A stretch of DNA of 64,000 nt, taken from Escherichia coli. Lineage in GTDB: Bacteria; Pseudomonadota; Gammaproteobacteria; Enterobacterales; Enterobacteriaceae. The position numbers were made by a program, and so were the translations under genes. Of this stretch, positions 1-64,000 are shown one piece after another. Numbering within the stretch: the first letter of the stretch is position 1; every line of letters starts with the position of its first letter. The stretch lies in the NCBI RefSeq assembly GCF_003790525.1, contig NZ_CP033636.1, one strand, 5' to 3'. A model generated the notes under the pieces. It did no database searches. It had not been told where the DNA came from and saw only the letters and a program-made list of their open reading frames with translations.

Positions 1-118
1 CTCTATAATTGCTGTTTTATTCGGTAAGTCTATCTTTAAAAAAGCTAAAACAAAAATATAGAGTTAATTAGATTGGTGGCTCAGGTTTATAAAACCTCTC
101 ACTAGTGAGGTTTATTTT

Positions 119-745
119 TTATTTTTGGCTGAGATTAACAGCGTTTTCCATAAATGTATCAATAACAACCGTAAGAGACTGGCTGGTACCATGGCTATAC
201 TCAGGCCAGGGTAAAAAAGGATATGAAGAATACGCCATCAACATGATACTGGTTGGGCAACGCCAGTCCGTTGGAACACCTTTACTGTAATGGACAATCA
301 TAGCCGGGCGACTACAATCAATATCTCCAGCGTTTTTATCGAGTACGAAAGTAGCCAGAACGCCGGTGTCCTTCTGGGATACGAAAACAAGGCTGTCAGT
401 AAAAATAAAGGCCATTAAGGAAGAGGCCAGGAAAGCGCCAGTAAATAAGGACTTCTTCTCTTTCCAAACGCGTCGAGCATATAACCCCATTAGCGCTACC
501 GCTGAAACCATTCCGTACCACTGAGCACCCAAAGAAAAATCTGTTACTGTTTTAGATGTCATACTTTCATTAATAGTAATCATTGCGACAATGAATGGTG
601 ATGCGATTCCAAGTGTTGCTAGGACTATCAGCGATATTTCAGACCGGTTTTCTTTAGCGGATCCTTTACTTATTGCAGACATTGCTCTGAACATAACGAA
701 TGTACTGTTGAGCATCAGAAAACAGCATAAGAGCATGTATAACAT
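119..745 (-). CDS. hypothetical polytopic membrane protein
   Basis: 208-aa ORF with several long hydrophobic segments; no recognisable catalytic motif. Confidence 0.35.
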   Translation of the reverse strand: MLYMLLCCFLMLNSTFVMFRAMSAISKGSAKENRSEISLIVLATLGIASPFIVAMITINESMTSKTVTDFSLGAQWYGMVSAVALMGLYARRVWKEKKSLFTGAFLASSLMAFIFTDSLVFVSQKDTGVLATFVLDKNAGDIDCSRPAMIVHYSKGVPTDWRCPTSIMLMAYSSYPFLPWPEYSHGTSQSLTVVIDTFMENAVNLSQK

Positions 746-885
746 TGGGTTTCCTCAACCTAGAAGTGATGGTTTCCCTGTTATTTTACATAAATTTGAC
801 TCAACAGATGCTTTTAAAATCTCGCTTCCTTGAATTTACAAACATATCAGCACAATTGGCAAACATAAAGGAGCAGCGTCTATCA

Positions 886-896
886 AAAGTTACTTT
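886..896. repeat. AAAGTWACTTT palindrome copy
   Basis: exact aaagttacttt in intergenic DNA upstream of the 1118 gene. Confidence 0.6.
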
Positions 897-950
897 TATG
901 ATTGGTTGAATACTCATTTTGAAGGCTAAAATCCAAAAAAGTGGATACAA

Positions 951-961
951 AAAGTTACTTT
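951..961. repeat. AAAGTWACTTT palindrome copy
   Basis: exact aaagttacttt, 65 bp from the previous copy. Confidence 0.6.
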
Positions 962-1117
962 TGCGTCATCCAGATGCACTGCCGCCATTTTGCATTCTGT
1001 ACGTTGGTTGCTTTCTCACTTGATGTCTCTTTTAACAGGCAAATTATCACTTTATCCGACCGGACCTTGTAGGCTGAATCCGTAGAATAAGGCTATAACC
1101 TATTCCCGGAGCATCAT

Positions 1118-3574
1118 ATGCGTAAAACTCTAATTGGCTGCATGGTTGCAACTGCCCTTGCTACTGTATCTTCGGCACATGCTCAGGTATTTAGCTACTC
1201 ATTTACAGATACCAATAAGGCTGTTCGGAATATCAAACCTGCAACACAAACATATCTTAATCCCGCTGGTGTTTTGACTCTGAACTTGATATCGGGTCTT
1301 GATCGGTACGAGCGAGTGACGGTCACACGAGACAGCGATAAAAAGGTTATGTATTCCTCCGTCTCGACCAAAACGAGCGTTGCAGATCGTATCGTTGCTG
1401 CCGATGGAACAGAATACTATGGAAAGGATATGGTTCTACCGGCGCTCGGAGAAGGGACCTTTACTGTAGTCAATGAAACTCTGGATATTCGCCAGACTGT
1501 AGTGAGCACATCTACTTATCATTTCATCGTTGATACAACTCCTCCACGCTATAAGAGTATTTATCCGAGTCAAAACGCAGGTTACGACATGGTACTTTCT
1601 GGGCCACTTTGGGAGTTGGGCCGAGGCGGTAGTGGCCAGTTTTCTATATTTGCAGACGGTATTGAGGATGCTAGTGGAATTGACAAGATCCGTCTTGTCA
1701 TTAAACGAAGTAATGGTTCTGTGGTCTCCGACAATAACCTGAGTTATGACACAGCCAATAAACGTGCGTTCTATCCGTGGATTAAAGATATGAACACCCA
1801 GGCTGGCATGCCCTCAAGTGATCTTGATGAAGAATTCACCTTCAATTTCATCGTTACGGACCTGGCAGGAAATACGCTTAACATTCCTCCCCAGCGGTTT
1901 TTATATGACGATCAAATGGGAGAATTTACGCCATTTGCAGTTCATGACTCACGTGTAAGCACCAGTGTTGTACCCGGCATTTCTTCGGGATACGTCCCGT
2001 TTAAACGAGGCCTTACAGTGCTGGAAAACCCCTACAAGTTGGTTATACGTATCCCAAGAACTAACTGGAAGCCATATCGAAATGGTGGCATGAGCATTAC
2101 CAATAACTATGGCGGAGTACAGGTCCTTTCCGAAGATGCCACCTATGTCTACGTGGAAGTTAAGCTGCCACAGGGTGCCTTAGATGGAAACTACTATAGA
2201 CCTGTGAATACATATCAATGGTCTGGAGGAGATCTTGGTCAGTATGCCAGCTGGCTCAACTGGGATCCTGCCTCTGTAAAGAGTCCGGCTTGGGGAAGTT
2301 CACCCATAGAACGACAAAAGGCTGATGGAACATGGTTCAACAGCGTAAACTGGAACCTGTTCAAGGCATCTGATATGCCTATAAAACTTACTAATATCCG
2401 ATTCAATGTACAGGCCAGGCCATATGATCAAAAAATCACTGGCGGAGCAACATGCAGTATTCCAGCTGGCTCAACAACCTGTACCGTCTCTTTGCCCCAG
2501 GATATTATAAATGGCACTACCGGTTATCTTCATAGTGGCTATGAAGTAAGGTCAACCACCGAAGCAACCTTCTTTGCCCCTATATGGGAGAATATAGCCT
2601 GGCATACACTGGGTCCCTCCGTCACTGGATTTGATTACAATGAAACCACCAACATTCTCCAGGTTTACGTGAATCAACCTGGAGATGGTTCATATTTCGA
2701 CCATGTTTATGTAAATCGAGTTTGGTTGTCAGATAAAAACCGTAACAACGCAGAAATAAGCGTAACCGGCAAACAAACAGGTAGAAATATGGCGTCTGGG
2801 AACTACACGTATGAGTTCAACATGAAAGAGGTACCAGAAGGCAGTTATAACGTGGTGATTAATGCCCAAGATACATTCAACAATACCGGTAACCTCCCTT
2901 ATCAAACAGTTGTCGTTGATAATACAGCACCATCTGTAAGTATTAGCTACGAAGGAAAACCGATCAGCAAAAACGTAACAGTATATGGGCTGGAGAACGT
3001 CCGTATACAGCTCACCGATGCTCTAACTAAACCATCCTTAAGCCGTATGACTCTTCGCGGTGGCCCTGTTTCTGATGCGGTGGAATTGTCTTGGGTGAAT
3101 CTGGGAAACAACCTGTATGCACCTAATTATCCCAAGATCTTTCCGTCTCTTAATGAAGGCGAAACATACACTCTCACAGTTCAGGCCAAAGATGAGATGA
3201 ACAACGTTAAAGAAAGCTCAGTCGAATTTAACTACCTTCCAAACAATCTCGTCAGGCTAGAGAATCTGAAAACCTTAGCTGTCAATGCTTCTCTCAAAAC
3301 ATCTGACAATACTGCTCTGGCTGTTCTGTATGCCAGCCAGCTGCGTAAAAAGGATGGTTCAATCGCTACAGGGCTTCAGGACGCAGTGCTTACTGTCCGT
3401 AAGGACGCTGCATTCGGCGTGACTGTAAATGGCGTTTCTGCGATGCCAGGTGAAAGCAAAGAGCTTCAACTGGATTTGGGGCTCGGGGACAGCCGTAGCT
3501 TTCCTATTTTCCCTGCTGTATCCGGCCTTACTGGCAGATCTGAGTTCATGATTAACATTGAAGAATTAAAATAA
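1118..3574 (+). CDS. secreted large Ig-like-domain protein, paralog A
   Basis: 818-aa ORF; signal-peptide-like N-terminus MRKTLIGCMVATALATVSSAHA; DxTxP motifs (VDTTPP, VDNTAPSVS) typical of bacterial Ig-like domains; conserved N- and C-terminal blocks shared with 7768..10188 and 13809..16199. Confidence 0.6.
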   Translation: MRKTLIGCMVATALATVSSAHAQVFSYSFTDTNKAVRNIKPATQTYLNPAGVLTLNLISGLDRYERVTVTRDSDKKVMYSSVSTKTSVADRIVAADGTEYYGKDMVLPALGEGTFTVVNETLDIRQTVVSTSTYHFIVDTTPPRYKSIYPSQNAGYDMVLSGPLWELGRGGSGQFSIFADGIEDASGIDKIRLVIKRSNGSVVSDNNLSYDTANKRAFYPWIKDMNTQAGMPSSDLDEEFTFNFIVTDLAGNTLNIPPQRFLYDDQMGEFTPFAVHDSRVSTSVVPGISSGYVPFKRGLTVLENPYKLVIRIPRTNWKPYRNGGMSITNNYGGVQVLSEDATYVYVEVKLPQGALDGNYYRPVNTYQWSGGDLGQYASWLNWDPASVKSPAWGSSPIERQKADGTWFNSVNWNLFKASDMPIKLTNIRFNVQARPYDQKITGGATCSIPAGSTTCTVSLPQDIINGTTGYLHSGYEVRSTTEATFFAPIWENIAWHTLGPSVTGFDYNETTNILQVYVNQPGDGSYFDHVYVNRVWLSDKNRNNAEISVTGKQTGRNMASGNYTYEFNMKEVPEGSYNVVINAQDTFNNTGNLPYQTVVVDNTAPSVSISYEGKPISKNVTVYGLENVRIQLTDALTKPSLSRMTLRGGPVSDAVELSWVNLGNNLYAPNYPKIFPSLNEGETYTLTVQAKDEMNNVKESSVEFNYLPNNLVRLENLKTLAVNASLKTSDNTALAVLYASQLRKKDGSIATGLQDAVLTVRKDAAFGVTVNGVSAMPGESKELQLDLGLGDSRSFPIFPAVSGLTGRSEFMINIEELK

Positions 3575-3930
3575 AGCAGGGCTGTTTTGCTGAAGCACAA
3601 CGGCCGCCTTCTGATGCGCCGTAGCCCATGTTGTTGCAAATCAGTCCGACGTTCATTGCGTAAGTAACGCTTACTGCGGACCATGGTAGTGATTAGACTC
3701 ACTACCATGGTCATTTCACCACATATCTTCTCTGCATTGCTCTTGTTGGGCAGACTAGTAACTCGTCACTAAATTGCAGCTTTTGTCTTGCTAAGTCGCT
3801 GGTATAACTGCACTACGAAATCGTCAAAAGATTTTATCCCTCATGTAGATCCAATAAATGATCCCAAAGGTGCCAGAGAGTACAAAGAAGATCCCGGTAC
3901 GCTGTAGGCCGCATGGTTACTGGGCTGGAG

Positions 3931-4470
3931 CATTGTCACTGACAACAGTAGCGACATAAGTGACAACGGGAGTGACTTAAAAGACAATGGTAGAGACTAT
4001 TTCGACGTTGGTAATGATTTTAAGTGACAATGGTAGTGAGGTTAGACTTAAACTTCCACTGTGAGGTAAGGTGACTCGCATTATTTAAATAAATCATTAC
4101 TTTCAATTACTTGCGACACGAGTCTGCATGTATGCTTCTATTTCTCAAAAATTTATCCACCGAAAATGCCTGTGGCTGTGATTTAGCTTTGACGACAGTT
4201 TTTATCAGGGAGGCAAGTTGAGACCTGTATAAGAACTAAGCATTTATTTATCCCCATTTTCCACAAGGTAGTTCCAATAATTAGTACCTTAGTGTTCCTG
4301 ATAGATCAAAAGAGATCCCCGCTGCCTCCAGGCCAGACGGCACAAGGCCTGAGACGTGATCAGTGACAACAGTAGTGATTATTTTGACATTAGTAGTGAT
4401 TATTATAACGTTGGTAATGAGTTTTTTGACATCAGTAGTGATCAGAGCGACAATAGTAGTGACTTTTCAT
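3931..4470. repeat. upstream iteron clusters, candidate oriV
   Basis: two clusters (about 3931-4080 and 4360-4470) of direct repeats of the form TGACAAYRGTAGTGA at roughly 20-bp spacing, flanking an AT-rich stretch and a DnaA-box-like site, immediately upstream of repA. Confidence 0.65.
4153..4161. promoter_or_regulatory. DnaA-box-like site
   Basis: ttatccacc, one mismatch from the TTATCCACA consensus, between the iteron clusters. Confidence 0.4.
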
Positions 4471-4681
4471 TAGATCTTTTTAACTTGATCTGATCCGTTG
4501 TTGATAAGAGTTGCAGGTCATTGTATGCAAAGAGTTTTTGCCAAGTTTTAATGAGTGGAGTCGTTTTTTTAGGTAGAACTTATGCACAGATATGGATCAT
4601 CACAATGATCCATCCAGTGACATAGAGTTCGCTGGGGCTTACTATTCACCAATCTGTTTACACATTCAGTGATAACTTATT

Positions 4682-5770
4682 ATGACTAAAGAGAAAGATA
4701 CTGAGCAGCAGGACCTGGTCACCAGGGCTTTCTCTGTTAGAGAGAAAGAATCAGGTAAAGACATCATTTTGCGTCCTAACAGCAACCGTACGGTGCAGTC
4801 TATTGCTTTGATGCGGCTCGGGCTGTTCGTCCCATCACCAAAGAGTGTGGGGCGTCAAAATCGGGAATATAAAACGGTTGGCTTTGACGCAACGAAAGAG
4901 TTACAGACGCTCTCTTTAATGGAGAGCGAGGGGTTCACCAATATTTCAATTGTCGGTGAGCGTCTTAATATGTCAGTAGATTTTAAGACGTGGATGGGCA
5001 TCATTCGAACCTATGCCAATCATCCGATTAACAATGACACGATAAGCTTAAAATTCACTGAATTCCTCAAGCTATGTACGCCTGAAAATTATCGCTCATC
5101 TACAGCGTCCAGAAAACGTATAGACGCCTCCTTACGCAGGTTAGCATCCGTTACCTTGTCGTTCACCAGTAATAACTCGTCCAAAGTCTATACAACGCAT
5201 CTGGTACAGTCTGCCCTGTTAGACCCGGAATCAGATCAGGTTGTCCTTCAGGTTGATCCTAAGATTTTCGAGCTCTATCAATACGATCATAAGGTTTTGA
5301 TGCAGCTGAAGGCAATTAAGGAGTTGGCCAAGAAGGAAAGCGCCCAGGCTCTCTATACGTTCATAGAGTCATTACCGCCAAATCCTATACCGATATCCCT
5401 TACTCGGCTGAAAAATCGTCTGAACCTCAAAACACGAGCAAATAGTCAGAATGCTACCGTGAGAAAGGCTCTTGAAGAGTTGGCATCGATAGGATACCTC
5501 AAGTACACCGAAATTAAGAAAGACGGAAAAGTATACTTCCAGATTCATAAGCGGGATCCCGATCTGAATTTGAACAATACTCAGCCTCCTTTAGAAGTGG
5601 TTGAAGATGAAGAAGAGAACTCAGGGTCTTCTGTTTTAGAAGGTGAGTTATGCCCACCAGCTGACCCGATTGACGGCGATGATGTTCTTACCGTCCATGA
5701 TTTAACCGCTGAAGAACTGCGCTATATTCGTAGTCTTCGAAGCCAGAAAAAGAACAGCAACGCCAGCTAA
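4682..5770 (+). CDS. repA: iteron-type replication initiator RepA, RepFIB/RepHI1B-like
   Basis: 362-aa ORF; blocks VQSIALMRLGLFVP, DFKTWMGII and RESAQALYTFIESLP match the RepFIB-type RepA family as I recall it; iterons on both sides. Confidence 0.8.
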   Translation: MTKEKDTEQQDLVTRAFSVREKESGKDIILRPNSNRTVQSIALMRLGLFVPSPKSVGRQNREYKTVGFDATKELQTLSLMESEGFTNISIVGERLNMSVDFKTWMGIIRTYANHPINNDTISLKFTEFLKLCTPENYRSSTASRKRIDASLRRLASVTLSFTSNNSSKVYTTHLVQSALLDPESDQVVLQVDPKIFELYQYDHKVLMQLKAIKELAKKESAQALYTFIESLPPNPIPISLTRLKNRLNLKTRANSQNATVRKALEELASIGYLKYTEIKKDGKVYFQIHKRDPDLNLNNTQPPLEVVEDEEENSGSSVLEGELCPPADPIDGDDVLTVHDLTAEELRYIRSLRSQKKNSNAS

Positions 5771-6010
5771 AGTTAACCCGGCGGTTTAGGCTCCGGGTGC
5801 TAAATTACTTCTTCGATTTTCGTTAGTCCCAGCCCGCTCTTTCACGTCAACGGTAATGAGTCAAAAGTCATTACCGTTGTCATTGTTCTCTACCACCCTA
5901 TGTAGATCGAGATTGCGAAATTCAACGCTTTCTCCTGAGTCACCTGTTAACACCCGGTTTCTACGCTTTACTTCATTGGCCAGTACATCCAACGGAAAAT
6001 ATCGTAACGG

Positions 6011-7600
6011 GGTGACAATGGCAGTGAGTTGACCCACTCACTACCATCGACATTCAAATCCCGGCTTCTCTGGTAGCTATAGTGACAATGGTAATGATGT
6101 GTACCTTACTGGCATTGTCATTGTCCTCCGAGTGTGCGTTCAGCTTTGGGAGGACACCGGAACTTAATGCGGCGAGTCACGGCCATTGTGAATCTCGATT
6201 GGATTGGCGAATACGGCTTCCGGTTGGGCCAGATGTCAATGGTTATGCTTCATCCAGCTCATTACTGTAGTCATTGCCGTTCAGTTGAGCTGATGCTCCT
6301 CTCATTCTATATGGCGACAACGGTAGTGAGCCCAGAAAGTGACTACCGTTGTCATGGCCGTCCAGTAGAGCGGGTCAACCTCTTAACTCACAGGGTGACA
6401 ACGGTATTGAGCCCAGAAAGTCACTACCGTTGTCATGGCCGTCTGGTTAAGCAGATCATCCTCTCAATTCACAGGGTGACAATGGTAGTGAGCCTATTAA
6501 GTCATTACCGTTGTCATTGCCATCCAGAAGAGCGGATGATCCTCTCAATTCATACGGCGACAATGGCAGTGAGCCCAGCAAGTCACTTCCGTTGTCATAG
6601 CCTTCCAGAAGAGCAGATGAGCCTCTTAATTAACAGGGTGACAACGGTAGTGAGCTCATTAAGTCATTACCATTGTCATGGACGTACAGCTGAGCTGCTC
6701 ATCCTCTCAATTCACACACCGACAATGGTAGTGAGCTATTAAAGTCACTACCATTGTCATATACGTCCAGTTAAGTGGACCATCCTCTCAATACACACGG
6801 TGACAACGGTAGTGAGCCATTAGAATCACTACCGTTGTCATTGCTTTTCAGGTGCACTGATAAGGCTCTCAATAGACACGACGACAATGGCAGTGAGCAA
6901 TTAGAGTCACTACCGTTGTCATTGCTTTCAGCTGAGCTGATAAGGTACGTCATTTACACGATGACAATGGCAGTGAGCCAATCGAGTCACTACCGTTGTT
7001 AATGCCGACCAACCGAGGGAAGGGTCCGCTCAAAGAACTGAGTGACAACAGTAGTGAGATCATCCAATCACTACCATTGTCAGCTTAAACCTGTAGGACG
7101 AAGAGGCTTGTCCGATAAAATGACGACAATGGAAATGAGCCTATCCATCACTACCACTGTCATTAAAGTCCAGCGGTTCAACGTTAATCAGTAGCTCCGG
7201 ATGACAATGGTTGTGAGTCAGGCAATTCCCAAGCATTAGGTGACAGCAGCGTAACACCTCTAAGCTCACTTCTGTTGTCAGGGGTTAGGGTATTGAGTCT
7301 CTACCGTCGTCAGTGTTTCTGAGACACCAGTATTGCAGATCACTACAATTGTCACTTAAATATCGACGGGGGAGTAGATGCAAGTGACTGGCTAACCAGT
7401 ACCAGTTTAGATTCAAAACGATCCCATCTTTGTGGATGCGCTTGAGTAAGCTCGTATGACGATATGTCAGAGAAGTGACAACAGGTGTGAGTTGCCGGAC
7501 TCACTCCCGTTGTCATCCCCGGTTGAAGGAAGAGAATCCCCGGGGCTGTATATTTACCAGGTATCCTTACTCAAGGGGTTCGACACTCACTCCCATTGTC
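6011..7600. repeat. downstream array of ~80-bp repeats, each with a palindromic RepA-site-like core
   Basis: about 18 units of GTGACAAYGGTAGTGAG-N7-9-TCACTACCRTTGTCA separated by related ~40-bp spacers; units decay toward 7600; same core as the upstream iterons. Confidence 0.8.
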
Positions 7601-7653
7601 GTAATCAACGAGTATGCATTGTCTTTTGAAAGCATCGCTGGAAACGTACGATT

Positions 7654-7664
7654 AAAGTAACTTT
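7654..7664. repeat. AAAGTWACTTT palindrome copy
   Basis: exact aaagtaacttt between the repeat array and the 3' end of the 7768..10188 gene. Confidence 0.6.
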
Positions 7665-7767
7665 TCTTTCGGTTCTTCCTTGCGAATCTCTGAAGACGTA
7701 CTGGCTGATCGGAGTCGAGGAGGGCAGTAAAATTGAAGCCGTCAGTTTTACTGTCGGCTCCGGGTAG

Positions 7768-10188
7768 TTACTTCAACTCGTCGATCTGAATCATGAATTC
7801 TGAGGTGCCAACTTTCCCATTTTCGGAAGGATAAACGGGTAACAGAAGATTATCCCCCTGGCCCATATCTATTTGCACCTCAACTGACTCGCCTGGAGCC
7901 GCCTGTGCCCCATTAAATTTAATACCGAAGGCTGCATCCTTCCGCACAGTCAGCGTTGCGTTCTGGACCCCTTTAGCAATTTCTCCATTTGTCTTACGCA
8001 GAACGTTAGTGGACAGGTACGCAAGTGGTACGCCATCTGTCGTTTTGAGAGGTGAACTGACCGACAATGTGCGTAGATTATGTAACTGCACAAGGTTATT
8101 CGGTAGATAACTGAACTTCTGAGTATAGGTTTTGGTATTCGACTGACTATCGGCAACTGTTACGCTAATTGAATAATTTTCAGATGGTTCGAAATTTGGG
8201 AACAGCCTCGGATACTCAGGCATGTATGTATCTTTGCCTGCCGGTGACCACGTAAGCTCAACGTTATCAGCTGTGGGGCCACCTACGAGCTGAAGACGGG
8301 TTATCCTCGGGGTTGTCAGATTATCTGCCAGAGCGATCCTGAGGTTCTCCAGGCCGTACACTACCGTATCGTCTTTTACCGGCTTTCCGTCGAATGTTAT
8401 GGCCACTGTCGGAGGAGTGTTATCCAGAGCAATTTCTCCGAAAGTTTTATTGGTCTGGTTCTGGAAGAAGTCCCTGATGTTGACCTCAACGTTGTATTTT
8501 CCTTCAGACTGACGGGATAAATCATAAGCAATCGTGTAGTTACCTGAGATACGAGATTTGATTACGCCTGTTGGTGACATCCGGGTACCGGTGTTCTTAT
8601 CGGAAAGATAAAATTCCCTCAATGAGACCGAGTCGAACCAGTTACCATCGCCTTCAAGTGACGCCAGTACATCCAGCTGCTTGTTAGTCTCGTCATATGA
8701 TATCGAGTTTATTACCGGCAGTTGTTTATTGTTCCAGCGTGTCATAATCCATTGCTCAGACCGCAAAATGGGATTGCTGATGCTGCGAACGAAGTAAAGG
8801 ATTCTATTGTAGCCCTGGGTACCCAAGGCCATATCAAACGTCTCAGGCGCTTCACACGAGGTTTTTCCTGCCGGAATGGTGCAGGTCGCCTTACCGCCGA
8901 TCTCCTGTGCAAAGGGCCGGGCTTCAACGTTAAAACGAAGTCGGGAAATTTTAATTGGCAGTCGTGATGAAGCCACACTCTCAAAATCCTTCCACTTAAC
9001 CCAGTTCCCCTTATCATCGAGGAAATCTACCCAGGTACCCGCAAATGCAGGCGTTTGGTTTGCAGATGGGTTTAGAACGAGGCTGTATGACGGATAATAC
9101 CCTCCCCACTGGCCAAAGTTCGCCATACGAGCCATATCCCCATTAATTGAGCCATAGGGAAGAGTCATTTCAACATAAGCATAAGTGCTGTCTACAGCTA
9201 TCTCTTTGGGGGCGGAATATTGATTGATGAACTGAAGCCCACCTTCTGAATAAGCACGGTAGTTAGATTTTGGGATCCGGTAGACTAATCGAATAGGGTT
9301 TTCGTTAACGACCATACCGGCTTTGTAAGCCGGATAATTAGAAACCCCGGGTACGACGCTGGAAGACGTATTTGGATCATGAACGGCCCACAGTGTCATC
9401 TCACCCAGCGTGTTGTCGTAGCGAAATTTTTGAGTTGGCAGCGTTCGGCTATTACCTGCGTTATCGAAGATAACAACTTTTGCAGTAAAGTCTTCATCCA
9501 GGTTGCTGTCTGGTATTCCGGTTCCCTTAACTGAATTCTTAGAGTAAGTGTGGTACATCTTTTGGCCGGATACGTCATACTGCATCTGTGTAGTGCTGTA
9601 GAGGCTACCGTCCTGCCTGTAAATATATATTAGGCCCTTATCAATACCATTTGCATCACTTACGCCCGAAGAGGTGAAGTCATACTGCCCCGTTGCCTCT
9701 AATCCAAGCTTCCACACGTCACCAGCGGTAGAGCCAGAACCAGTATTAGCGGTAAGAGCATTTGCCGCTGGAGGGGTGACATCAATTAGCCAGTTATAGT
9801 TATAGGTCGCTACAGGCTTCTGATTGAGATCTAACACGTTTATCTGAACGACAAATTTGCCTTCACCCAAAGCAGGCAAAGTTACTTTTTTGCCGTAGAA
9901 CTCACTACCGTCAGCAGCTGTTAGTCGGTCTGATACACCCGTCCGTGTAGTCGTAGTATTAAGAATGACAGTTCCAGTGTCTTTCGTGACTTTGACATTA
10001 ACGAAACGATCAAGACCTGAAATAAGTGTCAAAGTTACCGGTGATGCCGGATTAAGCATAAGACGAGAAGACGGGGCGTGGATCTCAATACCGTTCGTGT
10101 CCTTAAAGGCCGATTCATATATCTGAGCTGGGGCCTGAACAGACATACCGAGTCCGGCTACAGCAGTAATAAAAGCGAGATGTTTCAT
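7768..10188 (-). CDS. secreted large Ig-like-domain protein, paralog B
   Basis: 806-aa ORF; signal-peptide-like N-terminus MKHLAFITAVAGLGMSVQAPA; motifs IDVTPP and LDNTPPTVA; C-terminal block FSYLPNNLVQLHNLRTL...TVRKDAAFG shared with paralogs. Confidence 0.6.
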   Translation of the reverse strand: MKHLAFITAVAGLGMSVQAPAQIYESAFKDTNGIEIHAPSSRLMLNPASPVTLTLISGLDRFVNVKVTKDTGTVILNTTTTRTGVSDRLTAADGSEFYGKKVTLPALGEGKFVVQINVLDLNQKPVATYNYNWLIDVTPPAANALTANTGSGSTAGDVWKLGLEATGQYDFTSSGVSDANGIDKGLIYIYRQDGSLYSTTQMQYDVSGQKMYHTYSKNSVKGTGIPDSNLDEDFTAKVVIFDNAGNSRTLPTQKFRYDNTLGEMTLWAVHDPNTSSSVVPGVSNYPAYKAGMVVNENPIRLVYRIPKSNYRAYSEGGLQFINQYSAPKEIAVDSTYAYVEMTLPYGSINGDMARMANFGQWGGYYPSYSLVLNPSANQTPAFAGTWVDFLDDKGNWVKWKDFESVASSRLPIKISRLRFNVEARPFAQEIGGKATCTIPAGKTSCEAPETFDMALGTQGYNRILYFVRSISNPILRSEQWIMTRWNNKQLPVINSISYDETNKQLDVLASLEGDGNWFDSVSLREFYLSDKNTGTRMSPTGVIKSRISGNYTIAYDLSRQSEGKYNVEVNIRDFFQNQTNKTFGEIALDNTPPTVAITFDGKPVKDDTVVYGLENLRIALADNLTTPRITRLQLVGGPTADNVELTWSPAGKDTYMPEYPRLFPNFEPSENYSISVTVADSQSNTKTYTQKFSYLPNNLVQLHNLRTLSVSSPLKTTDGVPLAYLSTNVLRKTNGEIAKGVQNATLTVRKDAAFGIKFNGAQAAPGESVEVQIDMGQGDNLLLPVYPSENGKVGTSEFMIQIDELK

Positions 10189-10652
10189 TCTTATTCCCCT
10201 TTAGGTTTGGTGTTATTTTAAGCTTTTCCTAAAGGTCACTATGTTCGTAAAAGTATAAAAAACTTCTCCATATGGTGCTCGAAATTACAAATCTATAATT
10301 TGCCTTTCGACAAACCTTATTGTGCGTTCAGGACGTAAATCTTTCTTTTTGGAATTACATCTGACATTGCTGTGGTATCCAAACTGGCAACGATTGCAAA
10401 ACTTATAACATTAGCCTGAAACTATCGGCATCCACATATCGCATTAAGTGATGCTTTTACTTTGTGTAAAAAAGAATCAGGATAAATTAGGTATGACAGA
10501 TATAAATGCGTTAACGGACGGCATATATGAATCAAAACCTGGCGGTATTACGCCACCAGTCGAGAGGGGAGTGAACCTCAGTCAGTACGTCTACCTTCGT
10601 TCCGCAAGGCGCTTCTTGTTGTGAATTACAAACTGCCCTGGCGAGAACTGCA

Positions 10653-11264
10653 TCATTTCACCCCCAGCAACACACGTGCCTCTTCAACGGTTTGCCACGA
10701 AGGCATTGCTACGCCAGATTGACTGCCGTTGCCTCTGCGCTCACCGGTGTCACATTCTACATAAAGACGCATCAGCATCGCTTCTATTTCAGCGGCCCGG
10801 CTATTATCCATTACCAGTTCTGCTGCGCGTCGTAGCTGTTCTGGAATGTCATTCCACATTCCCGCACCACTTCTGTCTTTGTTAGTGAGCAAGTCTTCAA
10901 TAGCAGATGAAGCCATGTTAAGCAGGTCAGCCGAAACTAAAGGCATCGGCGGGGCGGTATAGAGGATTCGACGTCTTCCGCGTCTGTCTGGATCGTATTT
11001 ATCATAAAAAGCTTTGTTCACATCTTCCCAGTGCCACTGAAGTTGCCCGGTTGCGTCATGGTGGCAAAACTCGCACTGATAAACAGGCGCAATCGACATA
11101 ACTGCCTTTCCAATACGTGCCAGTACAGCAACTTCGTCAGCTCTAAGACTCATTGCTTCGCTTGGGTTACTACCCTCGGAAAATTCCAAAATTTGTTCAA
11201 TACGTTCTGGTGTGAAAGTGGTCATAGGCTTTGAAAACATATTTTTTCCAGTTGTGCTTACCAT
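10653..11264 (-). CDS. hypothetical protein, last gene of a minus-strand four-gene cluster
   Basis: 203-aa ORF downstream of the methyltransferase gene on the same strand; start codon uncertain. Confidence 0.45.
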   Translation of the reverse strand: MVSTTGKNMFSKPMTTFTPERIEQILEFSEGSNPSEAMSLRADEVAVLARIGKAVMSIAPVYQCEFCHHDATGQLQWHWEDVNKAFYDKYDPDRRGRRRILYTAPPMPLVSADLLNMASSAIEDLLTNKDRSGAGMWNDIPEQLRRAAELVMDNSRAAEIEAMLMRLYVECDTGERRGNGSQSGVAMPSWQTVEEARVLLGVK

Positions 11265-11284
11265 ATCATCAGGCCTTAAGAGCG

Positions 11285-11548
11285 TTAGCGAATAATTAAC
11301 AGGTCAGGACCAAAACTAAATCCTTCCCCCATACGGTCTTCATGACGGGAGACATATGCCTTACCGTATTTCTCCAGATCCTGTAAGCGATCTTTTGCCA
11401 GATTCCACGAGTATTCCTGGCCCCACACGGGTCCGTCACGCCCGTCAAAGCGGTCAGGTTTACAATTTGCTTTCAGAAGTGCGTAGACATGCTCCAGCGT
11501 GGGTAGCTGCAAAGCACTATTAGCCTGAGAAACGGCAGTATGCGTCAT
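11285..11548 (-). CDS. hypothetical small protein
   Basis: 87-aa ORF packed between neighbouring minus-strand genes. Confidence 0.4.
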   Translation of the reverse strand: MTHTAVSQANSALQLPTLEHVYALLKANCKPDRFDGRDGPVWGQEYSWNLAKDRLQDLEKYGKAYVSRHEDRMGEGFSFGPDLLIIR

Positions 11549-11641
11549 TTCTGTTCACTCTTTATTGATTTAGTCAGTTAAGCCGGTCAGGTAACTTTAA
11601 CCGGCTACTCGTATTAAGATTTCTTTCCGGTTGCTTGTCAG

Positions 11642-12466
11642 TTAGCGGCGAAGATCAATTTCAAGGCGGGCTGTTTTGACCTTTGTTCCGGACTCCCTAA
11701 ATGTATCATCCGGAAGAGGCGAAATTTGTCCGCCAAGTTGTTTGACTCGCTCCCTGAGCGCTTTTGTCAGTGTGTCTTCCCGGAACAATACCCCAGCTGA
11801 CAGAATGGCCTGTAAGCGACCTCGCTTAGCGAGCATTGCGATGGCATGCATGACATGTTTAACGTCAGAGCGTTTAAGGAATGGTGGATTCATAACGATA
11901 ACATCAAAAGTTTCATCGGGCTGGTACCCAAGAAAGTCGGTATGCACCAGCTCGGCCCCTGTGCTAAGGACACTATCGTTCTTCACTGCAAGGAATCGCT
12001 CATCGTTCAATTCGATCCCGGTAATCAATGCATCCGGAGCCGCCAGTTTTAAGGCTTTCAGAATGCGGCCATCACCAAACTCAGGCTCCAGAACACGTTC
12101 CCCGGCAGCTGGTTCAGCGCGTAGAACCATATCTGTGACTAAATTCTCAGGGGTAGGGAAGAAATTGAACAAATCACGTGGGATGTCGACCGAACCTGTC
12201 AGAATGATTTGCTCGATACGCTCAGCTGCATCCGCCGTAAAAATATGTGCCTGCTCTTTTCGGTTCCATTTGCCACCGGCAGCTTCCAGCACTTTGTTTG
12301 TCTTAACATAAATGCTGCGGTCGAGCTGGTCGGCCAGGAAAAGAAAGTTCCCTTCAGCACGGCAGCGAGATAAGACGTTCAGAACTTCAGTTGAGATTTG
12401 CATTAAAACTCCATTAAGAGGATTTACCCGCCTGGCGGCAGCGGGTTGGTTACTTAAACAGGACAA
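11642..12466 (-). CDS. N6-adenine DNA methyltransferase-like (SAM-dependent)
   Basis: 274-aa ORF with a glycine-rich SAM motif (LEPEFGDG) followed by catalytic NPPF (DVIVMNPPF). Confidence 0.65.
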   Translation of the reverse strand: MSCLSNQPAAARRVNPLNGVLMQISTEVLNVLSRCRAEGNFLFLADQLDRSIYVKTNKVLEAAGGKWNRKEQAHIFTADAAERIEQIILTGSVDIPRDLFNFFPTPENLVTDMVLRAEPAAGERVLEPEFGDGRILKALKLAAPDALITGIELNDERFLAVKNDSVLSTGAELVHTDFLGYQPDETFDVIVMNPPFLKRSDVKHVMHAIAMLAKRGRLQAILSAGVLFREDTLTKALRERVKQLGGQISPLPDDTFRESGTKVKTARLEIDLRR

Positions 12467-12483
12467 TTCAGATTTGGCCTTGG

Positions 12484-13248
12484 TTAGTCGGCAGACAACA
12501 GCAGGGATGGGCTGTTATAAGCGAAGCGGTCAACGGGAGCCTTCTCAAATCGCTGACCGCTTGCATCAGGGGTCAGAACGAGTCCGTTATGGGCGCAATG
12601 AATGTGGAGCAACATATCCCCGCCGGTGTTGATGTGTAAGGCAGGCACACCCTGATCGATTTCGAACATGACACCAAAACAGGGGTTACCTTCCTTGTTA
12701 ACAACTTCACAGTGGATGTTATGTTGGCCGGTAACGCTGACCTGATAGGCCTGACTGTCCTCTTCTCTCAGTGTTTCCTCCTCCAGGCGCCAGTCCTGAA
12801 GTGTGAGGCTAATTTCAGGGGTATCATGCTCCTTCTGAAGAGCCTGGATACCTTTACGGAACAGCTGCATCATTTCATGAGTAAGGCAGTCTTCCTCAGC
12901 TCCAAAATGTTCTTTCCAGCCTTCAGGATCTGCATACATCCAGACGTTTTTAGCGAGCGAAGGTAAGGAAGCATCAGGCTCTACAAGGAGGTGAGGGATG
13001 CTCTCTTTGATTCCGAGATAACGTACTGGCTGGCCGTTAAGCGGTAACCCATCCGGCACTGTAACTTCAGCTCCTGGCAAGACGACGCTGTTTACCAGAC
13101 CTCCACAATGTTCTGCCACCACCCGGCCTAAATCTGCCATAAACATCCGATGCTTTTCTGGTGAGTCCAGCTCACCAAGGAGTTCAGGTTTAAGCAGTAA
13201 ACCGGTAATAATCTCAGTCAGTTCACGAGGAGATACTAATTTATACAT
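12484..13248 (-). CDS. hypothetical protein, first gene of minus-strand cluster
   Basis: 254-aa ORF; RBS-like aaaggaaaa upstream of the start; 17-bp gap to the methyltransferase gene. Confidence 0.5.
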   Translation of the reverse strand: MYKLVSPRELTEIITGLLLKPELLGELDSPEKHRMFMADLGRVVAEHCGGLVNSVVLPGAEVTVPDGLPLNGQPVRYLGIKESIPHLLVEPDASLPSLAKNVWMYADPEGWKEHFGAEEDCLTHEMMQLFRKGIQALQKEHDTPEISLTLQDWRLEEETLREEDSQAYQVSVTGQHNIHCEVVNKEGNPCFGVMFEIDQGVPALHINTGGDMLLHIHCAHNGLVLTPDASGQRFEKAPVDRFAYNSPSLLLSAD

Positions 13249-13275
13249 TTTGTTTTCCTTTTCTGTGTTGGCTTT

Positions 13276-13311
13276 ATATTAACAATCCAGATGCACGAGC
13301 TAATAACCTCC
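13276..13311 (-). promoter_or_regulatory. island promoter module, minus-strand copy
   Basis: reverse complement reads GGAGGTTATTAGC-N19-TAATAT, positioned upstream of the 13248 start. Confidence 0.45.
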
Positions 13312-13808
13312 AGACAACTTTTTCAAAAATTATATACTTAAAGCAGGGGCTAATATGCGCAAGAAATGAATTTAGGAAGGATGGCTTCAAATTTAACTTT
13401 TTGGTTTTTTATTTTAGACGGACTTTAAAATAGCATCGCTGGTAAAATAATAAACATGGTTTATTTTTTGTTTGTATTGACAATCAAATGGGTAAAAATT
13501 AATTTACTTACATGGCGTATATTTAATGCCACCGTCCCGGCGGCACCGGGCATAAAAGGAAAACCATCTTGAAACCAATGCTCAAAAAAGATTTTTTTTC
13601 AGCTATTGAAAACCTTCTCAAAGCTGGCTTTCAACCTCGCTTTTACACTGTTAACAGTGGACGAATCGGTCTCATTACATTCACTGATAAAAATGGAACA
13701 AAACAGGTCCCGCCGGGCAGAAAAGAAAAACATTAAAATTAGCTATTTTCCCGAAAAGATCTCGAACACTGAAAAAGTATCATGGGGAACCTGATCAGGA
13801 GACAACCC

Positions 13809-16199
13809 ATGAAAATCAAACTAGCCCTGCTTATTGCATTTGCAGGTTTCAGCGCAGGAGCTTCCGCTGAAATCGCAGAATTCAGCTTTAAAGATACCCT
13901 GAACGTTAAAAAGACCGTATCGCCTGCATCCGTATGGATTAATCCGGTAACGAGCTTTGACGTTGCCGTTATTTCCGGTCTGGACCGTTATATTACGCTC
14001 AGTCTGCTGAAAAGTGACGGGAGCCTCATCTGGAGCACGAAAAGCAGCCTGGTTACCGTAGATGACCGTACCACATCTTCGACAGGCTTTGATTATTACG
14101 GCAAGACTCTGACCGTACCAGCGATGGGAGAAGATAGCTTCACCCTCAGAGAGGTGATTACCGACTTGCAAGGGAAGGAGGTCTCCCGGCAGGATTACCC
14201 GCTTGCAATTGACCGAACGCCTCCGGCAACGGGTACCATAAGTTATACGAGAAACGGGTGGAACTTTGGCAGCGAAGCGATCTTCACTTCAGTACCAGCC
14301 GGTATGCAGTACGCCAGCGTCCAGGCACTGGTCTTTAATGGACTGAGTGATAAAGGTTCCGGGCTTGCTAATGCTGAATATTTCATAACCGATGCCGCTG
14401 GAGTGGAGCGTAAAAAGCCAGCGGAAATTAATACAGTGGAAGGTAGCGTAACCGTTCAAGTCGCCGACGCAAGCAGCAATGCCCTGGCACCGGAAAACCG
14501 CTCTGAATATAAAGTGGGGATCTACCTTTATGACAAAGCGGGAAACAGGATCGAACTAAGCCGCCGAAGCGTAATTGATCGGGTTAAGCCTGACGATATC
14601 ATCCAGGTGCAGGACGCCACTACCGGATCATGGGTCACTTATCAGTCTGGCATGACCGTCTTCCAGAACCCTATTTCCGTACGGGTATTAAGGAAAAAAA
14701 GTGACTTTACTGCTGTTAACGGTTCCAAATATGGCTGGGCGGACTCGAATTTCCAGACGTCCGATAGCACTTATAATATTTATACTTTCAAATACATATA
14801 TCCCAATGTGGGGGATACTTATCATGAATTCCAGACTCTGGCAGGAGGAGTAAGACGAATTCATCATAACTCCCTCAACTTCACTCCAGCCCCGGCGATG
14901 GAAATAGCCCCGAAGATAGTGGCTAAAGAGATGTACCGGAGTGATACCAGTGAGTGGTTAACTCAGGCCTCAATCAGCGTTAAAACCGCCACCATTAGCC
15001 GCATAAAGGTAACCGCTGAACCCCGACCATACGTGCAAAAGTTCAGAACGGTAAAAAATGCAGCCTGGTTCTGCACTATACCTATCGGACAAAGTTCATG
15101 CGAGATGACGGTTAACTTCAACTACACCAGTGACAAAGGATTTGAGTATCTGCACCTTTACTCGGGAAAAGATGGTGACAGCATATTCGATGCGCTTGCT
15201 GGTAATTTTACGGTTATCTGGGATAACAACCCACCGGTGGTTAATGTCGCTCAGGTAAACAAGGCCTCCAAGACAATCACTATGACGGCCACCGATAATG
15301 ATCGCGTCAACGCCTGGAACATCAGCTACTGGGATACCAAAGTTTTCGAAGCCACCCTTAAAAATGCCCGGGGGGAACCTTTCACGCTGAAGCCTGTGAC
15401 CGTCAGTGAAAGCGATTATAAAACCAAAAACGCCACCTTCTCATACGCTGGTCTACCGGACGGGGATTATACGGTGGTTAGCGTCTCTGCCACGGATCTT
15501 GTTGGAAACACCGGAACCAAAACGCTTAATGCACCGCTGAAAATTGACTCAACGCTTCCGGTTATCGCGTTCAGTTTTAATGGCGCAGACGCAGAAGGAA
15601 AACTGGTTAAAGGGCTTGAGAACCTTCGCATAAGCGTTACTGATGCCTCTGGGGATGCTTCCCTGACATCGCTTCAGCTCGCTGGTGGACCTAACTCTGA
15701 AAAGGTCACCCTGGCATTCACGCCGTTATCCAAGGATGTCTTTATTCCGGAATACCCCAGAATCTTCCCCAACACTGACGAATCGGGACAGATGTATCAT
15801 CTGGAGGCACTGGCTATTGACGAATCAGGTAACCGGACCACTAAAACGCTTAATTTTACCTACCAGCCTGCGAATCTGATTATGCTGGATAATCTCAAGA
15901 CGCTGGCCACAGCCGTAGCACTGAAAGCAACGGACAACACGCCGCTGGCCATCATCCGAACCAGTGTGTTGCGGCGTCAGGACGGTTCTATCATTACCGG
16001 ACAGTTAAACGGAACCCTGACTGTTCAGAAAAATGCCCAGTTCGGCGTTACGGTTGCCGGAGTTACGGTCCAGCCTGGTGAAACTAAATCGCTGTCACTG
16101 GATCTTGGTAATGGTGAAGAGCGCACGTATCCCGTTACTCCCGCTGTAAGTGGTCAATCTGGCACGGCCACATTTGCTATAGAATTCCCTCAAACATAA
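13809..16199 (+). CDS. secreted large Ig-like-domain protein, paralog C
   Basis: ORF 13782..16199; likely start at MKIKLALLIAFAGFSAGASA (13809); motifs IDRTPP and IDSTLPVIA; C-terminal block FTYQPANLIMLDNLKTL...TVQKNAQFG shared with paralogs. Confidence 0.6.
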   Translation: MKIKLALLIAFAGFSAGASAEIAEFSFKDTLNVKKTVSPASVWINPVTSFDVAVISGLDRYITLSLLKSDGSLIWSTKSSLVTVDDRTTSSTGFDYYGKTLTVPAMGEDSFTLREVITDLQGKEVSRQDYPLAIDRTPPATGTISYTRNGWNFGSEAIFTSVPAGMQYASVQALVFNGLSDKGSGLANAEYFITDAAGVERKKPAEINTVEGSVTVQVADASSNALAPENRSEYKVGIYLYDKAGNRIELSRRSVIDRVKPDDIIQVQDATTGSWVTYQSGMTVFQNPISVRVLRKKSDFTAVNGSKYGWADSNFQTSDSTYNIYTFKYIYPNVGDTYHEFQTLAGGVRRIHHNSLNFTPAPAMEIAPKIVAKEMYRSDTSEWLTQASISVKTATISRIKVTAEPRPYVQKFRTVKNAAWFCTIPIGQSSCEMTVNFNYTSDKGFEYLHLYSGKDGDSIFDALAGNFTVIWDNNPPVVNVAQVNKASKTITMTATDNDRVNAWNISYWDTKVFEATLKNARGEPFTLKPVTVSESDYKTKNATFSYAGLPDGDYTVVSVSATDLVGNTGTKTLNAPLKIDSTLPVIAFSFNGADAEGKLVKGLENLRISVTDASGDASLTSLQLAGGPNSEKVTLAFTPLSKDVFIPEYPRIFPNTDESGQMYHLEALAIDESGNRTTKTLNFTYQPANLIMLDNLKTLATAVALKATDNTPLAIIRTSVLRRQDGSIITGQLNGTLTVQKNAQFGVTVAGVTVQPGETKSLSLDLGNGEERTYPVTPAVSGQSGTATFAIEFPQT

Positions 16200-16567
16200 G
16201 CTCTTCAGAAGGGTGCGGTAGTATGCCGTACCCTGTTACGCCATCCTCAATGTAATATGTAGAGTTGAGCATGACTTAATTATTACTTTCTCATTAAGTG
16301 GCTCTTAAATTGCAAACGGGAAAGTAATATTCCCGAGACGGGAAGGACGCCTTCCTTTTGGTTTTAATCTATGATGCTAAACCGTTTAATCACTCCGGAA
16401 CAATGCCCGCGTTTAAATGGCTGGCACCAGTACATGATTTATCCATGAATGCTTTTTGATGCACTTTTACTTCAGAATGCTCTTAATTTTTTAAACAAAA
16501 TTATATTTGAATCCTTCGTGTATAAATTTGCAGACCCTCTCTCAATGTTTTTTTAAAATATTTACTC

Positions 16568-16603
16568 TCAGGTTATTAGCCAGTAGATTCATTCTGTCAT
16601 GAT
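16568..16603 (+). promoter_or_regulatory. island promoter module copy
   Basis: tcaggttattagcc then 19 bp then catgat, about 30 bp upstream of the 16634 start. Confidence 0.45.
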
Positions 16604-16633
16604 TACTCCAGAACTAACCGGAGGAATCACATT

Positions 16634-17104
16634 ATGACCAAATATTATGATCGCAGTGGAATTGAAATCTCCAGCGCAAAAATCCGCTGTGTTGATTCTG
16701 TAAAAGGTACTGCGGAATATACTTTTCGTATTCTTTGCGATAAATGCAATGGTCGGGGAGAGCGTAAGCATTTTTATAGAAGTCGCTGTATGGCTTGTAA
16801 AGCCACGGGTTACAGCCTCGAAACGACCCGCACTGCTTACACGCTGAATGCGCTGTACCGCATTAATGCTCAAGCTGCCCGCAAAGTGTCAGCATCCTTG
16901 CAAAACGAGCGTTTGAGGACTGAAAACGCCCACAACTCTGCGTTCAATGCATGGTGCAGATCTCATCAAAAAATGGTTGATGCAATCACCCAGCAATCCA
17001 GCAGTAATAATTTTCTGGAAAGCCTTAAGTCTTCTTTAACCCACCAGCGTCAGTTAAGTGATAAGCAGCTGGCAGTCGCCGCCCGCATTTTAGGGATTCA
17101 TTAA
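16634..17104 (+). CDS. hypothetical protein with CxxC...CxxC zinc-ribbon-like motif
   Basis: 156-aa ORF with RBS ggagg; CDKCNGRG...CMACKATG cysteine pairs; immediately upstream of the HigB-like gene. Confidence 0.5.
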   Translation: MTKYYDRSGIEISSAKIRCVDSVKGTAEYTFRILCDKCNGRGERKHFYRSRCMACKATGYSLETTRTAYTLNALYRINAQAARKVSASLQNERLRTENAHNSAFNAWCRSHQKMVDAITQQSSSNNFLESLKSSLTHQRQLSDKQLAVAARILGIH

Positions 17105-17153
17105 TTCAAAGCCCTTTTAATTTAATTTTAAGGTCAATTATTACGGAGGAACT

Positions 17154-17450
17154 ATGATCCATTCATTTAAAGACAGACGGCTTGAAAAGTTCTTCCGTAA
17201 TGGAAAAACAACGGCAGGTATTCCTTCTGAAATTATTAACGCGATTCTGTGTCGACTCGAAACGCTGGATAATGTCCAGAGTGAGCGGGAGTTATTATCC
17301 AACAGCTTGCGTTATGAACGCTTAAGAATGACGTCAAACCGTTATTCCTCCATTCGAGTAAACTCTAAGTATCGATTATTCTTTGAATGGAATGATGGCG
17401 CACATAATGTCCATTTGTCAGCACATGACTATAAATCGCTCATCCATTAA
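17154..17450 (+). CDS. higB: HigB-like toxin (RelE/ParE superfamily, killer-protein family)
   Basis: 98-aa ORF; MIHSFKDRRLEKFF...SIRVNSKYRLFFEWNDG...HDYKSLIH matches the HigB pattern MIxSFK...L..F...R...RL.F...D.....DYH. Confidence 0.55.
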   Translation: MIHSFKDRRLEKFFRNGKTTAGIPSEIINAILCRLETLDNVQSERELLSNSLRYERLRMTSNRYSSIRVNSKYRLFFEWNDGAHNVHLSAHDYKSLIH

Positions 17451-17692
17451 GGTTAAAAATGAAGCTATTTTCAATTTCATCCCGGGATACAAGCATGGAC
17501 GCGATGTTTTATATCCAGGCCAGTACTAAACAATAGGCAAGTTACATATTTAGTACCCTTTCCCCGAAGCCTACTGCGAACTGCCAGCTTACAGATTTGC
17601 AGAATGAGACGGTCGTCCCTTCCATAAGCCCTATTTCGCTTTCACTTAACCCCTGGTCGATCAATTCCCAGTCCCGAACCCGGGAATTGAGT

Positions 17693-18640
17693 ATGGCCAC
17701 GCATGGTCTTAACCTGATCTGTGCAGTCACGGATGAGCATACCCGTCAGATAGTAGACTTTTGCGATAACCTTGGACAGCAGCTTAAGGATCCGGACGAC
17801 AAAAGCGCCTGGGTTAAGCTCATTAATTCTGAATGCGCATTGCTTAATTCTCCGCGTTTATATCCCGTTCTGCTGGAGCCGGAGACACCGGCACAATTTG
17901 AAATCTTTGTGCCAGCTCCGGAAGATGGCGATCACGACACGGTTATAGCCAGCGTTGTTGAAGAATGTTTCGGAGATGAATGCCGGTACAGAGCAACGGA
18001 CAAAGCTTTTGCAATGTCGGAAAAGCCAATCATCAGGCTGGAAGCACATTTCAATGACAAACGGGAAAAGGTTTTAGAACTGACCTTTTCCAGTTTCAAC
18101 CTTTCACTTTCTGCGTCCGTGTATGAACACCAGCTACGTCAGATTTTATTACTTTGCGAAGATTTTGGCGTAAGGCTTCAGGGTAGAGCCGGGGCATCCT
18201 GCCACATCAATATGCGCAGCGCTTACCGTCGTCTTGCACATGTCGGCACCGGCTCTCGCCCAGGTGATGGGAGTGATGTGCGGGGCTATACCTCATCTAA
18301 AGAGCAAAAAGATGTTAAGGGGCTGCTCGATAAGTCAACCAGGGGAAGTGAGCTTGTACCGGCGAGGCACGGGCAGCAGTTTAACGGTGTCTTAGTGAAT
18401 GCCACACCCGCACCGGCCACGACGGGTTTTATATACCTGTCGCATGATTTTCCGGAAGGCCAGTTTATGATGACAGCCGAGGTGTTGCATGTTGGAATAA
18501 CACCGGGCGGGATCTACTACATTGAAACACTGGACGGATACCGGTTTATCGTTACAGCGTTTGAAAAGGGATTAATGAACGGTTTAAGGGAGTTTTTGGC
18601 TGTAAATGAGGACTACTTTAAGTATTACCGCTGGTCTTAG
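17693..18640 (+). CDS. hypothetical protein downstream of HigB-like gene
   Basis: ORF 17597..18640; an internal Met at 17693 is a plausible start; no HTH antitoxin signature seen. Confidence 0.4.
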   Translation: MATHGLNLICAVTDEHTRQIVDFCDNLGQQLKDPDDKSAWVKLINSECALLNSPRLYPVLLEPETPAQFEIFVPAPEDGDHDTVIASVVEECFGDECRYRATDKAFAMSEKPIIRLEAHFNDKREKVLELTFSSFNLSLSASVYEHQLRQILLLCEDFGVRLQGRAGASCHINMRSAYRRLAHVGTGSRPGDGSDVRGYTSSKEQKDVKGLLDKSTRGSELVPARHGQQFNGVLVNATPAPATTGFIYLSHDFPEGQFMMTAEVLHVGITPGGIYYIETLDGYRFIVTAFEKGLMNGLREFLAVNEDYFKYYRWS

Positions 18641-18866
18641 CGTCTGACCTGAAACCGGTAGGCCAGGGAAGGCAACCGGGAAAATGCAATTTAACCTGAT
18701 CCTCTCCCTACCACTACCTTTACCCACGTATAATAGCCCGACCAAATTATAATGCCCGATCACCGCATTGGCTGAAACCACACATATTCTTCTTAGGCCT
18801 CGCCTGATGAACTTCGACCACAAGACAAAGGAACGTAACTAATAAATAAAATTTATGAGCTGCACA

Positions 18867-18877
18867 AAAGTTACTTT
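18867..18877. repeat. AAAGTWACTTT palindrome copy
   Basis: exact aaagttacttt, 120 bp upstream of a promoter module. Confidence 0.6.
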
Positions 18878-18986
18878 TCCATAATGGCGCTTCACTTACA
18901 TTGTGGTTTCATAATCATTGTTGGTATTTAAAAAGGATGTGTTCAATCTTAAATAAAAGGCGGTGTTTTTTTTCTGAAAATTTGCT

Positions 18987-19023
18987 GGGAGGTTATTAGC
19001 TGGGGGTTGGGTAACAGTATAAT
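18987..19023 (+). promoter_or_regulatory. island promoter module copy
   Basis: gggaggttattagc then 19 bp then tataat, upstream of the 19048 start. Confidence 0.5.
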
Positions 19024-19047
19024 AAGTACAGATGAAAAGGAGGTTTT

Positions 19048-19425
19048 ATGAAAACGTTAGACGTGATTTCAACTCAACTCAACTTTAATAATCTGCTGAA
19101 TCAGGCAGGATATAATCTTTCAGAAATTGTTGTTAAACGCTACAGCGCTGCACCCGCCTTTAACGAAGGGCACTGGTTGTTCATTGCAGAGCAGGATAAT
19201 CGCTACATTGAAGTGGTCAGTCTTCTTTCAAAGGCATCAGAAAGCGGAGAGCAGCATGTCGATATCTTTATCAATATGTTCGAAGATCCGATTGATGACA
19301 TTATCTCACGAAACATTGAACCCAAAACATTTGCGACACTTTATAAATACATTGAACGTATACCTTTTACACCGGACGTAAAAAAAGAATTCTTGAGCAG
19401 TATTGAGACTATTAATTTTAGTTAA
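19048..19425 (+). CDS. hypothetical protein
   Basis: 125-aa ORF with RBS aaaaggagg. Confidence 0.5.
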   Translation: MKTLDVISTQLNFNNLLNQAGYNLSEIVVKRYSAAPAFNEGHWLFIAEQDNRYIEVVSLLSKASESGEQHVDIFINMFEDPIDDIISRNIEPKTFATLYKYIERIPFTPDVKKEFLSSIETINFS

Positions 19426-19451
19426 CTAAAAATTACAGATTTTCTTTCACC

Positions 19452-19489
19452 AAGTTATTAGGTAATGATATCGACCTGGTATCATTACC
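19452..19489 (+). promoter_or_regulatory. island promoter module variant with embedded inverted repeat
   Basis: caagttattagg then 19 bp then tatcat; the spacer contains a perfect 10-bp inverted repeat ggtaatgata / tatcattacc. Confidence 0.45.
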
Positions 19490-19519
19490 GTATCATGAAT
19501 ATGGACGGGGACGGGTAAA

Positions 19520-19948
19520 ATGCCTAATAATACTGAAGTCATTAGCTGCGACTTATTTTCAATTCTTTCCTCACTTAATTTTAGTGTTGAGGATATTACA
19601 GGGCTAACTCCGGCCAAATTCAGAAAGGGGGCTTTCTTGCATGCAAAAATATCTGCAAGCCAGGCCACGCGAGCAGCTGATATTTCCCTTCAATTACTCA
19701 CGGATCGTGTTTCAGGTGAAATGAACTACGTAATAGTAATTGGCAGGCACGAAGGGCTCCTGCAAAGCGAAGCAATTGACCCAAACGCTGATAAGCAGTA
19801 CCGGGAAAACCGTCATTCTCGCCATTTTATCCCAGTAACCGATGCCAATACCAAAGCCCTGAAAAAAACCTGCAAGGTAATGAAAACATATATCAAAGAG
19901 CAGGCATTTAAGCCTAACACCTGGGGGCACAATTTCATTAAGGGTTGA
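19520..19948 (+). CDS. hypothetical protein
   Basis: 142-aa ORF; a GC hairpin (ttgccccgg tgaa ccggggcaa) follows at about 19953-19974. Confidence 0.45.
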   Translation: MPNNTEVISCDLFSILSSLNFSVEDITGLTPAKFRKGAFLHAKISASQATRAADISLQLLTDRVSGEMNYVIVIGRHEGLLQSEAIDPNADKQYRENRHSRHFIPVTDANTKALKKTCKVMKTYIKEQAFKPNTWGHNFIKG

Positions 19949-20012
19949 TTTATTCTTGCCCCGGTGAACCGGGGCAACGCTAAATTAACCTCAACCTGAG
20001 CTGGAGGCACAA

Positions 20013-20270
20013 ATGTCTGAAAAACACTTTATCGTAAAGATCCAGAACCGTAACGGCGACCATGAGAAAAGCTATGTTCGTATACTCGTCAGCGATTGTG
20101 AGAAAAATGCTTGCCAGACGGCACTGATTTCCGAGTGTGCTGGCGAGGTTGAACAGCTGAGTTTTGAAGACGGTGGGGTTTATGACTACAACGGCGAAAA
20201 TCACTACAGTGTCAGGAGCTGCGTGGAGGTTGCCCCTGAAGATGTTGCAACTTTGCAACGCTACCTTTAA
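20013..20270 (+). CDS. hypothetical small protein
   Basis: 85-aa ORF with RBS ctggagg. Confidence 0.45.
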   Translation: MSEKHFIVKIQNRNGDHEKSYVRILVSDCEKNACQTALISECAGEVEQLSFEDGGVYDYNGENHYSVRSCVEVAPEDVATLQRYL

Positions 20271-20413
20271 CACCTGCGGCATTAAAAAAAATATCGGGTG
20301 TCTGTTACAGGATGCCGCTGTTTTAAACGATGCCTCAAAGATCGCTATCGCTCCTGATGCCTTCATTAAGAGCGGGTTTGTGGTAGGTTCAGCGTAACAA
20401 AACTACTGGAATT

Positions 20414-21034
20414 TTGGTTGCCTCGATGAAGAGCTGCTTTTCTGATTTACCCGTTAAAGACGGCAAGTCCGGAACTTGGAAACTGGACACTTTCGAAATT
20501 ACCACAGATAAGGCGCTGACCCTCGCCCTTCGTGCCGAGTGTACTGGTAATACAGATGAGTTTATCCCGCCCGGTAGATATCGCCGCTTGTCCAACGGCT
20601 GGGATGTGGTGATGTCCAATACCCCGATGGAGATCCGAACCTGCCAGGATTTTATAGAGCGAGCCACCGGGCGGGTGCTCATTAATGGTCTTGGTCTTGG
20701 TATGGTGCTCCACGCCATTCTTCAGAAAGACGATGTAACCCATGTCACGGTAATCGAAAAAGAACAGGATGTTATTAACCTCGTTGCAGCCTCGTTTGCA
20801 ACCGATCTTCGCGTTGAAATTATTAATGCTGATGCAATGGAGTATTGTCCACCAGCTGGCGTTACGTACAACGCTTGCTGGCATGACATATGGACAGACT
20901 TCGCAACAGCTAATCTCGCACAGATGGATAAGCTGGAAAGTAAGTACCGGGACATCTGTGACTGGCAGGGATCGTGGGGCAGGGAGGAGTGTGAGCAAAA
21001 GCTCATTGAGTTCCAGAATCTTGAGGCTGATTAA
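20414..21034 (+). CDS. possible small SAM-dependent methyltransferase-fold protein
   Basis: 206-aa ORF; glycine-rich VLINGLGLGM followed by an acidic strand (VTVIEKE), resembling methyltransferase motif I; weak. Confidence 0.3.
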   Translation: MVASMKSCFSDLPVKDGKSGTWKLDTFEITTDKALTLALRAECTGNTDEFIPPGRYRRLSNGWDVVMSNTPMEIRTCQDFIERATGRVLINGLGLGMVLHAILQKDDVTHVTVIEKEQDVINLVAASFATDLRVEIINADAMEYCPPAGVTYNACWHDIWTDFATANLAQMDKLESKYRDICDWQGSWGREECEQKLIEFQNLEAD

Positions 21035-21202
21035 TCCAACTTGCGAAGGTGTCTCCGCTAAAGGAGCCCGGCTCGCTCTGTGCAAGCCCAGCTGTGCTGC
21101 ATGATTTGGCAAAGTCTTCAACAAACCAGATCGGTCTGATTTAGTAATCTCACTTCCAACCATCAGGCCGATATAATAACTGTATCCCCATTAGGATGGC
21201 TG

Positions 21203-31020: not shown

Positions 31021-31341
31021 ATGCCCAATAGCTTCGATAAGCCGCAGACGCGCCCAGCACATAACTCTGATGCCGAACCCTTTTTTCCCAAAAACCTTGG
31101 TTCGTTTATAGAGCAGGTGTCCGGAAGAGATCTGGCAATGCTCACAGAATCCGAAAAAGAACAGCTTGCGCACCTAATCAAAATTGGACGGAGATATGGA
31201 GTTTCTGTAGCTATCGTTCCCGATACAGACTCTGCTGAGCTTCATGAATTACTGTCTAATGCCGGTTCCATTGAAAGGCAGTTTTCCATCTATGAACGCA
31301 TCCAGACGAAGATTGCGTTCACACGGTGTCAGGAAGCATAA
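31021..31341 (+). CDS. hypothetical protein
   Basis: 106-aa ORF; weak RBS. Confidence 0.4.
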   Translation: MPNSFDKPQTRPAHNSDAEPFFPKNLGSFIEQVSGRDLAMLTESEKEQLAHLIKIGRRYGVSVAIVPDTDSAELHELLSNAGSIERQFSIYERIQTKIAFTRCQEA

Positions 31342-31748
31342 ACAAAGTGAGAAATACAACTACGTGGTATGACGTTGTACATGTTGAAATCATTACAGGC
31401 GAGCGAGACGGCAGGATATGGGTGCTGAAGCTCTCCTGTGGCCATACAGTATTTCGTCGAATACCTCCTCTTCGTCTTCATAGCCTCACCGCTTTTTCTC
31501 TGCGGGAGCCCCCAGAAAAATGTCGGTGCTCCCTTTGTAATTCGAATCCAAAATAAAACCTTTTTAAGGCCCCAAACTGAATATCACTGGATAAATCAAC
31601 CTCTACAGCGTTCAATCATAAACGCTAAATTTATATTTCATTCATTCTATTTTAAAAGCGATATAAAAGACGGAATCCGATTTAGTCTGTTTGATGCTTA
31701 AATCATCTTTAGTGCCCTTTATCTTTTACACAGCGACTTTAACATTAA

Positions 31749-31799
31749 CCTGAGCAGAAAAGTTGTTTTCAAACAAAGTGCGAAAACTTTCTGCTCAGG
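31749..31799. promoter_or_regulatory. long hairpin abutting a promoter module
   Basis: cctgagcagaaa...tttctgctcagg, a 12-bp perfect stem with about 25-nt loop; the 3' arm runs into the tcaggttattagcc motif. Confidence 0.45.
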
Positions 31800-31830
31800 T
31801 TATTAGCCGGGTAAGCCACTTTGTTATATT
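31795..31830 (+). promoter_or_regulatory. island promoter module copy
   Basis: tcaggttattagcc then 19 bp then a TATATT-like -10, upstream of the 31857 start. Confidence 0.5.
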
Positions 31831-31856
31831 TGTTTCACATTAACAGAGGAGGCGAT

Positions 31857-32168
31857 ATGCAAATTGAAAAGGTGATGTCATTACTTGAAGTGCTTTCAAG
31901 CTGGCTTGAAGATAACATCAATATGGATTCTGAAATTATCTTTGATAATGACGAAGATAATACCAACTCAGAAATTCTGTATCCTGCTGTAGAAAAGGCT
32001 AATGCCGTTTTGCGCAAAATGGCATCTTTATCTTCAGATTCTGTTCATGCAATTCGACAGCGCTTGCAGCTTGCCGTAGAAGGCAAAGCTGAATTGTCCC
32101 TCAAGGATGTGGGAGAGCTTCTGCTGGCAACAAAGTATCTGATGTTGTCCACTGAAGAGGGAGAGTAA
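31857..32168 (+). CDS. hypothetical acidic protein
   Basis: ORF 31821..32168; likely start at 31857 after the strong RBS agaggagg; acidic composition. Confidence 0.45.
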   Translation: MQIEKVMSLLEVLSSWLEDNINMDSEIIFDNDEDNTNSEILYPAVEKANAVLRKMASLSSDSVHAIRQRLQLAVEGKAELSLKDVGELLLATKYLMLSTEEGE

Positions 32169-32172
32169 GCCT

Positions 32173-32664
32173 GTGACCACTCTCGTATTTGAAATGGCGG
32201 ATATTAATAAACTGATCGAAGAAATTCGCACCGCAAAAACGTTTTCGGTCACCGCAGATCAGATCTATGACCCGGCATGCTATCCGGGGGGAGCCCTCCT
32301 TAACGCTGAGGGACAGACTGAAGAAGAGGCGCGTAAAGCTGGTAGGGTTTTCTTTCCCTCATCCTCAAAAATTGCCAGCACACATCTGGTGCCAAAAGTG
32401 CTTCTCGCGCACAGTCATGGTGTATACCTGATCACTAATGCTGAGCTTGAGGGCTCTCCCGCATCCCGCGATACTGTGGCTTACGCCCAGGGGATGAATC
32501 CAAAACTGGATGAGGACTGGGATTACGCTTGTGATGCCGCTTTGGGTGGGTCTGATTGTAGCTATACCATTCCCGTTGAGTGGCTGGAGTTAGCGGTAGA
32601 GCAGGGTTTTCAGGAGTTTCGACTTCGAATGAGTGAAACCAAGATCAAACTTGTCACTAAATAG
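32173..32664 (+). CDS. hypothetical protein
   Basis: 163-aa ORF, 4 bp after the previous stop. Confidence 0.45.
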   Translation: MTTLVFEMADINKLIEEIRTAKTFSVTADQIYDPACYPGGALLNAEGQTEEEARKAGRVFFPSSSKIASTHLVPKVLLAHSHGVYLITNAELEGSPASRDTVAYAQGMNPKLDEDWDYACDAALGGSDCSYTIPVEWLELAVEQGFQEFRLRMSETKIKLVTK

Positions 32665-32693
32665 TATGTCCTTGCTGTTGCCAGTCAAACATT

Positions 32694-32728
32694 GTCCGCC
32701 AGTCGAGCTGCTGGCGGATTGTTTTATA
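32694..32728 (+). terminator. candidate rho-independent terminator
   Basis: stem tccgccag / ctggcgga with 8-nt loop, followed by a T-rich tract attgtttta. Confidence 0.4.
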
Positions 32729-32743
32729 TAAGGAGGGGAAGGT

Positions 32744-33037
32744 ATGTCAGGTTTAAGCAGTTCCGCCCAGAAGCTTACAATGGCACAGATTTACGTGTTA
32801 CGACGGATGGCATCCGGCACGGTCTATGATATCTCTGGCAATTTCAGACGGGCCAGAGAACGGCGTACGTTTATGGGGAATCCTGATGATGTGACGTGCA
32901 GGAGCTCTCCGGTCCTGTTCCGGCTCGGCCTCGTGGAGTTATGCCAGCCAGCAAGCCATCTGGAGCCAGGTTTATACTATCGGCTCAAGTTGAGCTCCTC
33001 AGGGCATGAGGCTCTCAAGGCGAACGCACACCTCTAA
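32744..33037 (+). CDS. hypothetical protein
   Basis: 97-aa ORF with RBS aggagggg. Confidence 0.45.
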   Translation: MSGLSSSAQKLTMAQIYVLRRMASGTVYDISGNFRRARERRTFMGNPDDVTCRSSPVLFRLGLVELCQPASHLEPGLYYRLKLSSSGHEALKANAHL

Positions 33038-33065
33038 CATTTGAGATAGTTCGTTCGCAGCCAGG

Positions 33066-33076
33066 AAAGTAACTTT
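33066..33076. repeat. AAAGTWACTTT palindrome copy
   Basis: exact aaagtaacttt, about 30 bp after the stop of 32744..33037. Confidence 0.6.
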
Positions 33077-33216
33077 CACCTCAAGTGTGACCCTTACTAC
33101 CTCATTTATGAGTAAACCCCCCCTCTGATATGTCGAAAATGCTCATTTATACGAAAATAGTTTCTCTTCAGGTGTGATGTAATTACTGAGAATTCTCCCT
33201 GAATGGAAGGCAACCG

Positions 33217-33420
33217 ATGAAAATGTTTTTTACCCCTTATGTTCGTATCGTTTTCTATTTTTGCGCATTGATTTTTATTGTTTACAGTTTCAGTGATTTT
33301 TTCCAGGGCGTCCCTGACAGCACCTTCTTCAGTGCGGTCATCATGCTACTTGTTATCGGAACCATTGTTGCCCGGCATCTGGATCGCAAAAAATCTCTCA
33401 AAAATACTTCACAGATTTAA
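33217..33420 (+). CDS. hypothetical small membrane protein
   Basis: 67-aa ORF with two hydrophobic segments. Confidence 0.35.
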   Translation: MKMFFTPYVRIVFYFCALIFIVYSFSDFFQGVPDSTFFSAVIMLLVIGTIVARHLDRKKSLKNTSQI

Positions 33421-33474
33421 GTTTCAACTCAGGCCACTCTCGGGTGGCTTTTATAATTTAATAAGGACCGGTTC

Positions 33475-33699
33475 ATGCATAACCACGAAATTCAGACCAT
33501 TGCTATATTTAGTGCCCAGTATAAAAACATCGAAGATGCTGAAAATGCAGGTGCTTTATATTCTGTAGATATTGAATATCCGATGACACTAAATGATTTA
33601 TCGCGGCTTTGCGACTCTATTGCCGAAGCAGTAGGTGTGCCTGGCGGCGTCAAATACCAGTTCGTGTCCCAGCCGGAAGCGCATGAAACCAGCTTCTGA
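33475..33699 (+). CDS. small protein, paralog of the 28271 product
   Basis: 74-aa ORF; block DIEYPMTLNDLSRLCDSIAEAVGVPGGVKY. Confidence 0.5.
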   Translation: MHNHEIQTIAIFSAQYKNIEDAENAGALYSVDIEYPMTLNDLSRLCDSIAEAVGVPGGVKYQFVSQPEAHETSF

Positions 33700-33738
33700 T
33701 AACCAGTAACCAAACTGCCTAAAAGCAGGTGCAAAGCC

Positions 33739-33939
33739 ATGAAACAAACAAAGTCTTCTATGTCACGTATTGTGCAGCTGTACGACGGGAGCCGATACGG
33801 AAACTGCGAGCAGGCTGATAACGAAGGAGAGCTTTTTACGGTGGTGTTGAATAAGCCTTCGCAGATCGATGACATCCGTAAAATCGTAGACACAACCGCC
33901 GAAGTACTTGGCAAAGCTTTGCCAGTACTCCTCTTATAA
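33739..33939 (+). CDS. hypothetical small protein
   Basis: 66-aa ORF; loose resemblance to the 28271/33475 pair. Confidence 0.35.
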   Translation: MKQTKSSMSRIVQLYDGSRYGNCEQADNEGELFTVVLNKPSQIDDIRKIVDTTAEVLGKALPVLLL

Positions 33940-34098
33940 AGCTTACATCCGTGAAGGATAATTACGGTCTTACTACTTTCAGTTTTTCATTCCAGTGCCG
34001 TCCATTTTAATTTATCGATTTTAAGCGGTCGGCGCTATTTCATCGTTTCTTTTCCGACTGTAATTCCTTATATATAGGAATATTTCAAAGAATTTTTC

Positions 34099-34135
34099 TC
34101 AGGTTATTTGTGGCGGGATGCCAGTTGTTATAATG
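34099..34135 (+). promoter_or_regulatory. island promoter module, variant
   Basis: tcaggttatttg then 19 bp then tataat, upstream of the 34162 start. Confidence 0.45.
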
Positions 34136-34161
34136 ATTCCACATAATCTGGAGAGTTAATC

Positions 34162-34473
34162 ATGATCACATCTCTAATGAATTTCCGCGATTTAACCGGA
34201 GAGGCAGTCATCCAGGCGCGGCAATGCGTTATTAATGCGGAGATCGAAGCGGCCCGGGAAAAGGTAATTCATGCTCGTTCGTTATTCGAAGCGGGTATAC
34301 ATAATGTTGTAAACGGTAGTTCTGGCATTAAGGCTGCGGCAGCACATTTTCTGGTGATAAAACGTTTACAGACTGACACTCGGTATCTGGATGCGGTTAT
34401 CACTGATAACCTTTGCATGTTTTCTCCTGAGGGTTATCTGTATCTGTTTATGCAACAGCGTTATATGCGATAA
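34162..34473 (+). CDS. hypothetical protein
   Basis: 103-aa ORF with RBS ggagag. Confidence 0.45.
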   Translation: MITSLMNFRDLTGEAVIQARQCVINAEIEAAREKVIHARSLFEAGIHNVVNGSSGIKAAAAHFLVIKRLQTDTRYLDAVITDNLCMFSPEGYLYLFMQQRYMR

Positions 34474-34847
34474 AACAATGTGTTAGGGAAGTATCTTGCC
34501 ATTAAAAATATTAAAAAGGTGACTTGATGAAACCATTTGGACTTGCCGGAAAACCCCGGCCCGAACCTTGCGGCTGCTGCTGGTATACCCGTGAGGACTG
34601 CCCTTACGTCAGCGCAAAATAGATCTATCGCCGCAGGCAGCGCAAGGCAGAACGCCAGCGTCAGCGCAGCACCATTGTGATGGCCGTTTCTGAATTTCGC
34701 TGACTTCTTCTGGAAATATCATTTTTTCTCCAGAAGAATTTTAAAATAAAGGGAAATCTCTTCACGGGTATCTGATGTTTATTGTTTATGGTAAATTGCG
34801 CCACATTAATTTTTGTGGCGCAGTTCGTGTTGGCTTAAGGATATAAT

Positions 34848-35129
34848 ATGAAAATCAGCCAGCTGGAATCCGGGATGCAGGTTTGGTCTGTAACCCGTAC
34901 CAAAATGGGAAATACCACCATTACAACGGTCATTGTCCACCCCGTTGTCATTATAGAAATTCATGATAATCATGTGATTGCTCGCTGGAACGGCAATGCA
35001 CCACGTCGTTTTGGAGAAACGGCTATCAGGGGCTGGAAGAAGGAGAAGCCCCTGCTTGTCCGTGAACCTTTCGGAAATGCTCGCCTGGCCACCCGGGCTG
35101 AAAAAGCCGCTATGCAGGAAAAAGAGTAA
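34848..35129 (+). CDS. hypothetical protein
   Basis: 93-aa ORF; preceded by inverted repeat gcgccaca / tgtggcgc and a tataat. Confidence 0.4.
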   Translation: MKISQLESGMQVWSVTRTKMGNTTITTVIVHPVVIIEIHDNHVIARWNGNAPRRFGETAIRGWKKEKPLLVREPFGNARLATRAEKAAMQEKE

Positions 35130-35344
35130 TACCCCTTTTAGCATCCACAATTTCAACGTCCATCTGCCTTTAACCTTGCCTGTTAATAACGGAATCCTTT
35201 CTGACTGGCCGGATCCCACGCATAACCTGAACTGTTGGCTAACCGTCTTACAGCCAAATTCCCTCCTTTATCTGGCAGGAGTGCGTCCGTGAGCTCTGTA
35301 TGATCTACGTGTTTGTTCAGTAGAGCACATAACAGGAGTGGGGT

Positions 35345-35950
35345 ATGACTGAATTAAATAAAAGCCCGTCCGGTTTTTCCGGAGCTGATGTCAGTAAAGA
35401 ACAGGCTGCCATAAGGGCACTTGTAGAAAGAGTAGTGACCAACTATCGCAGCCGGACAGCACCTGATCGGGTTCAAAAGGCTTCGGTAGCGTTTAATGGG
35501 GGATTAATCCTGACCCTGATGCTGGCCTTGTCGCTATTGGGCTACCTTGTGGCGGAATTGTTCAGGGGGTATGTTGCGGATAGTTCACCCTATGTGCCTG
35601 GTCTAAGTTATTCGCAATTTTCGATGCTGATGATCGTTGAGCTGTGTCTATGCTTTCTCGCATGGTTTTTGGTTGTCACAGGGGACTATCCCCGGCCGTG
35701 GATATTTCAGGTAGTCCCGATGGAGCAGTACTGGTTCTTTGACGAAGTGGATGACGACGATCTTGCCCGGCTTTCCTGTAACCCTTACATCAAGCGCTGG
35801 CTACTTGATGAAATGTCCGGTATTCATCGACTGACCTACACGAGGCTGCATGATCGACTGGAGCGCATCTGTAATATTCCATCCCATCTCGAATACAGCC
35901 GTATTCAGGCACATAAGCTTTCCCTAATCAACGGAACCAGTGCCTCCTGA
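35345..35950 (+). CDS. hypothetical membrane protein
   Basis: 201-aa ORF with RBS aacaggag and two or more hydrophobic helices. Confidence 0.45.
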   Translation: MTELNKSPSGFSGADVSKEQAAIRALVERVVTNYRSRTAPDRVQKASVAFNGGLILTLMLALSLLGYLVAELFRGYVADSSPYVPGLSYSQFSMLMIVELCLCFLAWFLVVTGDYPRPWIFQVVPMEQYWFFDEVDDDDLARLSCNPYIKRWLLDEMSGIHRLTYTRLHDRLERICNIPSHLEYSRIQAHKLSLINGTSAS

Positions 35951-36282
35951 TCCTACCATTGCATCCGGAAATTAAACGGGCAGGAACTGCACTGTATGTT
36001 CCGACCAAGCAGCTGCCCGTTACCCTTTTCTTTAGTGTAAAAAGACTGTCTCCGACAACCGGAAGTGACTCATGTCAAATAAATTATAAATCAATGATTT
36101 ATGCAGGCAGGGTGTTTGGCTGATCAGGGCAGAGTGATATAATGACGCTGGTGCTGGAGGCTTTTGCCCCAGCCAGCGGTAACACTGTTTGACTGTGGTA
36201 AAAGCAGAAAGCCCCGAGTAATTTTTCAATTAACCTGTACTGCACCCATTTTGTTGGACGATGAAATGGAATAGCCCCTGAT

Positions 36283-36804
36283 ATGTCAAAGCCAAAATAC
36301 CCTTTTGAAAAGCGCCTTGAAGTCGTGAATCACTACTTCACTACTGATGATGGTTACAGGATCATCTCGGCACGTTTTGGTGTCCCCCGAACCCAGGTCA
36401 GGACATGGGTTGCCCTCTATGAAAAACATGGAGAAAAAGGTTTAATTCCCAAACCTAAAGGTGTTAGTGCTGATCCTGAGTTGCGTATTAAGGTCGTGAA
36501 AGCGGTGATCGAGCAGCACATGTCCCTTAATCAGGCTGCTGCTCACTTTATGCTTGCTGGTAGTGGTTCTGTAGCCAGGTGGCTGAAGGTTTATGAAGAG
36601 CGCGGAGAAGCTGGTTTACGCGCGCTCAAGATTGGCACCAAAAGAAACATTGCAATATCAGTTGATCCAGAAAAAGCGGCATCAGCATTGGAGCTGTCAA
36701 AAGACCGACGCATTGAGGATCTTGAAAGGCAAGTTCGATTTCTTGAAACGCGGCTTGTGTATCTAAAAAAGCTGAAAGCCTTAGCTCATCCCACGAAAAA
36801 GTGA
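36283..36804 (+). CDS. insJ: IS150 transposase OrfA
   Basis: 173-aa ORF MSKPKYPFEKRLEVVNHYFTTDDGYRIISARFGVPRTQVRTWV, recognised as IS150 InsJ. Confidence 0.9.
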   Translation: MSKPKYPFEKRLEVVNHYFTTDDGYRIISARFGVPRTQVRTWVALYEKHGEKGLIPKPKGVSADPELRIKVVKAVIEQHMSLNQAAAHFMLAGSGSVARWLKVYEERGEAGLRALKIGTKRNIAISVDPEKAASALELSKDRRIEDLERQVRFLETRLVYLKKLKALAHPTKK

Positions 36805-37652
36805 AAGTACTCAACGAGCTAAGGCAGTTTTATCCTCTTGATGAGCTTCTCAGGGCTGCGGAGATACCGCGCAGTACGTTTTATTACCATCTAAAGGCTC
36901 TCAGCAAGCCTGACAAGTATGCGGACGTTAAAAAGCGTATTGGTGAGATTTATCATGAGAATAGAGGCCGATACGGATACCGTAGGGTAACGCTGTCTCT
37001 TCATCGAGAAGGGAAACAGATTAACCATAAAGCTGTTCAGCGCCTGATGGGAATCCTCTCACTGAAGGCAGCGATTAAGGTCAAGCGATACCGCTCTTAC
37101 AGAGGAGAGGTAGGGCAAACCGCCCCCAATGTTCTCCAAAGAGATTTCAAGGCTACGCGGCCAAACGAGAAGTGGGTTACCGATGTTACTGAATTTGCAG
37201 TCAATGGGCGCAAGCTGTATTTGTCTCCAGTAATAGATCTCTTCAACAACGAAGTTATTTCTTACAGCCTTTCGGAAAGACCAGTGATGAACATGGTCGA
37301 GAATATGCTCGATCAGGCATTCAAAAAGCTTAATCCTCACGAGCATCCTGTTCTGCACTCTGACCAGGGATGGCAGTATCGTATGAGAAGATATCAAAAT
37401 ATCCTTAAAGAACATGGTATTAAACAAAGCATGTCCAGAAAAGGCAATTGTCTGGATAATGCTGTGGTGGAGTGTTTCTTTGGAACCTTAAAGTCGGAGT
37501 GTTTTTATCTTGATGAGTTCAGTAATATAAGCGAGCTGAAGGATGCTGTTACGGAATATATTGAATACTACAACAGCAGAAGAATTAGCCTGAAATTAAA
37601 AGGTCTGACTCCAATTGAATATCGGAATCAGACCTATATGCCTCGTGTTTAA
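36801..37652 (+). CDS. insK: IS150 transposase OrfB (DDE domain)
   Basis: 283-aa ORF overlapping orfA in the -1 frame, typical IS3-family arrangement. Confidence 0.9.
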
Positions 37653-37681
37653 CTGTCCAACTTTCTGGGGTCAGTACAACC

Positions 37682-37760
37682 CGAGGCCCCTGTATGCTAG
37701 TCACACACAGCGTAGCCTCTTGCCTGCTTAAATGCAAGGAGAAGAAGGCCATGAAAATGC
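37682..37760 (-). ncRNA. sok: candidate Sok antisense RNA region
   Basis: by analogy with plasmid hok/sok loci the antisense RNA lies opposite the leader ORF start; not verified here by promoter or terminator. Confidence 0.2.
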
Positions 37761-37909
37761 CGAACCAACCCATTGTTTTGTGCATATTAATAGTTTGTTT
37801 AACGCTGTTGATATTCACCTGGCTCACACGAAACTCGCTTTGCGAGTTGCGGATGAAAGACGGAACAAGGGAGGTATTTGCTATCCTGGCCTACGAATCC
37901 GGTAAGTAG
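37751..37909 (+). CDS. hok: Hok/Gef-family type I toxin
   Basis: 52-aa product [52 protein letters not shown] closely resembles plasmid Hok; RBS caaggagaag; an in-frame leader ORF starts at 37694. Confidence 0.85.
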
Positions 37910-37915
37910 CTGACA

Positions 37916-37943
37916 AAGAGGGGGGCAACCCCCCTCTTTTCAG
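37916..37943 (+). terminator. rho-independent terminator after hok
   Basis: perfect stem agagggggg / cccccctct with loop caa, then ttttc. Confidence 0.6.
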
Positions 37944-37978
37944 GGTGTGGATTAGTATGCCATCGGCACCTTTTGAAA

Positions 37979-38009
37979 GGGTTCCTCTAAAGCGGAGGAA
38001 CCCTTTTTT
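37979..38009 (+). terminator. second rho-independent terminator
   Basis: perfect stem gggttcctc / gaggaaccc, then tttttt. Confidence 0.6.
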
Positions 38010-38327
38010 CTTTTAGTGAAAAGATTGTGGTTAGTAACGTTATGCAGGGTAAGCGTTCATATCAGCGGGCCACCAGCCATCTTTCATTCCCATCATGAAA
38101 TTGCGGTTCATTGTGCCCACAAACACTCAGCTGGGCACCGTTCCGCTTCATGCAGGTCCGGTGCATCTTCATTTTCAGACGCTAAGCTGATCGGGGTGCA
38201 TCGTGGAGCAGTGATGCCAGAGGGAGAAATTGCAACCGTGAAATCAAAACTTATCATTCGGCTACCGGGCAGTGGTACTCACCTGGCAGAGCATGTATTT
38301 ATATCCGGGCCTGGCTGATGCAGCCCT

Positions 38328-38546
38328 TCATACCTTCTGCTTCTCAAGGACACGGCGGAGTTTTTTTACCTGGGACGCAGTGGAAAGTGTGCCGGTTCTG
38401 GGATGGCATGCGCTTGCCTTTTCATCAGGTTTAAGCTCATAGGCTAATGCCAGATCGTTCAGAGCCGCCTCAGCTTTCAGCAGGGCCTCAATGGCCGTGT
38501 TCAGGTATACAGTTCGGCTCTCATGGTTCATCAGTATTGTCCTCAC
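38328..38546 (-). CDS. hypothetical small protein
   Basis: 72-aa ORF. Confidence 0.3.
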   Translation of the reverse strand: MRTILMNHESRTVYLNTAIEALLKAEAALNDLALAYELKPDEKASACHPRTGTLSTASQVKKLRRVLEKQKV

Positions 38547-38576
38547 AAGGGTAAAATGACAGGCGATACCTGCCGT

Positions 38577-38933
38577 TTACCCTTTGTCTCCGTTAAGAAT
38601 GGCATTACGGCAGGCTTCCCAGATAACCTGGGCATTAGCATCACACTCCACGAACCCGCCGCACTGATCGTATATCACCTGGTATACCTCTGGGGGAATC
38701 TTCCCAGGCGCAACCGGAGTTGAGCGTTTGCCTTTATGAATCTCATCTGCGGTATCACAGACAGCGTCGAGATGCCGCGACATCCACTCAGATAATTTCA
38801 GACCCTCTCGATTTGCCTGTTTTACATAGCGAACCTTTCTGGAAACCGTAGATCGCATCTGAATCTGTGTCACAGCTGGCACATCTTCTTTCATGGCATT
38901 CTGTAATGCAGCTTTGGGCTTTTTCATGTTCAT
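38577..38933 (-). CDS. hypothetical protein
   Basis: 118-aa ORF. Confidence 0.4.
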   Translation of the reverse strand: MNMKKPKAALQNAMKEDVPAVTQIQMRSTVSRKVRYVKQANREGLKLSEWMSRHLDAVCDTADEIHKGKRSTPVAPGKIPPEVYQVIYDQCGGFVECDANAQVIWEACRNAILNGDKG

Positions 38934-38986
38934 GGTTGCTTTAAATTATTCTGGAGTTCGTCTGTTATAAATGCTGCCGTGATCTG

Positions 38987-39589
38987 TCAGCGTCGCTTAA
39001 ATAGTTTATCGCCTTCCGCCAGTTCGCCGTTGAGCTGTTCAATCACACTCCAGATGAGCCGATCATCCGGCGTTGAGCCTGCACACTCTTTCACGACCGC
39101 CACGGGTCTAAATTCTTCAGGGTCTGCCTGCCCGGAGGTGAAGAGCCTGCTCTCAACCCAGTGGGCCCCCTCTGTGCAGCAGTGGCAACTGGTTTCAGGT
39201 GGTTCATCCAGACCGTCCACTCCACAGGCTGAGCAGGTGAACAGTTTGCGAGACCCACCAGCCAGTGGCGTATCGCAAGCTGCTGGAAGTGCGCCAGCAT
39301 TGCGCCAGTAAAGCACATGATTTGAATCGTAGCAGTGTCCATGAAGCAGAAGCGAAACGCCGCAACTGCGAGTTTCAATGGCTTTGCCTGTGCCAAGGTA
39401 TTGCCCGATTTCGTCCCATACGTCCACTAAGGTGTCAGGCAGCGGACGCGTAACAGGGAACTTAGCGCAGTCGTCCGGGGTGCCTTTAATGCAGCAGAGG
39501 GCCGAATACGCAAGCTCCTGCATTTCGTAGGAGTACTGACCACATACCACGCGTTCCAGTTTGTCGATTAGTTGTTCTTTATTCATCAT
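38987..39589 (-). CDS. hypothetical Cys/His-rich protein
   Basis: 200-aa ORF with many Cys and His (CSACGVD, CHCCTEGAH), suggesting metal binding. Confidence 0.4.
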   Translation of the reverse strand: MMNKEQLIDKLERVVCGQYSYEMQELAYSALCCIKGTPDDCAKFPVTRPLPDTLVDVWDEIGQYLGTGKAIETRSCGVSLLLHGHCYDSNHVLYWRNAGALPAACDTPLAGGSRKLFTCSACGVDGLDEPPETSCHCCTEGAHWVESRLFTSGQADPEEFRPVAVVKECAGSTPDDRLIWSVIEQLNGELAEGDKLFKRR

Positions 39590-39685
39590 ACTTAGCCTTA
39601 TTAAACAAATTCATTACACCACTGGCACCATCTGGGCAGGAGCAGACTGCGGCCCGGTAGTAGAGCCGCAGGGGGTGTCGCTGGA

Positions 39686-40630
39686 CTAACAGGCGCTCAG
39701 TGAGTCCCGCACTTCCTCATGACTGGTCATATTCAGAAGAAGCTTTCCAGGGCAGCGTGGTTCCGCCTGTGAACGGGTGACGTCTTCATTGAGTGCCTGG
39801 ATATGAGCAGATTCAACGGTCCTACGCTGTACGACATGGTTGCTAAGGTTGAATTCGCACTGGAGCCTTCTGGCATCAGAATCCGCGTTCATTGCAATGC
39901 GTTCATCAAAGCGGCGGTTCATTCGCAGAGCCTCTTCGTGAGCTGCATCAACAAGGGTGCGTCTGGTGACATAGTCGTTACCAGCAAAAAACGATAGCTG
40001 AGCGTGTTCCGAAGAGTAGTCGGAGCTTCCCTTACAACGGGCAATCGCGGCTTCAGAGTGCAGGATTAATGAACTCAACCGTGAACAGACGTCATTGATG
40101 GTGCCTGTTTTCAGACAGTCGTGGATAAGTGTCCAGGCGGAAATGCTCAGCGGGCGGCTGGTGGTCACATAGGGATTGTAATGATCAACCGTTACGATTG
40201 TACGCAGTGAATGAAGCGATTCGGACTGCGTACGTAAGTCACGGCGAACAGTAGATGCCACCGAGGCAACATCTTTACATTCTTTGTCGGACATCGAGTC
40301 CAGTACGCGGATCTCCACCTCTGCCGCCTTTGAGGCGATATGCGCACTAATCTCCCCCTTAAGACGTTTGTAGTCAGCCTTGAAGCTTCCCACGCTGTCA
40401 ATATCGATCCAGTAACCACAGCTGTAACCAGCATTACCAAACTCGTCATCTTTCTCATAGTTCGGACAGCCGTCATTGCTCCAGCCAGCTTTTTCCAGCA
40501 GCTCGTCAATAGCGACCAGCTCAGCCATTGGTGCATGTTCGATAATGAAATAATGGACACGGCCCCAGGCATATGCGCGTGAACGGCCATCAACAGAAGT
40601 ATCAGAAGTCGTCTGACGGGAAAGTTTCAT
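39686..40630 (-). CDS. hypothetical protein
   Basis: 314-aa ORF. Confidence 0.45.
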   Translation of the reverse strand: MKLSRQTTSDTSVDGRSRAYAWGRVHYFIIEHAPMAELVAIDELLEKAGWSNDGCPNYEKDDEFGNAGYSCGYWIDIDSVGSFKADYKRLKGEISAHIASKAAEVEIRVLDSMSDKECKDVASVASTVRRDLRTQSESLHSLRTIVTVDHYNPYVTTSRPLSISAWTLIHDCLKTGTINDVCSRLSSLILHSEAAIARCKGSSDYSSEHAQLSFFAGNDYVTRRTLVDAAHEEALRMNRRFDERIAMNADSDARRLQCEFNLSNHVVQRRTVESAHIQALNEDVTRSQAEPRCPGKLLLNMTSHEEVRDSLSAC

Positions 40631-41504
40631 GAGGTACTCCAGTTCTGCCCGGTACCGCCGGGGCGGTGGTGCGAAAGCCGCACCATGAATGACACTATGA
40701 TCCTCCTGACTTCTATTGTCAATACAATTGAAGCGGCGTTTTATTTATTCATTATTTGGACCCGGCTCGTACGGAACGACCGTCGGGACTTGCCGATCTT
40801 TCTACGGTGAGCAGGGGAAGGGAACATCCCAACGCTTGTTTCCAGATGTGCAGCCTGGGAGGGCGCAGAATGCCTGACAGAATCATCGTGCAGCGGTGGC
40901 GAAAGACCCGACAAACGGGAAAAGCATCCTTTTATTCCAAATCCAACCTCAGCTTTTAATTACGCCAGTACGTTTCCTAAACATGCCAAATCGGTCTCTT
41001 ATACGCCCGGATGGGCCCGATGAAAACGATAAAATGAGAAAAAGAACCCGACACATCGCTGCTCTCTGGGAAAGCCGGTCAGCAGATGGAGCGCCAGAAA
41101 CTAAATCCGCTGGTTTTAATAATGATTGAGGAGAACAAGATGAAAGATAACAAGACACGTCCTGTAGACTCGTATGCTCATGCTGATTTCATGGAGTCCG
41201 TCTTCAGCAACCTCAGGGCTTTCTGTGATGCGGAATGCCAGCGGCTAACTGCCGGTTATCCCCCAACTGTCAAACCAGAACAGCAAAGCACTGACGGCCA
41301 GCTGTCGGCGGCATAAAGCATTACCTGCCAGTTCGTTCAAATTTCTGCTTCCTTAAGCCCGGGCCAAAAGCCCGGCTCAATCCAAAAACTGAACGTACCA
41401 GTTTACCTCTATATCTCCTGAATCCCCTGCGACTTACAAGAGACCCGCACCGGTTTAGCCATTCCTGTCCTGCCACTCTCCCATCACTGGCCCAGACAAC
41501 CGGA

Positions 41505-41515
41505 AAAGTAACTTT
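41505..41515. repeat. AAAGTWACTTT palindrome copy
   Basis: exact aaagtaacttt upstream of the ParB-like gene. Confidence 0.6.
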
Positions 41516-41630
41516 TCTCTCTGAGTCACCTTCTGAACCAGTTATTTTGCTTAAACGTAAAAACGGCCCACTGTTGTGAAGATTTAAAACGGACGGATCG
41601 AGTAGTATTGCCTCAGGAAAATTTTTAAAA

Positions 41631-41641
41631 AAAGTTACTTT
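41631..41641. repeat. AAAGTWACTTT palindrome copy
   Basis: exact aaagttacttt, abutting a promoter-module variant. Confidence 0.6.
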
Positions 41642-41651
41642 TTCTTCTCCG

Positions 41652-41690
41652 CAACCTATTAGGAAAAATGTCGAACCTGGTATTGTTGTG
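41652..41690 (+). promoter_or_regulatory. island promoter module, variant
   Basis: caacctattagg then 17 bp then tattgt, upstream of the 41732 start. Confidence 0.35.
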
Positions 41691-41731
41691 TTGTAGCGCA
41701 GTTAAACAACCAACCAAAAAAGAGAACAAAA

Positions 41732-42916
41732 ATGTCCGCAATCGAAACTGAAGTAAAAAACAACAGCAACGAAATCAGCCTTCGTGGTTACCTGGAACGC
41801 ACTGGTAACGGTGCCCGTAAAGGCAACGGCCTTATCATTGACCCTTCGGTTGTTGTAGAGCAGGAAGGCTTTAACACCCGCACGGCCGGTATGGGCGAGC
41901 TCTACTATTCAATGCCTCACGTTGTGGAACACCTGAACAGCCTGGCCGATGCCTACATGGAAGACCCGTTCAGCGTGACGCCTATCGTTGTTCAGATGGT
42001 TAATGGCGTACCTGTACTGCGTCAGGGGGCTTGCCGTATCCGTTCCATCGCTATTGCAAACCGCCAGCTGGAAGCAGAAGGGCGTGAACGCATTACTCGT
42101 ATTCGCTGCGAAGAGTTTCGCGGTAGCGCTTCAAAAGCAGAACTCTTCACCCTGACCGGCAACTCCAACCTGGCGCTGTCTGTCGTAGCTGAAGCGCTTT
42201 CAATTAAGCGTCTGGTTGAAGATAAAGAAGAGCCTAAGACCTTTGCGGAACTGGCAAAAAAACGTGGTAAATCAGAGCAGCATCTTCGCCAGATGGTTCG
42301 CGTACTGGACCTGCCTTCTGAACTACAGACCATGCTTGTGAGCGATCAGGTGAGCATGTACGTTGCACTGGACGAGTATATGTACAGCGGTGAGGATGCG
42401 GTAGATAACATCAACAAAGCGATCTCCATCTATGGCAAGGCGACGAAAAACACGCTGAAATTCGTCAAAGCTGCCAAGGTAGAAGAGCGCATGGCAGATC
42501 CGCAGACTCCGGAAAACATCGGTGCTGAGCAACCGGCAGATGATACTACCGATAACACCCCGGTACCGGATCAACTGAACGATGAAAGCAATACGGAGAC
42601 GCTGGATACGCCACCGGTACAGGAACCGGCTCCAGCTCCAAAGGACAGCGCTCCTAAACAGAACCCGGCAGGTAAAGCACCTTCCATGTCCAGCGTTCTG
42701 AACAAAAAGACTGTGACCGTCATTGCAGACACCGCGATCCCGATTTTTGAACGTATTGCTGAAGAAGCCAAGCTTAAAGAAGGTGAATCTGTCAGTACTG
42801 ATACTTACACGCTTGTTCTGACCAATGATGAAATGAACGATATCATCAACGCTCATGCTGACCTGAAAGAGTACCTGCGTAAGCATGCTGATAAGATGAA
42901 CAAGGGACAGTCATGA
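41732..42916 (+). CDS. ParB-like protein (ParB N-terminal domain plus HTH), no adjacent ParA
   Basis: 394-aa ORF; LIIDPS...FNTR...PIVVQMVNG...RQGACRIRS resembles the ParB/Srx fold; HTH-like TFAELAKKRGKSEQHLRQMVRVLDLPSELQ; acidic proline-rich linker. Confidence 0.5.
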   Translation: MSAIETEVKNNSNEISLRGYLERTGNGARKGNGLIIDPSVVVEQEGFNTRTAGMGELYYSMPHVVEHLNSLADAYMEDPFSVTPIVVQMVNGVPVLRQGACRIRSIAIANRQLEAEGRERITRIRCEEFRGSASKAELFTLTGNSNLALSVVAEALSIKRLVEDKEEPKTFAELAKKRGKSEQHLRQMVRVLDLPSELQTMLVSDQVSMYVALDEYMYSGEDAVDNINKAISIYGKATKNTLKFVKAAKVEERMADPQTPENIGAEQPADDTTDNTPVPDQLNDESNTETLDTPPVQEPAPAPKDSAPKQNPAGKAPSMSSVLNKKTVTVIADTAIPIFERIAEEAKLKEGESVSTDTYTLVLTNDEMNDIINAHADLKEYLRKHADKMNKGQS

Positions 42917-42924
42917 TTTTCTGA

Positions 42925-42960
42925 CCGACCCCTCCATCCGGACGGGTCGGTAACTTTTTC
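42925..42960 (+). terminator. candidate terminator after the ParB-like gene
   Basis: stem ccgaccc / gggtcgg with 12-nt loop, then taacttttt. Confidence 0.35.
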
Positions 42961-42981
42961 AGGACAAGGGGAAACAGGGCA

Positions 42982-43263
42982 ATGAAGAAGGCTGTTATCA
43001 ACGTAGACAAAACTAACCCACTGCCAGTCCTGACGGATTCGGTGACCCGGGTAAGTATTCAGTGCACGGCAAAAGATGAAAACGGGGCAGGGATCGAAGT
43101 GAATATACTCGACCTGATTCAGGATCATGATACGGCTGAAGTGAAAGTGCAGTTTGGGAGCTCGCCTGTTCAGGCTCTGGCGATGCTCCGCCGGGTTATG
43201 ACAGCACTGGAAAAGCAGGCAAACGCAGAACTGAATACAAACCACTATTCGCGTATGCAGTGA
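42982..43263 (+). CDS. hypothetical protein
   Basis: 93-aa ORF. Confidence 0.4.
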   Translation: MKKAVINVDKTNPLPVLTDSVTRVSIQCTAKDENGAGIEVNILDLIQDHDTAEVKVQFGSSPVQALAMLRRVMTALEKQANAELNTNHYSRMQ

Positions 43264-43447
43264 TCTACTCTGGCAATTTCATCCATGCTGCCTCTGATCT
43301 GTCAATCGCGGGCGAAACCTCAGGATGAATAACGCTGATGTTAGCAGCTGGTGGAACAAACAGACTTAAATGGAAAATTGCAGTGAGTAAAACAATGCGT
43401 AACGTTGTTGCGGGTTACATTCAGCCGCTAAGCGGTTCCCGGACACT

Positions 43448-43726
43448 ATGCTAAGCGTGGTCAGACGAAAGCTCAGCAGTATCGTCGACATGCAGGAGAC
43501 CGTCAGACAGTCCTCACAAATGCTTGAGTCTGATGCAGCCATATTCCTGAAACGCGCCATAGTTGCGAGGATGCTTCAAAAAATAAAATATCAGGATAGT
43601 GAAGTTTTAAAAGACTGCCTTGGCGATTTTTTTATTTATGAACAACGTGAAAAATTGCGCCGACTTGGCGTGATTACTAACTGGGGGATTAATAAAACAG
43701 CAGACGGGAAGAATAATAAGTTGTGA
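43448..43726 (+). CDS. hypothetical protein
   Basis: 92-aa ORF. Confidence 0.3.
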   Translation: MLSVVRRKLSSIVDMQETVRQSSQMLESDAAIFLKRAIVARMLQKIKYQDSEVLKDCLGDFFIYEQREKLRRLGVITNWGINKTADGKNNKL

Positions 43727-43792
43727 TAACTCAGTAAATATTAATTTAAAAAGCGTCTTCAGAAATAGAAAAAATGCAAATTATATTGCTAC

Positions 43793-43830
43793 GGGTTATT
43801 AGCCGCTGAGGCTGTTTACATATAATACTT
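43793..43830 (+). promoter_or_regulatory. island promoter module copy
   Basis: cgggttattagcc then 19 bp then tataat, upstream of the 43847 start. Confidence 0.5.
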
Positions 43831-43846
43831 CTAAACAGGAGGTATT

Positions 43847-44030
43847 ATGAAAAAACAACTGGCGTACGCTTCAAACTGTTCTGACAGTCTTTATTCGTAT
43901 ATTTATCGCACTCTGCAAAAACGGGCTGGTGATGAGAATGAAAGCCTTTATCAGCAGGCCATTTCCCGCTGCCGTACAGCTAAACAAAAAAAGAAACTGG
44001 CCGGGTATTATGCCGGTCCATGGCAGCTGC
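43847..44030 (+). pseudogene. small gene interrupted by IS1
   Basis: ORF with strong RBS caggagg runs into the IS1 left end; its stop codon is supplied by IS1 sequence. Confidence 0.5.
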
Positions 44031-44085
44031 GGTGATGCTGCCAACTTACTGATTTAGTGTATGATGGTGTTTTTGAGGTGCTCCA

Positions 44086-44361
44086 GTGGCTTCTGTTTCT
44101 ATCAGCTGTCCCTCCTGTTCAGCTACTGACGGGGTGGTGCGTAACGGCAAAAGCACTGCCGGACATCAGCGCTATCTCTGCTCTCACTGCCGTAAAACAT
44201 GGCAACTGCAGTTCACTTACACCGCTTCTCAACCCGGTACGCACCAGAAAATCATTGATATGGCCATGAATGGCGTTGGATGCCGGGCAACCGCCCGCAT
44301 TATGGGCGTTGGCCTCAACACGATTTTCCGCCATTTAAAAAACTCAGGCCGCAGTCGGTAA
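44086..44361 (+). CDS. insA: IS1 InsA
   Basis: 91-aa [43 protein letters not shown]. Confidence 0.95.
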
Positions 44362-44783
44362 CCTCGCGCATACAGCCGGGCAGTGACGTCATCGTCTGCG
44401 CGGAAATGGACGAACAGTGGGGATACGTCGGGGCTAAATCGCGCCAGCGCTGGCTGTTTTACGCGTATGACAGGCTCCGGAAGACGGTTGTTGCGCACGT
44501 ATTCGGTGAACGCACTATGGCGACGCTGGGGCGTCTTATGAGCCTGCTGTCACCCTTTGACGTGGTGATATGGATGACGGATGGCTGGCCGCTGTATGAA
44601 TCCCGCCTGAAGGGAAAGCTGCACGTAATCAGCAAGCGATATACGCAGCGAATTGAGCGGCATAACCTGAATCTGAGGCAGCACCTGGCACGGCTGGGAC
44701 GGAAGTCGCTGTCGTTCTCAAAATCGGTGGAGCTGCATGACAAAGTCATCGGGCATTATCTGAACATAAAACACTATCAATAA
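44280..44783 (+). CDS. insB: IS1 InsB
   Basis: 167-aa frame overlapping insA, consistent with the IS1 frameshift-fusion arrangement. Confidence 0.9.
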
Positions 44784-44964
44784 GTTGGAGTCATTACCGG
44801 CAGCTGCTTTTCAACGCGTGGTGTAACAATCGCGTCCCTAACACAGCGGTGCTGGCTCTTCTACTCCAGCAGTGCTTATCTCATTTCCAGTGCGAAGAAG
44901 TGATCGCAGCCTGGCAGTAACCCTATCAAGCCCCTTCGTATAGCGGAGGGGCAGGAGATATCTC

Positions 44965-45402
44965 ATGTACAGAAACGACAGAAACGTGGATTCCTTCAAC
45001 CTGGTTAATGCTCTTCAGCCGGTCTTTCGTAACACCGGCTGTGGGATATTTGAATACGATCGTAAAAAGCAGAATGAAACCGCTGATTCAATCTTACGAG
45101 CGTTGGCGTTAAATGCCGATTTCGCGAGGGCCTTAAAACAGTACGTCCGGATTAATTCTGTACGACGGGTTGTTCAGTTCGATGACGGCTCGGTTCGCTA
45201 TGGTATTCATGCCGAATTTGAAGGGCATGATAAAATTAATTCCTTCCGTATTTTTAAAGATGAAGATACAGACGCATTTGACTCCTATTTTTATTTGGTT
45301 TGCGATAATAAAGCTGAGCTGGTGGATTTTAAAATGAACTCTCTCGATATTCAATTACAGGCTGTTTTTGAAAAAGTGACAGGTATTTATCTGTCACATT
45401 AA
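44965..45402 (+). CDS. hypothetical protein
   Basis: 145-aa ORF with RBS ggcaggag. Confidence 0.45.
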   Translation: MYRNDRNVDSFNLVNALQPVFRNTGCGIFEYDRKKQNETADSILRALALNADFARALKQYVRINSVRRVVQFDDGSVRYGIHAEFEGHDKINSFRIFKDEDTDAFDSYFYLVCDNKAELVDFKMNSLDIQLQAVFEKVTGIYLSH

Positions 45403-45463
45403 ATATTCAAATTTTCAATCCTCGGGCTGATAGACAAAAAACGCACTTTAGAATAAAGATGAG

Positions 45464-46006
45464 ATGAATATGAAAAACGTAAATATTTTGACTACCGATA
45501 TCGCGGCCATTAATGCTCTTTCTGGCGTAGAACTGACGGACTTTCTCACTGCCGGGTATCAGGTAAACTGGTCAGGAGAAAGGGAGGTTTCGCTGGTGGG
45601 CTTTCCGTGTTTAGCAAGCAACAAGCAGCCGGTAGAAGTTGGTCCCGGTATTTTCATTAATCGCGTGTACAGCAAAGACAGCCAGTCTCTGTGCGGGAAA
45701 TTGCGCTATGACCTGTCTAATGGTCTGGCATCCGGCGCATTTTCATTTTTCTCCCATTCAGGCTGGTATGGGGGATTCCGTGTCGTATCCTTCCGTGACA
45801 ACGGGCCAGCTGCGTTGATCAACATTGGCATTGTCCATGAAAATGTTTTGAATGCGTTTTGTGCTGACTTCCCCCGGGCCAATGTGAGCGTAAACCGTTT
45901 TCATTGTGGCATGACGCTTGAGCAGATCCGCATGTTCATTTCAGACACCGCTTACGATATGCCGCTTTATAACAACGAGTCTGACTTTCGCAGGCTCGCC
46001 AGTTAG
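45464..46006 (+). CDS. hypothetical protein
   Basis: 180-aa ORF. Confidence 0.45.
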   Translation: MNMKNVNILTTDIAAINALSGVELTDFLTAGYQVNWSGEREVSLVGFPCLASNKQPVEVGPGIFINRVYSKDSQSLCGKLRYDLSNGLASGAFSFFSHSGWYGGFRVVSFRDNGPAALINIGIVHENVLNAFCADFPRANVSVNRFHCGMTLEQIRMFISDTAYDMPLYNNESDFRRLAS

Positions 46007-46170
46007 CATGGAGACTGGCTTCAGTGCTTACGCCTAAAAACCAATGAGCGAAGTGGCGGAACCGGTTGGCTTCGCCCAGTTGGCGTGAGCGATTAGTTCT
46101 ATACGGGAAGAAGTCATAGTATTCTGAAATGATAGTTATCTCATACGAACGATAGTAATGGAGTTTCTTA

Positions 46171-46539
46171 ATGGGCGTTGATATCTGCTGGCGATTTCAA
46201 AGGGAAGAAAAGCCTGGTAAATGGATTAATTTATCAAGCAATTATAAAGGGGACCGATCATATCTCCACTTTGCCTGGCTCGGATTTGATGTAGATCGTG
46301 AAAGGGCGAGCACATCAGCAGTTTTTATCCACGCATTACGCGGATTACCTGATGATATACCGTCCGAAGATGATGATTTATTCGGTGAACATTCATACTC
46401 ATGGCTGACTTCGGAAGAAATTTTGTCAGCCATACCACCCGATAACGCCGGAGAGGTGATCCAGGAATTTGTCGAAGAAGTAAAGCGTCTCCACGTGGAG
46501 AACGGCAGCGTCCGTTTCGTCTTTGGATTTGAAGGGTAA
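46171..46539 (+). CDS. hypothetical protein
   Basis: 122-aa ORF. Confidence 0.4.
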   Translation: MGVDICWRFQREEKPGKWINLSSNYKGDRSYLHFAWLGFDVDRERASTSAVFIHALRGLPDDIPSEDDDLFGEHSYSWLTSEEILSAIPPDNAGEVIQEFVEEVKRLHVENGSVRFVFGFEG

Positions 46540-46971
46540 CCCGTAAGAAAGTAGCTATCTTACCCGGCTAGGTCTCCAATCTCTCAGATGCTCAAAGAGG
46601 GCCGGGCATGGTGCCCACACATCCCCTACCATTCCGATTTGATATTCGTCTAATACACCCTTTAAAGAAAACAAGCAGACGGCAATGAGACGTCGGATTA
46701 GCGTCAGCAAATATGAGACGTCAGTAGTCGATGTTTGTCCTGCGGAACGTGAATCTGTTTACAGGGGGTAAAGCCGTACCATCCATGAGGGCTCAGAGAG
46801 CCGGGGTCTCCTCCAGATCACTGGAAGTTATTGACTCTGGCAGGCCTATCCCTATGACTTTTTCCCGGATGGCAAATTAAGATCGAACAGGGCCAAATTA
46901 GTACTCTTTTCTAAACGGAAATACTGAATCACCCTGATATAACTGGTCTCTCACAAGACAGGAGATCATCA

Positions 46972-47274
46972 ATGGAACGTGTAATATTTTCAGTAATCTT
47001 TTTTATGATGCTGGGCGTACCTTTTTACCTTCTTTATAAAATTGCCCGGGACATTTTTGGGACCGCCGGTGCTGGTGAGCCTGCACAATTGCCTCAGGGC
47101 AAGCAAAGACGCTCAGGAGGCGCTGGTTCGGGTTCGATCTGGCAAGGACACCATCTACAGGGGAGCAGCCATTTGAACCCCCTCGGAGGTGATTGTAATG
47201 GTGAAAATAGCATAGCTGGTGGTTGTGATGGTGGCGGTGGAGGAGGAGGAGGAGGAGGTGGTGGTGGTGACTGA
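46972..47274 (+). CDS. small membrane-anchored protein with glycine-rich C-terminal tail
   Basis: 100-aa ORF with RBS gacaggag; N-terminal hydrophobic helix then a Gly-rich tail ending in a 13-Gly run encoded by mixed GGN codons. Confidence 0.4.
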   Translation: MERVIFSVIFFMMLGVPFYLLYKIARDIFGTAGAGEPAQLPQGKQRRSGGAGSGSIWQGHHLQGSSHLNPLGGDCNGENSIAGGCDGGGGGGGGGGGGGD

Positions 47275-47456
47275 TAGCCTGCAATTTTAACTATCAGGAT
47301 GAAACCCATGTCCAGCAACCGGAAAAAGAATTCATATCAACCGAAAAGCCCTGCCTTAAAGTGAAGCGTATTAAACGTGAAGGATGCTGAATTAGAGGGT
47401 ATCGGTTTTATACTGAAGCGTAACTGGAAGAAGGATCTGAAATTAACTATTACGGA

Positions 47457-47467
47457 AAAGTAACTTT
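47457..47467. repeat. AAAGTWACTTT palindrome copy
   Basis: exact aaagtaacttt in intergenic DNA. Confidence 0.6.
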
Positions 47468-47630
47468 CTGACTCACCACGTACGCCCCTCGGTTATGCCA
47501 TACAGTTTGATACGAAAACAGATCAGTAAGTAGATTGCTATACGCCGGAGAGAAGTCTATTTTTCATACACCGAACCTGTTTGGCCTGCAATGGAAGCAG
47601 GTATAATAATCACATACAAAGGAGGGCATT

Positions 47631-47915
47631 ATGAATAAATTTTTATACGTGCTTTTGGCCTGGATTGTTGTGCTTTTTATCGCCAACAAACTGCTCGCAA
47701 GACGTAAGCCCAAGACGGTTAAAATCCTGGTACAGCGCAACGGGAAAGCCGCAGAGGTTGATGCTGTAGTGGTTCAGGGTTCAAAGAGAGCTAACAACAG
47801 TTCTGTTGCGGACAGCGACGCGGTAGATAGTTATTTTGAAATGAATCCTTACTCCCGCGAAAACCAGTCGAATGGTTGGGCTATGCTGGCCAGAGACGAT
47901 GACCAGCTTAAATAA
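47631..47915 (+). CDS. hypothetical small membrane protein
   Basis: 94-aa ORF with RBS aaaggaggg; N-terminal hydrophobic helix. Confidence 0.45.
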   Translation: MNKFLYVLLAWIVVLFIANKLLARRKPKTVKILVQRNGKAAEVDAVVVQGSKRANNSSVADSDAVDSYFEMNPYSRENQSNGWAMLARDDDQLK

Positions 47916-47971
47916 TCAGTTGAGTGTGATGTGTAAAGCAGCTTAAAACTCTAAATGGACGAACAGGGGAG

Positions 47972-48334
47972 GTGACAAAGATGACAACCAATACAACAAC
48001 GACCACCTACCGCTCAGAAGAAATCGTGCCGTTCAGACGGCCCAAAGGGGATCTGGATAGTCGGTATATGCCTCAGGTGTATGCAATGGTGCGGAACTGG
48101 GCAAGTAACCCTGCTCAATATGGTGAGGGTGTACTGGCCTCCTACCGCCAACCGGCAGTAAACCTTGCCTACCAGGTAAAAGGAACTCGTGTTGTTTTAA
48201 TTCTGGTACCAGTAGAGTGCGAGCCACCTGGAGTGATAATGACGGAAACAGTCCTGTGGCCGTCACTATCACTTGTAGAAGTCTTGCAGACCTTGCAGGA
48301 GGCCTGGCAAAATATTCCGGCGTTAAACCCCTGA
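47972..48334 (+). CDS. hypothetical protein
   Basis: 120-aa ORF with RBS gggaggtg. Confidence 0.45.
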   Translation: MTKMTTNTTTTTYRSEEIVPFRRPKGDLDSRYMPQVYAMVRNWASNPAQYGEGVLASYRQPAVNLAYQVKGTRVVLILVPVECEPPGVIMTETVLWPSLSLVEVLQTLQEAWQNIPALNP

Positions 48335-48620
48335 CGACTTCTGTCAATATCACCGGCTAGTGATTTACCTCTCTGCTGGTGGTCAGCCCGCCTAAGTTCA
48401 AATTATCTCTTTCTAAATTAGCCCGGATAAAAATCGGTCCCTCTAAAATAGCCTGCCCTGAGTAGGCTACGTCATACAAAGCGTTGGCCAGTCACCAGCT
48501 GGCTGGTGGCCATAATGCTCCACAGGATAAACCGTATCAGAACTACGCAAAGAAAAAGCCCCAACAATTTACCGATGGGGCCTTTTGCAGACATTTTACA
48601 GCCTTACCAATGATAGAGCG

Positions 48621-49352
48621 CTAAGGCTTCTGCTTAGTGAACAGACTTGCCCACAGATAATGGATAAAGTTGAGCAGAATGTATGTTACTCGTTGCTCGA
48701 ATTTCATCGGGGCTTTGTACTTTGTCGTTATGTTGTGAATATGAGTAAGGTCCGTATAGAGCCCTAGCGACTTCCTTGTTGACTTCAACACCGAACAGAT
48801 GTGCTGAACAGACTCCGGTGTGAACAACCGTAGCCCTCGTCGTTGTTTGACTTTATGGATAAAATCGTCCATCCCCATACATAACCATTCCGGCTTGATG
48901 CCATCAAACTTACAACGTCCGTTTATGATGACGACATTGATACATTCCAGTTCTCTAGCCTTAAGAGCAGACTGAATAGCCCTGATGTGCCCCTGGTTTT
49001 GCTTAAACGGGTTCTGCAACTTGAGGGTTCGGGACTGAGTCCATTTCCGCCAGTGGCTTTCCTCCAGAGTACCGTAGAGCTTGCCTACGTAGTTTTTCTG
49101 CTCTATGACGTATATACCATGTGGGGCTACGAGAATGTGATCAACCTGAGTAGTGCTATGAGCCGACAACTGAAAGGTGAGATCACTAAGTAGCCCCTGA
49201 GCTTCTTCAGGAAGCCCAGATTCAATTGCCTTTGCAGTCCGCCGTTCCGCTATGGCAGAGGTCATAAAACCCAACAGACACAGCAACACGACGAAAATAA
49301 GGATAATGAAAGCTACCCCCGTAATGCTCCACAGCAGATTGAAAGCATCCAT
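48621..49352 (-). CDS. NERD-domain-like protein with N-terminal membrane anchor
   Basis: 243-aa ORF; hydrophobic N-terminus; VDHILVAPHGIYVIEQKNYVG resembles the nuclease-related domain core. Confidence 0.45.
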   Translation of the reverse strand: MDAFNLLWSITGVAFIILIFVVLLCLLGFMTSAIAERRTAKAIESGLPEEAQGLLSDLTFQLSAHSTTQVDHILVAPHGIYVIEQKNYVGKLYGTLEESHWRKWTQSRTLKLQNPFKQNQGHIRAIQSALKARELECINVVIINGRCKFDGIKPEWLCMGMDDFIHKVKQRRGLRLFTPESVQHICSVLKSTRKSLGLYTDLTHIHNITTKYKAPMKFEQRVTYILLNFIHYLWASLFTKQKP

Positions 49353-49353
49353 G

Positions 49354-50535
49354 TTACCTCACAGAGGGGTAGCTGGTGGCATTAACAGATTCTACCAAGC
49401 GGGTAGTGGTACCGGTAAGGCTCTCAATATTTGAAGACAGGCTCATCAGCATGCCGAGTGCAGAACGGAGATTACGATGAGGCTCATTGTAGTTTTTGAA
49501 CGTGTCAGTGGAGTACATTTTTGAAAGACGTGTACGGATCTCTACTGACGTAAGATCTCCATCCACCAGGCCGTACTTAACTGCCTGAGGTGTTGGCCAT
49601 ACACGGCCTGAATAGAGAGAAACAGCATCGGCATCATGACGCGAGAGAAGCTTTTTACCCCGTCCAAGTTCAACATCAGTTATAAATTTTTCATGCATCG
49701 TGTTCAGGATCTCCTTCTGCATGAACTCCCTCGTTGAATCGGACAATGGGTGGAAGGGGTCAAGAGCATCTTTGAACTCACCGGCCGTAAGGGGCTCATT
49801 CTTGACGCCTACTGTGCTCATGATCTCTGACAGATTCCAGTGGTCCATACGCACACCGATAGAACCGATCAGGGCATTACTGTCGGCATAAATTGCATCA
49901 GCGGGCGATACCGCGTAATAGCATGCGGATGCGCATATGCCTTTCACACTAACGATGATTGGTTTATATGAGTCTGCGATATCAGAGAAAAAACGACCGG
50001 TACCGCTGGAGAGTACTTCGAGGGAGTTTTGCTTCGACCGTGCTTCATCGCCACGTTCTGTGCTCCCGGTTTTGTTACTCTTGTCAGCGGCTACAGATGA
50101 AAGAGAGCAACCGGCATCTGATACGCGTTCAATCTGTGGCTGGTGGTTTTTAAGCGCGTTTATCTGGCGGTAAATAATGATGGCGTCAGAGGGACCACCA
50201 CCACCTGACTCTGCCTCGATAATAACTGCTTTGGCATGGGGATTATTGTAAGCTTTGGCAAGAGCTGTTGCGATCACTGTTCCATCGCCCGTTTCCGAGC
50301 CGGTACCCATCTCGCCAGAAATCCGTATTACAGCTATATGGTCTTTCTTCCCTTCAGCGTCCTGCCATTGTTCGTAAAGATTGTAGAAAGAAAACCCTAC
50401 AGCGGTCATGGCAATTAGCGACATAGCAACTTTTGCCGTGGTATGAATGCGAAACATCTTATAAAAACGGTCAGCGTTATCATTGAGCGATTCTTTGATA
50501 TTTGTAGGGGACTTCCTTTTTTTACTGCTTAACAT
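49354..50535 (-). CDS. S49-family peptidase (SppA-like)
   Basis: 393-aa ORF; N-terminal membrane anchor; SppA-like blocks HIAVIRISGEM, AVIIEAESGGG and IGSIGVRMDHWN. Confidence 0.55.
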   Translation of the reverse strand: MLSSKKRKSPTNIKESLNDNADRFYKMFRIHTTAKVAMSLIAMTAVGFSFYNLYEQWQDAEGKKDHIAVIRISGEMGTGSETGDGTVIATALAKAYNNPHAKAVIIEAESGGGGPSDAIIIYRQINALKNHQPQIERVSDAGCSLSSVAADKSNKTGSTERGDEARSKQNSLEVLSSGTGRFFSDIADSYKPIIVSVKGICASACYYAVSPADAIYADSNALIGSIGVRMDHWNLSEIMSTVGVKNEPLTAGEFKDALDPFHPLSDSTREFMQKEILNTMHEKFITDVELGRGKKLLSRHDADAVSLYSGRVWPTPQAVKYGLVDGDLTSVEIRTRLSKMYSTDTFKNYNEPHRNLRSALGMLMSLSSNIESLTGTTTRLVESVNATSYPSVR

Positions 50536-50545
50536 CTGACCACCT

Positions 50546-51226
50546 TTACATGAGTTTTTGAAAGTTAGACCACAAGCGATTCAATGCAATTCCCAGTATC
50601 AATAAAGCGACTGGTGGGAAAAGTTGAGCGATATTGTTAAATAGTGACATATTCGGCATGACCAGGTAGACCATCGTTAAAGCACTGATCACCCAAAATG
50701 CTCGAAACCAAATACGATAAAACTGAACTGTAACCTTACCAAATACGTACCTCTTCAATTTCCACTGGTACATTCCATCTGCTAGCATGGCAAATAGATA
50801 GGGCAGAAAAACGATTAGCCACCCCAGGATTAAGTTCCACCGGAAAATGGACTGATAAAGTAAGAGGGGTATGTTTTTGGCCATAGTGTAATTAATAGAG
50901 GTAAATTTTTCAGCAACAATGTTAATACCTCTGGCTGGTTTTTTGGTGTCAGGGATCAGAATAGTATTCAGATAGTCAATTAACTTATAGTCATGTACCA
51001 ACCAATTTAAAGTCGCTTCACTATTTGCAATAACAGACTTCCAACGGTCATTTGATATGATGGACCGGCTTGCATTAACCTCCTGAGTAATCTGATATTT
51101 GAGCTCCTCAGTATTCTGGAAAGCCAGGCTGTAACCAAAATAAATGACCATGCCAAAAAAAAGCATTGTTCTGAGCACTGCTGCTCTGCTTGTATTATCC
51201 GCAGCCATTGCTTTCCCTCCATTCAC
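50546..51226 (-). CDS. polytopic membrane protein, possible transfer-associated
   Basis: 226-aa ORF with several hydrophobic helices, in the same operon-like run as the coupling protein. Confidence 0.4.
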   Translation of the reverse strand: MNGGKAMAADNTSRAAVLRTMLFFGMVIYFGYSLAFQNTEELKYQITQEVNASRSIISNDRWKSVIANSEATLNWLVHDYKLIDYLNTILIPDTKKPARGINIVAEKFTSINYTMAKNIPLLLYQSIFRWNLILGWLIVFLPYLFAMLADGMYQWKLKRYVFGKVTVQFYRIWFRAFWVISALTMVYLVMPNMSLFNNIAQLFPPVALLILGIALNRLWSNFQKLM

Positions 51227-52307
51227 GAAAAAGAGCTAGCCTCTGATCGTGATTGCAATAGTTGTTACGCCACATCGTCGGGATACCCAGGAGCCAGTGG
51301 TACTGTTTAGGTATGATTTGGTCGATGAGGCTTAACTCCGCCAGTTCTTTATGCTCTGCGCTTTTCCACTCGATCTGTCCCACATCAGGAACAAATACAG
51401 CGGTCCTTACTTTTGCGGCCTGGCGGGAAAATTCTATAAAGTTGATGCCCCACGGCGTCCAGTATCTGTACTGCTCGTTTAGGCCGATGTTAAACACCGG
51501 CAGAGAAAGAGTTGAGTCGGCAAAAGCCGAAATCACATTTTTGCAGACTCTTGGACTATCTATTTTTTCCTGTTCGGTTTTGAGATGAGTCAGCAGTGCA
51601 CGGTCAATAATGCTGTTAAAGGTGTTTGTATAAAGGCCATTAGGGTCAGGAAGCCGATCTATGGCAGTAATGATTTTAAATTTTAACCGAGAAAGAAAGG
51701 GAGAGTCCTCAATAGTAACTATATGACTATGTGTTGTTTCTGGATGAATCTGGGGTTTGATGCGCTGTACTTGTTTAAAAGAGACACTACCTGGCAAATT
51801 AATGAATGCGCCCACCGTGCGTGTCAAATCGACGAAATAAGGCAAAAGATAACAACCAAGCATACGGGCATTCTTCTTTACAAGATCACACCGTTCGTCA
51901 TTGTTATCGAAAGAAATACGGAAACTAACGAATTTACGTTCAGGACCTTCGCTGGTGGTCAGCGATTGAATCCATTCATGGCATGAACCTTGTGGTACCG
52001 ACCAGTAGCTGGTTTCACGGTCCCCAAAGGGATCAGTCGTGATCAACTCTCCCTTTAAAAGGAAAAGCTCAGACAGGGTATTTGCCATGGAGAATAGGGA
52101 ATCGATATCGTTGCTCTGACAAAATTTTCCCAAATGATGAAACGCGTTTTTTTCTATCTTAGTTAGCCGATCTCGAACTTCCTGAGAATCTGCGTACTTT
52201 AAACCCAAAGACTGAAAGCGCCTTTTTACGAGCGAGCGACATTTGCTGACTTTTAGTGCAGAGCTTAAAATTTGCTGGCGCGTCAGGACAATTTTTTCAT
52301 CCATCAA
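51195..52307 (-). CDS. hypothetical protein
   Basis: 370-aa ORF overlapping the coupling-protein stop by 4 bp. Confidence 0.45.
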   Translation of the reverse strand: MMDEKIVLTRQQILSSALKVSKCRSLVKRRFQSLGLKYADSQEVRDRLTKIEKNAFHHLGKFCQSNDIDSLFSMANTLSELFLLKGELITTDPFGDRETSYWSVPQGSCHEWIQSLTTSEGPERKFVSFRISFDNNDERCDLVKKNARMLGCYLLPYFVDLTRTVGAFINLPGSVSFKQVQRIKPQIHPETTHSHIVTIEDSPFLSRLKFKIITAIDRLPDPNGLYTNTFNSIIDRALLTHLKTEQEKIDSPRVCKNVISAFADSTLSLPVFNIGLNEQYRYWTPWGINFIEFSRQAAKVRTAVFVPDVGQIEWKSAEHKELAELSLIDQIIPKQYHWLLGIPTMWRNNYCNHDQRLALFREWRESNGCG

Positions 52308-54388
52308 TGAAACTTCCTTAGAAATTTATTAAGATTTTTGATATCGAGATTTTGACGCAAAGTAACTTTTCCGGCCTTCTTGAAAAGCATTTCCGACAGA
52401 GTTGTGTTTGGCTTCATTTGTTTCTCAGCAACAGCAATAGGGATTTGGCCTACAACCTTCCTGCCATCTTGAAGCCTGGCAACTATGTGAAACATAGGGA
52501 CCTGACCCAAGAGATCCTTTGGAATACTCTCTTCTAAAGTTGTCTGCTTTCTTTCTGAGATTGAACCTGAGAAGTTATTATGCGGCAAAGATGTTTCTGA
52601 ACCGGTCGTATAAGTGACCATATTTGTGCTTATCGCACTCTTACCAAAGTTCTCTACAACAAGCGTCTGAGTAGGAGTATCGTTGACTCGCAAGCTTATA
52701 TAATTGTTGCAGAGCCCCGTAATTCGATTGGCAGTTTCAACACTTGCCGCAGCAATAAAGTCGGAGATGGTTTGGGTGCAAATAAACAGTGCAATTTTCG
52801 CTGCACGACCCTGCGCCAGAAGGTTAATCATAGGGTTGTTAATGGCTGAGTGTGCCTCATCAACAAAAATACTTATCCTGGAATTAGCTGACATATCACC
52901 ATCCTGAGCGTTGTAGCGACTACCGGCACAGGAGGTCAGATCTGACATTATTAATTGAGAAATAGCAGCTGCTGTATCGGGGTTTGAAAGGCCATCAAGC
53001 GAAATGTATAGCACCCCGCCAGTGCTGAACATCCCTTCGCTTGTTACAATTTCTCTTGATGATACTGAGTTCGGGTTAGGAGATAAAAGCTCATTTAAAG
53101 GTTTTTCAATGAGCATATCGAAAACAGGCATAATACCTGCGGTCATTTTAGCCATATGCTCTGGGTCGGACATTGAGTAATCAATAAGCTGGGAAACAGT
53201 ATCTAACCAGTCTATTTGTTCGGACCCCTCGTAATTCATGAAATGAGCCGTAAACCATTCAGCGAGACGCTTGAAACGTACCGGCAAGGTTTCGTTAGCG
53301 ACGTACTTAACTTTTTCGGTCCAGACATCGTAACCATAATATCTCGCGTAACATGACTCCATTACCTTGACTGTAAGATTCACAATAGACATGTGGCTTT
53401 TCATGTTCTTGTGAATCAGATAAATAGAAGGCTTTTTCTCTATGTAAGAAAGCCCGGAAATCACATTGGAAACGAGAGCCTTGGCATACTGAACGAATGG
53501 GTTAACCTCACCGGGAACTGTCACCAAGCTCAAAAGACGAGATGTTAGGTCAGAAACATTAGTATAGGTGTTGCAGACATCAATACAGACCGAAGATGCT
53601 GGCTGGCCAGGATGAAATTTATAGAAAGGAAGACCGAGGGTCTTAGCCTCTTCCATTAGAGATTCTCGCCACTCTGCATCGTTCTTTGGATCTATGACAA
53701 CAACAACATGACCAAGATGAAGCATGCTAATGCTTAGTAAACGCTGTAGCACCGTTTTCCCGGTACCCACGTTTCCGGTTATCAGAGTATGACCAAACCA
53801 ATTGTCTTCAGTTACAAATATGGGTTCCCTACGTTCCACAGCAAAAATTGCATTGCTGCCGCCCATCTTACGAGCCATTGCGTCAAAATGTCTCTTAATT
53901 GGGTTGAAGACGAATGGCAACTCGATCTCACGTTTATCACTGGAGAGGTTAGCTATTTGATATGCCCGATCCGCATGTTCCGGGCCCCACTCAAACCCAT
54001 CACAAAAATAGGACTTTCGCTCGGGTATATCCTTATTTTTATTTTGATAATCCTGAACCAGTTGACGATACTTTCGCTCATTGGAGAAAAAGTTACTTTT
54101 GTTAATTACACGCAGTGAATCAAGACTAACGAACATGAAATGTCGCTTGAATACACGCCAATGAGCCATCAAGAATGGCGCTGCTGTTTTGCAACGATAA
54201 AGGCACAGCAAAAAAAGCAATATTGAGGTGAACAGAACTATTGGGGCGATGTCCAGTCCGTCTGAAGAAAGTCCCATATAAAGCATAGAAACCGAACAAA
54301 TCAAAAGTATTGAGGCACTACGATACTCAAGAATAGGCCGATAAAAATTCTCTTGTGCATGGAGGTTAGTCCTCTTCGAATCTGACAT
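52304..54388 (-). CDS. type IV coupling protein (TraG/TraD/VirD4 family)
   Basis: 694-aa ORF; two N-terminal membrane helices; Walker A GNVGTGKT and hydrophobic strand VVVVIDPKND; adjacent to the relaxase. Confidence 0.7.
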   Translation of the reverse strand: MSDSKRTNLHAQENFYRPILEYRSASILLICSVSMLYMGLSSDGLDIAPIVLFTSILLFLLCLYRCKTAAPFLMAHWRVFKRHFMFVSLDSLRVINKSNFFSNERKYRQLVQDYQNKNKDIPERKSYFCDGFEWGPEHADRAYQIANLSSDKREIELPFVFNPIKRHFDAMARKMGGSNAIFAVERREPIFVTEDNWFGHTLITGNVGTGKTVLQRLLSISMLHLGHVVVVIDPKNDAEWRESLMEEAKTLGLPFYKFHPGQPASSVCIDVCNTYTNVSDLTSRLLSLVTVPGEVNPFVQYAKALVSNVISGLSYIEKKPSIYLIHKNMKSHMSIVNLTVKVMESCYARYYGYDVWTEKVKYVANETLPVRFKRLAEWFTAHFMNYEGSEQIDWLDTVSQLIDYSMSDPEHMAKMTAGIMPVFDMLIEKPLNELLSPNPNSVSSREIVTSEGMFSTGGVLYISLDGLSNPDTAAAISQLIMSDLTSCAGSRYNAQDGDMSANSRISIFVDEAHSAINNPMINLLAQGRAAKIALFICTQTISDFIAAASVETANRITGLCNNYISLRVNDTPTQTLVVENFGKSAISTNMVTYTTGSETSLPHNNFSGSISERKQTTLEESIPKDLLGQVPMFHIVARLQDGRKVVGQIPIAVAEKQMKPNTTLSEMLFKKAGKVTLRQNLDIKNLNKFLRKFH
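52359..52369. repeat. AAAGTWACTTT palindrome copy inside coding sequence
   Basis: exact aaagtaacttt within the 3' end of the coupling-protein gene. Confidence 0.4.
54089..54099. repeat. AAAGTWACTTT palindrome copy inside coding sequence
   Basis: exact aaagttacttt within the 5' part of the coupling-protein gene. Confidence 0.4.
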
Positions 54389-57300
54389 TATAGGTTCCCA
54401 GCCTCTTTCAGGTTATTGATAATTCGTTCAATGTCCACTTTCGCCCGGTCTGATGCGGCCAGCAAAGTAGGCATGTTAAATGCATGGCATTTTGTATTGA
54501 TCACAGCACCAGAATTAACGAGGTACTGAGGAAGCTTATTGAAAAGATCTTGAGCCTCTAACTGCGACCCAAATTTTTCCACGCAAGATTGGGTCAGATA
54601 GAGAGTATTAGGAGTACTTACCATAAATCTGTTTTTGCGCTTTCTTTTAAACGCCACCTCCATTTTGGACAGAATTTGATGCAGTACTGACGCAATTTCT
54701 ACAAATTCAAGCTCTGTAACGTCACCTTCGCTTATAAGCGAGAATTCACCATTTTGGTCTGATTCAGTAGTTGCAAAGACTTTACTGTTCAGATTGTGAC
54801 CAGAAACAGGTGATGCTGGTTTTTGTACTTCTGCTTTGTCCGATGATTTATTCCGGTTGCGCTTGGGATTTTGTTTTTCTACCGGTGCTGTTGGGGCGAA
54901 CAGTCTGGCCAGTGCTGGCGAAAGATGATGCCCCTTAGCGTCTGTGGGCGCATGCTCTCCATTTGATTCTTCAAGTACAGGAGGTAAGGCGGGCTCTTCA
55001 CTTGCCATCACACTGGTTGCGGCTGCTTCGGTCTGGGAATACACAACTTCAGCTGGTGGTGGGCAGTTACCCTCAGTATCTGGTTCTGAGTTTTCTTGTC
55101 CTACAGAAACATCCATAGAGCGTTCAATCGTACCCTGGGGATCAGCGTTCTGTTCTCGGTTAAGTTCTGGTAATTCTGACGGCTCGGGGAGAAGCTTTTC
55201 ATTATGGACCGAAGAGCTTGTTGCACAACTACCGACTTCTGGCCGAGAAACACTAAGCTGTGTGAAATCGGTATAATCAATGATCTCATGCTCTTCATCT
55301 TCTTCCTCAAAAAGATGTTGATAATGTTCATATTCCACAGCCTCAGTTTTCAGCGGACCAGTCGCGGATGCACTATCGGTTCCATGATATTCCACGTCGC
55401 CAGAATGTTCTTCGACTGCATTTACACGTGGGGGAGGCAGCTCAAGCGTTTGCTTTGGACGTGGGGCAGAGTTTTCAACAGAAGACTCATCATTAATCAC
55501 TAATGCCTGATACATAGAAGTATTGAAAAGTGACTTTAAAGTTGTTGGCCTTCTTGGCTCATGATAGGTGAGCTGGAACCCGGCGCAGTTATCGCCGAGC
55601 TGGACTAAACGCAGATCGTCAATGTCCCTTACTATCCACATTCCATCGAGAGAGCCTTCTCTGAATGTCAGTTGGAAATAGGGCTCTTCACTAAATGCTT
55701 TTTCATCTAATCCCGGCAGCAATGCCATAGTGGCATCTATGTTGAGGTAGGGGACAGCATCTACACACACTATATAGTCATTGGAAAGTGGAGCGCTTAA
55801 AAGGAGTTCATGAAGTTGGTTGACCAGGACATGGGATTCCGTGTCCTTTGCCGATTCATCTTCACTTTCTTCTATATCAGGAATGACAGGATCAGCTGCT
55901 TCCTCACCCTCAGATTTAACTATCTGCGTGTCATTATCAATTTCATTATCACTTTCGGCTTTCTTCTCAAAATCGTCGGATGAGCCTTCATTTTTCTTAG
56001 AATGTATATCAACATCAATAGAGGCAGTGGAGCGGCCTAAATCATTAACCTTAAGAACAGCCGTCTCAACAGTATCAGTAATTTTAGTTATAGCGTCCCG
56101 ACCGGGCACTGGTCTTCTGTATTCAGTAACTGTTTTTTGCTCGTCAATGTAAATAAAGTCTTTATTGGCATTAACGCTAAAAAGACCCGGCACTGAGTCA
56201 GGGATTTTATAGGAATCAAAGATTAAACCAATCCACCTTAGCTTAAGAAGGTTATAGAATTCTAGTTTCCCTATCCCATTTCTAAAGATGTTTGATATTT
56301 CGTTTTCCGAATAGATACCCGGAATGAAGTAGTGAACGACACGCTCATCATCATAGGGCTCGACGTAACCACGTTGAACTAGGGATTCTACCAATACCGT
56401 CTTACCAGCCTCTCCCTGAGGGAAGTTATATTTATGTAATTCGAAATCATTGAGAACAAAATCAAGGAATGCGTTCTCGTTAAGGTATACCTCACCATTT
56501 ACGATAATGATGTGCATAGGCTTAGCATTGTAATTGTTGATATTGATACTGGTAAAGTTGTGCTTGATGGTACTAATGGCCCTTGCTGCTGCATCATTAG
56601 AACGCAGACCCATGATAGGGTCACGTAAAACATTAAGGTCTGTACCAGTAGAATAGAAATCAGCGGTCCTCACGCATTTAGACAAAAAGTCATTCCCATC
56701 AGTATAAACGTTTAGGGCGGTGATCATTTTTGAATAAACACGTTCTTTATTTACCCGATCCAAAAATGCAAGACATACCGGGTTTAGGATTCGCTCAAGG
56801 AAAACGCTGGACCAGATATTATGTTGATTATGAATACGCTTTCGCCAGTGGATTTCGTATTCAACCACGTCATTTTCACGTGCCCAGTCAAGAAGACTTT
56901 GTGAGCTTGGCGTCCAAATGATCGGACTAGCTAAATTCAGGCTTACAATATCGAGATCGTAAACCTTTCCGGCATCATGGACTAAACCACAGATAAACGC
57001 AGCATAGAGATATACTTTTCTACGGACTACTTCTTCATCTTGATATCCGATTGGTCTCAGTTCTGAGTGATGCGCATTTTTTAAAGAGAGTATGGCCACT
57101 TCCAGGCTGTGAGAAAGTAACCCACCAATACCATTATGATGATGATTTTCGGAAGCTGGCAAAAGATGTATCCAGCGAACATATTCAACCAAGGGCTTTA
57201 ATACTAAATTAGTAAATGTATATGCATCGTCCCTGATGTCGCTATCGCTGATAGCTAACATCATTGAAATTGAGTGCAGCTTTTCCCGATACAGAGACAG

Positions 57301-57540
57301 GATTGACTGTTCATTAAATGTCTGTATGCCCGTCGGACGAGTTGGATACTCGATGAATTTCAGGACTTCTGGATTTGGATGATCAGGAACAGTGTACTTC
57401 TGATCTCCTAGAATCTGCGCAAAAGGAGAGAGGCTTGATATATCCTCAATCATTACAGAGGTTGCATCATTCTCCTGAGATGAGAATATCCCCAAAATCC
57501 GTTTAATACATAAATACAGCGCCCTGAAATTCATCATCAT
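54388..57540 (-). CDS. traI: conjugative relaxase, MOBH-type (HD-domain)
   Basis: 1050-aa ORF; histidine triad ENHHHNG and HD motif VHDAGK as in MOBH relaxases; acidic central region; gene order relaxase then coupling protein. Confidence 0.65.
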   Translation of the reverse strand: MMMNFRALYLCIKRILGIFSSQENDATSVMIEDISSLSPFAQILGDQKYTVPDHPNPEVLKFIEYPTRPTGIQTFNEQSILSLYREKLHSISMMLAISDSDIRDDAYTFTNLVLKPLVEYVRWIHLLPASENHHHNGIGGLLSHSLEVAILSLKNAHHSELRPIGYQDEEVVRRKVYLYAAFICGLVHDAGKVYDLDIVSLNLASPIIWTPSSQSLLDWARENDVVEYEIHWRKRIHNQHNIWSSVFLERILNPVCLAFLDRVNKERVYSKMITALNVYTDGNDFLSKCVRTADFYSTGTDLNVLRDPIMGLRSNDAAARAISTIKHNFTSININNYNAKPMHIIIVNGEVYLNENAFLDFVLNDFELHKYNFPQGEAGKTVLVESLVQRGYVEPYDDERVVHYFIPGIYSENEISNIFRNGIGKLEFYNLLKLRWIGLIFDSYKIPDSVPGLFSVNANKDFIYIDEQKTVTEYRRPVPGRDAITKITDTVETAVLKVNDLGRSTASIDVDIHSKKNEGSSDDFEKKAESDNEIDNDTQIVKSEGEEAADPVIPDIEESEDESAKDTESHVLVNQLHELLLSAPLSNDYIVCVDAVPYLNIDATMALLPGLDEKAFSEEPYFQLTFREGSLDGMWIVRDIDDLRLVQLGDNCAGFQLTYHEPRRPTTLKSLFNTSMYQALVINDESSVENSAPRPKQTLELPPPRVNAVEEHSGDVEYHGTDSASATGPLKTEAVEYEHYQHLFEEEDEEHEIIDYTDFTQLSVSRPEVGSCATSSSVHNEKLLPEPSELPELNREQNADPQGTIERSMDVSVGQENSEPDTEGNCPPPAEVVYSQTEAAATSVMASEEPALPPVLEESNGEHAPTDAKGHHLSPALARLFAPTAPVEKQNPKRNRNKSSDKAEVQKPASPVSGHNLNSKVFATTESDQNGEFSLISEGDVTELEFVEIASVLHQILSKMEVAFKRKRKNRFMVSTPNTLYLTQSCVEKFGSQLEAQDLFNKLPQYLVNSGAVINTKCHAFNMPTLLAASDRAKVDIERIINNLKEAGNL

Positions 57541-57543
57541 ACC

Positions 57544-58281
57544 TTATCGACGTTTGCCTGACAGTTCGGCTGCAATGTATGCCTGCACACTTTTATATTG
57601 CATTACTTTGGTGATGAACTCTGCTGGACTGTATGGCCCATCCTTACGGCGAGAAACATTCAGAGTCTTTTTCACATTCTCAACATATAAATTAATACTC
57701 TTTATAATGTTGTGAGACATAACCGGATAGTCGCTTACAGCCAGTAAACCCAATGAGTTGTACTCATACATTGTGTTCATGAGCTGGTTCATCTCGAAGA
57801 TGTACTTGTAAAACCTCATGGTGTTGTGGTTATTGAAGTTGAGTTGTACTGGTTCAAAACTGAAAGGTACAAACTGAGTTGATGACATGAATGAGTCATT
57901 CTTGTCGAACTCAATTGACTTAATATAAGCAACAAGATTTTCTTTCATCTTATTGTTTTCTTCATGCAGCTCGTTGAACCAATCCTGAATAGCCTGAACA
58001 AGGTCAGGATGTTTAACTGCATCAACCGTTTTAAAGAGAGAGGAAATAGCGATACTCACATCATCAAAACCTCTGATGACTGCTCCATTTCTGGCAGTTA
58101 AAAACCGGTTAAAATCTGGGGTGCCGGGGTTAATAATAACTTTGGCCATACCCTGGTGCTCTGGTCTACGTTGAGTAGAAGTTTGAGCGTTTACGCCTTG
58201 CTTTTTATTTGAACCTTTTACCATTACATCTTTTGGTTCAATGTTAATACGCTCATTGTCCGTGATAATTGCGTCGGTCAT
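57544..58281 (-). CDS. hypothetical protein upstream of relaxase, possible relaxosome accessory protein
   Basis: 245-aa ORF, 4 bp upstream of the relaxase gene. Confidence 0.4.
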   Translation of the reverse strand: MTDAIITDNERINIEPKDVMVKGSNKKQGVNAQTSTQRRPEHQGMAKVIINPGTPDFNRFLTARNGAVIRGFDDVSIAISSLFKTVDAVKHPDLVQAIQDWFNELHEENNKMKENLVAYIKSIEFDKNDSFMSSTQFVPFSFEPVQLNFNNHNTMRFYKYIFEMNQLMNTMYEYNSLGLLAVSDYPVMSHNIIKSINLYVENVKKTLNVSRRKDGPYSPAEFITKVMQYKSVQAYIAAELSGKRR

Positions 58282-58817
58282 TGTGCCACCTTAGTTTTTG
58301 AGTATTGACGGATTTTTCGTCCAAGTTCGATATATGCTGAATGATAGAGCTCAAGCATTTCTCTGTAAGGCTCCAGCAATGCTTCCGTTTCAGAAATCAT
58401 TTCGTATTCCCAGCTGGCATGGTTTACAAAACAGTTCTTAGAATATTTTCCACTTTTCATTGGTTGCACCCGTTTTGACATGTGACTAGGCGCTCTTGTT
58501 TTATAAGGGCTGAACTGATGCCAAGTGATCGTTACTTTTCTGGCATTACCAATTAGCTCAACTTTTGGTGCGTAAGAACCCAGATACTCCCTCTTTGGAA
58601 CTTTGCTATGTCGGGTAAGGTTAATCTCTTGGTGGTTTCGTTCCTTCCACTTGATCCAGTATTTTGTAATGAGATCTTCAGCCTCAACACGCAAACCTTC
58701 AATCTGAGCACGTAAATTTTTACGTGTTAGCTCTATAGAACTTATAAGATTCGAATTACTCATGACGCCTCCTGATGTGAAATTACTATACCGGAGGAAA
58801 TTTCCGTTTTTTTTCAC
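58278..58817 (-). CDS. hypothetical protein, first gene of the relaxase operon
   Basis: 179-aa ORF overlapping the next gene by 4 bp; faces the candidate oriT. Confidence 0.4.
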   Translation of the reverse strand: MKKNGNFLRYSNFTSGGVMSNSNLISSIELTRKNLRAQIEGLRVEAEDLITKYWIKWKERNHQEINLTRHSKVPKREYLGSYAPKVELIGNARKVTITWHQFSPYKTRAPSHMSKRVQPMKSGKYSKNCFVNHASWEYEMISETEALLEPYREMLELYHSAYIELGRKIRQYSKTKVAQ

Positions 58818-58949
58818 GAACAGAAGATTTTTGAATGCTCTTTGATGAGGGAATTGAACAGATGTAATGCACTCGCTGTTTCCCCCATTCGGGAGGGGCC
58901 TTCAGAAACAGTAACAGCGAGTTTAGCCTCACTTCCATCGCTACCCTCT

Positions 58950-58960
58950 AAAGTTACTTT
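58950..58960. repeat. AAAGTWACTTT palindrome copy
   Basis: exact aaagttacttt in the divergent intergenic region. Confidence 0.6.
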
Positions 58961-59044
58961 TGAGGGAATGACCATTGTGGATTATTGCTTTTGATAATGT
59001 GCATTGCTCTATTAAAGTTATACATATATCTAGTGCCACTTTTC

Positions 59045-59200
59045 CAAAAAAAATGACCCTATGGAACTTTGTCCATAGTGACACTTTTATAAAAAGTGAC
59101 CCTATGACGACATTACATAGGGTCACTTTTCAAACATAAGTGACCCTATGTGAGGTATTCATAGGGTCACTTTTCTTTGTTTAGTGATCCTATGTAAGCA
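59045..59200. other. candidate oriT / relaxosome binding region
   Basis: five copies of AAGTGACCCTATG in direct and inverted orientation, forming two perfect 15-bp inverted repeats with 9-10-bp spacers, between divergent transfer operons. Confidence 0.45.
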
Positions 59201-59434
59201 TGAGGTTGATGAAAAGTAAAAATGTCAGTTTATGACGGTCAGTGAAAGACGTCGTTATTCTAATCCAACGTTGGGAGGGGCTGGATTTAGGTTTTTTTTT
59301 AATCGCTTCACATTTCGTTAGCATGCGAAGAAATTTTGATAAAATTCTGGTCAGTTTGGTTAAAAAGTGTTACAAGTAAGCGGTGTGGTTGAAGGGATAG
59401 ATTTAAGGCTTATTCAAGCCTTAAGAAAATACTA

Positions 59435-59445
59435 AAAGTTACTTT
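59435..59445. repeat. AAAGTWACTTT palindrome copy
   Basis: exact aaagttacttt, about 80 bp upstream of the 59522 start. Confidence 0.6.
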
Positions 59446-59521
59446 TCACCCTACCGAACACCTAACAAAAAATCCATGTTGAAGATTTGAACAATTGTAA
59501 TGGCGCAAGGACAATCAGCAC

Positions 59522-60322
59522 ATGTCAGAATCTGATAATTTAACTCGTAGCTTACTCGGTAAACTTTTCCGCACTGAGATTTCGCTTATTCGTAGTTACC
59601 GTGCATTTTTAATGTTATTGCCTGTGCATGGATCTTCTGCATATCAAACTGGGACTCCTCTTCTCCAGCGTCGCCTATTTGGGAAAGGATTTAGTACAGC
59701 CGCTGATTTAGCTTTTGAAGTGGAAACACGTCCAGGTAGTTTTTTGGTTCCGCGTACACTCGGAAAGGAAATTACATGGGAGAGGTTTTTTTCTGCGGTC
59801 TTGGACGGTGATTCCAATGTAATTCGTGAATATGATACAAATGATATTGACTATGGTATTTACGATGCCGGTGAAAAAGTGACTTTTCTGAATGGTACAG
59901 TGGATATCTATAATCCCAAGAAGATTCATGAGTTGCGTTCTAAATGTGTTGATATACAGAATGACTACTTTATGCAGGTGTTCTTTATCTCAATGCTCGC
60001 ACCAGAGTTTGTAAGTGTTTTCTTTGGTTTAAAACCAACTACAGCTGATGCTATTAAAGACATTGGTTATTCATCGTTAAAAACAATTAACGATGTCGTT
60101 CTTTTCCCACGTACAATTGCTTTCTCACAAGGGCATATTGAAGAGAGTGTTTCACTTAAAACGAAAGTTTTTGCCTGGGCTTATGAATTGTCTGCTGACA
60201 TCCGGTTAGGAAAAGTTAGTGATGATTTGATGGAACTATTACGTTATGACACTATGTTCACCAGTCACCGTCAGGATGTGTTCAACACTTTAACAAATAA
60301 AGTTATGTTAAAGGATTATTAA
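59522..60322 (+). CDS. hypothetical protein, possible transfer regulator
   Basis: 266-aa ORF, first gene after the candidate oriT. Confidence 0.4.
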   Translation: MSESDNLTRSLLGKLFRTEISLIRSYRAFLMLLPVHGSSAYQTGTPLLQRRLFGKGFSTAADLAFEVETRPGSFLVPRTLGKEITWERFFSAVLDGDSNVIREYDTNDIDYGIYDAGEKVTFLNGTVDIYNPKKIHELRSKCVDIQNDYFMQVFFISMLAPEFVSVFFGLKPTTADAIKDIGYSSLKTINDVVLFPRTIAFSQGHIEESVSLKTKVFAWAYELSADIRLGKVSDDLMELLRYDTMFTSHRQDVFNTLTNKVMLKDY

Positions 60323-60323
60323 T

Positions 60324-60836
60324 ATGGCAAAGGTCGATCAAACAAAAGCTAATGCTCTATTGCGAGCAGCAAGGACTATGTCGCTTGGGGCAAATAAAAA
60401 TACAATACGAATTTTGTACGGTAATCATGTTGCTGAAAATATCGATTTTGAGCCTGGTGCAAAAACAAAACTCAAAAAAGGTATCCGGGGCTGGAGCAAA
60501 CGCACAGATAACCGCCGAGCTTTTTCTGCTGTTATTGATGTCGCAGTTAACTATTTTGGTTTTGATCCAATAAATCCGGAAGCGAGTTTTCGGCAAATTG
60601 ACTTCAACCGAATAATGAGTGTCCTTCATAATCTGGGATACTTTGTATGCGCACCGGAAGTTAATAAAATAATAGAAATCCTTACTTCTATGAAAGAAAT
60701 TGAAGAACTAGGTGCCTGCGAAAAATGTAAACGCCCATACATTGTGCCAGTGACAAATGATGCTTATTGTCCACGTTGCAGATTATCTTCAACTGCTTCA
60801 GCCATAGAGAGGTATTCTCAAGAAGAATTAGATTAA
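60324..60836 (+). CDS. hypothetical protein with C-terminal zinc-ribbon motif
   Basis: 170-aa ORF; CEKCKRPY...CPRCR cysteine pairs. Confidence 0.4.
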   Translation: MAKVDQTKANALLRAARTMSLGANKNTIRILYGNHVAENIDFEPGAKTKLKKGIRGWSKRTDNRRAFSAVIDVAVNYFGFDPINPEASFRQIDFNRIMSVLHNLGYFVCAPEVNKIIEILTSMKEIEELGACEKCKRPYIVPVTNDAYCPRCRLSSTASAIERYSQEELD

Positions 60837-61429
60837 ATTTAAAAAAGATATCGCGAAACTTGCCTTGTCTGAATCTAAATATTGACTTAAGTCAAATTCT
60901 GTTGTTTGCTTTACAATCAAATATTAGTTACAACTTAAATATTAACTCTTGACAAGTAAAGATATAATTTGATTTTTCTTTATACAGTCTTTCTTCGTTC
61001 CAAAAAATGTTCACCTTTTTTTCTGTTGAAAACGTAAAACTACTTAGGTTCTCTAAAACCTTCTATGCATGACGACTTCTTAATCGCTTTCAATTAATAT
61101 ATTTTATATTCTTGCCTAAGTTCGCTTCTTTGATCCTTAGCTATTCCTTCTTTGAAATATAGAAACAGCGTTACTGGTGATGATTTTTTTCAGCTCTTAA
61201 TACACCTGTTTTCAAAGCAATATTTGCTTTTAGATATTCGATAAAACCATGTTTTTGTTACACCGGATTTTTCACAATGTGCAAGATGGATGATCTTTCC
61301 ATCACCGAGACTATCTTCTTAGTCAGCACTCCTTTTCCGTCCTTTTCAACATAAAAACGACCATGCTATACGAGCTCTAACCTTTTTTTTGTATGCCATC
61401 ATAACCGCATCAGAAAAGGAGAACGGTCT

Positions 61430-62476
61430 ATGACTCGTATTGCATTAGCGCCTTCAAAGATGGTTTTGCTTATGTCTTTGGTAATTACTGGTGCCCACGC
61501 CAGCCCTGAGCAACCCCTAATAAAAGATACGCCCTTTGTATCAGGCCAGGCTTATAAGAAGGGTTTCTTCTGGTATGACGATCCTGCTAAAAAAAGCGAA
61601 GCTGAAGAAGAAAAGGTTTTGCCACCAACCGGTGCTGCTAGCTCGCCTTCAAAAGAGGAAAAGGTAGATTTAAATTCAAAATGGCTAAAAGAGAATATGC
61701 CTCGACTGTTAACGCAGGCAATGGATAACCCTACCGCAGAAAATCTATCACGTTATTACACGGCGCAAAGGTTAATGCTGGATATCAGTACGCGTTTTTC
61801 TGACAAATCAAAAGATTATTTTCTTAAAAACCCGATGATGTCTGAAAAACGCAGGCAACCAGTGGAAAAGGTGGCACTGGATGCTCACCGCACTGTTGTT
61901 GAAAAAAATCAGCAAACGGTAATGAAAGATATCTTTACTAAGTCAGGTTTATTTTTCTTTTTCCAGAGTACTTGCCAGTTTTGCCACGAAGAGAGCCAAA
62001 TACTTCAATTTATGCAGAACTATTATTCGGTAGATATTCTTCCAATCAGTATGGATGGAAGGCCATTGCATAATGGCCTTTTTCAGGATTTTAACATCCC
62101 CAATGCACAAATTATTGATCAATTTAAAATTCGAGAGGTACCTACAATTTTCCTGGTTTCAAAGGATGGGACATCAGCTCAGCGCATTAGTGAAGGCATG
62201 ATCTCCGCTGATGAATTAAAGAACACTATTATACTTGCCGCGAAGGGCATGAATCTGATCGATGACGCTTCGTTTCAGTCAACTCTAGATATTAAAAGGC
62301 AATATACCATCGGTGATGATGGCGTTATTACCGTTAATAAATCCGAAATGGAATCAGACCCATTCTTACTTCAAAAAATAATGGACCAAAAACTCGAAGG
62401 CTATGACATGCCTACGGCCGATCCGGTCAATTATCTCAATGCTGGCGGCAGTTTTGGAGGCACTTATGCGCAGTAA
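61430..62476 (+). CDS. periplasmic thioredoxin-fold protein, TraF/TrbB-like
   Basis: 348-aa ORF with RBS aaaaggag; signal-peptide-like N-terminus; CxxC motif TCQFCHEE. Confidence 0.45.
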   Translation: MTRIALAPSKMVLLMSLVITGAHASPEQPLIKDTPFVSGQAYKKGFFWYDDPAKKSEAEEEKVLPPTGAASSPSKEEKVDLNSKWLKENMPRLLTQAMDNPTAENLSRYYTAQRLMLDISTRFSDKSKDYFLKNPMMSEKRRQPVEKVALDAHRTVVEKNQQTVMKDIFTKSGLFFFFQSTCQFCHEESQILQFMQNYYSVDILPISMDGRPLHNGLFQDFNIPNAQIIDQFKIREVPTIFLVSKDGTSAQRISEGMISADELKNTIILAAKGMNLIDDASFQSTLDIKRQYTIGDDGVITVNKSEMESDPFLLQKIMDQKLEGYDMPTADPVNYLNAGGSFGGTYAQ

Positions 62477-63881
62477 TGCCGTTTTCAACTTCAAAAAGTT
62501 ACTTTTGTCTCTTTCTGTTTGTGCTGCAATTTTAGCCCCGACTGCAAATGCAGACAACGCAATGCGTAACATTTTCAATGGCATGATGACGTCTACCAGC
62601 CCGGCCACCTTTTCCACAGCAACCCGTACAGGCATAGTTGGCGGGTCAATGTCTTACCGAACAACAAACGTTAATACCAACCTTGTTTCCATGTCGTTTC
62701 CAAAAGCTTCTGTCGGTTGTAATGGTATTGACGTTTTTCTTGGGTCCTTCAGCATGATCAACGGGGACCAGCTTGTGCAGGTGGCCCGTGGTATTGCCCA
62801 GGGTGCGGCTATCTATGCTTTTAACGTTGCTGTTTCAGCTATTTGTGCTGACTGTGCTGCAACGATTAATGACATCCAAAACAAACTGCAAGCGCTAAAT
62901 AAATTTGCGAAAGATTCATGCAATGCAACTTACTCTTTCCTTTCTGAAAACGTGGGTACGCCAAGCCAGTTCGCTAACTCAGTTAGCTCTGGACCAGCCT
63001 CAATTCTGGGATCGATTAATGGTCTCATTCCTGATTTTGGCTCATCGATGACAAAGTCACCTGAAGCTGTCACTTCTCAGGTTAAAGCAAAGGATCCCGA
63101 AGAGTTCGCTGAAAAATTCAGTGGTAACCTCTTCTATATGTCGTTCATGGATATTGATAAGGGAACAATGAACATCGGAGGGGTAACGGAGTTATCCGGT
63201 TATAAATTGGCAGAACAACTTATGTCTCTCGTGGGTACTGTCATTATCAACTGGGATAGCAAAGGCGAAAAAGCGGGAATGGAAGTCCGCCCGTCTACCA
63301 TGACTGTCACGGATTACATCATGGGGCCACCAGCTGGCGGATCAATTAAAATGCTCAAGTGTTCTCCGGCACCAGATCCATCATCCCCACGAAAGGCTCA
63401 GTGCCTTGTCATGTCAGAAGTTAATGACGGTGGTTTTAAGGGATTGAAGGATACCATTTCTGATCTTCTTTTAAACGTACAGAAAAAAATCATCAACGAC
63501 GTTCGTGTTTCAGATGATGAATTACGCATTATCTCCTATATCGGCATCCCGACCATTATCGACTCTTTGCAAACATTCGAAGCACCGGAAGGGTACGCAT
63601 ACATTCAGGACATAAGCACTATTGCTGCGACGAGCCTCGTAATCAACATGTTGCGCCAGGTTGAGGCCAAAATTTCAACCATGAGCATACCGAGTGAGTC
63701 GCTGTCGGGTAAAAGGGATGATCTCAACCGATTAACAGACAATCTCTCAAAACAGGTTAAAGCCGCCTATGAGCTATCGCACAGCCAGGTCGGTACCAGC
63801 TCGGACGTCATTTCAACCTGGGATAACCGTCGCCTGCAACGGAAGGCTTTCACTGAAAGTATTCGTGGCACACGTAACTGA
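62466..63881 (+). CDS. TraH-like secreted pilus-assembly protein
   Basis: ORF 62403..63881; likely start at 62466 (MRSNAVFNFKKLLLSLSVCAAILAPTANA signal peptide), overlapping the upstream stop; stop codon TGA coincides with the first bases of the following IS end. Confidence 0.45.
   Translation: MRSNAVFNFKKLLLSLSVCAAILAPTANADNAMRNIFNGMMTSTSPATFSTATRTGIVGGSMSYRTTNVNTNLVSMSFPKASVGCNGIDVFLGSFSMINGDQLVQVARGIAQGAAIYAFNVAVSAICADCAATINDIQNKLQALNKFAKDSCNATYSFLSENVGTPSQFANSVSSGPASILGSINGLIPDFGSSMTKSPEAVTSQVKAKDPEEFAEKFSGNLFYMSFMDIDKGTMNIGGVTELSGYKLAEQLMSLVGTVIINWDSKGEKAGMEVRPSTMTVTDYIMGPPAGGSIKMLKCSPAPDPSSPRKAQCLVMSEVNDGGFKGLKDTISDLLLNVQKKIINDVRVSDDELRIISYIGIPTIIDSLQTFEAPEGYAYIQDISTIAATSLVINMLRQVEAKISTMSIPSESLSGKRDDLNRLTDNLSKQVKAAYELSHSQVGTSSDVISTWDNRRLQRKAFTESIRGTRN
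62495..62505. repeat. AAAGTWACTTT palindrome copy inside coding sequence
   Basis: exact aaagttacttt in the signal-peptide coding region of the TraH-like gene. Confidence 0.4.
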
Positions 63882-64000
63882 ACCGCCCCGGGAATCCTGG
63901 AGACTAAACTTCCTGAGAAAGAGGTAAACAGGATGACTAAAAATACTCGTTTTTCCCCCGAAGTCCGTCAACGGGCAGTCCGTATGGTTCTGGAAAGTCA
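63879..64000 (+). mobile_element. IS3-family element, IS629-like, left end only
   Basis: terminus tgaaccgccccgggaatcctggagactaaac followed by an orfA start (MTKNTRFSPEVRQRAVRMVLES) that I recognise as IS629-like; truncated by the window edge. Confidence 0.65.
63932..64000 (+). CDS. IS3-family transposase OrfA, partial
   Basis: N-terminal 23 codons MTKNTRFSPEVRQRAVRMVLES with RBS aggtaaacagg. Confidence 0.65.

What the first reader, a model, noticed from the sequence alone, without database searches (positions are those of the whole stretch)
46972..47274. Small membrane protein with a 13-glycine tail
A 100-aa ORF with a good RBS encodes an N-terminal hydrophobic helix followed by a Gly/Ser-rich segment ending in a 13-Gly run. 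The composition is reminiscent of glycine-rich bacteriocin or microcin precursors, although no double-glycine leader or immunity and export genes are evident. The opposite-strand poly-proline ORF is its mirror image.
Basis: partly seen in the sequence, partly recalled or inferred. Interest (0 to 1): 0.4.

Follow-up and report, generated by a model that had tools for sequence, protein, structure and literature searches.

The report
Small membrane protein, Cys-Gly-Asp tail
The ORF is a real but dispensable backbone gene of IncHI resistance plasmids that encodes a membrane-anchored protein, and its glycine tail is an expanded copy of a little-studied C-terminal ending (Cys, a few Gly, then Asp) found on many membrane proteins across bacterial phyla, not a bacteriocin.

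Summary
**Observation:** confirmed. The ORF at 46972..47274 (+) encodes 100 aa. It has an AGGAG ribosome-binding site, one N-terminal hydrophobic helix, a disordered Gly/Ser/His/Asp/Cys tail and 13 consecutive Gly codons followed by a final Asp.

**Context:** the window is IncHI2 plasmid backbone. The same ORF occurs in about 980 plasmid records as a "hypothetical protein".

**Is it a gene?** At the same syntenic slot, IncHI1-type plasmids (R27, pHCM1, p8025 and others) carry a 77-91 aa ORF with the same architecture, ending ...AGGGCGGGGD.
- Only this frame is open in every lineage.
- All indels between lineages are multiples of three.
- dN/dS is 0.43-0.67.

**The glycine run:** it is polymorphic in IncHI2 (G3 to G13, with or without internal Asp). 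I read it as a triplet-slippage expansion.

**The ending:** it is widespread. More than 120 species encode proteins ending GGGCGGGGD. In an unbiased sample of one such family, 118 of 120 members end Cys-Gly(2-5)-Asp. Some of these proteins are TIGR04222 proteins, which are suspected substrates of MNIO enzymes. IncHI plasmids encode no MNIO enzyme.

**Bacteriocin reading:** not supported. There is no leader, exporter, immunity gene or synthetase, and the tail is predicted to be cytoplasmic.

**Dispensability:** natural Tn10, IS26 and frameshift knock-outs show the gene is not required. Its function remains unknown.

The parts
46935..46943 (+). Candidate extended -10 promoter element, TGATATAAC (inferred, not shown)
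   Evidence: This is read directly from the sequence. IncHI1-type copies have TGATATAAA at the equivalent distance upstream of the Shine-Dalgarno sequence. In those plasmids the upstream gene ends in a terminator-like hairpin, so this ORF would need its own promoter. The consensus scan did not list the site because there is no -35 match.
46960..46964 (+). Shine-Dalgarno sequence AGGAG, 7 nt before the ATG
   Evidence: IncHI1-type copies have AGGAG 7-8 nt before their second ATG, which is the start that PGAP uses in R27.
46972..47274 (+). Coding sequence of the 100-aa small membrane protein (identical at DNA level to the copy annotated WP_000442694.1 in pSTM6-275)
   Evidence: The ORF is listed and annotated. 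It is the only frame free of stops in all seven copies examined. dN/dS is 0.43-0.67 in the IncHI1-type clade, and all indels between lineages are multiples of three.
46981..47037 (+). Hydrophobic transmembrane segment, residues 4-22 (VIFSVIFFMMLGVPFYLLY)
   Evidence: The AlphaFold2 model gives a helix at residues 2-33 with block-mean pLDDT of 78-88. An equivalent 19-residue N-terminal hydrophobic segment is present in every family member.
47038..47112 (+). Juxtamembrane stretch carrying the basic residues K23, R26, K44, R46 and R47, which predicts an N-out / C-in topology
   Evidence: This is read from the sequence. IncHI1-type members have RNKK or RARNKK directly after the helix. The same bias is seen in unrelated proteins with this tail: K+R averages 3.7 after the last TM segment and 0.87 before it. 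The topology is an inference.
47113..47271 (+). Disordered Gly/Ser/His/Asp/Cys tail, residues 48-100, including Cys75 (47194-47196) and Cys85 (47224-47226) and ending AGGC-D-G13-D
   Evidence: Block-mean pLDDT is 42-51 from residue 31 to the C-terminus. The composition matches that of tails ending C-Gn-D in other phyla (G 0.40, S 0.21, D 0.14, C 0.07).
47230..47268 (+). Run of 13 Gly codons, GGT GGC GGT (GGA)6 (GGT)4, a polymorphic triplet repeat
   Evidence: After AGGCD, the alleles seen are G13-D (window), G12-D, G9-D, G3-D, G8AG3-D, G6-D-G6-D, G6-D-G5-D, G5-D-G5-D and G6-D-G4-A-D. All are in frame and all keep the terminal Asp.
47269..47274 (+). Terminal Asp codon (GAC) and stop codon (TGA)
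   Evidence: The terminal Asp is kept in every intact allele and lineage. It is also kept in 118 of 120 members of an unrelated tail-bearing family that was sampled through its N-terminal domain only.
47118..47119 (.). Point at which Tn10 (IS10 end CTGATGAATCCCC...) interrupts the ORF after codon 49 in a sublineage of IncHI2 plasmids
   Evidence: The 64-aa fusion product P0013 is seen on 460 contigs. Its downstream genes match Tn10: an IS10-type DDE transposase, then TetR and an MFS pump. The junction sequence is shown, and (H69) shows a record where the match stops at this point.

Best explanation
**What it is.** This is a genuine protein-coding gene of the IncHI plasmid backbone.
- The product is a small single-pass inner-membrane protein. 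An N-terminal helix anchors it.
- Basic residues after the helix probably keep the rest of the chain in the cytoplasm.
- The remaining ~70 residues are an intrinsically disordered, acidic Gly/Ser/Asp/Cys tail.

**Which part matters.** I take the functional part of the tail to be its end: a Cys, then a short Gly run, then a C-terminal Asp. IncHI1-type plasmids end ...AGGGC-GGGG-D. IncHI2 plasmids end ...AGGC-D-Gn-D.

**How common the ending is.**
- The same ending, preceded by the same kind of low-complexity sequence, closes many otherwise unrelated membrane proteins in many phyla. These include TIGR04222 'near_uncomplex' proteins, PF27765 'glycine-rich domain-containing' proteins and small anchor-plus-tail proteins in Actinobacteria and elsewhere.
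- In those families the number of Gly between Cys and Asp varies, while Cys and Asp stay fixed.
- The 13-Gly run in this window is therefore a triplet-slippage expansion of a naturally variable spacer, not a special feature in itself.

**Shown.**
- The gene is real and conserved.
- Its architecture is a helix followed by a disordered tail.
- The Gly tract is polymorphic.
- The C-Gn-D ending is widespread and non-random.
- No bacteriocin machinery or MNIO gene is present on IncHI plasmids.
- The gene is dispensable.

**Inferred.**
- The topology, with the tail in the cytoplasm.
- The promoter.
- The working mechanism. I propose that the protein presents a flexible, membrane-tethered thiol/carboxylate end that either binds a ligand (most plausibly a soft metal ion or a partner protein) or is recognised by an enzyme.
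- In some bacteria that enzyme could be an adjacent MNIO enzyme, a family known to modify Cys and C-terminal Asp. In the IncHI setting the tail would act unmodified, as an accessory factor rather than a factor essential for replication or transfer.
For: **Real gene.**
- The ORF and ribosome-binding site are seen.
- It is present in 977-987 plasmid records, nearly all at least 95% identical, and is annotated as a CDS.
- Positional counterparts with the same architecture occur in p8025 and pPSP-75c (91 aa) and in IncHI1A, R27 and pHCM1 (77/84 aa). More lineages appear. R27 annotates its copy as WP_000925846.1.
- Only the sense frame is stop-free in all seven copies.
- Among IncHI1-type lineages dN/dS is 0.43-0.67, with dS (0.28-0.48) like that of neighbouring genes. 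Every indel is a multiple of three. The last 12 codons differ only synonymously.

**Architecture.** AlphaFold2 gives a helix at residues 2-33 and disorder for the rest.

**Tract polymorphism.**

**Widespread ending.**
- 117 of 120 pattern matches close an ORF with a start codon, and 103 of those ORFs are at least 70 aa; they have G/S/D/C tails.
- The hits include TIGR04222 proteins, a large PF27765 superfamily and small anchor-plus-tail proteins.

**Unbiased test.** 120 PF27765 homologues were retrieved with the N-terminal domain only. 118 of them end C-G(2-5)-D.

**MNIO link.**
- MNIO genes (PF05114, E = 2e-80) lie directly beside small tail proteins in L109 and L121, and overlap the tail ORF as called in L106. 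They lie within about 5 kb in 7 of 120 loci.
- The literature describes TIGR04222 C-terminal Ser/Gly/Cys regions as suspected MNIO substrates. It also shows that MNIO enzymes modify Cys and C-terminal Asp (PMC12452194).

**Cytoplasmic prediction.** Basic residues follow the TM segment here and in the other tail proteins.

**Dispensable.** Tn10 after codon 49 on 460 contigs, IS26 at codon 79, another insertion at codon 82, and a frameshift allele on 81 contigs.
Against: - There is no direct evidence of transcription or translation. The p8025 proteomics study appears not to have had this ORF in its database, judging from the gene lengths implied by its table. The mapping of the R27 microarray probe R0112 (low signal, 92/165) to this gene is unverified.
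- Sequence statistics do not establish homology between the IncHI2 and IncHI1-type proteins. hhalign without the terminal run gives probability 1.3%, and an exhaustive phmmer search with the IncHI2 protein found only IncHI2 copies. The link rests on synteny, architecture and the tail.
- Constraint is weak. dN/dS is higher than in neighbouring genes. In the most divergent IncHI2-type copy (L007) the ORF differs more than its flanks and carries a 1-nt deletion.
- The window allele does not have the canonical ending. An Asp sits between the Cys and the Gly run.
- Low-complexity tails can converge.
- The authors of PMC12452194 predict a periplasmic location for TIGR04222 tails, which is opposite to my inference.
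- No partner, ligand or phenotype is known, and frequent natural knock-outs show that any benefit is small or conditional.
Confidence: 0.6

Rival explanations
1. The ORF is an exported glycine-rich bacteriocin or microcin precursor (class II microcin, or microcin B17-like). Its N-terminus would be removed and the Gly-rich part secreted to kill competitors.
For: The composition is Gly/Ser/Cys-rich and the gene is plasmid-borne. There is a superficial likeness to McbA, which has a poly-Gly run followed by a Gly/Ser/Cys core (from my own knowledge, not tested here). Two family members gave a non-significant match to PF25184, a YxzE-like putative bacteriocin family (E = 0.12).
Against: - There is no double-glycine leader. 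The N-terminus is a 19-residue hydrophobic anchor followed by basic residues.
- No YcaO/McbBCD-type synthetase, C39-ABC exporter, HlyD-type protein or immunity gene is annotated across ~72 kb around the gene in pSTM6-275.
- No Pfam, NCBIfam or PADLOC family matches.
- The tail is predicted to be cytoplasmic.
- The gene is a conserved backbone gene in both IncHI1 and IncHI2 plasmids, yet it is often knocked out.
Confidence: 0.03
2. The effector is the transmembrane helix. The protein would be a small membrane-active toxin (type I toxin-like addiction module) or a helix that modulates a host membrane protein. The Gly tail would be an unconstrained spacer.
For: - The N-terminal helix is the best-predicted part of the protein.
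- The first 49 residues are retained in the Tn10 fusion allele seen on 460 contigs.
- Tail length varies freely.
- Many plasmids carry small hydrophobic toxins, and a Hok-family toxin is annotated elsewhere on the same plasmid.
Against: - At 77-100 aa the protein is longer than typical type I toxins.
- No antisense promoter-like site lies in or next to the ORF, and there is no Rfam match.
- The helix sequence is poorly conserved between lineages, whereas the extreme C-terminus is the most conserved part in IncHI1-type lineages, with synonymous changes only.
- The same ending is kept on unrelated proteins, which argues that the tail is under selection.
Confidence: 0.12
3. The ORF is a functionless or decaying open reading frame that hitch-hikes in the plasmid backbone. 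Its resemblance to other Gly/Cys tails would be convergent low complexity produced by GGN-repeat slippage.
For: - Constraint is weak: dN/dS is 0.43-0.67, and in L007 the ORF diverges more than its flanks and has a 1-nt deletion.
- There are repeated natural disruptions.
- The pNDM-MAR-type IncHI1B Klebsiella lineage lacks it.
- There is no statistically significant sequence similarity between the IncHI2 and IncHI1-type proteins.
- Codon usage is uninformative.
Against: - The frame stays open in every lineage at dS of about 0.3-0.5, while all five other frames contain stops.
- At least six indels are all multiples of three, including ones outside the repeat.
- dN/dS is below 1.
- The Shine-Dalgarno spacing and the -10-like element are conserved.
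- The exact nine-residue ending GGGCGGGGD plus stop is shared with more than 100 other species. From the measured tail composition the chance expectation is about 1.6e-5 per protein (my calculation).
- 118 of 120 members of an independently sampled family keep C-Gn-D.
Confidence: 0.12
4. The protein is a substrate of a modifying enzyme supplied in trans by the host or by another plasmid, such as an MNIO enzyme. The enzyme would convert the tail Cys or the C-terminal Asp into a metal-binding or reactive group, making this a membrane-tethered RiPP-like product.
For: - Small anchor-plus-tail proteins ending GGGCGGGGD sit directly next to MNIO genes in L109 and L121, and overlapping one as called in L106.
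- TIGR04222 tails are suspected MNIO substrates.
- MNIO enzymes modify Cys (bufferins, oxazolins, methanobactins) and C-terminal Asp (ApyHI) (PMC12452194).
- DUF692 genes do occur on some 45-110 kb E. coli plasmids and on some large Enterobacter, Citrobacter and Providencia plasmids.
Against: - tblastn with one MNIO query (E <= 1e-3) returned no record of IncHI size or host profile among those listed, and Salmonella, which holds hundreds of IncHI records, is not among the ten commonest hit genera.
- Only 7 of 120 tail loci have an MNIO gene within 5 kb.
- One third of genomes with TIGR04222 genes lack MNIO genes altogether.
- Typical hosts (E. coli, Salmonella) could not be screened at protein level with these tools.
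Confidence: 0.1

Closest known systems
TIGR04222 ('near_uncomplex') domain-containing membrane proteins
   Same: These are membrane-anchored proteins that end in an unstructured Ser/Gly-rich region with interspersed Cys. Two proteins from my pattern scan that end ...CGGGCGGGGD match TIGR04222 (E = 4e-21 and 6e-33). PMC12452194 describes these tails and their frequent, though not universal, association with MNIO genes.
   Different: The IncHI proteins have no TIGR04222 domain. They have only one TM helix, are 77-100 aa long, are plasmid-borne in Enterobacteriaceae, and have no MNIO gene nearby or elsewhere on the plasmid.
PF27765 / 'glycine-rich domain-containing protein' family (N-terminal TM helix, MPSQVVD..WHEFIL..LHHTPA domain, Cys/Gly tail)
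   Same: Both have an N-terminal TM helix followed by a basic patch and a C-terminal G/S/D/C low-complexity tail ending C-G(2-5)-D. The Gly number varies between close relatives, exactly as in the IncHI2 alleles.
   Different: The IncHI proteins lack the ~150-residue conserved domain and the YCASHIGC..GCSGDSG motif. They consist of the anchor and tail only.
Small anchor-plus-tail proteins found in the scan, for example L035 (Mycobacteriaceae, 66 aa), L099 (Streptomyces, 70 aa), L123/L141 (66-70 aa) and L109/L121 (83-91 aa, next to an MNIO gene)
   Same: They share the whole architecture: an N-terminal hydrophobic helix (with a basic patch after it in most), a G/S/D-rich linker and the ending ...GGGCGGGGD-COOH, in a protein of similar size.
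   Different: There is no detectable sequence similarity outside the tail, the taxa and genomic contexts differ, and no neighbouring genes are shared with the IncHI locus.
Microcin B17 precursor McbA and class II (double-glycine leader) microcins
   Same: They are plasmid-encoded, small and Gly-rich, with Cys/Ser. McbA also contains a long Gly run (from my own knowledge).
   Different: McbA has a leader peptide rather than a membrane anchor. The adjacent synthetase (McbBCD), export (McbEF) and immunity (McbG) genes have no counterpart here. The double-glycine leader and C39 exporter of class II microcins are also absent.

Membership tests
Class II microcins / double-glycine-leader bacteriocins | An N-terminal 15-25 residue leader ending in GG/GA that is cleaved by a C39 peptidase | tested here: not met
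   The N-terminus is MER followed by a 19-residue hydrophobic segment and then KIAR. AlphaFold2 models it as one helix, residues 2-33. No leader-like amphipathic segment is present.
Class II microcins / double-glycine-leader bacteriocins | Adjacent C39-ABC exporter, accessory protein and immunity gene | tested here: not met
   None is annotated in about 72 kb around the gene in pSTM6-275. Pfam scans of the neighbouring ORFs found only NERD and S49 peptidase.
Microcin B17-type (thiazole/oxazole-modified) peptides | A cyclodehydratase/dehydrogenase (McbBCD, YcaO-type) encoded next to the precursor | tested here: not met
   No such gene is annotated in the surrounding ~72 kb.
Microcin B17-type (thiazole/oxazole-modified) peptides | A Gly/Ser/Cys-rich core peptide | tested here: inconclusive
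   The tail is rich in Gly, Ser, Asp and Cys, with two Cys in the window protein. This composition alone is not specific.
TIGR04222 domain-containing membrane proteins | A match to the TIGR04222 domain model | tested here: not met
   NCBIfam scans of 12 IncHI family members gave no TIGR04222 hit. Control tail proteins from the scan do match it.
TIGR04222 domain-containing membrane proteins | An unstructured C-terminal Ser/Gly-rich region with Cys | tested here: met
   The family description comes from PMC12452194.
Proteins with a C-Gn-D-COOH low-complexity tail (class defined here) | A transmembrane segment followed by a basic patch upstream of the tail | tested here: met
   In the window protein the TM segment is residues 4-22, followed by K23, R26, K44, R46 and R47. 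IncHI1-type proteins have RNKK or RARNKK. Across the class, K+R averages 3.7 after the last TM segment and 0.87 before it.
Proteins with a C-Gn-D-COOH low-complexity tail (class defined here) | A Gly/Ser/Asp/Cys-dominated disordered C-terminal region | tested here: met
   The class composition is G 0.40, S 0.21, D 0.14 and C 0.07.
Proteins with a C-Gn-D-COOH low-complexity tail (class defined here) | A chain that ends Cys-Gly(2-5)-Asp-stop | tested here: inconclusive
   IncHI1-type relatives meet this exactly (C-GGGG-D). The window allele ends C-D-G13-D: the Gn-D end is present but expanded, and an Asp follows the Cys. The window protein's relationship to the IncHI1-type proteins rests on synteny and architecture, not on sequence statistics.
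MNIO-modified RiPP precursors or proteins | An MNIO (PF05114/DUF692) gene in the same gene cluster | tested here: not met
   No MNIO gene is annotated near the ORF. tblastn of an MNIO protein against 72,556 plasmids gave hits in other plasmid types, not in IncHI plasmids.
MNIO-modified RiPP precursors or proteins | A chemically modified Cys or C-terminal Asp in the mature product | not testable with these tools
   This needs mass spectrometry of the native protein. The candidate target residues are present: Cys75, Cys85 and Asp100.
Type I toxin-antitoxin toxins | A very small hydrophobic peptide (usually under 60 aa) with an overlapping or adjacent antisense RNA gene | tested here: not met
   The protein is 77-100 aa. 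No promoter-like site lies on the minus strand at 46900-47500, and there is no Rfam family in the window. Toxicity itself was not tested.

The most novel reading that the evidence does not exclude
The ending Cys-Gly(n)-Asp-COOH on a disordered Gly/Ser/Asp tail would be a distinct, phylum-spanning C-terminal functional module. It could be a recognition or modification signal, or a thiol/carboxylate metal-binding end, held at the cytoplasmic face of the membrane.

The IncHI plasmid protein would be its minimal, mobile form: anchor plus tail and nothing else. That would give a genetically tractable E. coli/Salmonella system, complete with natural knock-out and tract-length alleles, for working out what this 'uncomplex' tail does. 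One possibility is a link to the metal-stress biology for which IncHI2 plasmids are known.
Probability: 0.25. Interest if true: 0.7.

Novelty: new variant of a known kind. Interest (0 to 1): 0.45.

Why it matters
- **Clinical relevance.** IncHI1 and IncHI2 plasmids are major carriers of multidrug, colistin and heavy-metal resistance in Salmonella, E. coli and Enterobacter. Most of their backbone genes are uncharacterised, and this one is unannotated or annotated in the wrong frame in many IncHI1-type records.
- **A link to a larger class.** The ORF connects a plasmid backbone gene to a large, barely described class of membrane proteins with Gly/Cys 'uncomplex' tails. Their only published lead is a suspected relationship with MNIO enzymes.
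- **A testable question.** If the C-Gn-D ending is a real functional module, the plasmid protein is the simplest natural version of it, it sits in a model host, and natural knock-outs are already available.
- **A practical point.** The GGN repeat breaks short-read assemblies and produces frameshift artefacts, which explains the many 'partial' database entries.

Tried and rejected
**Searches that found nothing useful**
- Pfam, NCBIfam, PHROGs, PADLOC and PDB sequence searches of the protein and of a 12-member family alignment gave nothing significant.
- An exhaustive phmmer search of 1.84 billion representatives with the IncHI2 protein found only IncHI2 copies.
- An Rfam scan of the whole window found nothing.
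- The promoter/terminator scan found no sigma-70 site directly upstream and no antisense site.
- Literature searches for the RefSeq accession, for glycine-rich proteins of IncHI plasmids and for the string CGGGGD found nothing relevant. The CGGGGD hits do not concern this motif; the one I opened was a primer-sequence artefact.
- The neighbours of the IncHI gene have no homologues next to other tail proteins.

**Tests that did not discriminate**
- Codon adaptation of sense and antisense frames is similar (0.78 against 0.80).
- hhalign of the IncHI2 group against the IncHI1-type group, without the terminal run, was not significant.
- An IncHI2 experimental-evolution paper contained nothing specific to this gene.

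**Expression evidence**
- The R27 microarray table lists R0112 with low signal, but I could not verify that R0112 is this ORF because the original GenBank record is not held.
- From the gene lengths implied by the GC fractions in Table S3, the p8025 proteomics database appears to have lacked this ORF, so it is uninformative.

**Ideas considered and dropped**
- A link to the cyclisation of the IncHI pilin TrhA (Gly1-Asp69). That reaction needs cleavage of five residues after the Asp, and this protein ends at its Asp.
- A Gly-codon attenuator for the downstream gene. The long run is specific to IncHI2, and the downstream gene has its own conserved promoter.
- A lipoprotein. IncHI2 has no lipobox Cys.
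- The antisense poly-Pro ORF as the real gene. It is interrupted by stops in other lineages.

**Distribution**
- The pNDM-MAR-type IncHI1B Klebsiella lineage was checked for a counterpart and has none.
Full report
**1. The observation**

The sequence holds an ATG ORF at 46972..47274 (+) of 100 aa:

MERVIFSVIFFMMLGVPFYLLYKIARDIFGTAGAGEPAQLPQGKQRRSGGAGSGSIWQGHHLQGSSHLNPLGGDCNGENSIAGGCDGGGGGGGGGGGGGD

- AGGAG lies at 46960-46964, 7 nt before the ATG.
- Residues 4-22 are hydrophobic.
- Thirteen Gly codons, GGT GGC GGT (GGA)6 (GGT)4, occupy 47230-47268. Tandem Repeats Finder reports a period-3 array there.
- The mirror-image antisense ORFs exist: poly-Pro at 47094..47318 (-) with a TTG start, and His/Leu at 47003..47284 (-).

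**2. Where the window comes from**

- The 1.2 kb around the ORF matches 987 plasmid records, 923 of them at 99% identity or more. They come from Escherichia, Salmonella, Enterobacter and Klebsiella, and almost all are conjugative plasmids of 200-380 kb.
- In pSTM6-275 (IncHI2A, MOBH, MPF_F) the ORF is annotated as hypothetical protein WP_000442694.1.
- It sits in a row of small same-strand hypothetical genes that starts with a 394-aa gene.
- That 394-aa gene is annotated "DNA-binding protein" in IncHI1-type records and has a weak HTH_ParB hit.
- The row runs convergently into the end of the Tra1 operon: NERD, S49 peptidase, DUF4400/TraJ, TraD, the MobH relaxase and MobI.
- No microcin-type synthetase, exporter or immunity gene is annotated across about 72 kb around the ORF.

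**3. Is it a gene?**

Direct sequence searches find only near-identical IncHI2 copies. This holds for the word-based search and for an exhaustive phmmer search of 1.84 billion representatives. No Pfam, NCBIfam, PHROGs, PADLOC or PDB match is significant.

Synteny gave the answer. Both flanking genes have IncHI1 homologues at 45-60% identity. At the same slot in those plasmids there is an ORF with the same architecture.

| Plasmid | Position | Protein |
|---|---|---|
| p8025 and Pantoea pPSP-75c | L010:4413..4688 | MTHRISLVLMILHIVLTLYVVVCLFCCLFLRARNKKALCHSQTEGRRYTQDSKRGGIADGNGSFFTPDTSGGDGGCGGGGDAGGGCGGGGD |
| IncHI1A, R27, pHCM1 | L011:2932..3186 | ...MLLNIALILYVAVCLYLCLRNKKALYRFQGGGRQFTQSSKSGANTGESGFFLISGYSDTGVGGDSGDAGGGCGGGGD |

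A profile search added further lineages (P0027, P0028, P0031, P0033, P0035), all in the same gene order.

Annotation is inconsistent:
- RefSeq annotates the R27 copy (WP_000925846.1, 77 aa).
- p8025 carries an off-frame 50-aa call instead.
- Many IncHI1 records, including pHCM1, list nothing under the match.

Evidence that the frame is translated:
- It is the only one of six frames without a stop in seven copies.
- Among IncHI1-type lineages dS is 0.28-0.48, like the neighbouring genes, and dN/dS is 0.43-0.67. Neighbours give 0.06-0.46.
- All indels between lineages are multiples of three, including ones outside the Gly repeat.
- The last 12 codons (GDAGGGCGGGGD) differ only at synonymous sites.
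- AGGAG lies 7-8 nt before the likely start in all lineages. A TG-N-TATAA(C/A) element lies about 20-45 nt upstream of the start codon.

Caveats:
- Constraint is weak.
- The most divergent IncHI2-type copy (L007, a Logan contig) has a 1-nt deletion and diverges more inside the ORF than in its flanks.
- hhalign cannot demonstrate homology between the IncHI2 and IncHI1-type proteins once the terminal run is removed (probability 1.3%).
- Codon adaptation does not separate sense from antisense.
- No expression data could be tied to the ORF.

**4. Anatomy**

- AlphaFold2, run with the family alignment, gives one helix at residues 2-33 with block-mean pLDDT of 78-88. Block-mean pLDDT is 42-51 from residue 31 to the C-terminus.
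- Basic residues follow the helix: KIAR and later KQRR in IncHI2, RNKK or RARNKK in IncHI1-type proteins. Almost none precede it.
- The positive-inside rule therefore predicts N-out / C-in, which places the tail in the cytoplasm. This is an inference.

**5. The glycine run is polymorphic**

After ...AGGC-D, IncHI2 plasmids carry the following alleles:

| Allele | Source |
|---|---|
| G13-D | window |
| G12-D | L024 |
| G9-D | P0050 |
| G3-D | P0055 |
| G8-A-G3-D | P0047 |
| G6-D-G6-D | L008 |
| G6-D-G5-D | L022 (WP_000442693.1), from the class of about 430 records at 95-99% identity |
| G5-D-G5-D | L023 |
| G6-D-G4-A-D | P0002 |

- All alleles are in frame and all keep the terminal Asp.
- IncHI1-type proteins have a fixed C-GGGG-D.
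- The 13-Gly run therefore looks like a lineage-specific slippage expansion of a short Gly spacer.
- Many database entries of 86-94 aa are labelled partial and break off inside the Gly run. I take this to mean that short-read assemblies break at the repeat; I did not check contig ends.

**6. The gene is dispensable**

- P0013 (64 aa, seen on 460 contigs) is the ORF cut after codon 49 by Tn10. The IS10 end sits at window position 47118/47119, and the downstream genes match Tn10: an IS10-type DDE transposase, then TetR and an MFS pump.
- P0004 is an IS26 junction at codon 79, identified from the IS26 inverted-repeat sequence as I know it.
- P0003 is another insertion, at codon 82.
- P0046 (81 contigs) is a frameshift in a C5 run that removes the whole tail.
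- The pNDM-MAR-type IncHI1B Klebsiella lineage has no counterpart.

**7. The ending is widespread**

I scanned one genome per species (100,044 species) for DNA encoding GGGCGGGGD followed by a stop.
- 117 of 120 pattern matches close an ORF with a start codon, and 103 of those ORFs are at least 70 aa; these have Gly/Ser/Asp/Cys tails.
- The taxa include Burkholderiales, Rhodocyclales, Methylococcales, Pseudomonas, Rhizobiales, Verrucomicrobia, Planctomycetes, Chlorobi, Mycobacterium and Streptomyces.

The proteins fall into unrelated groups:
- One large superfamily accounts for 83 loci. It has an N-terminal TM helix and an MPSQVVD..WHEFIL..LHHTPA domain. It is pre-assigned to PF27765 and named 'glycine-rich domain-containing protein'.
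- TIGR04222 'near_uncomplex' membrane proteins.
- Several other families.
- Small proteins with exactly the IncHI architecture, for example:
  - L035: MSASQVVMLIIAVIGLLAPLAIVWQKRVDRRRGETTWRAGGEFGGIGGDGGGAGGSCGGGCGGGGD
  - L099: ...VFIAWGVWAVVIAVILVRTRRRSVRRDGRRSRSWWADGGGSSGGASCGGGSSCGGGGCGGGGD
  - L123/L141 and L109/L121

The scan pattern itself fixed the ending, so I ran an unbiased test. I retrieved 120 PF27765 homologues using only the N-terminal domain.
- 118 of the 120 end C-G(2-5)-D: CGGGGD in 46, CGGGD in 32, CGGD in 34 and CGGGGGD in at least 5.
- Cys and the terminal Asp are fixed, while the number of Gly drifts. This is the same behaviour as the IncHI2 alleles.
- From the measured tail composition (G 0.40, S 0.21, D 0.14, C 0.07), a random tail would end GGGCGGGGD with probability of about 1.6e-5 (my calculation).
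- In these proteins K+R averages 3.7 in the 15 residues after the last TM segment and 0.87 before it. This again predicts that the part of the chain after the last TM segment, including the tail, is cytoplasmic.

**8. What is known about such tails**

- The only literature I found is the 2025 survey of MNIO enzymes (PMC12452194).
- It describes TIGR04222 proteins as having unstructured C-terminal Ser/Gly-rich regions with interspersed Cys, often but not always next to MNIO (DUF692) genes.
- It proposes that subsets of them are MNIO substrates.
- One third of genomes with TIGR04222 genes have no MNIO gene.
- MNIO enzymes are known to modify Cys and also C-terminal Asp, as in ApyHI.
- In my scan an MNIO gene (PF05114, E = 2e-80) lies directly beside the small tail proteins in L109 and L121, overlaps the tail ORF as called in L106, and lies within about 5 kb in 7 of 120 loci.
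- tblastn of an MNIO protein against all 72,556 plasmids hits other plasmid types. These include some 45-110 kb E. coli plasmids and a few large Enterobacter, Citrobacter and Providencia plasmids, but no IncHI-type record among those listed.
- The motif string itself does not appear in the searchable literature.

**9. Interpretation**

- The most economical reading is that the ORF encodes a small bitopic membrane protein that consists only of the anchor and the tail of this class.
- The G13 run is an expanded spacer.
- The ORF is not a secreted bacteriocin precursor.
- How the tail works is not known for any member of the class.
- My best inference is that a flexible, membrane-tethered end bearing a thiol and a C-terminal carboxylate is either a ligand-binding module (for a metal or a partner protein) or an enzyme-recognition module.
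- On IncHI plasmids it would act unmodified and would confer at most a conditional benefit.
- The rivals are listed with their tests: the helix as the effector, a decaying ORF, modification in trans, and a true bacteriocin.

**10. Novelty and score**

- As a hypothetical protein the gene is already in databases.
- Three findings were not in any source I could search. It forms a positional family across IncHI1 and IncHI2. Its Gly tract is a polymorphic expansion. Its ending is the same C-Gn-D module that closes TIGR04222, PF27765 and other membrane proteins across phyla.
- I rate it a new variant of a known (though barely characterised) kind.
- Interest is moderate because no function or phenotype is in hand.

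Noticed in passing
window 44057-44830: An IS1 element (InsA ORF 44086..44361, InsB ORF 44280..44783) lies just upstream of the 145-aa gene. In pSTM6-275 a 98-aa gene sits there with no IS, so this plasmid has an extra insertion in the small-gene row.
   Followed up: partly
window 47560-47630 (upstream of the 94-aa gene at 47631..47915): A block is almost invariant between IncHI2 and all IncHI1-type lineages. It holds a TATAAT -10 element (extended TG form in IncHI1-type plasmids) and an AAGGAGG ribosome-binding site for the downstream small TM protein. In the R27 microarray the probe R0113, probably this gene, is among the most highly expressed at both temperatures (2633/2687).
   Followed up: partly
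L010:4413-4734 (p8025, NZ_KP899803); pHCM1 NC_003384 212526-212826: RefSeq annotates an off-frame 50-aa ORF (WP_158654571.1) in p8025 instead of the conserved 91-aa ORF. Many IncHI1 records, including pHCM1, list no gene under the match (the PLSDB gene table is incomplete).
   Followed up: yes
window 46171-46539, compared with L010:3820-4056 and L011:2341-2577: The slot just upstream of the ORF holds a 122-aa gene in IncHI2 but a DUF905 gene in IncHI1-type plasmids, where it is followed by a terminator-like hairpin (AACCCGGTAAC.CCGGGTTTCTTTTTT). IncHI1 plasmids carry a 45%-identical homologue of the 122-aa protein at a different locus.
   Followed up: partly
window 48621-59522: The Tra1 'H operon' ends in a NERD-domain protein (48621..49352, -) and an S49 peptidase (49354..50535, -). 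The NERD protein weakly matches the PglW and MkoA defence models. The MobI-like gene at 58278..58817 (-) and the divergent gap up to 59522 probably contain oriT.
   Followed up: no
window 47217-47269, and protein clusters P0042-P0054: Hundreds of database entries for this protein are 'partial' forms of 86-94 aa that break off inside the Gly run. Singleton frameshift variants are also common. The GGN repeat appears to break or corrupt assemblies; I did not check contig ends.
   Followed up: partly
loci L025-L144 (PF27765-type proteins): The large 'glycine-rich domain-containing protein' family has a conserved Cys/His motif (YCASHIGC..GCSGDSG) just before its C-Gn-D tail. By the positive-inside rule the tails look cytoplasmic, which disagrees with the periplasmic location proposed for TIGR04222 tails in PMC12452194.
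   Followed up: partly
L019:9457-10551 (Klebsiella IncHI1B/IncFIB plasmid): The pNDM-MAR-type lineage keeps only the 118-aa neighbour next to the NERD gene and lacks the Gly-tail gene. Nearby it encodes a 364-aa Ser-rich protein with a hydrophobic N-terminal segment that looks like a signal peptide, of unknown function.
   Followed up: no
window 47119 equivalent in L002:6147: The Tn10 insertion site in the ORF (CGCTCAGGA) resembles the Tn10 target consensus GCTNAGC (from my own knowledge). The recurrent disruption may therefore reflect a hotspot as well as clonal spread of one event.
   Followed up: no

What the first reader, a model, noticed from the sequence alone, without database searches (positions are those of the whole stretch)
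48621..52307. NERD-like protein, S49 peptidase and membrane protein co-oriented with the coupling-protein operon
Directly downstream of the coupling protein on the same strand are a 370-aa unknown, a 226-aa polytopic membrane protein, an S49 (SppA-like) peptidase and a NERD-like protein with a membrane anchor. Intergenic gaps are 1-10 bp or overlapping. A membrane-tethered peptidase and nuclease-related protein are not standard transfer components and could be an entry-exclusion, pilin-processing or defence-like module.
Basis: partly seen in the sequence, partly recalled or inferred. Interest (0 to 1): 0.55.

Follow-up and report, generated by a model that had tools for sequence, protein, structure and literature searches.

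The report
Tail of IncHI plasmid DNA-transfer operon
These four genes are the already catalogued end of the DNA-transfer operon of a common IncHI2 resistance plasmid: one is a known essential partner of the coupling protein, and the other three are conserved accessory genes whose jobs are still untested.

Summary
On the minus strand, directly after the coupling-protein gene, lie a 369/370-aa orphan, a DUF4400 membrane protein, an S49 peptidase and a membrane-anchored NERD protein. They overlap or sit 1-10 nt apart and are followed by a hairpin terminator.

The window is an IncHI2 plasmid backbone, 100% identical to hundreds of sequenced plasmids. The four genes are the orthologues of R27 R0118, traJ (R0117), R0116 ("peptidase") and R0115. 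Published R27 work assigns all four to the H operon (traH-R0121-traI-traG-R0118-traJ-R0116-R0115) and shows them de-repressed together in an htdA mutant.

- The membrane protein is TraJ/DtrJ, a known essential partner of the coupling protein.
- Pilin processing (TrhP) and exclusion (EexA/EexB) are assigned to other IncHI genes. No known defence system matches.
- New here: the S49 gene follows DtrJ in distant marine MOBH1 plasmids and diverges at the same rate as TraD, TraI and TraJ. Its Ser/Lys dyad is invariant.
- The NERD protein (invariant D/E/K) and the orphan occur only in IncHI-type plasmids.

The functions I propose are inferred, not shown: a periplasmic housekeeping protease, a membrane-tethered nuclease and a coupling-protein accessory. 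Ordinary and known; modest interest.

The parts
48549..48586 (-). Intrinsic-terminator-like hairpin (AAAAGGCCCCA...TGGGGCTTTTTCTTT) that ends the operon, 35 nt after the NERD stop codon
   Evidence: Sequence and RNAfold dG -16.1 kcal/mol. In R27 the next gene, R0114, is not co-regulated with the operon.
48621..49352 (-). Membrane-anchored NERD (PD-(D/E)xK) protein, 243 aa; orthologue of R27 R0115; last gene of the operon
   Evidence: Pfam NERD 1.9e-21. One N-terminal transmembrane helix followed by basic residues, so the domain is predicted to be cytoplasmic. D71/E84/K86 are invariant in 16 homologues. AF2 pLDDT 90.9. The Foldseek top hits are all PD-(D/E)xK nucleases, though weak. 62% identical to the R27-type protein.
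49354..50535 (-). S49 (SppA-type) Ser/Lys peptidase, 393 aa, with an N-terminal signal anchor and a low-complexity insert of roughly 55-60 aa at about residues 131-187; orthologue of R27 R0116
   Evidence: Pfam S49 5.8e-28. Aligned to B. subtilis SppA 3RST with Ser203 and Lys255 at the catalytic positions. Both residues are invariant in 11 homologues. Listed as '(H), peptidase' in R27.
50546..51208 (-). TraJ/DtrJ (DUF4400), a polytopic inner-membrane partner of the coupling protein, 220 aa from the ATG at 51208 (the ORF is open to 51226); orthologue of R27 traJ (R0117)
   Evidence: Pfam PF14348 1.7e-12. RefSeq start and GGAGG ribosome-binding site. 82% identical to R27-type TraJ. Essential in Rts1, SXT and R27. 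DtrJ of IncC.
51195..52304 (-). 369/370-aa cytoplasmic orphan; orthologue of R27 R0118; its start and stop codons overlap those of traD and traJ
   Evidence: No family or PDB match. Only about 5 full-length 50%-identity clusters among 1.84 billion representative proteins. AF2 pLDDT 79.5, pTM 0.81. No fold relative beyond its own family. Assigned to the H operon.
52304..54388 (-). Type IV coupling protein (TraD in NCBI naming, TraG in R27 naming), 694 aa
   Evidence: NCBIfam TIGR03743 SXT_TraD, 676.8 bits, cut-off 366.
54388..57540 (-). MOBH relaxase TraI, 1050 aa
   Evidence: NCBIfam MobH, 255.6 bits, cut-off 200.
57544..58281 (-). 245-aa protein of unknown function; orthologue of R27 R0121 (H operon)
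   Evidence: ORF. Same position in R27, IncHI3-type and marine MOBH1 loci. R0121 is 8.3-fold higher at 25 C than at 37 C.
58278..58763 (-). MobI-type relaxosome factor (TraH of R27), first gene of the operon
   Evidence: RefSeq annotation of an IncHI2 record that is identical over the compared segment 48400-54500. TraH of R27 is described as MobI-like.

Best explanation
The stretch is the promoter-distal half of the IncHI 'H operon', the DNA-transfer and coupling-protein operon of the Tra1 region. The gene order is mobI/traH, R0121, traI, traG(traD), R0118, traJ(dtrJ), R0116 (S49), R0115 (NERD), then a terminator.

Shown:
- The orthology and the operon organisation.
- Co-regulation of the R27 orthologues with the transfer regulon.
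- The identity of the membrane protein as TraJ/DtrJ, the essential inner-membrane partner of the coupling protein.

Inferred:
1. The S49 protein is an active SppA-type Ser/Lys protease. Its topology is predicted as N-terminus in the cytoplasm and catalytic domain in the periplasm. It is an old, co-inherited accessory of the MOBH1 TraD-DtrJ module. Its most likely job is membrane and periplasmic housekeeping while the transfer machinery is made: clearing signal peptides or mis-assembled membrane-protein fragments. It would be redundant with host SppA/SohB in laboratory matings, much as plasmid DsbA/DsbC-type proteins are redundant with host enzymes.
2. The NERD protein is a membrane-tethered PD-(D/E)xK nuclease whose catalytic domain faces the cytoplasm. 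It was added in the IncHI lineage and probably acts on DNA at the membrane near the translocon.
3. The 370-aa orphan is a cytoplasmic, IncHI-specific accessory made in step with TraD and TraJ.

On this reading none of the three is a separate defence, exclusion or pilin-processing module.
For: Identity of the region:
- The window segment is >=99% identical to 978 plasmid records (100% to the best), and the typed example is IncHI2A, MOBH, MPF_F.
- The same eight-gene order is found in R27, other IncHI1 plasmids, an IncHI3-like plasmid and two further IncHI-like contigs.
- R27 numbering and H-operon assignment: R0115 (H), R0116 (H) peptidase, R0117 traJ, R0118 (H), R0119 traG, R0120 traI, R0121 (H), R0122 traH. 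In an htdA mutant at 25 C all of R0115-R0121 rise 4.7- to 11-fold, while R0114 does not.
- Overlapping or 1-10 nt junctions, and a terminator after the NERD gene.

TraJ/DtrJ:
- It is essential in Rts1, with homologues in SXT and R27.
- DtrJ acts with TraD in IncC.

S49:
- The catalytic Ser203 and Lys255 align with the SppA dyad and are invariant in 11 homologues.
- A basic N-terminus followed by a hydrophobic anchor is conserved in distant homologues.
- The S49 gene lies immediately after DtrJ in five distant MOBH1 elements: Vibrio gigantis p1, Motilimonas and three contigs from metagenome or sequencing-run assemblies.
- Its identity to the window protein tracks the core proteins. IncHI1: 72% against 83/64/82% for TraD/TraI/TraJ. 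IncHI3-like: 49% against 46/37/46%. Marine: 28-32% against 27-35% for TraD.
- Context supporting a periplasmic maturation or quality-control role: in Rts1 the position after DtrJ holds a DsbA-family gene (orf206) needed for efficient mating, and in IncC the S49 gene sits next to a DsbA-family gene.

NERD and the orphan:
- D71/E84/K86 are invariant in the NERD family alignment.
- The NERD model is confident, and its best structural matches, though weak, are PD-(D/E)xK nucleases.
- dN values for all four genes lie within the range of the operon's known essential genes, with dS saturated.
Against: - There are no experimental data for the IncHI2 genes.
- That R27 R0115, R0116 and R0118 are dispensable for transfer rests on my memory of Lawley et al. 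2002, which the library does not hold. The only indirect support is that these loci were still unnamed in 2020.
- The deep synteny and core-like conservation of the S49 gene fit a specific partner of TraD-DtrJ at least as well as a generic housekeeping enzyme.
- In wild-type R27, R0115-R0118 are expressed at similar and fairly high levels at 25 and 37 C, whereas traH and R0121 are 8- to 12-fold thermoregulated. This hints at an internal promoter and a role outside mating.
- The topologies are predicted only from hydropathy and the positive-inside rule. The S49 anchor is only moderately hydrophobic: it fell below the 1.6 Kyte-Doolittle threshold.
Confidence: 0.65

Rival explanations
1. The S49 peptidase is a dedicated partner of the TraD-DtrJ translocon. 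It would cleave a specific transfer-related substrate, for example a periplasmic loop of DtrJ or the coupling protein, or an Mpf protein that docks on them, to assemble, activate or recycle the DNA-transfer channel.
For: - The gene lies immediately after DtrJ in IncHI1, IncHI2, IncHI3-like and five distant marine MOBH1 elements.
- Its divergence tracks TraD, TraI and TraJ.
- The catalytic dyad is invariant, and a clade-specific C-A-S-A-C motif surrounds the nucleophile in 10 of 11 homologues.
Against: - Members of the same S49 clade also occur away from any DtrJ gene: next to OmpA or an integrase on other plasmids or elements, and next to DsbA in IncC.
- Rts1 has DtrJ and transfers without any S49 gene at that position.
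- As I recall it, disruption of R27 R0116 did not block transfer. I could not check this.
Confidence: 0.15
2. One reading: the S49 and NERD genes form a defence-like or exclusion module. A membrane-tethered nuclease would destroy incoming phage or competitor-plasmid DNA at the inner membrane, with the protease acting as sensor or regulator.
For: - The NERD domain occurs at the N-terminus of defence proteins. Domain-level hits are to MADS6 (E=8.3e-11), PglW and MkoA.
- The S49 and NERD genes are 1 nt apart in all IncHI-type plasmids examined.
- R0115 and R0116 are expressed at both 25 and 37 C in R27, that is, outside mating conditions.
Against: - The hits cover only the NERD domain and score far below the family cut-offs: 41 bits against 460, and 20 against 990.
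- The kinase or helicase effector domains of those defence proteins are absent.
- The S49 protein matches no PADLOC model.
- The pair lies inside the transfer operon and is de-repressed with it in an htdA mutant.
- The S49 gene occurs without NERD in the distant MOBH1 elements.
- IncHI exclusion is attributed to EexA/EexB.
- A transposon (TraDIS) screen for IncC exclusion factors did not list the IncC S49 gene among its candidates.
Confidence: 0.08
3. The S49 peptidase is a pilin-processing enzyme, for example the unidentified C-terminal trimming protease of the TrbC-like H-pilin.
For: - Maturation of the RP4 TrbC pilin needs LepB, TraF and a further unidentified host peptidase.
- The S49 catalytic domain is predicted to face the periplasm, where pilin is processed.
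Against: - IncHI plasmids already encode the pilin peptidase TrhP in Tra2.
- The gene sits in the DNA-transfer operon, not with the pilin or Mpf genes.
- As I recall from Lawley 2002 (not checkable here), the H-operon genes are not needed for H-pilus production.
Confidence: 0.04

Closest known systems
R27 (IncHI1) Tra1 H operon: traH-R0121-traI-traG-R0118-traJ-R0116-R0115
   Same: The gene order, sizes and tight junctions are the same. Protein identities run from 62% to 83%. The R27 genes are assigned to one operon and are de-repressed together in an htdA mutant.
   Different: This window is the IncHI2 version. The sequences have diverged (dS saturated). No function has been published for R0118, R0116 or R0115 in either plasmid.
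TraJ/DtrJ (DUF4400, PF14348) of R27, SXT, Rts1 and IncC
   Same: It matches the Pfam family, is polytopic, and lies one gene downstream of the MOBH coupling-protein gene. Family members are essential for DNA transfer but not for pilus formation.
   Different: It is only 21-26% identical to distant members. Its interaction with the coupling protein was not tested for this protein.
Bacillus subtilis SppA (PDB 3RST/4KWB) and E. coli SppA/SohB (peptidase family S49)
   Same: It has the S49 fold signature, the Ser/Lys dyad at the aligned positions, and an N-terminal membrane anchor.
   Different: - It scores below the NCBIfam SppA equivalog cut-off: 121.2 bits against 155.45.
- It carries a low-complexity insert of roughly 55-60 aa before the catalytic strand.
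- It has a C-A-S-A-C motif instead of A-A-S-G-G.
- It is plasmid-borne and syntenic with DtrJ.
NERD domain proteins (PF08378), for example the pXO1 NERD protein, and the NERD modules of PglW, MADS6 and MkoA
   Same: It has the NERD domain with conserved D...ExK residues. Its domain organisation, a single transmembrane helix plus NERD, is also found in solitary plasmid genes.
   Different: It has no kinase, helicase or zinc-ribbon extension. It lies at the end of a conjugative transfer operon. It is far below the defence-family cut-offs.
Plasmid-encoded periplasmic folding factors in MOBH/MPF-F systems (Rts1 orf206 DsbA-family; R27 DsbC/HtdT)
   Same: They occupy the same position after DtrJ in Rts1, or sit adjacent to the S49 gene in IncC. 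They are accessory factors, and the F and R27 examples are redundant with host enzymes.
   Different: The chemistry differs: thiol oxidoreductase against serine protease. The analogy is positional and conceptual only.

Membership tests
IncHI Tra1 H operon (R27 R0115-R0122) | Same gene order and orthologous proteins downstream of the oriT-proximal mobI/traH | tested here: met
   All eight proteins match in order, at 62-83% identity to an IncHI1 plasmid.
IncHI Tra1 H operon (R27 R0115-R0122) | Co-transcription and co-regulation with the tra regulon (TrhR/TrhY, HtdA) | not testable with these tools
   Shown only for R27: all of R0115-R0121 rise 4.7- to 11-fold in the htdA mutant. For the window, only the tight junctions and the terminator are available.
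TraJ/DtrJ (PF14348, DUF4400) | Profile match | tested here: met
   Pfam E=1.7e-12 over residues 51-223.
TraJ/DtrJ (PF14348, DUF4400) | Polytopic membrane protein encoded just downstream of a MOBH-type coupling-protein gene | tested here: met
   Hydrophobic segments at about residues 131-149, 172-190 and 195-213. SXT_TraD-type coupling-protein gene one gene upstream.
TraJ/DtrJ (PF14348, DUF4400) | Essential for DNA transfer; binds the coupling protein | not testable with these tools
   Literature exists for relatives only.
Peptidase S49 (SppA type) | Profile match to the S49 domain | tested here: met
   Pfam 5.8e-28; PDB SppA E=6e-15.
Peptidase S49 (SppA type) | Catalytic Ser-Lys dyad | tested here: met
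   Ser203 and Lys255 align to the catalytic Ser (Ser147 by my recollection of SppA numbering) and to the Ala that replaces Lys199 in the mutant chain 3RST. Both are invariant in 11 homologues.
SppA proper (NCBIfam equivalogs TIGR00706/TIGR00705) | Score above the curated cut-off | tested here: not met
   121.2 bits against 155.45, and 96.1 against 311.45. It is an S49 family member but not an SppA equivalog.
NERD (PF08378), PD-(D/E)xK superfamily | Profile match and conserved D...ExK residues | tested here: met
   Pfam 1.9e-21. D71, E84 and K86 are invariant.
NERD (PF08378), PD-(D/E)xK superfamily | Restriction-endonuclease-like fold | tested here: inconclusive
   The AF2 model is confident (pLDDT 90.9). 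The Foldseek top hits are PD-(D/E)xK nucleases (R2 endonuclease, Can2, Hjc, RecE, Cas4), but none has E below 0.015.
Known anti-phage defence systems (BREX PglW, MADS6, Mokosh MkoA and the rest of PADLOC) | Full-length match to a system protein, and presence of the partner genes | tested here: not met
   Only the NERD module matches: 41 bits against a cut-off of 460, and 20 against 990; PADLOC E=1e-5 to 1e-6 over about 80-145 residues of proteins 1400-1600 aa long. The S49, TraJ and 370-aa proteins have no hit.
IncHI entry/surface exclusion (EexA/EexB) | Homology to EexA or EexB, or a measured exclusion phenotype | not tested
   The literature attributes IncHI1 exclusion to EexA and EexB. No sequence comparison or assay was done here.

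The most novel reading that the evidence does not exclude
The S49 peptidase is an ancient, dedicated third subunit or maturation factor of the MOBH1 TraD-DtrJ DNA translocon, possibly switched by a disulfide across its C-A-S-A-C active-site motif. In the IncHI lineage it was joined by a membrane-tethered NERD nuclease that polices DNA at the channel. Together they would be a so far unrecognised proteolytic and nucleolytic control layer on conjugative DNA export or entry.
Probability: 0.15. Interest if true: 0.55.

Novelty: already known. Interest (0 to 1): 0.25.

Why it matters
IncHI2 plasmids are major carriers of mcr, NDM and other resistance genes, and every one carries this operon. Most of what is here is already catalogued, so the finding itself adds little.

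The useful residue is a short list of three strongly conserved, expressed but uncharacterised genes inside the DNA-transfer operon.

One comparative result is, as far as I could find, unpublished. The S49 protease is co-inherited with the coupling protein and DtrJ across deep MOBH1 lineages. It is therefore the best candidate for an overlooked transfer accessory and a possible target for conjugation inhibitors.

Tried and rejected
- **Are the 190-233-aa proteins in the same slot of marine MOBH1 plasmids homologues of the 370-aa protein?** A profile-profile comparison (hhalign) gave 8.7% probability, which is not significant. A shared W...GIP motif is merely suggestive.
- **DtrJ-S49 fusion as evidence that the two proteins work together.** The one fused protein, P0034, is a 1-nt deletion in an A-run on a single 1.9-kb contig, so it was rejected as an artefact or rare mutant.
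- **dN/dS.** dS is saturated between IncHI2 and IncHI1 or IncHI3-like plasmids, so only dN could be compared.
- **Primary R27 mutagenesis papers.** Lawley 2002 and 2003 are not held in the library. Searches for the locus names and for S49/SppA in IncHI or IncC plasmids found nothing specific.
- **Internal promoter for the distal genes.** The consensus scan found no convincing minus-strand site inside traD, and promoter-like sites were no more frequent than in shuffled sequence.

Full report
**Observation**

- NERD protein: 48621-49352.
- S49 peptidase: 49354-50535.
- DUF4400 membrane protein: 50546-51226. The likely true start is the ATG at 51208, which follows a GGAGG ribosome-binding site.
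- 369/370-aa unknown protein: 51195-52307.

Directly upstream are the coupling protein (52304-54388; NCBIfam SXT_TraD, 676.8 bits, cut-off 366) and a MobH relaxase (54388-57540). Pfam confirms NERD (1.9e-21), Peptidase_S49 (5.8e-28) and DUF4400/DtrJ-like (1.7e-12), and finds nothing for the 370-aa protein.

The junctions are tight. TraD and the 370-aa gene share TGATG, a 1-nt overlap. The 370-aa gene and TraJ overlap by 14 nt. TraJ and S49 are 10 nt apart, and S49 and NERD are 1 nt apart. A GC-rich hairpin with a U-run (dG -16.1 kcal/mol) at 48586-48549 on the minus strand lies 35 nt after the NERD stop codon. These are therefore the last four genes of a long, tightly packed operon.

**What the region is**

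The 6.1-kb segment is at least 99% identical to 978 plasmid records and 100% identical to the best of them. These come from Escherichia, Salmonella, Enterobacter and Klebsiella. The annotated example is typed IncHI2A, MOBH, MPF_F.

The same gene order is present in several places: R27, the IncHI1 prototype; another IncHI1 plasmid; an IncHI3-like Klebsiella plasmid; and two more distant IncHI-like contigs. That order is mobI, a roughly 240-aa unknown, mobH/traI, traD, a roughly 365-aa unknown, DUF4400, S49 and NERD.

A transcriptome paper on R27 supplies the published names (PMC7366339):
- R0122 is traH.
- R0121 is unnamed.
- R0120 is traI.
- R0119 is traG.
- R0118 is unnamed.
- R0117 is traJ.
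- R0116 is labelled "peptidase".
- R0115 is unnamed.

All are labelled as H-operon genes. In an htdA mutant at 25 C, R0115 to R0121 all rise 4.7- to 11-fold, whereas the neighbouring R0114 does not. The finding therefore corresponds to R0118-traJ-R0116-R0115, a catalogued part of the IncHI backbone.

**The membrane protein is a known essential component**

DUF4400 is now called "DtrJ-like" in Pfam. A systematic deletion study of Rts1 lists traJ (DUF4400) as essential for DNA transfer and names homologues in SXT and R27. A paper on IncC plasmids calls the same protein DtrJ, says it acts with TraD, and cites Hancock et al. 2021. From memory, Gunton et al. 2007 showed that R27 TraJ is membrane-associated and binds the coupling protein TraG.

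**The S49 peptidase**

It aligns with B. subtilis SppA (PDB 3RST, E=6e-15), with Ser203 and Lys255 at the catalytic positions. Both residues are invariant in 11 homologues. It scores below the NCBIfam SppA equivalog cut-offs (121 bits against 155), so it belongs to the S49 family but is not SppA proper.

A basic N-terminus followed by a hydrophobic segment is conserved in distant homologues. This predicts a protein with its N-terminus in the cytoplasm and its catalytic domain in the periplasm, as in SppA. That topology is inferred, not shown.

The result I did not find in the literature concerns synteny. An S49 gene of the same clade lies immediately after DtrJ in five distant MOBH1 elements: Vibrio gigantis p1, Motilimonas eburnea and three contigs from metagenome or sequencing-run assemblies. 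In all but the Vibrio plasmid the array is visibly MobI, an unknown, TraI, TraD, sometimes a further unknown, DtrJ and S49. In the three metagenome or sequencing-run contigs the MPF genes traL, traE, traK and traB follow.

Its identity to the window protein tracks the core proteins:

| Compared with | S49 | TraD | TraI | TraJ |
|---|---|---|---|---|
| IncHI1 | 72% | 83% | 64% | 82% |
| IncHI3-like | 49% | 46% | 37% | 46% |
| Marine elements | 28-32% | 27-35% | 26-29% | 21-26% |

The S49 gene is thus an old, co-inherited companion of the TraD-DtrJ module. The link is not universal:
- The same clade also occurs next to an OmpA-family gene or an integrase gene on other elements.
- In IncC it sits next to a DsbA-family gene, far from traD.
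- Rts1 has a DsbA-family gene (orf206, needed for efficient mating) in the position after DtrJ and has no S49 gene there.

**The NERD protein**

It has one strong N-terminal transmembrane helix followed by R/K residues, so the domain is predicted to be cytoplasmic. The D71...E84-x-K86 motif is invariant across 16 homologues. The AF2 model is confident (pLDDT 90.9). Its best Foldseek matches are all PD-(D/E)xK nucleases (R2 endonuclease, Can2, Hjc, RecE, Cas4), but none is significant, with E at or above 0.015.

It is found at the end of the operon only in IncHI-type plasmids and is absent from the distant MOBH1 elements. The matches to defence proteins (MADS6, PglW, MkoA) cover only the NERD module and score far below the cut-offs.

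**The 370-aa protein**

Other MOBH1 elements carry unrelated or unrecognisably diverged proteins of 125-233 aa in the same position, or none at all. A profile-profile comparison (hhalign) was not significant.

**Selection**

Between IncHI2 and IncHI1, dS is saturated. The dN values are 0.114 (TraD), 0.135 (TraJ), 0.193 (S49), 0.231 (370-aa), 0.249 (TraI) and 0.290 (NERD). The three uncharacterised genes therefore evolve at about the rate of the relaxase, not like decaying cargo.

**Most likely mechanism**

The operon identity and the role of TraJ are shown. The rest is inferred.
- **S49.** I commit to an accessory periplasm-facing protease. It would clear signal peptides or mis-assembled membrane-protein fragments while the transfer apparatus is built, and would be redundant with host SppA/SohB. 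This parallels the plasmid DsbA/DsbC-type proteins that share its genomic position.
- **NERD.** A membrane-tethered nuclease acting on DNA near the translocon.
- **The orphan.** A cytoplasmic accessory made in step with TraD and TraJ.

My recollection of Lawley et al. 2002 is that 9 of 14 Tra1 ORFs were essential, and that the named tra and trh genes were those with phenotypes. On that reading R0115, R0116 and R0118 are dispensable in laboratory matings. I could not read the paper. A 2025 paper confirms only the count of 14 ORFs.

**Rival readings**
- **A dedicated TraD-DtrJ maturation protease.** The deep synteny supports this as strongly as it supports housekeeping.
- **A defence or exclusion pair.** The main support is that R0115-R0118 are expressed at similar levels at 25 and 37 C in wild-type R27, unlike traH and R0121. 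Against it: the operon context, the lack of any match to a defence system, the published EexA/EexB exclusion factors, and an IncC exclusion screen that did not pick up the IncC S49 gene.
- **Pilin processing.** TrhP already fills that role.

**Verdict**

The feature is an already known part of the IncHI backbone, and three of its genes remain functionally uncharacterised. The deep linkage of the S49 gene to DtrJ is the only part that seems worth an experiment.

Noticed in passing
window 44057-44800: An IS1 copy sits among the small plus-strand genes downstream of the operon. ORFs 44086-44361 and 44280-44783 read as InsA and InsB; I identified them by eye from the translations, not by a database match. 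The reference IncHI2 record L001 has an intact 98-aa hypothetical gene at the corresponding place. The 62-aa ORF at 43847-44035 therefore looks like its truncated remnant.
   Followed up: no
window 46972-47274: A 100-aa ORF ends in a run of about 14 glycines encoded by a G-rich repeat. The opposite strand reads poly-Pro and poly-His/Leu. RefSeq annotates the homologue as a hypothetical protein (L001 10573-10875). The repeat could be a tract prone to slippage.
   Followed up: no
R27 orthologues of window 48621-52307 (supplement of PMC7366339): In wild-type R27, R0115-R0118 have similar and fairly high signals at 25 and 37 C (about 700-1500). traH and R0121 at the head of the same operon are 12.5- and 8.3-fold higher at 25 C. 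This suggests an internal, temperature-independent promoter or differential mRNA stability. A consensus scan found no convincing site.
   Followed up: partly
window 49354-50535, residues 201-205 of the S49 protein: The catalytic Ser203 is flanked by two cysteines (C-A-S-A-C) in 10 of 11 plasmid-clade homologues. The IncC protein and B. subtilis SppA have G-A-S-G-G and A-A-S-G-G instead. In a periplasmic enzyme a CxxxC pair around the nucleophile could form a regulatory disulfide. In IncC, whose own S49 lacks the cysteines, the S49 gene sits next to a DsbA-family gene.
   Followed up: partly
L018 (Rts1) 20536-22814; L008, L010, L017, L004: The position between the coupling-protein gene and DtrJ holds a different small unknown protein in each MOBH1 lineage: 125 aa in Rts1, 190-233 aa in marine plasmids, about 365 aa in IncHI, and none in L015. 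The marine proteins and the IncHI protein share a W..(about 55 aa)..GIP motif, but the profile comparison was not significant.
   Followed up: partly
P0034 (Logan contig, 1912 bp): A 509-aa 'DtrJ-S49 fusion' protein, 100% identical to the window proteins, arises from a 1-nt deletion in the A-run at the end of traJ (…FQKLM* becomes …FQNSCKGGQM…). It is a single contig and probably a sequencing error or a rare mutant.
   Followed up: yes
Plasmid records NZ_CP119735.1, NZ_CP047668.1, NZ_CP139416.1, NZ_CP067266.1: Natural IS insertions or truncations occur in this stretch. The examples are an IS5 in the S49 gene, an IS66 within the 6.1-kb segment, an IS26 truncating the 370-aa gene, and a truncated NERD gene. 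These isolates could serve as ready-made knockouts for transfer assays.
   Followed up: no
window 57544-58281: The 245-aa protein between mobI and traI (orthologue of R27 R0121) is also uncharacterised. It is conserved in position across all the MOBH1 loci examined, at 226-269 aa. It is among the most thermoregulated R27 genes, 8.3-fold.
   Followed up: no

What the first reader, a model, noticed from the sequence alone, without database searches (positions are those of the whole stretch)
58950..59446. Candidate oriT with nested AAGTGACCCTATG repeats between divergent transfer operons
The roughly 700-bp gap between the relaxase operon (minus) and the TraF/TraH-like operon (plus) holds five copies of a 13-bp element arranged as two perfect 15-bp inverted repeats plus single copies, an A/T-rich tract, and two AAAGTWACTTT palindromes. 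This is the architecture expected of relaxosome accessory-protein sites near a nick site.
Basis: partly seen in the sequence, partly recalled or inferred. Interest (0 to 1): 0.45.

Follow-up and report, generated by a model that had tools for sequence, protein, structure and literature searches.

The report
IncHI2 plasmid transfer-origin repeat array
The repeats are real and sit in the known transfer-origin region of a common IncHI2 resistance plasmid, so the locus is ordinary; its eight-element repeat array and a plasmid-wide 13-bp palindrome may not have been described before.

Summary
The window is a standard IncHI2 resistance plasmid, 100% identical here to about 860 public plasmids. The finding lies in the 757-bp gap between mobI/traH (relaxase operon, minus strand) and trhR (plus strand). 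Papers cite this gap as the oriT locus of the IncHI1 plasmid R27.

The repeats are real and more regular than reported. Eight 15-bp elements (consensus AAAAGTGACCCTATG) alternate in orientation on a 44-bp period at 59029-59194. The array is unique in a 199-kb IncHI2 plasmid. Against IncHI1-type plasmids, 90% of element columns are invariant versus 28% of spacer columns. The same layout recurs in three more MobI lineages, each with a different element core.

The two palindromes are not oriT-specific: AAAAGTWACTTTT occurs 38 times on the plasmid (1.1 expected), in all lineages examined. Published oriTfinder hits on two IncHI2 plasmids map to about 59286-59537, right of the array.

Best reading: the array is a binding platform for an oriT accessory protein, probably MobI/TraH, and the nick lies outside it. 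Binding and nick site are inferred.

The oriT location is already known. The array architecture and the palindrome network appear in no paper I could search.

The parts
58278..58763 (-). mobI/traH homologue (161 aa). It is the first gene of the relaxosome ('H') operon, followed by a 245-aa ORF, the MobH relaxase (54388-57540) and the coupling protein (52304-54388).
   Evidence: Pfam MobI PF19456, E = 4.8e-22. Public annotation. It is 75-77% identical to IncHI1-type MobI. One 98%-identical database protein is named TraH by its source (P0052).
58949..58961 (.). Left copy of the dispersed 13-bp palindrome (TAAAGTTACTTTT), 192 bp upstream of the mobI ATG.
   Evidence: The AAAGT and CTTTT halves are conserved in the IncHI1-type plasmids. 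A palindrome lies between mobI and the array in all four lineages.
59015..59029 (.). AAGTTATACATATAT block at the left edge of the array. A TTAYACATA-like core recurs in all four MobI lineages. It is a candidate nick-region by conservation only.
   Evidence: This is inference, with no functional data.
59029..59043 (-). Element 1, degenerate (TCTAGTGCCACTTTT).
   Evidence: Invariant across IncHI2 and the IncHI1-type plasmids. It is the target of an ISKpn26 insertion in pF1053-2.
59049..59063 (+). Element 2 (AAAAATGACCCTATG).
59074..59088 (-). Element 3 (CATAGTGACACTTTT).
59092..59106 (+). Element 4, perfect (AAAAGTGACCCTATG).
   Evidence: (I5).
59116..59130 (-). Element 5, perfect (CATAGGGTCACTTTT).
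   Evidence: (I5).
59136..59150 (+). Element 6 (ATAAGTGACCCTATG).
59160..59174 (-). Element 7, perfect (CATAGGGTCACTTTT).
59180..59194 (+). Element 8, degenerate in IncHI2 (TTTAGTGATCCTATG). The matching copy is perfect in one IncHI1-type plasmid (L002).
59286..59537 (.). Segment that corresponds to the 252-bp oriT hits reported by oriTfinder on IncHI2 plasmids pGS32-1 and p1575-1. Coordinates were mapped through the relaxase and coupling-protein genes and are good to about 1 bp.
   Evidence: mapped. The 59285-59385 block is 72% invariant against IncHI1-type plasmids.
59318..59345 (+). Promoter-like site (TTAGCA, 16 nt, TAAAAT, with an extended TG). Candidate promoter of the trhR/trhY ('R') operon.
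   Evidence: Conserved in IncHI1-type plasmids. A TGATATAAT counterpart occurs in the Klebsiella and L019 lineages. This is a consensus match only.
59363..59376 (+). Isolated element-like sequence (AAAAGTGTTACAAG), invariant in the IncHI1-type and IncHI2 plasmids.
   Evidence: (I6, I10, I15).
59434..59446 (.). Right copy of the dispersed palindrome (AAAAGTTACTTTT), 82 bp upstream of the trhR ATG.
59522..60322 (+). trhR homologue (266 aa), followed by the trhY homologue (60324-60836).
   Evidence: Some public records name it trhR. No Pfam or NCBIfam match.

Best explanation
The 757-bp mobI(traH)-trhR gap is the Tra1 origin-of-transfer region of an IncHI2 plasmid. It corresponds to the R27 (IncHI1) traH-trhR region.

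The eight alternating 15-bp elements (59029-59194, 44-bp period) are most likely double-stranded binding sites. A lineage-specific oriT-recognition factor, most probably the self-associating MobI/TraH protein encoded next door, would assemble along them as a multimer. That complex would then recruit the MOBH11 relaxase TraI.

The nick itself probably lies outside the array. One candidate is the conserved block to the right (59286-59385), where oriTfinder's reference aligns. The other is the conserved TTATACATA block at the array's left edge.

The two AAAAGTWACTTTT palindromes are not relaxosome sites. They belong to a plasmid-wide family of operator-like sites, probably bound by a conserved backbone regulator, and here they sit upstream of the two divergent operons.

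Shown: the repeats, their phasing, their uniqueness, their selective conservation, their lineage-specific change, and their position next to mobI. Inferred: which protein binds them, and where the nick is.
For: - Plasmid identity and gene context.
- MobI family membership.
- The literature places oriT beside mobI/traH in R27, SXT, Rts1 and IncA/C. It describes MobI as the factor that recognises oriT, self-associates, and binds the relaxase C-terminus.
- oriTfinder hits fall inside this gap on two IncHI2 plasmids.
- The array is non-random and unique in a whole 199-kb IncHI2 plasmid.
- 108 of 120 element columns are invariant across IncHI2 and three IncHI1-type plasmids, against 13 of 46 spacer columns (Fisher p = 1e-14).
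- The same alternating 44-bp architecture occurs in three further MobI lineages, each with a different element core: AAAAGTAACACTATG (MobI 53-54% identical), AAAAGTTACCAATGA (34-40%) and AAAAAGTACTAATGA (46% over the matched part of a truncated 117-aa protein). IncHI1 and IncHI2, whose MobI proteins are 75-77% identical, share one core.
- The experimentally defined oriT gap of Rts1 also carries short elements (YATAGGCAT) in both orientations near mobI.
Against: - There is no binding or nicking data for any IncHI plasmid in the literature I could reach.
- The 252-bp oriTfinder hits exclude the array. A fragment without the array may therefore be the reference oriT.
- The MobI model (pLDDT 89) is a long coiled coil with a small beta insert. 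It matches only generic coiled-coil and prefoldin-like structures and shows no recognisable DNA-binding fold.
- A natural IncHI1B variant lacks one 44-bp unit, so not every unit is needed.
- The array lies 265-430 bp from the mobI ATG. The IncA/C oriT abuts mobI and has a different repeat layout.
- Every protein of the plasmid diverges along the same lineages, so the co-variation does not single out MobI.
Confidence: 0.55

Rival explanations
1. The array is mainly a transcriptional control region for the two divergent promoters (H operon leftwards, R operon rightwards). A repressor or activator would bind it, for example MobI regulating itself or another plasmid regulator, and it would play little direct part in DNA processing.
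For: - It lies between divergent operons, with a promoter-like site about 120 bp to its right.
- In IncA/C plasmids the oriT overlaps the mobI promoters.
- Sequence-level conservation of the elements with free spacers fits any double-stranded protein-binding site.
- oriTfinder's hit does not include the array.
Against: - The element occurs nowhere else on the plasmid.
- In R27 the TrhR/TrhY activators act on four operons (F, H, AC, Z). A TrhR/TrhY box should therefore recur, and it does not.
- Eight phased sites over 166 bp is far more than a typical operator.
- A regulatory role and a relaxosome role are not mutually exclusive.
Confidence: 0.2
2. The array works as single-stranded DNA. In the transferred strand the inverted repeats would fold into hairpins that serve the relaxase (recognition or termination) or act as a priming or promoter signal in the recipient.
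For: - Either strand folds far better than shuffled controls: -38.5 and -40.5 kcal/mol, z = -9.5 and -9.0.
- Loop and spacer sequences are free to vary while the arms are kept.
- Rfam gave only sub-threshold hairpin-type hits.
Against: - Arms are conserved as sequence and change in concert in every copy within a lineage. They do not change by independent compensatory pairs.
- Equal spacing of alternating copies lets each arm pair with either neighbour, which suits a protein lattice better than one defined hairpin.
- Degenerate outer copies (elements 1, 3, 8) are conserved although they pair poorly.
Confidence: 0.12
3. The array is a site for something other than transfer: a site-specific recombination or dimer-resolution site, a partition centromere, or replication/incompatibility iterons.
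For: - A 13-bp inverted repeat with a 9-bp spacer looks superficially like tyrosine-recombinase core sites.
- In IncA/C plasmids a recombination site once mimicked an oriT in mobilisation assays.
- In Rts1 an 11-bp parC-like array shares the gap that holds oriT.
Against: - No recombinase, partition or replication gene adjoins the array.
- RepHI2, ParA/ParB and ParM are tens of kilobases away.
- The linkage to mobI is kept in every lineage examined.
- Eight alternating copies fit no known res or centromere layout.
Confidence: 0.05

Closest known systems
oriT of the IncHI1 plasmid R27 (traH-trhR intergenic region; Lawley et al. 2002, J Bacteriol 184:2173, cited from memory and through)
   Same: - Same gene context (traH/mobI, 245-aa ORF, traI, traG on one side; trhR, trhY on the other).
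- The gap is 756-757 bp in two of the IncHI1-type plasmids compared.
- About 75% nucleotide identity overall to IncHI1-type plasmids.
- The element sequence is identical, with eight elements in three of the four IncHI1-type plasmids and six in the fourth, and both palindromes are present.
   Different: - IncHI2 differs in the spacers, in the two variable stretches (58851-58945 and 59195-59284), and in a degenerate eighth element.
- I could not read the 2002 paper. I therefore do not know which fragment was mobilised or whether the repeats were described. R27 itself was not fetched; IncHI1-type relatives were used.
mobI-adjacent oriT of IncA/C plasmids and SXT/R391 elements (MOBH12)
   Same: - oriT lies upstream of a MobI-family gene that is essential for transfer.
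- The region is AT-rich and holds several direct and inverted repeats.
- MobI is thought to recognise oriT and recruit the relaxase.
   Different: - The IncA/C oriT is about 150 bp, abuts mobI, and overlaps its promoters.
- It has 4-7-bp inverted repeats plus two overlapping 14-bp direct repeats.
- Here, eight 15-bp elements alternate on a 44-bp period, 265-430 bp from mobI.
- mobI heads the relaxase operon here, whereas it is separate in IncA/C plasmids.
- No sequence comparison with an IncA/C or SXT oriT was possible here.
Multi-site accessory-protein platforms at classical oriTs (F TraM sbmA-C, RP4 TraK about 180 bp, R388 TrwA sites); from established knowledge and the reference lists seen
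   Same: Several phased sites spread over 150-250 bp beside the nick region. They are bound cooperatively by a plasmid-specific protein that shapes the relaxosome.
   Different: - The proteins are unrelated (ribbon-helix-helix and others, against a MobI coiled coil).
- A strict alternation of orientation is not a feature of those systems.
- Binding here is untested.
KorB OB operators of IncP plasmid RK2: a 13-bp palindrome, 12 copies, at promoters and inside genes (from established knowledge). This is the analogue for the dispersed palindrome only.
   Same: A 13-bp perfect palindrome scattered over the backbone. Many copies lie 80-220 bp upstream of genes and others lie inside genes.
   Different: - The sequence is unrelated.
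- The binding protein is unknown.
- No cluster of sites lies next to the ParB gene.
- No regulatory effect has been shown.

Membership tests
MobI-dependent oriT of MOBH1 conjugative elements | Lies directly upstream of a MobI-family gene. | tested here: met
   The protein encoded at 58278-58763 matches Pfam MobI PF19456 (E = 4.8e-22). The array is 265-430 bp upstream of its start codon.
MobI-dependent oriT of MOBH1 conjugative elements | The element encodes a MOBH relaxase and a coupling protein. | tested here: met
   Public annotation and MOB-suite typing give a MobH family relaxase, TraD and MOBH/MPF_F. I did not re-scan the relaxase myself.
MobI-dependent oriT of MOBH1 conjugative elements | The fragment works in cis: it is mobilised when cloned on a non-mobilisable vector. 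| not testable with these tools
   This needs a mating assay. It is reported for the R27 counterpart (recalled from Lawley 2002; adjacency of oriT to traH is cited).
MobI-dependent oriT of MOBH1 conjugative elements | A defined nick site cut by the relaxase. | not testable with these tools
   I found no nick site for a MOBH1 relaxase in the papers I could reach. Only conservation-based candidates can be named.
MobI-dependent oriT of MOBH1 conjugative elements | Sequence homology to a database or experimentally defined oriT. | tested here: inconclusive
   Two papers report 252-bp oriTfinder hits that map to 59286-59537, but neither names the reference entry. Homology to the IncHI1-type gap is clear.
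IncP-type oriT (nick consensus YATCCTGY) | The nick-region consensus is present. | tested here: not met
   No match on either strand of 58765-59521.
IHF-assisted oriT | An IHF consensus (WATCARNNNNTTR) near the repeats. | tested here: not met
   No match in 58765-59521. The consensus is loose, so absence is weak evidence.
NCBIfam 'MobI(A/C)' protein family (the name given in public records) | The protein scores above a curated NCBIfam model cut-off. | tested here: not met
   No NCBIfam family at E <= 0.01 for the 161-aa protein. The public name must come from another rule. Pfam membership holds.
Partition centromere or replication iterons | Repeats adjoin and co-occur with par or rep genes. 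| tested here: not met
   repHI2 is at about window 4.7-5.8 kb. parA/parB and parM are in the Tra2 region of the plasmid. The element occurs only at the mobI gap.
Known structured RNA (Rfam) | A match at the family's gathering score. | tested here: not met
   Only microRNA-precursor models matched, at 24-31 bits against gathering scores of 55-83. That reflects the hairpin potential.

The most novel reading that the evidence does not exclude
Two linked features of IncH-type plasmids would be new if they hold.

1. The eight-element alternating array is a loading lattice for a MobI multimer. Its central 'specificity core' (GACCCT, AACACT, TACCAA, TACTAA) co-evolves with MobI and sets which relaxosome recognises which oriT.

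2. The invariant 13-bp palindrome AAAAGTWACTTTT is the operator of an unrecognised global regulator of the IncH backbone, comparable to KorB of IncP plasmids. It has 38 copies per IncHI2 plasmid and 15 in 50 kb of a Klebsiella IncHI1B/FIB plasmid whose MobI is only 34-40% identical. It also sits upstream of both operons that flank oriT.

The element and the palindrome share the half-site AAAAGTNAC, so the two could be evolutionarily related.
Probability: 0.3. Interest if true: 0.6.

Novelty: already known. Interest (0 to 1): 0.3.

Why it matters
IncHI2 plasmids are major carriers of mcr-1, mcr-9, ESBL and carbapenemase genes. Their transfer origin and its recognition factor are plausible targets for blocking spread, and for predicting which plasmids or islands they can mobilise.

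That oriT lies in this gap is not news.

What could matter is a testable picture of how MOBH11 relaxosomes recognise their origin. The picture has three parts: a phased lattice of eight sites, a lineage-specific core within each site, and a nick outside the lattice.

The second possible gain is a plasmid-wide palindromic motif. It might be the missing DNA target of the regulatory circuit that controls most IncHI genes. In R27, loss of HtdA de-represses 139 of 181 expressed genes, and the paper I read on that circuit reports no binding site.

Tried and rejected
- **Rfam scan of 56000-62000:** only sub-threshold microRNA hairpin hits. A structured-RNA gene is rejected.
- **Small ORFs over the array** (58941-59126 minus strand, 58975-59139 plus strand): rejected as coding. 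The spacers carry an indel and vary freely while the repeat units are kept.
- **IHF and IncP-type nick consensus searches:** nothing found.
- **Literature searches for the 13-mer and the palindrome as strings:** only unrelated hits.
- **Key papers not held:** Lawley 2002 and Ceccarelli 2008. The Ares-Arroyo 2023 oriT paper does not mention R27 and has no supplement held.
- **TrhR/TrhY as binders of the array:** rejected as unlikely. The element is absent from the rest of the plasmid although four operons depend on TrhR/TrhY.
- **TrhR/TrhY as binders of the palindrome:** doubtful. No palindrome lies in the gap upstream of the TraF-like gene (the F operon region, window 60837-61430).
- **MobI fold search for a DNA-binding domain:** only generic coiled-coil and prefoldin-like matches. 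The sequence search of solved structures was empty.
- **Scan of species-representative genomes for more MobI lineages:** only three loci. The extra lineages came from the protein database instead.
- **Extra BLAST 'places' in the same plasmid:** these proved to be the array matching itself in reverse.
- **IncA/C plasmid R55:** not in the collection, so IncA/C was compared through the paper only.

Full report
**What the window is.** The 901 bases around the finding are 100% identical to hundreds of public plasmids. Of 1376 records with a match, 860 are at least 99% identical, mostly from Escherichia, Salmonella and Enterobacter. These records are typed IncHI2A, MOBH and MPF_F.

On the minus strand lie a MobI-family gene (58278-58763), a 245-aa ORF, the MobH relaxase (54388-57540) and the coupling protein (52304-54388). 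On the plus strand lie a gene that some records call trhR (59522-60322), a 170-aa gene (trhY), a thioredoxin-family TraF-like gene and trhH. The protein next to the gap matches Pfam MobI (E = 4.8e-22). It matched no NCBIfam model, although public records name it 'MobI(A/C)'.

**Checking the observation.** The 13-mer AAGTGACCCTATG has four perfect copies, one copy with one mismatch and two copies with two mismatches inside 59051-59194. The whole window holds 10 matches with up to two mismatches against 1.46 expected, and none of 100 shuffles reached 10. An eighth, more degenerate copy lies at 59029-59043.

The copies alternate strictly in orientation. Centre-to-centre distances are 18-20 and 24-25 bp, so the unit is a 44-bp pair. 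One 15-nt inverted repeat is perfect (I5). The second is perfect over 13 nt only (sequence). Higher-order 37-38-nt inverted repeats make the array one large imperfect palindrome. The two AAAGTTACTTTT copies, the A/T runs and the 757-bp gap are as described.

**The array is selected, unique and old.** I aligned the gap with four IncHI1-type plasmids. Across IncHI2 and three of them, 108 of 120 element columns are invariant against 13 of 46 spacer columns (Fisher p = 1e-14). The fourth, p53EVA, lacks exactly one 44-bp unit.

In a complete 199-kb IncHI2 plasmid the element occurs only here. Other matches, all with two mismatches, are scattered singly. The extra BLAST 'places' are the array matching itself in reverse.

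More distant MobI homologues, found through the protein database and public plasmids, show the same layout with a changed element core:
- AAAAGTAACACTATG in a lineage whose MobI is 53-54% identical.
- AAAAGTTACCAATGA in Klebsiella IncHI1B/FIB plasmids (MobI 34-40% identical).
- AAAAAGTACTAATGA in metagenomic contigs (46% identical over the matched part of a truncated 117-aa protein).

IncHI1 and IncHI2, whose MobI proteins are 75-77% identical, share one element.

All copies in a lineage change together. That is the pattern expected for sites read by a co-evolving protein. It cannot single out MobI, because every plasmid protein diverges along the same lineages.

**Is it oriT?** The literature I could read states that mobI/traH lies directly next to oriT in R27, SXT and Rts1. 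It also states that TraH of R27 is the MobI-like factor required by MOBH11 relaxases. In IncA/C plasmids, oriT is a roughly 150-bp AT-rich, repeat-rich region just upstream of mobI. From memory, Lawley et al. 2002 mobilised the R27 traH-trhR intergenic fragment. That paper is not held, so I cannot give its coordinates.

Two papers ran oriTfinder on IncHI2 plasmids. Both report a 252-bp oriT. Using the relaxase and coupling-protein coordinates, and the BLAST placement of p1575-1 (H46), both hits map to window positions of about 59286-59537.

That segment lies in the same gap but to the right of the array. It holds a T9 run, a conserved block with a promoter-like site (59318-59345), an isolated element-like AAAAGTGTTACAAG, the right palindrome and the first 16 bases of trhR. 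My own BLAST of IncHI2 against an IncHI1-type plasmid gives one continuous alignment from 59015 to 60100. The 252-bp limit therefore probably reflects the reference entry rather than a break in similarity.

The locus-level claim is thus supported. Whether the array is needed in cis, and where the nick lies, remain open. Neither an IncP-type nick consensus nor an IHF consensus is present. By conservation, the only non-repeat, non-promoter block shared by all four lineages is a TTAYACATA-like core at the array's left edge (59015-59029). I offer it and the 59286-59385 block as nick candidates with low confidence.

**The palindromes are not oriT features.** AAAAGTNACTTTT with up to one mismatch occurs 18 times in the window (0.5 expected) and 38 times in the 199-kb plasmid (1.1 expected). 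It is nearly absent from the resistance region.

In the window, 11 of 18 sites are intergenic, and 10 of those 11 lie 80-220 bp upstream of a start codon. The two copies in the finding lie 192 bp upstream of mobI and 82 bp upstream of trhR. The flanks show no extended motif.

The same palindrome is present in every MobI lineage examined. It occurs 15 times in 50 kb of a Klebsiella IncHI1B/FIB plasmid (0.18 expected), although TrhR and TrhY there are only 28% and 35% identical.

This looks like the operator set of a conserved backbone regulator. The HtdA-TrhR/TrhY circuit affects most R27 genes, and the paper I read on it reports no binding site. No palindrome lies in the gap upstream of the TraF-like gene, the F operon region, and the F operon depends on TrhR/TrhY. 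The binder therefore stays unidentified. No paper in the held library contains either motif in this context.

**Mechanism.** The best-supported reading is that the array is a phased, double-stranded protein-binding lattice belonging to the oriT region. It would most likely be read by MobI/TraH, which self-associates and binds the relaxase in the IncC system. The nick would lie outside the lattice.

Several facts weigh against certainty:
- The MobI model is confident (pLDDT 89) but is a long coiled coil with a small beta insert. It matches only generic coiled-coil or prefoldin-like folds, so it gives no independent sign of DNA binding.
- The oriTfinder hit excludes the array.
- The IncA/C oriT is built differently.

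Three rivals remain. The array could be an operator array for the divergent promoters; this is not exclusive of the main reading. It could act as single-strand hairpins, since both strands fold with z of about -9, but the arms are kept as sequence rather than by compensation. It could be a recombination, partition or iteron site, but no such genes adjoin it.

Rts1, whose oriT was mapped experimentally to the gap upstream of its mobI, also carries short YATAGGCAT elements in both orientations near mobI. This gives loose support to repeats upstream of mobI being a general feature of these origins.

**Verdict.** The oriT location is already known for IncH plasmids. The array architecture, its lineage-specific cores and the plasmid-wide palindrome appear in no paper I could search, and they are directly testable.

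Noticed in passing
window 885, 950, 7653, 9877, 14697, 18866, 23078, 28127, 41504, 41630, 47456, 52358, 54088, 55526, 58949, 59434, 59875, 62494: The 13-bp palindrome AAAAGTNACTTTT (up to 1 mismatch) occurs 18 times in the window (0.5 expected) and 38 times in a 199-kb IncHI2 plasmid (1.1 expected). It also occurs 15 times in 50 kb of a distantly related Klebsiella IncHI1B/FIB plasmid. Most intergenic copies lie 80-220 bp upstream of genes. The binder is unknown and no paper in the held library mentions it.
   Followed up: partly
window 44031-44798: A 768-bp segment is absent from the otherwise 99.99%-identical plasmid pHS13-1-IncHI2. The flanking alignments overlap by 9 bp, as expected for an IS1-type insertion with a 9-bp target duplication.
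   Followed up: no
window 63882-64000: The last roughly 120 bases no longer align with pHS13-1-IncHI2. This may be the edge of another insertion or rearrangement.
   Followed up: no
L003 (p53EVA, IncHI1B), alignment A1 columns 351-394: A natural variant lacks exactly one 44-bp unit (two elements) of the array. Unit number therefore varies, probably through recombination between repeats.
   Followed up: partly
L006 (pF1053-2) 300-1510: An ISKpn26 (IS5-family) copy sits in the CTAG of element 1, with a CTAG duplication. It separates mobI and the TTATACATATAT block from the rest of the array. The plasmid is typed as mobilizable only.
   Followed up: partly
window 60324-60836 (trhY homologue): The C-terminus carries a CxxC...CxxC motif that is conserved in the Klebsiella-lineage homologue at 35% identity. 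This resembles the zinc site of FlhC-type activators, and Rts1 encodes an annotated FlhC-family regulator near its transfer genes. TrhR/TrhY may be distant counterparts of AcaCD/SetCD.
   Followed up: no
window 58278-58763 (MobI): The AlphaFold model (pLDDT 89) is a long antiparallel coiled coil (residues 4-48 and 117-160) with a small three-stranded insert (64-99). It is prefoldin-like and has no recognisable DNA-binding domain.
   Followed up: partly
L023 (Rts1) 23079-23250: An array of 11-bp-period CATTCAA-type repeats lies next to the ParM/StbA gene, in the same gap that holds the Rts1 oriT. It looks like a parC-type centromere.
   Followed up: no
window 13500-48000: A long run of small, mostly plus-strand hypothetical genes points towards the oriT gap. 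It includes orphan methyltransferases, HNH proteins, Hok and a PAPS-reductase-family protein, which resembles a leading region. If so, the transferred strand would be the minus strand, with the mobI side entering first (inference only).
   Followed up: no

What the first reader, a model, noticed from the sequence alone, without database searches (positions are those of the whole stretch)
63860..64000. IS3-family element end coinciding with the TraH-like stop codon
The TGA that ends the TraH-like ORF is also the first three bases of the IS629-like terminal repeat (tgaaccgcc...). The insertion may have clipped the C-terminus or separated this gene from downstream mating-pair genes. The window ends before the other IS end, so no target duplication can be checked.
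Basis: partly seen in the sequence, partly recalled or inferred. Interest (0 to 1): 0.35.

Follow-up and report, generated by a model that had tools for sequence, protein, structure and literature searches.

The report
IS629 inserted just after trhH
A common E. coli jumping gene (IS629) sits directly after the last codon of the conjugation gene trhH on an IncHI2 resistance plasmid; TrhH is unchanged, but the gene is cut off from the next gene of its operon (trhG), which is an ordinary event.

Summary
The TGA at 63879-63881 ends the TraH-like ORF and is also bases 1-3 of an IS629 left terminal repeat.

- **IS identity:** the last 122 bases of the window match a complete 1310-bp IS629 copy at 122/122. 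They match two copies annotated as IS629 at 121/122.
- **Setting:** the window is an IncHI2 plasmid backbone. The ORF is trhH (471 aa).
- **No clipping:** uninterrupted IncHI2 plasmids also end trhH with TGA at this position, so the protein is identical to the standard TrhH.
- **Coincidence:** the shared TGA is a 3-base overlap expected in about 2% of insertions.
- **Separation from trhG:** Normally trhG (TraG_N protein, 1316-1317 aa) starts 8 bases after the trhH stop. Here IS629 lies in between.
- **Rarity:** 954 of 956 PLSDB plasmids with this junction have it uninterrupted. No searched collection holds the IS junction, so the insertion is rare and probably recent.
- **Not testable:** the window ends 122 bases into the IS. 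The right IS end, the target duplication (predicted AAC or TAAC), the integrity of trhG and conjugation ability cannot be checked.

This is an ordinary IS insertion of low interest.

The parts
61430..62476 (+). trhF-like gene (TraF-like thioredoxin-fold pilus assembly protein, 348 aa). It is the first gene of the putative trhF-trhH-trhG unit and overlaps trhH by 11 nt.
   Evidence: Pfam TraF PF13728 E=3e-51; NCBIfam TIGR02740 TraF-like 328.7 bits, above the 232.25 cut-off; annotated 'thioredoxin family protein' in pSA186_MCR1.
62466..63878 (+). trhH coding sequence (471 codons), full length and unchanged.
   Evidence: 100% identical over window 62400-63881 to IncHI2 plasmids, where it is annotated 'IncHI-type conjugal transfer protein TrhH' WP_001257292.1; Pfam TraH across the whole profile; exact protein look-up.
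63876..63878 (+). AAC, the last trhH codon (Asn471). It is the predicted left copy of the 3-bp target duplication (TAAC, 63875-63878, if 4 bp).
   Evidence: Inference. Three IS629 copies have 3-4 bp duplications immediately outside TGAACC…GGTTCA. The right copy lies outside the window and was not seen.
63879..63881 (+). TGA, the stop codon now used by trhH and also nt 1-3 of the IS629 left inverted repeat. The native sequence has TGA here too.
63879..64000 (+). Left end of IS629 (IS positions 1-122 of 1310), in the same orientation as trhH. The left inverted repeat spans about 63879-63905.
   Evidence: 122/122 to L002 and 121/122 to annotated IS629 copies. IRL and IRR match at 23 of the first 25 positions in the complete copy.
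63933..64000 (+). Start of IS629 orfA (first 22 codons, MTKNTRFSPEVRQRAVRMVLES), cut by the window end.
   Evidence: The translation is identical to the N-terminus of OrfA of the complete copy. orfA is annotated at the same offset (IS nt 55) in the IS629 records.

Best explanation
**Shown.** The window is an IncHI2 conjugative plasmid backbone. An IS629 copy (IS3 family, 1310 bp when complete) lies in the Tra1 transfer region, with its left end starting at 63879, immediately after the last sense codon of trhH. IS629 itself begins with TGA and the native trhH stop was also TGA. TrhH is therefore terminated at the same residue and is identical to the standard protein. The stop codon now used is, strictly, the first three bases of the IS.

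**Inferred.**
- This is a simple copy-out/paste-in insertion into the target AAC (or TAAC).
- The unseen right junction should read …CCCGGGGCGGTTCA-AAC-TGAGGTCTGACATG…, with the original TGA, the GAGG ribosome-binding site and the trhG start codon intact about 1.3 kb further on.
- The functional consequence is not loss of TrhH. It is disruption of the tight trhH-trhG link (8-nt gap, probable translational coupling, one transcription unit).
- trhG would then depend on transcription reading through the co-oriented IS. This probably lowers TrhG supply and with it H-pilus formation and transfer frequency.
- The insertion is rare and probably recent.
For: - **IncHI2 backbone:** window 51-63881 is collinear with pSA186_MCR1 at 98-100% identity, including repHI2, mobI, mobH and traD.
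- **trhH identity and length:**
- **Native junction:** 'aac tga ggtctgac atg' followed by a 1317-aa TraG_N protein.
- **IS identity and boundary:** 122/122 to a 1310-bp copy with TSD ATA; 121/122 to two annotated IS629 copies with TSD CCAG and TAA.
- **Rarity:** 954 of 956 PLSDB plasmids with this junction have it uninterrupted. No record with the IS junction was found in RefSeq complete E. coli, PLSDB, GTDB representatives, JGI metagenomes or IMG/VR.
- **Operon reading:** trhF and trhH overlap by 11 nt and the trhH-trhG gap is 8 nt. No promoter-like or terminator-like sites lie on the + strand between 61430 and 63881. A 12-bp GC-rich hairpin plus T-run follows directly after trhG in the native plasmid.
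- **Read-through is plausible:** the IS shows one weak + strand terminator-like site, no more than in shuffles.
- **From memory, not checked here:** Lawley et al. 2002, J Bacteriol 184:2173, reported that in IncHI1 R27 the five ORFs downstream of oriT (trhR, trhY, trhF, trhH, trhG) are needed for H-pilus production and transfer.
Against: - The window stops 122 nt into the IS, so the right end, the target duplication and trhG were not seen. A simple insertion is assumed, not shown.
- The predicted right junction was not found in GTDB representative genomes or JGI metagenomes. This says nothing either way, because the left junction is absent there too.
- The effect on trhG expression is inference. 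IS3-family elements can also supply outward promoter elements (review PMC9330008), so expression might be unchanged or even raised.
- The consensus scan found no promoter-like site in IS629.
- The operon structure rests on spacing and consensus scans, not on transcript data.
Confidence: 0.7

Rival explanations
1. The IS629 end marks a rearrangement boundary rather than a simple insertion. Candidates are an IS629-mediated adjacent deletion or inversion, recombination between two IS629 copies, or a deletion promoted by IEE (the insertion sequence excision enhancer). In that case trhG and possibly more of Tra1 would be missing or moved, and the plasmid could not transfer itself.
For: The far side of the IS is unseen. 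IS629 is documented to cause deletions next to itself, with or without IEE (PMC9330008; PMC9943667). IS-driven loss of Tra1 has been described for IncHI1 plasmids (PMC12115866). Some IncHI2 plasmids carry further IS629-like copies (2-4 places per record).
Against: The left junction falls exactly between codon 471 and the native stop, with no backbone base lost. No second IS629 end and no trhG start occur anywhere in the 64-kb window. The one other IS in the window whose flanks were read, IS1, is a simple insertion with a 9-bp duplication. The IS150 flanks were not read base by base.
Confidence: 0.2
2. The junction is an assembly artefact. A contig ending in the trhH region was wrongly joined to a repeated IS629 copy, helped by the shared TGA.
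For: IS629 is highly repeated: median 3 and up to 50 places per E. coli genome that carries it. Such repeats are classic sites of misassembly. The junction is unique among all collections searched.
Against: A 3-nt overlap is far too short to drive a mis-join. The break lies exactly at the true IS terminus, as real insertions do. Uniqueness is also expected for a recent insertion.
Confidence: 0.05
3. Only a truncated IS629 remnant is present (left end only), left behind by a later event, with unrelated DNA following.
For: Partial and frameshifted IS3-family copies are common in E. coli plasmids; for example, neighbours of the reference copy are annotated as frameshifted or incomplete.
Against: All 122 visible bases are identical to an intact copy, including the IRL and the orfA start, so no decay is visible.
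Confidence: 0.05

Closest known systems
IS629 (IS3 family; also called IS1203v), the most abundant IS of E. coli O157:H7
   Same: The left terminal repeat and the orfA start are identical (122/122 and 121/122). The TG… terminus is the same. The boundary is the same as in copies annotated IS629 with 3-4 bp target duplications.
   Different: Only the first 122 of 1310 nt are visible. The insertion site, between trhH and trhG of an IncHI2 plasmid, was not found in any collection searched.
Tra1 trhF-trhH-trhG genes of IncHI plasmids (R27 IncHI1, R478 IncHI2); TraF/TraH/TraG of F-type mating-pair formation systems
   Same: Same gene order and sequence as IncHI2 plasmids up to the trhH stop. R478 (NC_005211.1) matches the native junction at 99.7%.
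   Different: In the window the 8-nt trhH-trhG spacer is replaced by IS629 sequence, and trhG is not visible.
IS insertions and IS-mediated rearrangements in IncHI transfer genes (for example IS26 in trhC and rsp, and Tra1 deletion in IncHI1 plasmids; PMC12115866)
   Same: An IS hits the conjugation machinery of an IncHI resistance plasmid.
   Different: Here no coding sequence is interrupted. The IS sits at the gene boundary, so any effect would be polar or regulatory rather than a knockout of the flagged gene.

Membership tests
IS629 (IS3 family insertion sequence) | Left terminal inverted repeat beginning TG, with the IS629 sequence (TGAACCGCCCCGGGAATCCTGGAGACT…) | tested here: met
   122/122 identity to a complete 1310-bp copy and 121/122 to two annotated IS629 copies, starting at the same base.
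IS629 (IS3 family insertion sequence) | Full length of about 1310 bp, ending in the matching right inverted repeat (…CCCGGGGCGGTTCA) | not testable with these tools
   The window ends at IS position 122. No record containing this junction was found for extending it.
IS629 (IS3 family insertion sequence) | 3-4 bp direct target duplication flanking the element | not testable with these tools
   Only the left flank (…GTAAC) is visible. The predicted right junction was not found in GTDB genomes or JGI metagenomes. Reference copies show ATA, CTGG/CCAG and TAA.
IS629 (IS3 family insertion sequence) | orfA and orfB with a programmed -1 frameshift giving the DDE transposase OrfAB | tested here: inconclusive
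   Only the first 22 codons of orfA are in the window. They are identical to OrfA of the complete copy, which is annotated with a programmed frameshift.
TraH/TrhH (F-type mating-pair formation protein; IncHI-type TrhH) | TraH domain over its full length | tested here: met
   Pfam PF06122, E=4.2e-57, 194.5 bits against a cut-off of 25, profile 1-357 of 358. The F-plasmid TraH equivalog NF010279 scores only 107.6 against a cut-off of 625, so this is a TraH-family protein but not the F TraH equivalog.
TraH/TrhH (F-type mating-pair formation protein; IncHI-type TrhH) | Same length and C-terminus as IncHI2 TrhH (471 aa, …RGTRN) | tested here: met
   100% nucleotide identity through the stop codon. 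The exact 471-aa sequence was found in the protein-position index, and it is 471 aa in all 10 places shown.
TraH/TrhH (F-type mating-pair formation protein; IncHI-type TrhH) | Tra1 context: trhF upstream and trhG immediately downstream | tested here: inconclusive
   trhF is present and overlaps trhH. trhG is not in the window, because IS629 follows and the window then ends.
IncHI2 plasmid backbone | repHI2 replicon and collinear IncHI2 core, including the MobH relaxase, MobI and TraD of Tra1 | tested here: met
   Window 51-63881 aligns collinearly at 98-100% with pSA186_MCR1, whose annotation includes repHI2, mobI, mobH and traD.

The most novel reading that the evidence does not exclude
The placement may not be accidental. 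An IS whose terminus is TGA, inserted exactly at a stop codon in the 8-nt gap of a tightly coupled operon, would leave both proteins intact while putting trhG under IS-dependent control. Precise excision (for example promoted by IEE, the insertion sequence excision enhancer) would restore the wild-type junction. That would make a reversible switch for IncHI2 conjugation, lowering plasmid cost or exposure to pilus-specific phages.
Probability: 0.03. Interest if true: 0.45.

Novelty: already known. Interest (0 to 1): 0.1.

Why it matters
IncHI2 plasmids are major carriers of multidrug, mcr-1 and metal resistance. An IS placed between trhH and trhG could reduce or abolish self-transfer of this particular plasmid, which matters for judging its spread. 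Beyond that it is one more strain-specific IS629 insertion. The stop-codon coincidence has no consequence for the protein.

Tried and rejected
- **Clipped C-terminus:** rejected. The native stop is TGA at the same position and the protein is identical.
- **Looking for the source or a sibling record to read past the window end:** all negative.
  - Megablast of 62400-64000 against RefSeq complete E. coli and PLSDB: every top hit stops at 63881.
  - Exact left-junction scans of GTDB genomes, JGI metagenomes and IMG/VR: 0 hits.
  - Predicted right-junction scans with a 0-8 nt gap in GTDB genomes and JGI metagenomes: 0 hits.
  - Exact-protein look-up of TrhH: all 10 places shown have trhG directly downstream and no IS.
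- **A second IS629 end or a relocated trhG start inside the window** (which would indicate an inversion): none.
- **IS629 preference for TGA or for sequence resembling its own end:** the three reference targets show none, and beyond TGA the native target TGAGGTCTGAC does not resemble the IR. Rejected as unsupported.
- **Outward promoter or internal terminator in IS629:** the consensus scan found 0 promoter-like sites and terminator-like sites no more frequent than in shuffles. Uninformative.
- **Literature:** the R27 Tra1 mutagenesis paper (tried as PMC134963) is not held. A text search for the IR sequence found nothing.

Full report
**What is at the coordinates.** The ORF flagged as TraH-like runs from an ATG at 62466 to a TGA at 63879-63881. 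It encodes 471 aa and matches the Pfam TraH domain over the whole profile (PF06122, E=4.2e-57, profile 1-357/358). The gene upstream (61430-62476) is a TraF-like thioredoxin-fold protein (Pfam TraF; NCBIfam TIGR02740 at 328.7 bits against a 232.25 cut-off). It overlaps the TraH-like gene by 11 nt. After the TGA the sequence reads ACCGCCCCGGGAATCCTGGAGACT…, and an ATG at 63933 opens a short reading frame that the window end cuts off.

**What the surroundings are.** Megablast of 62400-64000 against RefSeq complete E. coli genomes and against PLSDB plasmids gives 100% identity to many IncHI2 plasmids over 62400-63881. There the gene is annotated 'IncHI-type conjugal transfer protein TrhH'. A local alignment shows that window 51-63881 is collinear with pSA186_MCR1 (NZ_CP022735.1) at 98-100% identity. 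The shared region includes repHI2, mobI, the MobH relaxase and traD. The window is therefore IncHI2 plasmid backbone, and the flagged gene is trhH of the Tra1 transfer region.

**The IS end.**
- Window 63879-64000 is 122/122 identical to the left end of a complete 1310-bp element on plasmid p120899_146 (L002 2501-3810).
- That element begins TGAACCGCCCCGGG, ends CCCGGGGCGGTTCA, is flanked by the 3-bp duplication ATA, and is annotated as an IS3-family transposase with a programmed frameshift.
- It is 99.5% identical over its full length to elements annotated 'insertion sequence: IS3 family IS629' in Stx-phage records. Those have the same boundaries and target duplications of CCAG and TAA.
- The window differs from those annotated copies at 1 of 122 positions.
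- The 22 visible codons from 63933 are identical to the start of IS629 OrfA.

The identification as the IS629 left end, starting at 63879 and oriented like trhH, is secure. Completeness of the element cannot be checked.

**The stop-codon coincidence.** In uninterrupted plasmids the sequence is …CGT AAC TGA ggtctgac ATG GAT TAC…. The native trhH stop is thus also TGA at the same position, and homology to the backbone runs through 63881. Homology to IS629 starts at 63879. The three bases are shared.

IS629 boundaries are fixed by three independent copies with target duplications. The simplest reading is that the IS inserted between AAC and the native TGA. The TGA now read by the ribosome is then the IS terminus, and the native TGA sits beyond the far end of the IS. 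TGA occupies 2.2% of window positions, and three reference IS629 targets show no TGA at the equivalent place. The overlap is a coincidence of modest improbability with no effect on the protein.

**Was TrhH clipped?** No. The 471-aa product ends …RGTRN exactly as in WP_001257292.1. An exact-sequence look-up finds this very protein listed in 27,557 blocks of the index. In all 10 places shown it is 471 aa and is followed 8 nt later by a TraG_N protein of 1316 or 1317 aa.

**Was trhH separated from downstream genes?** Yes, as far as the window shows.
- Natively trhG begins 8 nt after the trhH stop, with a GAGG ribosome-binding site overlapping that stop.
- trhF and trhH overlap by 11 nt.
- Consensus scans find no promoter-like or terminator-like sites on the + strand within trhF-trhH.
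- A strong terminator-like hairpin (12-bp stem, T-run) follows directly after trhG in the native plasmid.

These features fit one trhF-trhH-trhG transcription unit with probable translational coupling. This is an inference, not a measurement. In the window IS629 takes the place of the spacer, and no trhG start is present anywhere in the 64 kb.

**How unusual the insertion is.** A 300-nt probe across the native trhH-trhG junction hits 956 PLSDB plasmids. Of these, 954 carry the junction uninterrupted at ≥99% identity. One of the two partial hits is simply split by the start of the record; the other was not examined. No record in RefSeq complete E. coli or PLSDB contains the IS junction. Exact-pattern scans of GTDB representative genomes, JGI metagenomes and IMG/VR found none either. 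The insertion is therefore rare and probably recent in one lineage.

**Most likely mechanism.** IS629 is an IS3-family element that moves by copy-out/paste-in through a circular intermediate (PMC9330008; bioRxiv 10.1101/2023.06.07.543989 abstract). It makes 3-4 bp target duplications. I propose a simple insertion at target AAC (or TAAC). That predicts a right junction …GGTTCA-AAC-TGAGGTCTGACATG… with the trhG ribosome-binding site and start codon intact.

The consequence would be loss of trhH-trhG coupling and about 1.3 kb of extra, partly untranslated RNA ahead of trhG. The IS is co-oriented and shows no convincing intrinsic terminator, so read-through is plausible and trhG expression is probably reduced rather than abolished.

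From memory, in IncHI1 R27 the five ORFs downstream of oriT, including trhG, are required for H-pilus production and transfer (Lawley et al. 2002, J Bacteriol 184:2173). That paper is not held in the library. If the recollection is right, reduced TrhG should lower conjugation. None of this can be tested here.

**Rivals.**
- **Rearrangement boundary.** The IS end could mark a deletion or rearrangement, since IS629 and IEE are known to cause adjacent deletions. IS-mediated Tra1 loss occurs in IncHI1 plasmids. I give this about 0.2. Against it, no backbone base is missing at the left junction. The one other IS in the window whose flanks were read, IS1, is a clean insertion.
- **Misassembly or truncated remnant.** Each gets about 0.05.

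**Comparison with the known, and novelty.** Every component is known: IS629, IncHI2 Tra1, and IS hits in plasmid transfer regions. The specific insertion allele appears to be undescribed in the collections searched, but it is not a new kind of thing. Interest is low (0.1). The only mildly novel reading that remains is a reversible IS-based switch of conjugation exploiting the seamless TGA junction. It has no supporting evidence and I put it at about 3%.

Noticed in passing
window 36236-37677: A 1.44-kb insertion relative to pSA186_MCR1, next to a hok toxin locus. In matching IncHI2 plasmids this stretch is annotated as IS150 (IS3 family). Those plasmids also carry IS421 there, which the window lacks.
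   Followed up: partly
window 44031-44798: A 768-bp IS1 copy flanked on both sides by the 9-bp direct duplication GGCAGCTGC, so it is a simple insertion. It is absent at this site in pSA186_MCR1.
   Followed up: yes
window 6259-6999: An 81-bp tandem repeat of about 9.2 copies, each unit with an internal inverted repeat, beside repHI2 (iteron-like). The window has one unit (81 bp) fewer than pSA186_MCR1.
   Followed up: partly
window 59022-59175: A 44-bp tandem repeat of about 3.5 copies with an internal palindrome (GGGTCACTTTTCAAACAAAAGTGACCC). It lies in the intergenic region between the mobI-like gene and the first + strand Tra1 gene, which is a candidate oriT area.
   Followed up: no
window ~13700 and ~48858: Relative to pSA186_MCR1 the window lacks about 1.9 kb holding three small hypothetical genes (L003 14045-15963). 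It also lacks the ISApl1 copy (L004 252-1321).
   Followed up: no
L005, L006, L007, L014 (contigs of 4.9-5.4 Mb): The exact TrhH protein, with the full Tra1 neighbourhood, also lies on chromosome-sized records. This suggests IncHI2 segments integrated into chromosomes, or plasmid and chromosome joined in those assemblies.
   Followed up: no
window 59522-60836: Two ORFs (266 and 170 aa) between the oriT-side intergenic region and trhF have no Pfam or NCBIfam match and are annotated as hypothetical. By position they correspond to the trhR/trhY activator slots of R27 (a recollection, not tested).
   Followed up: no
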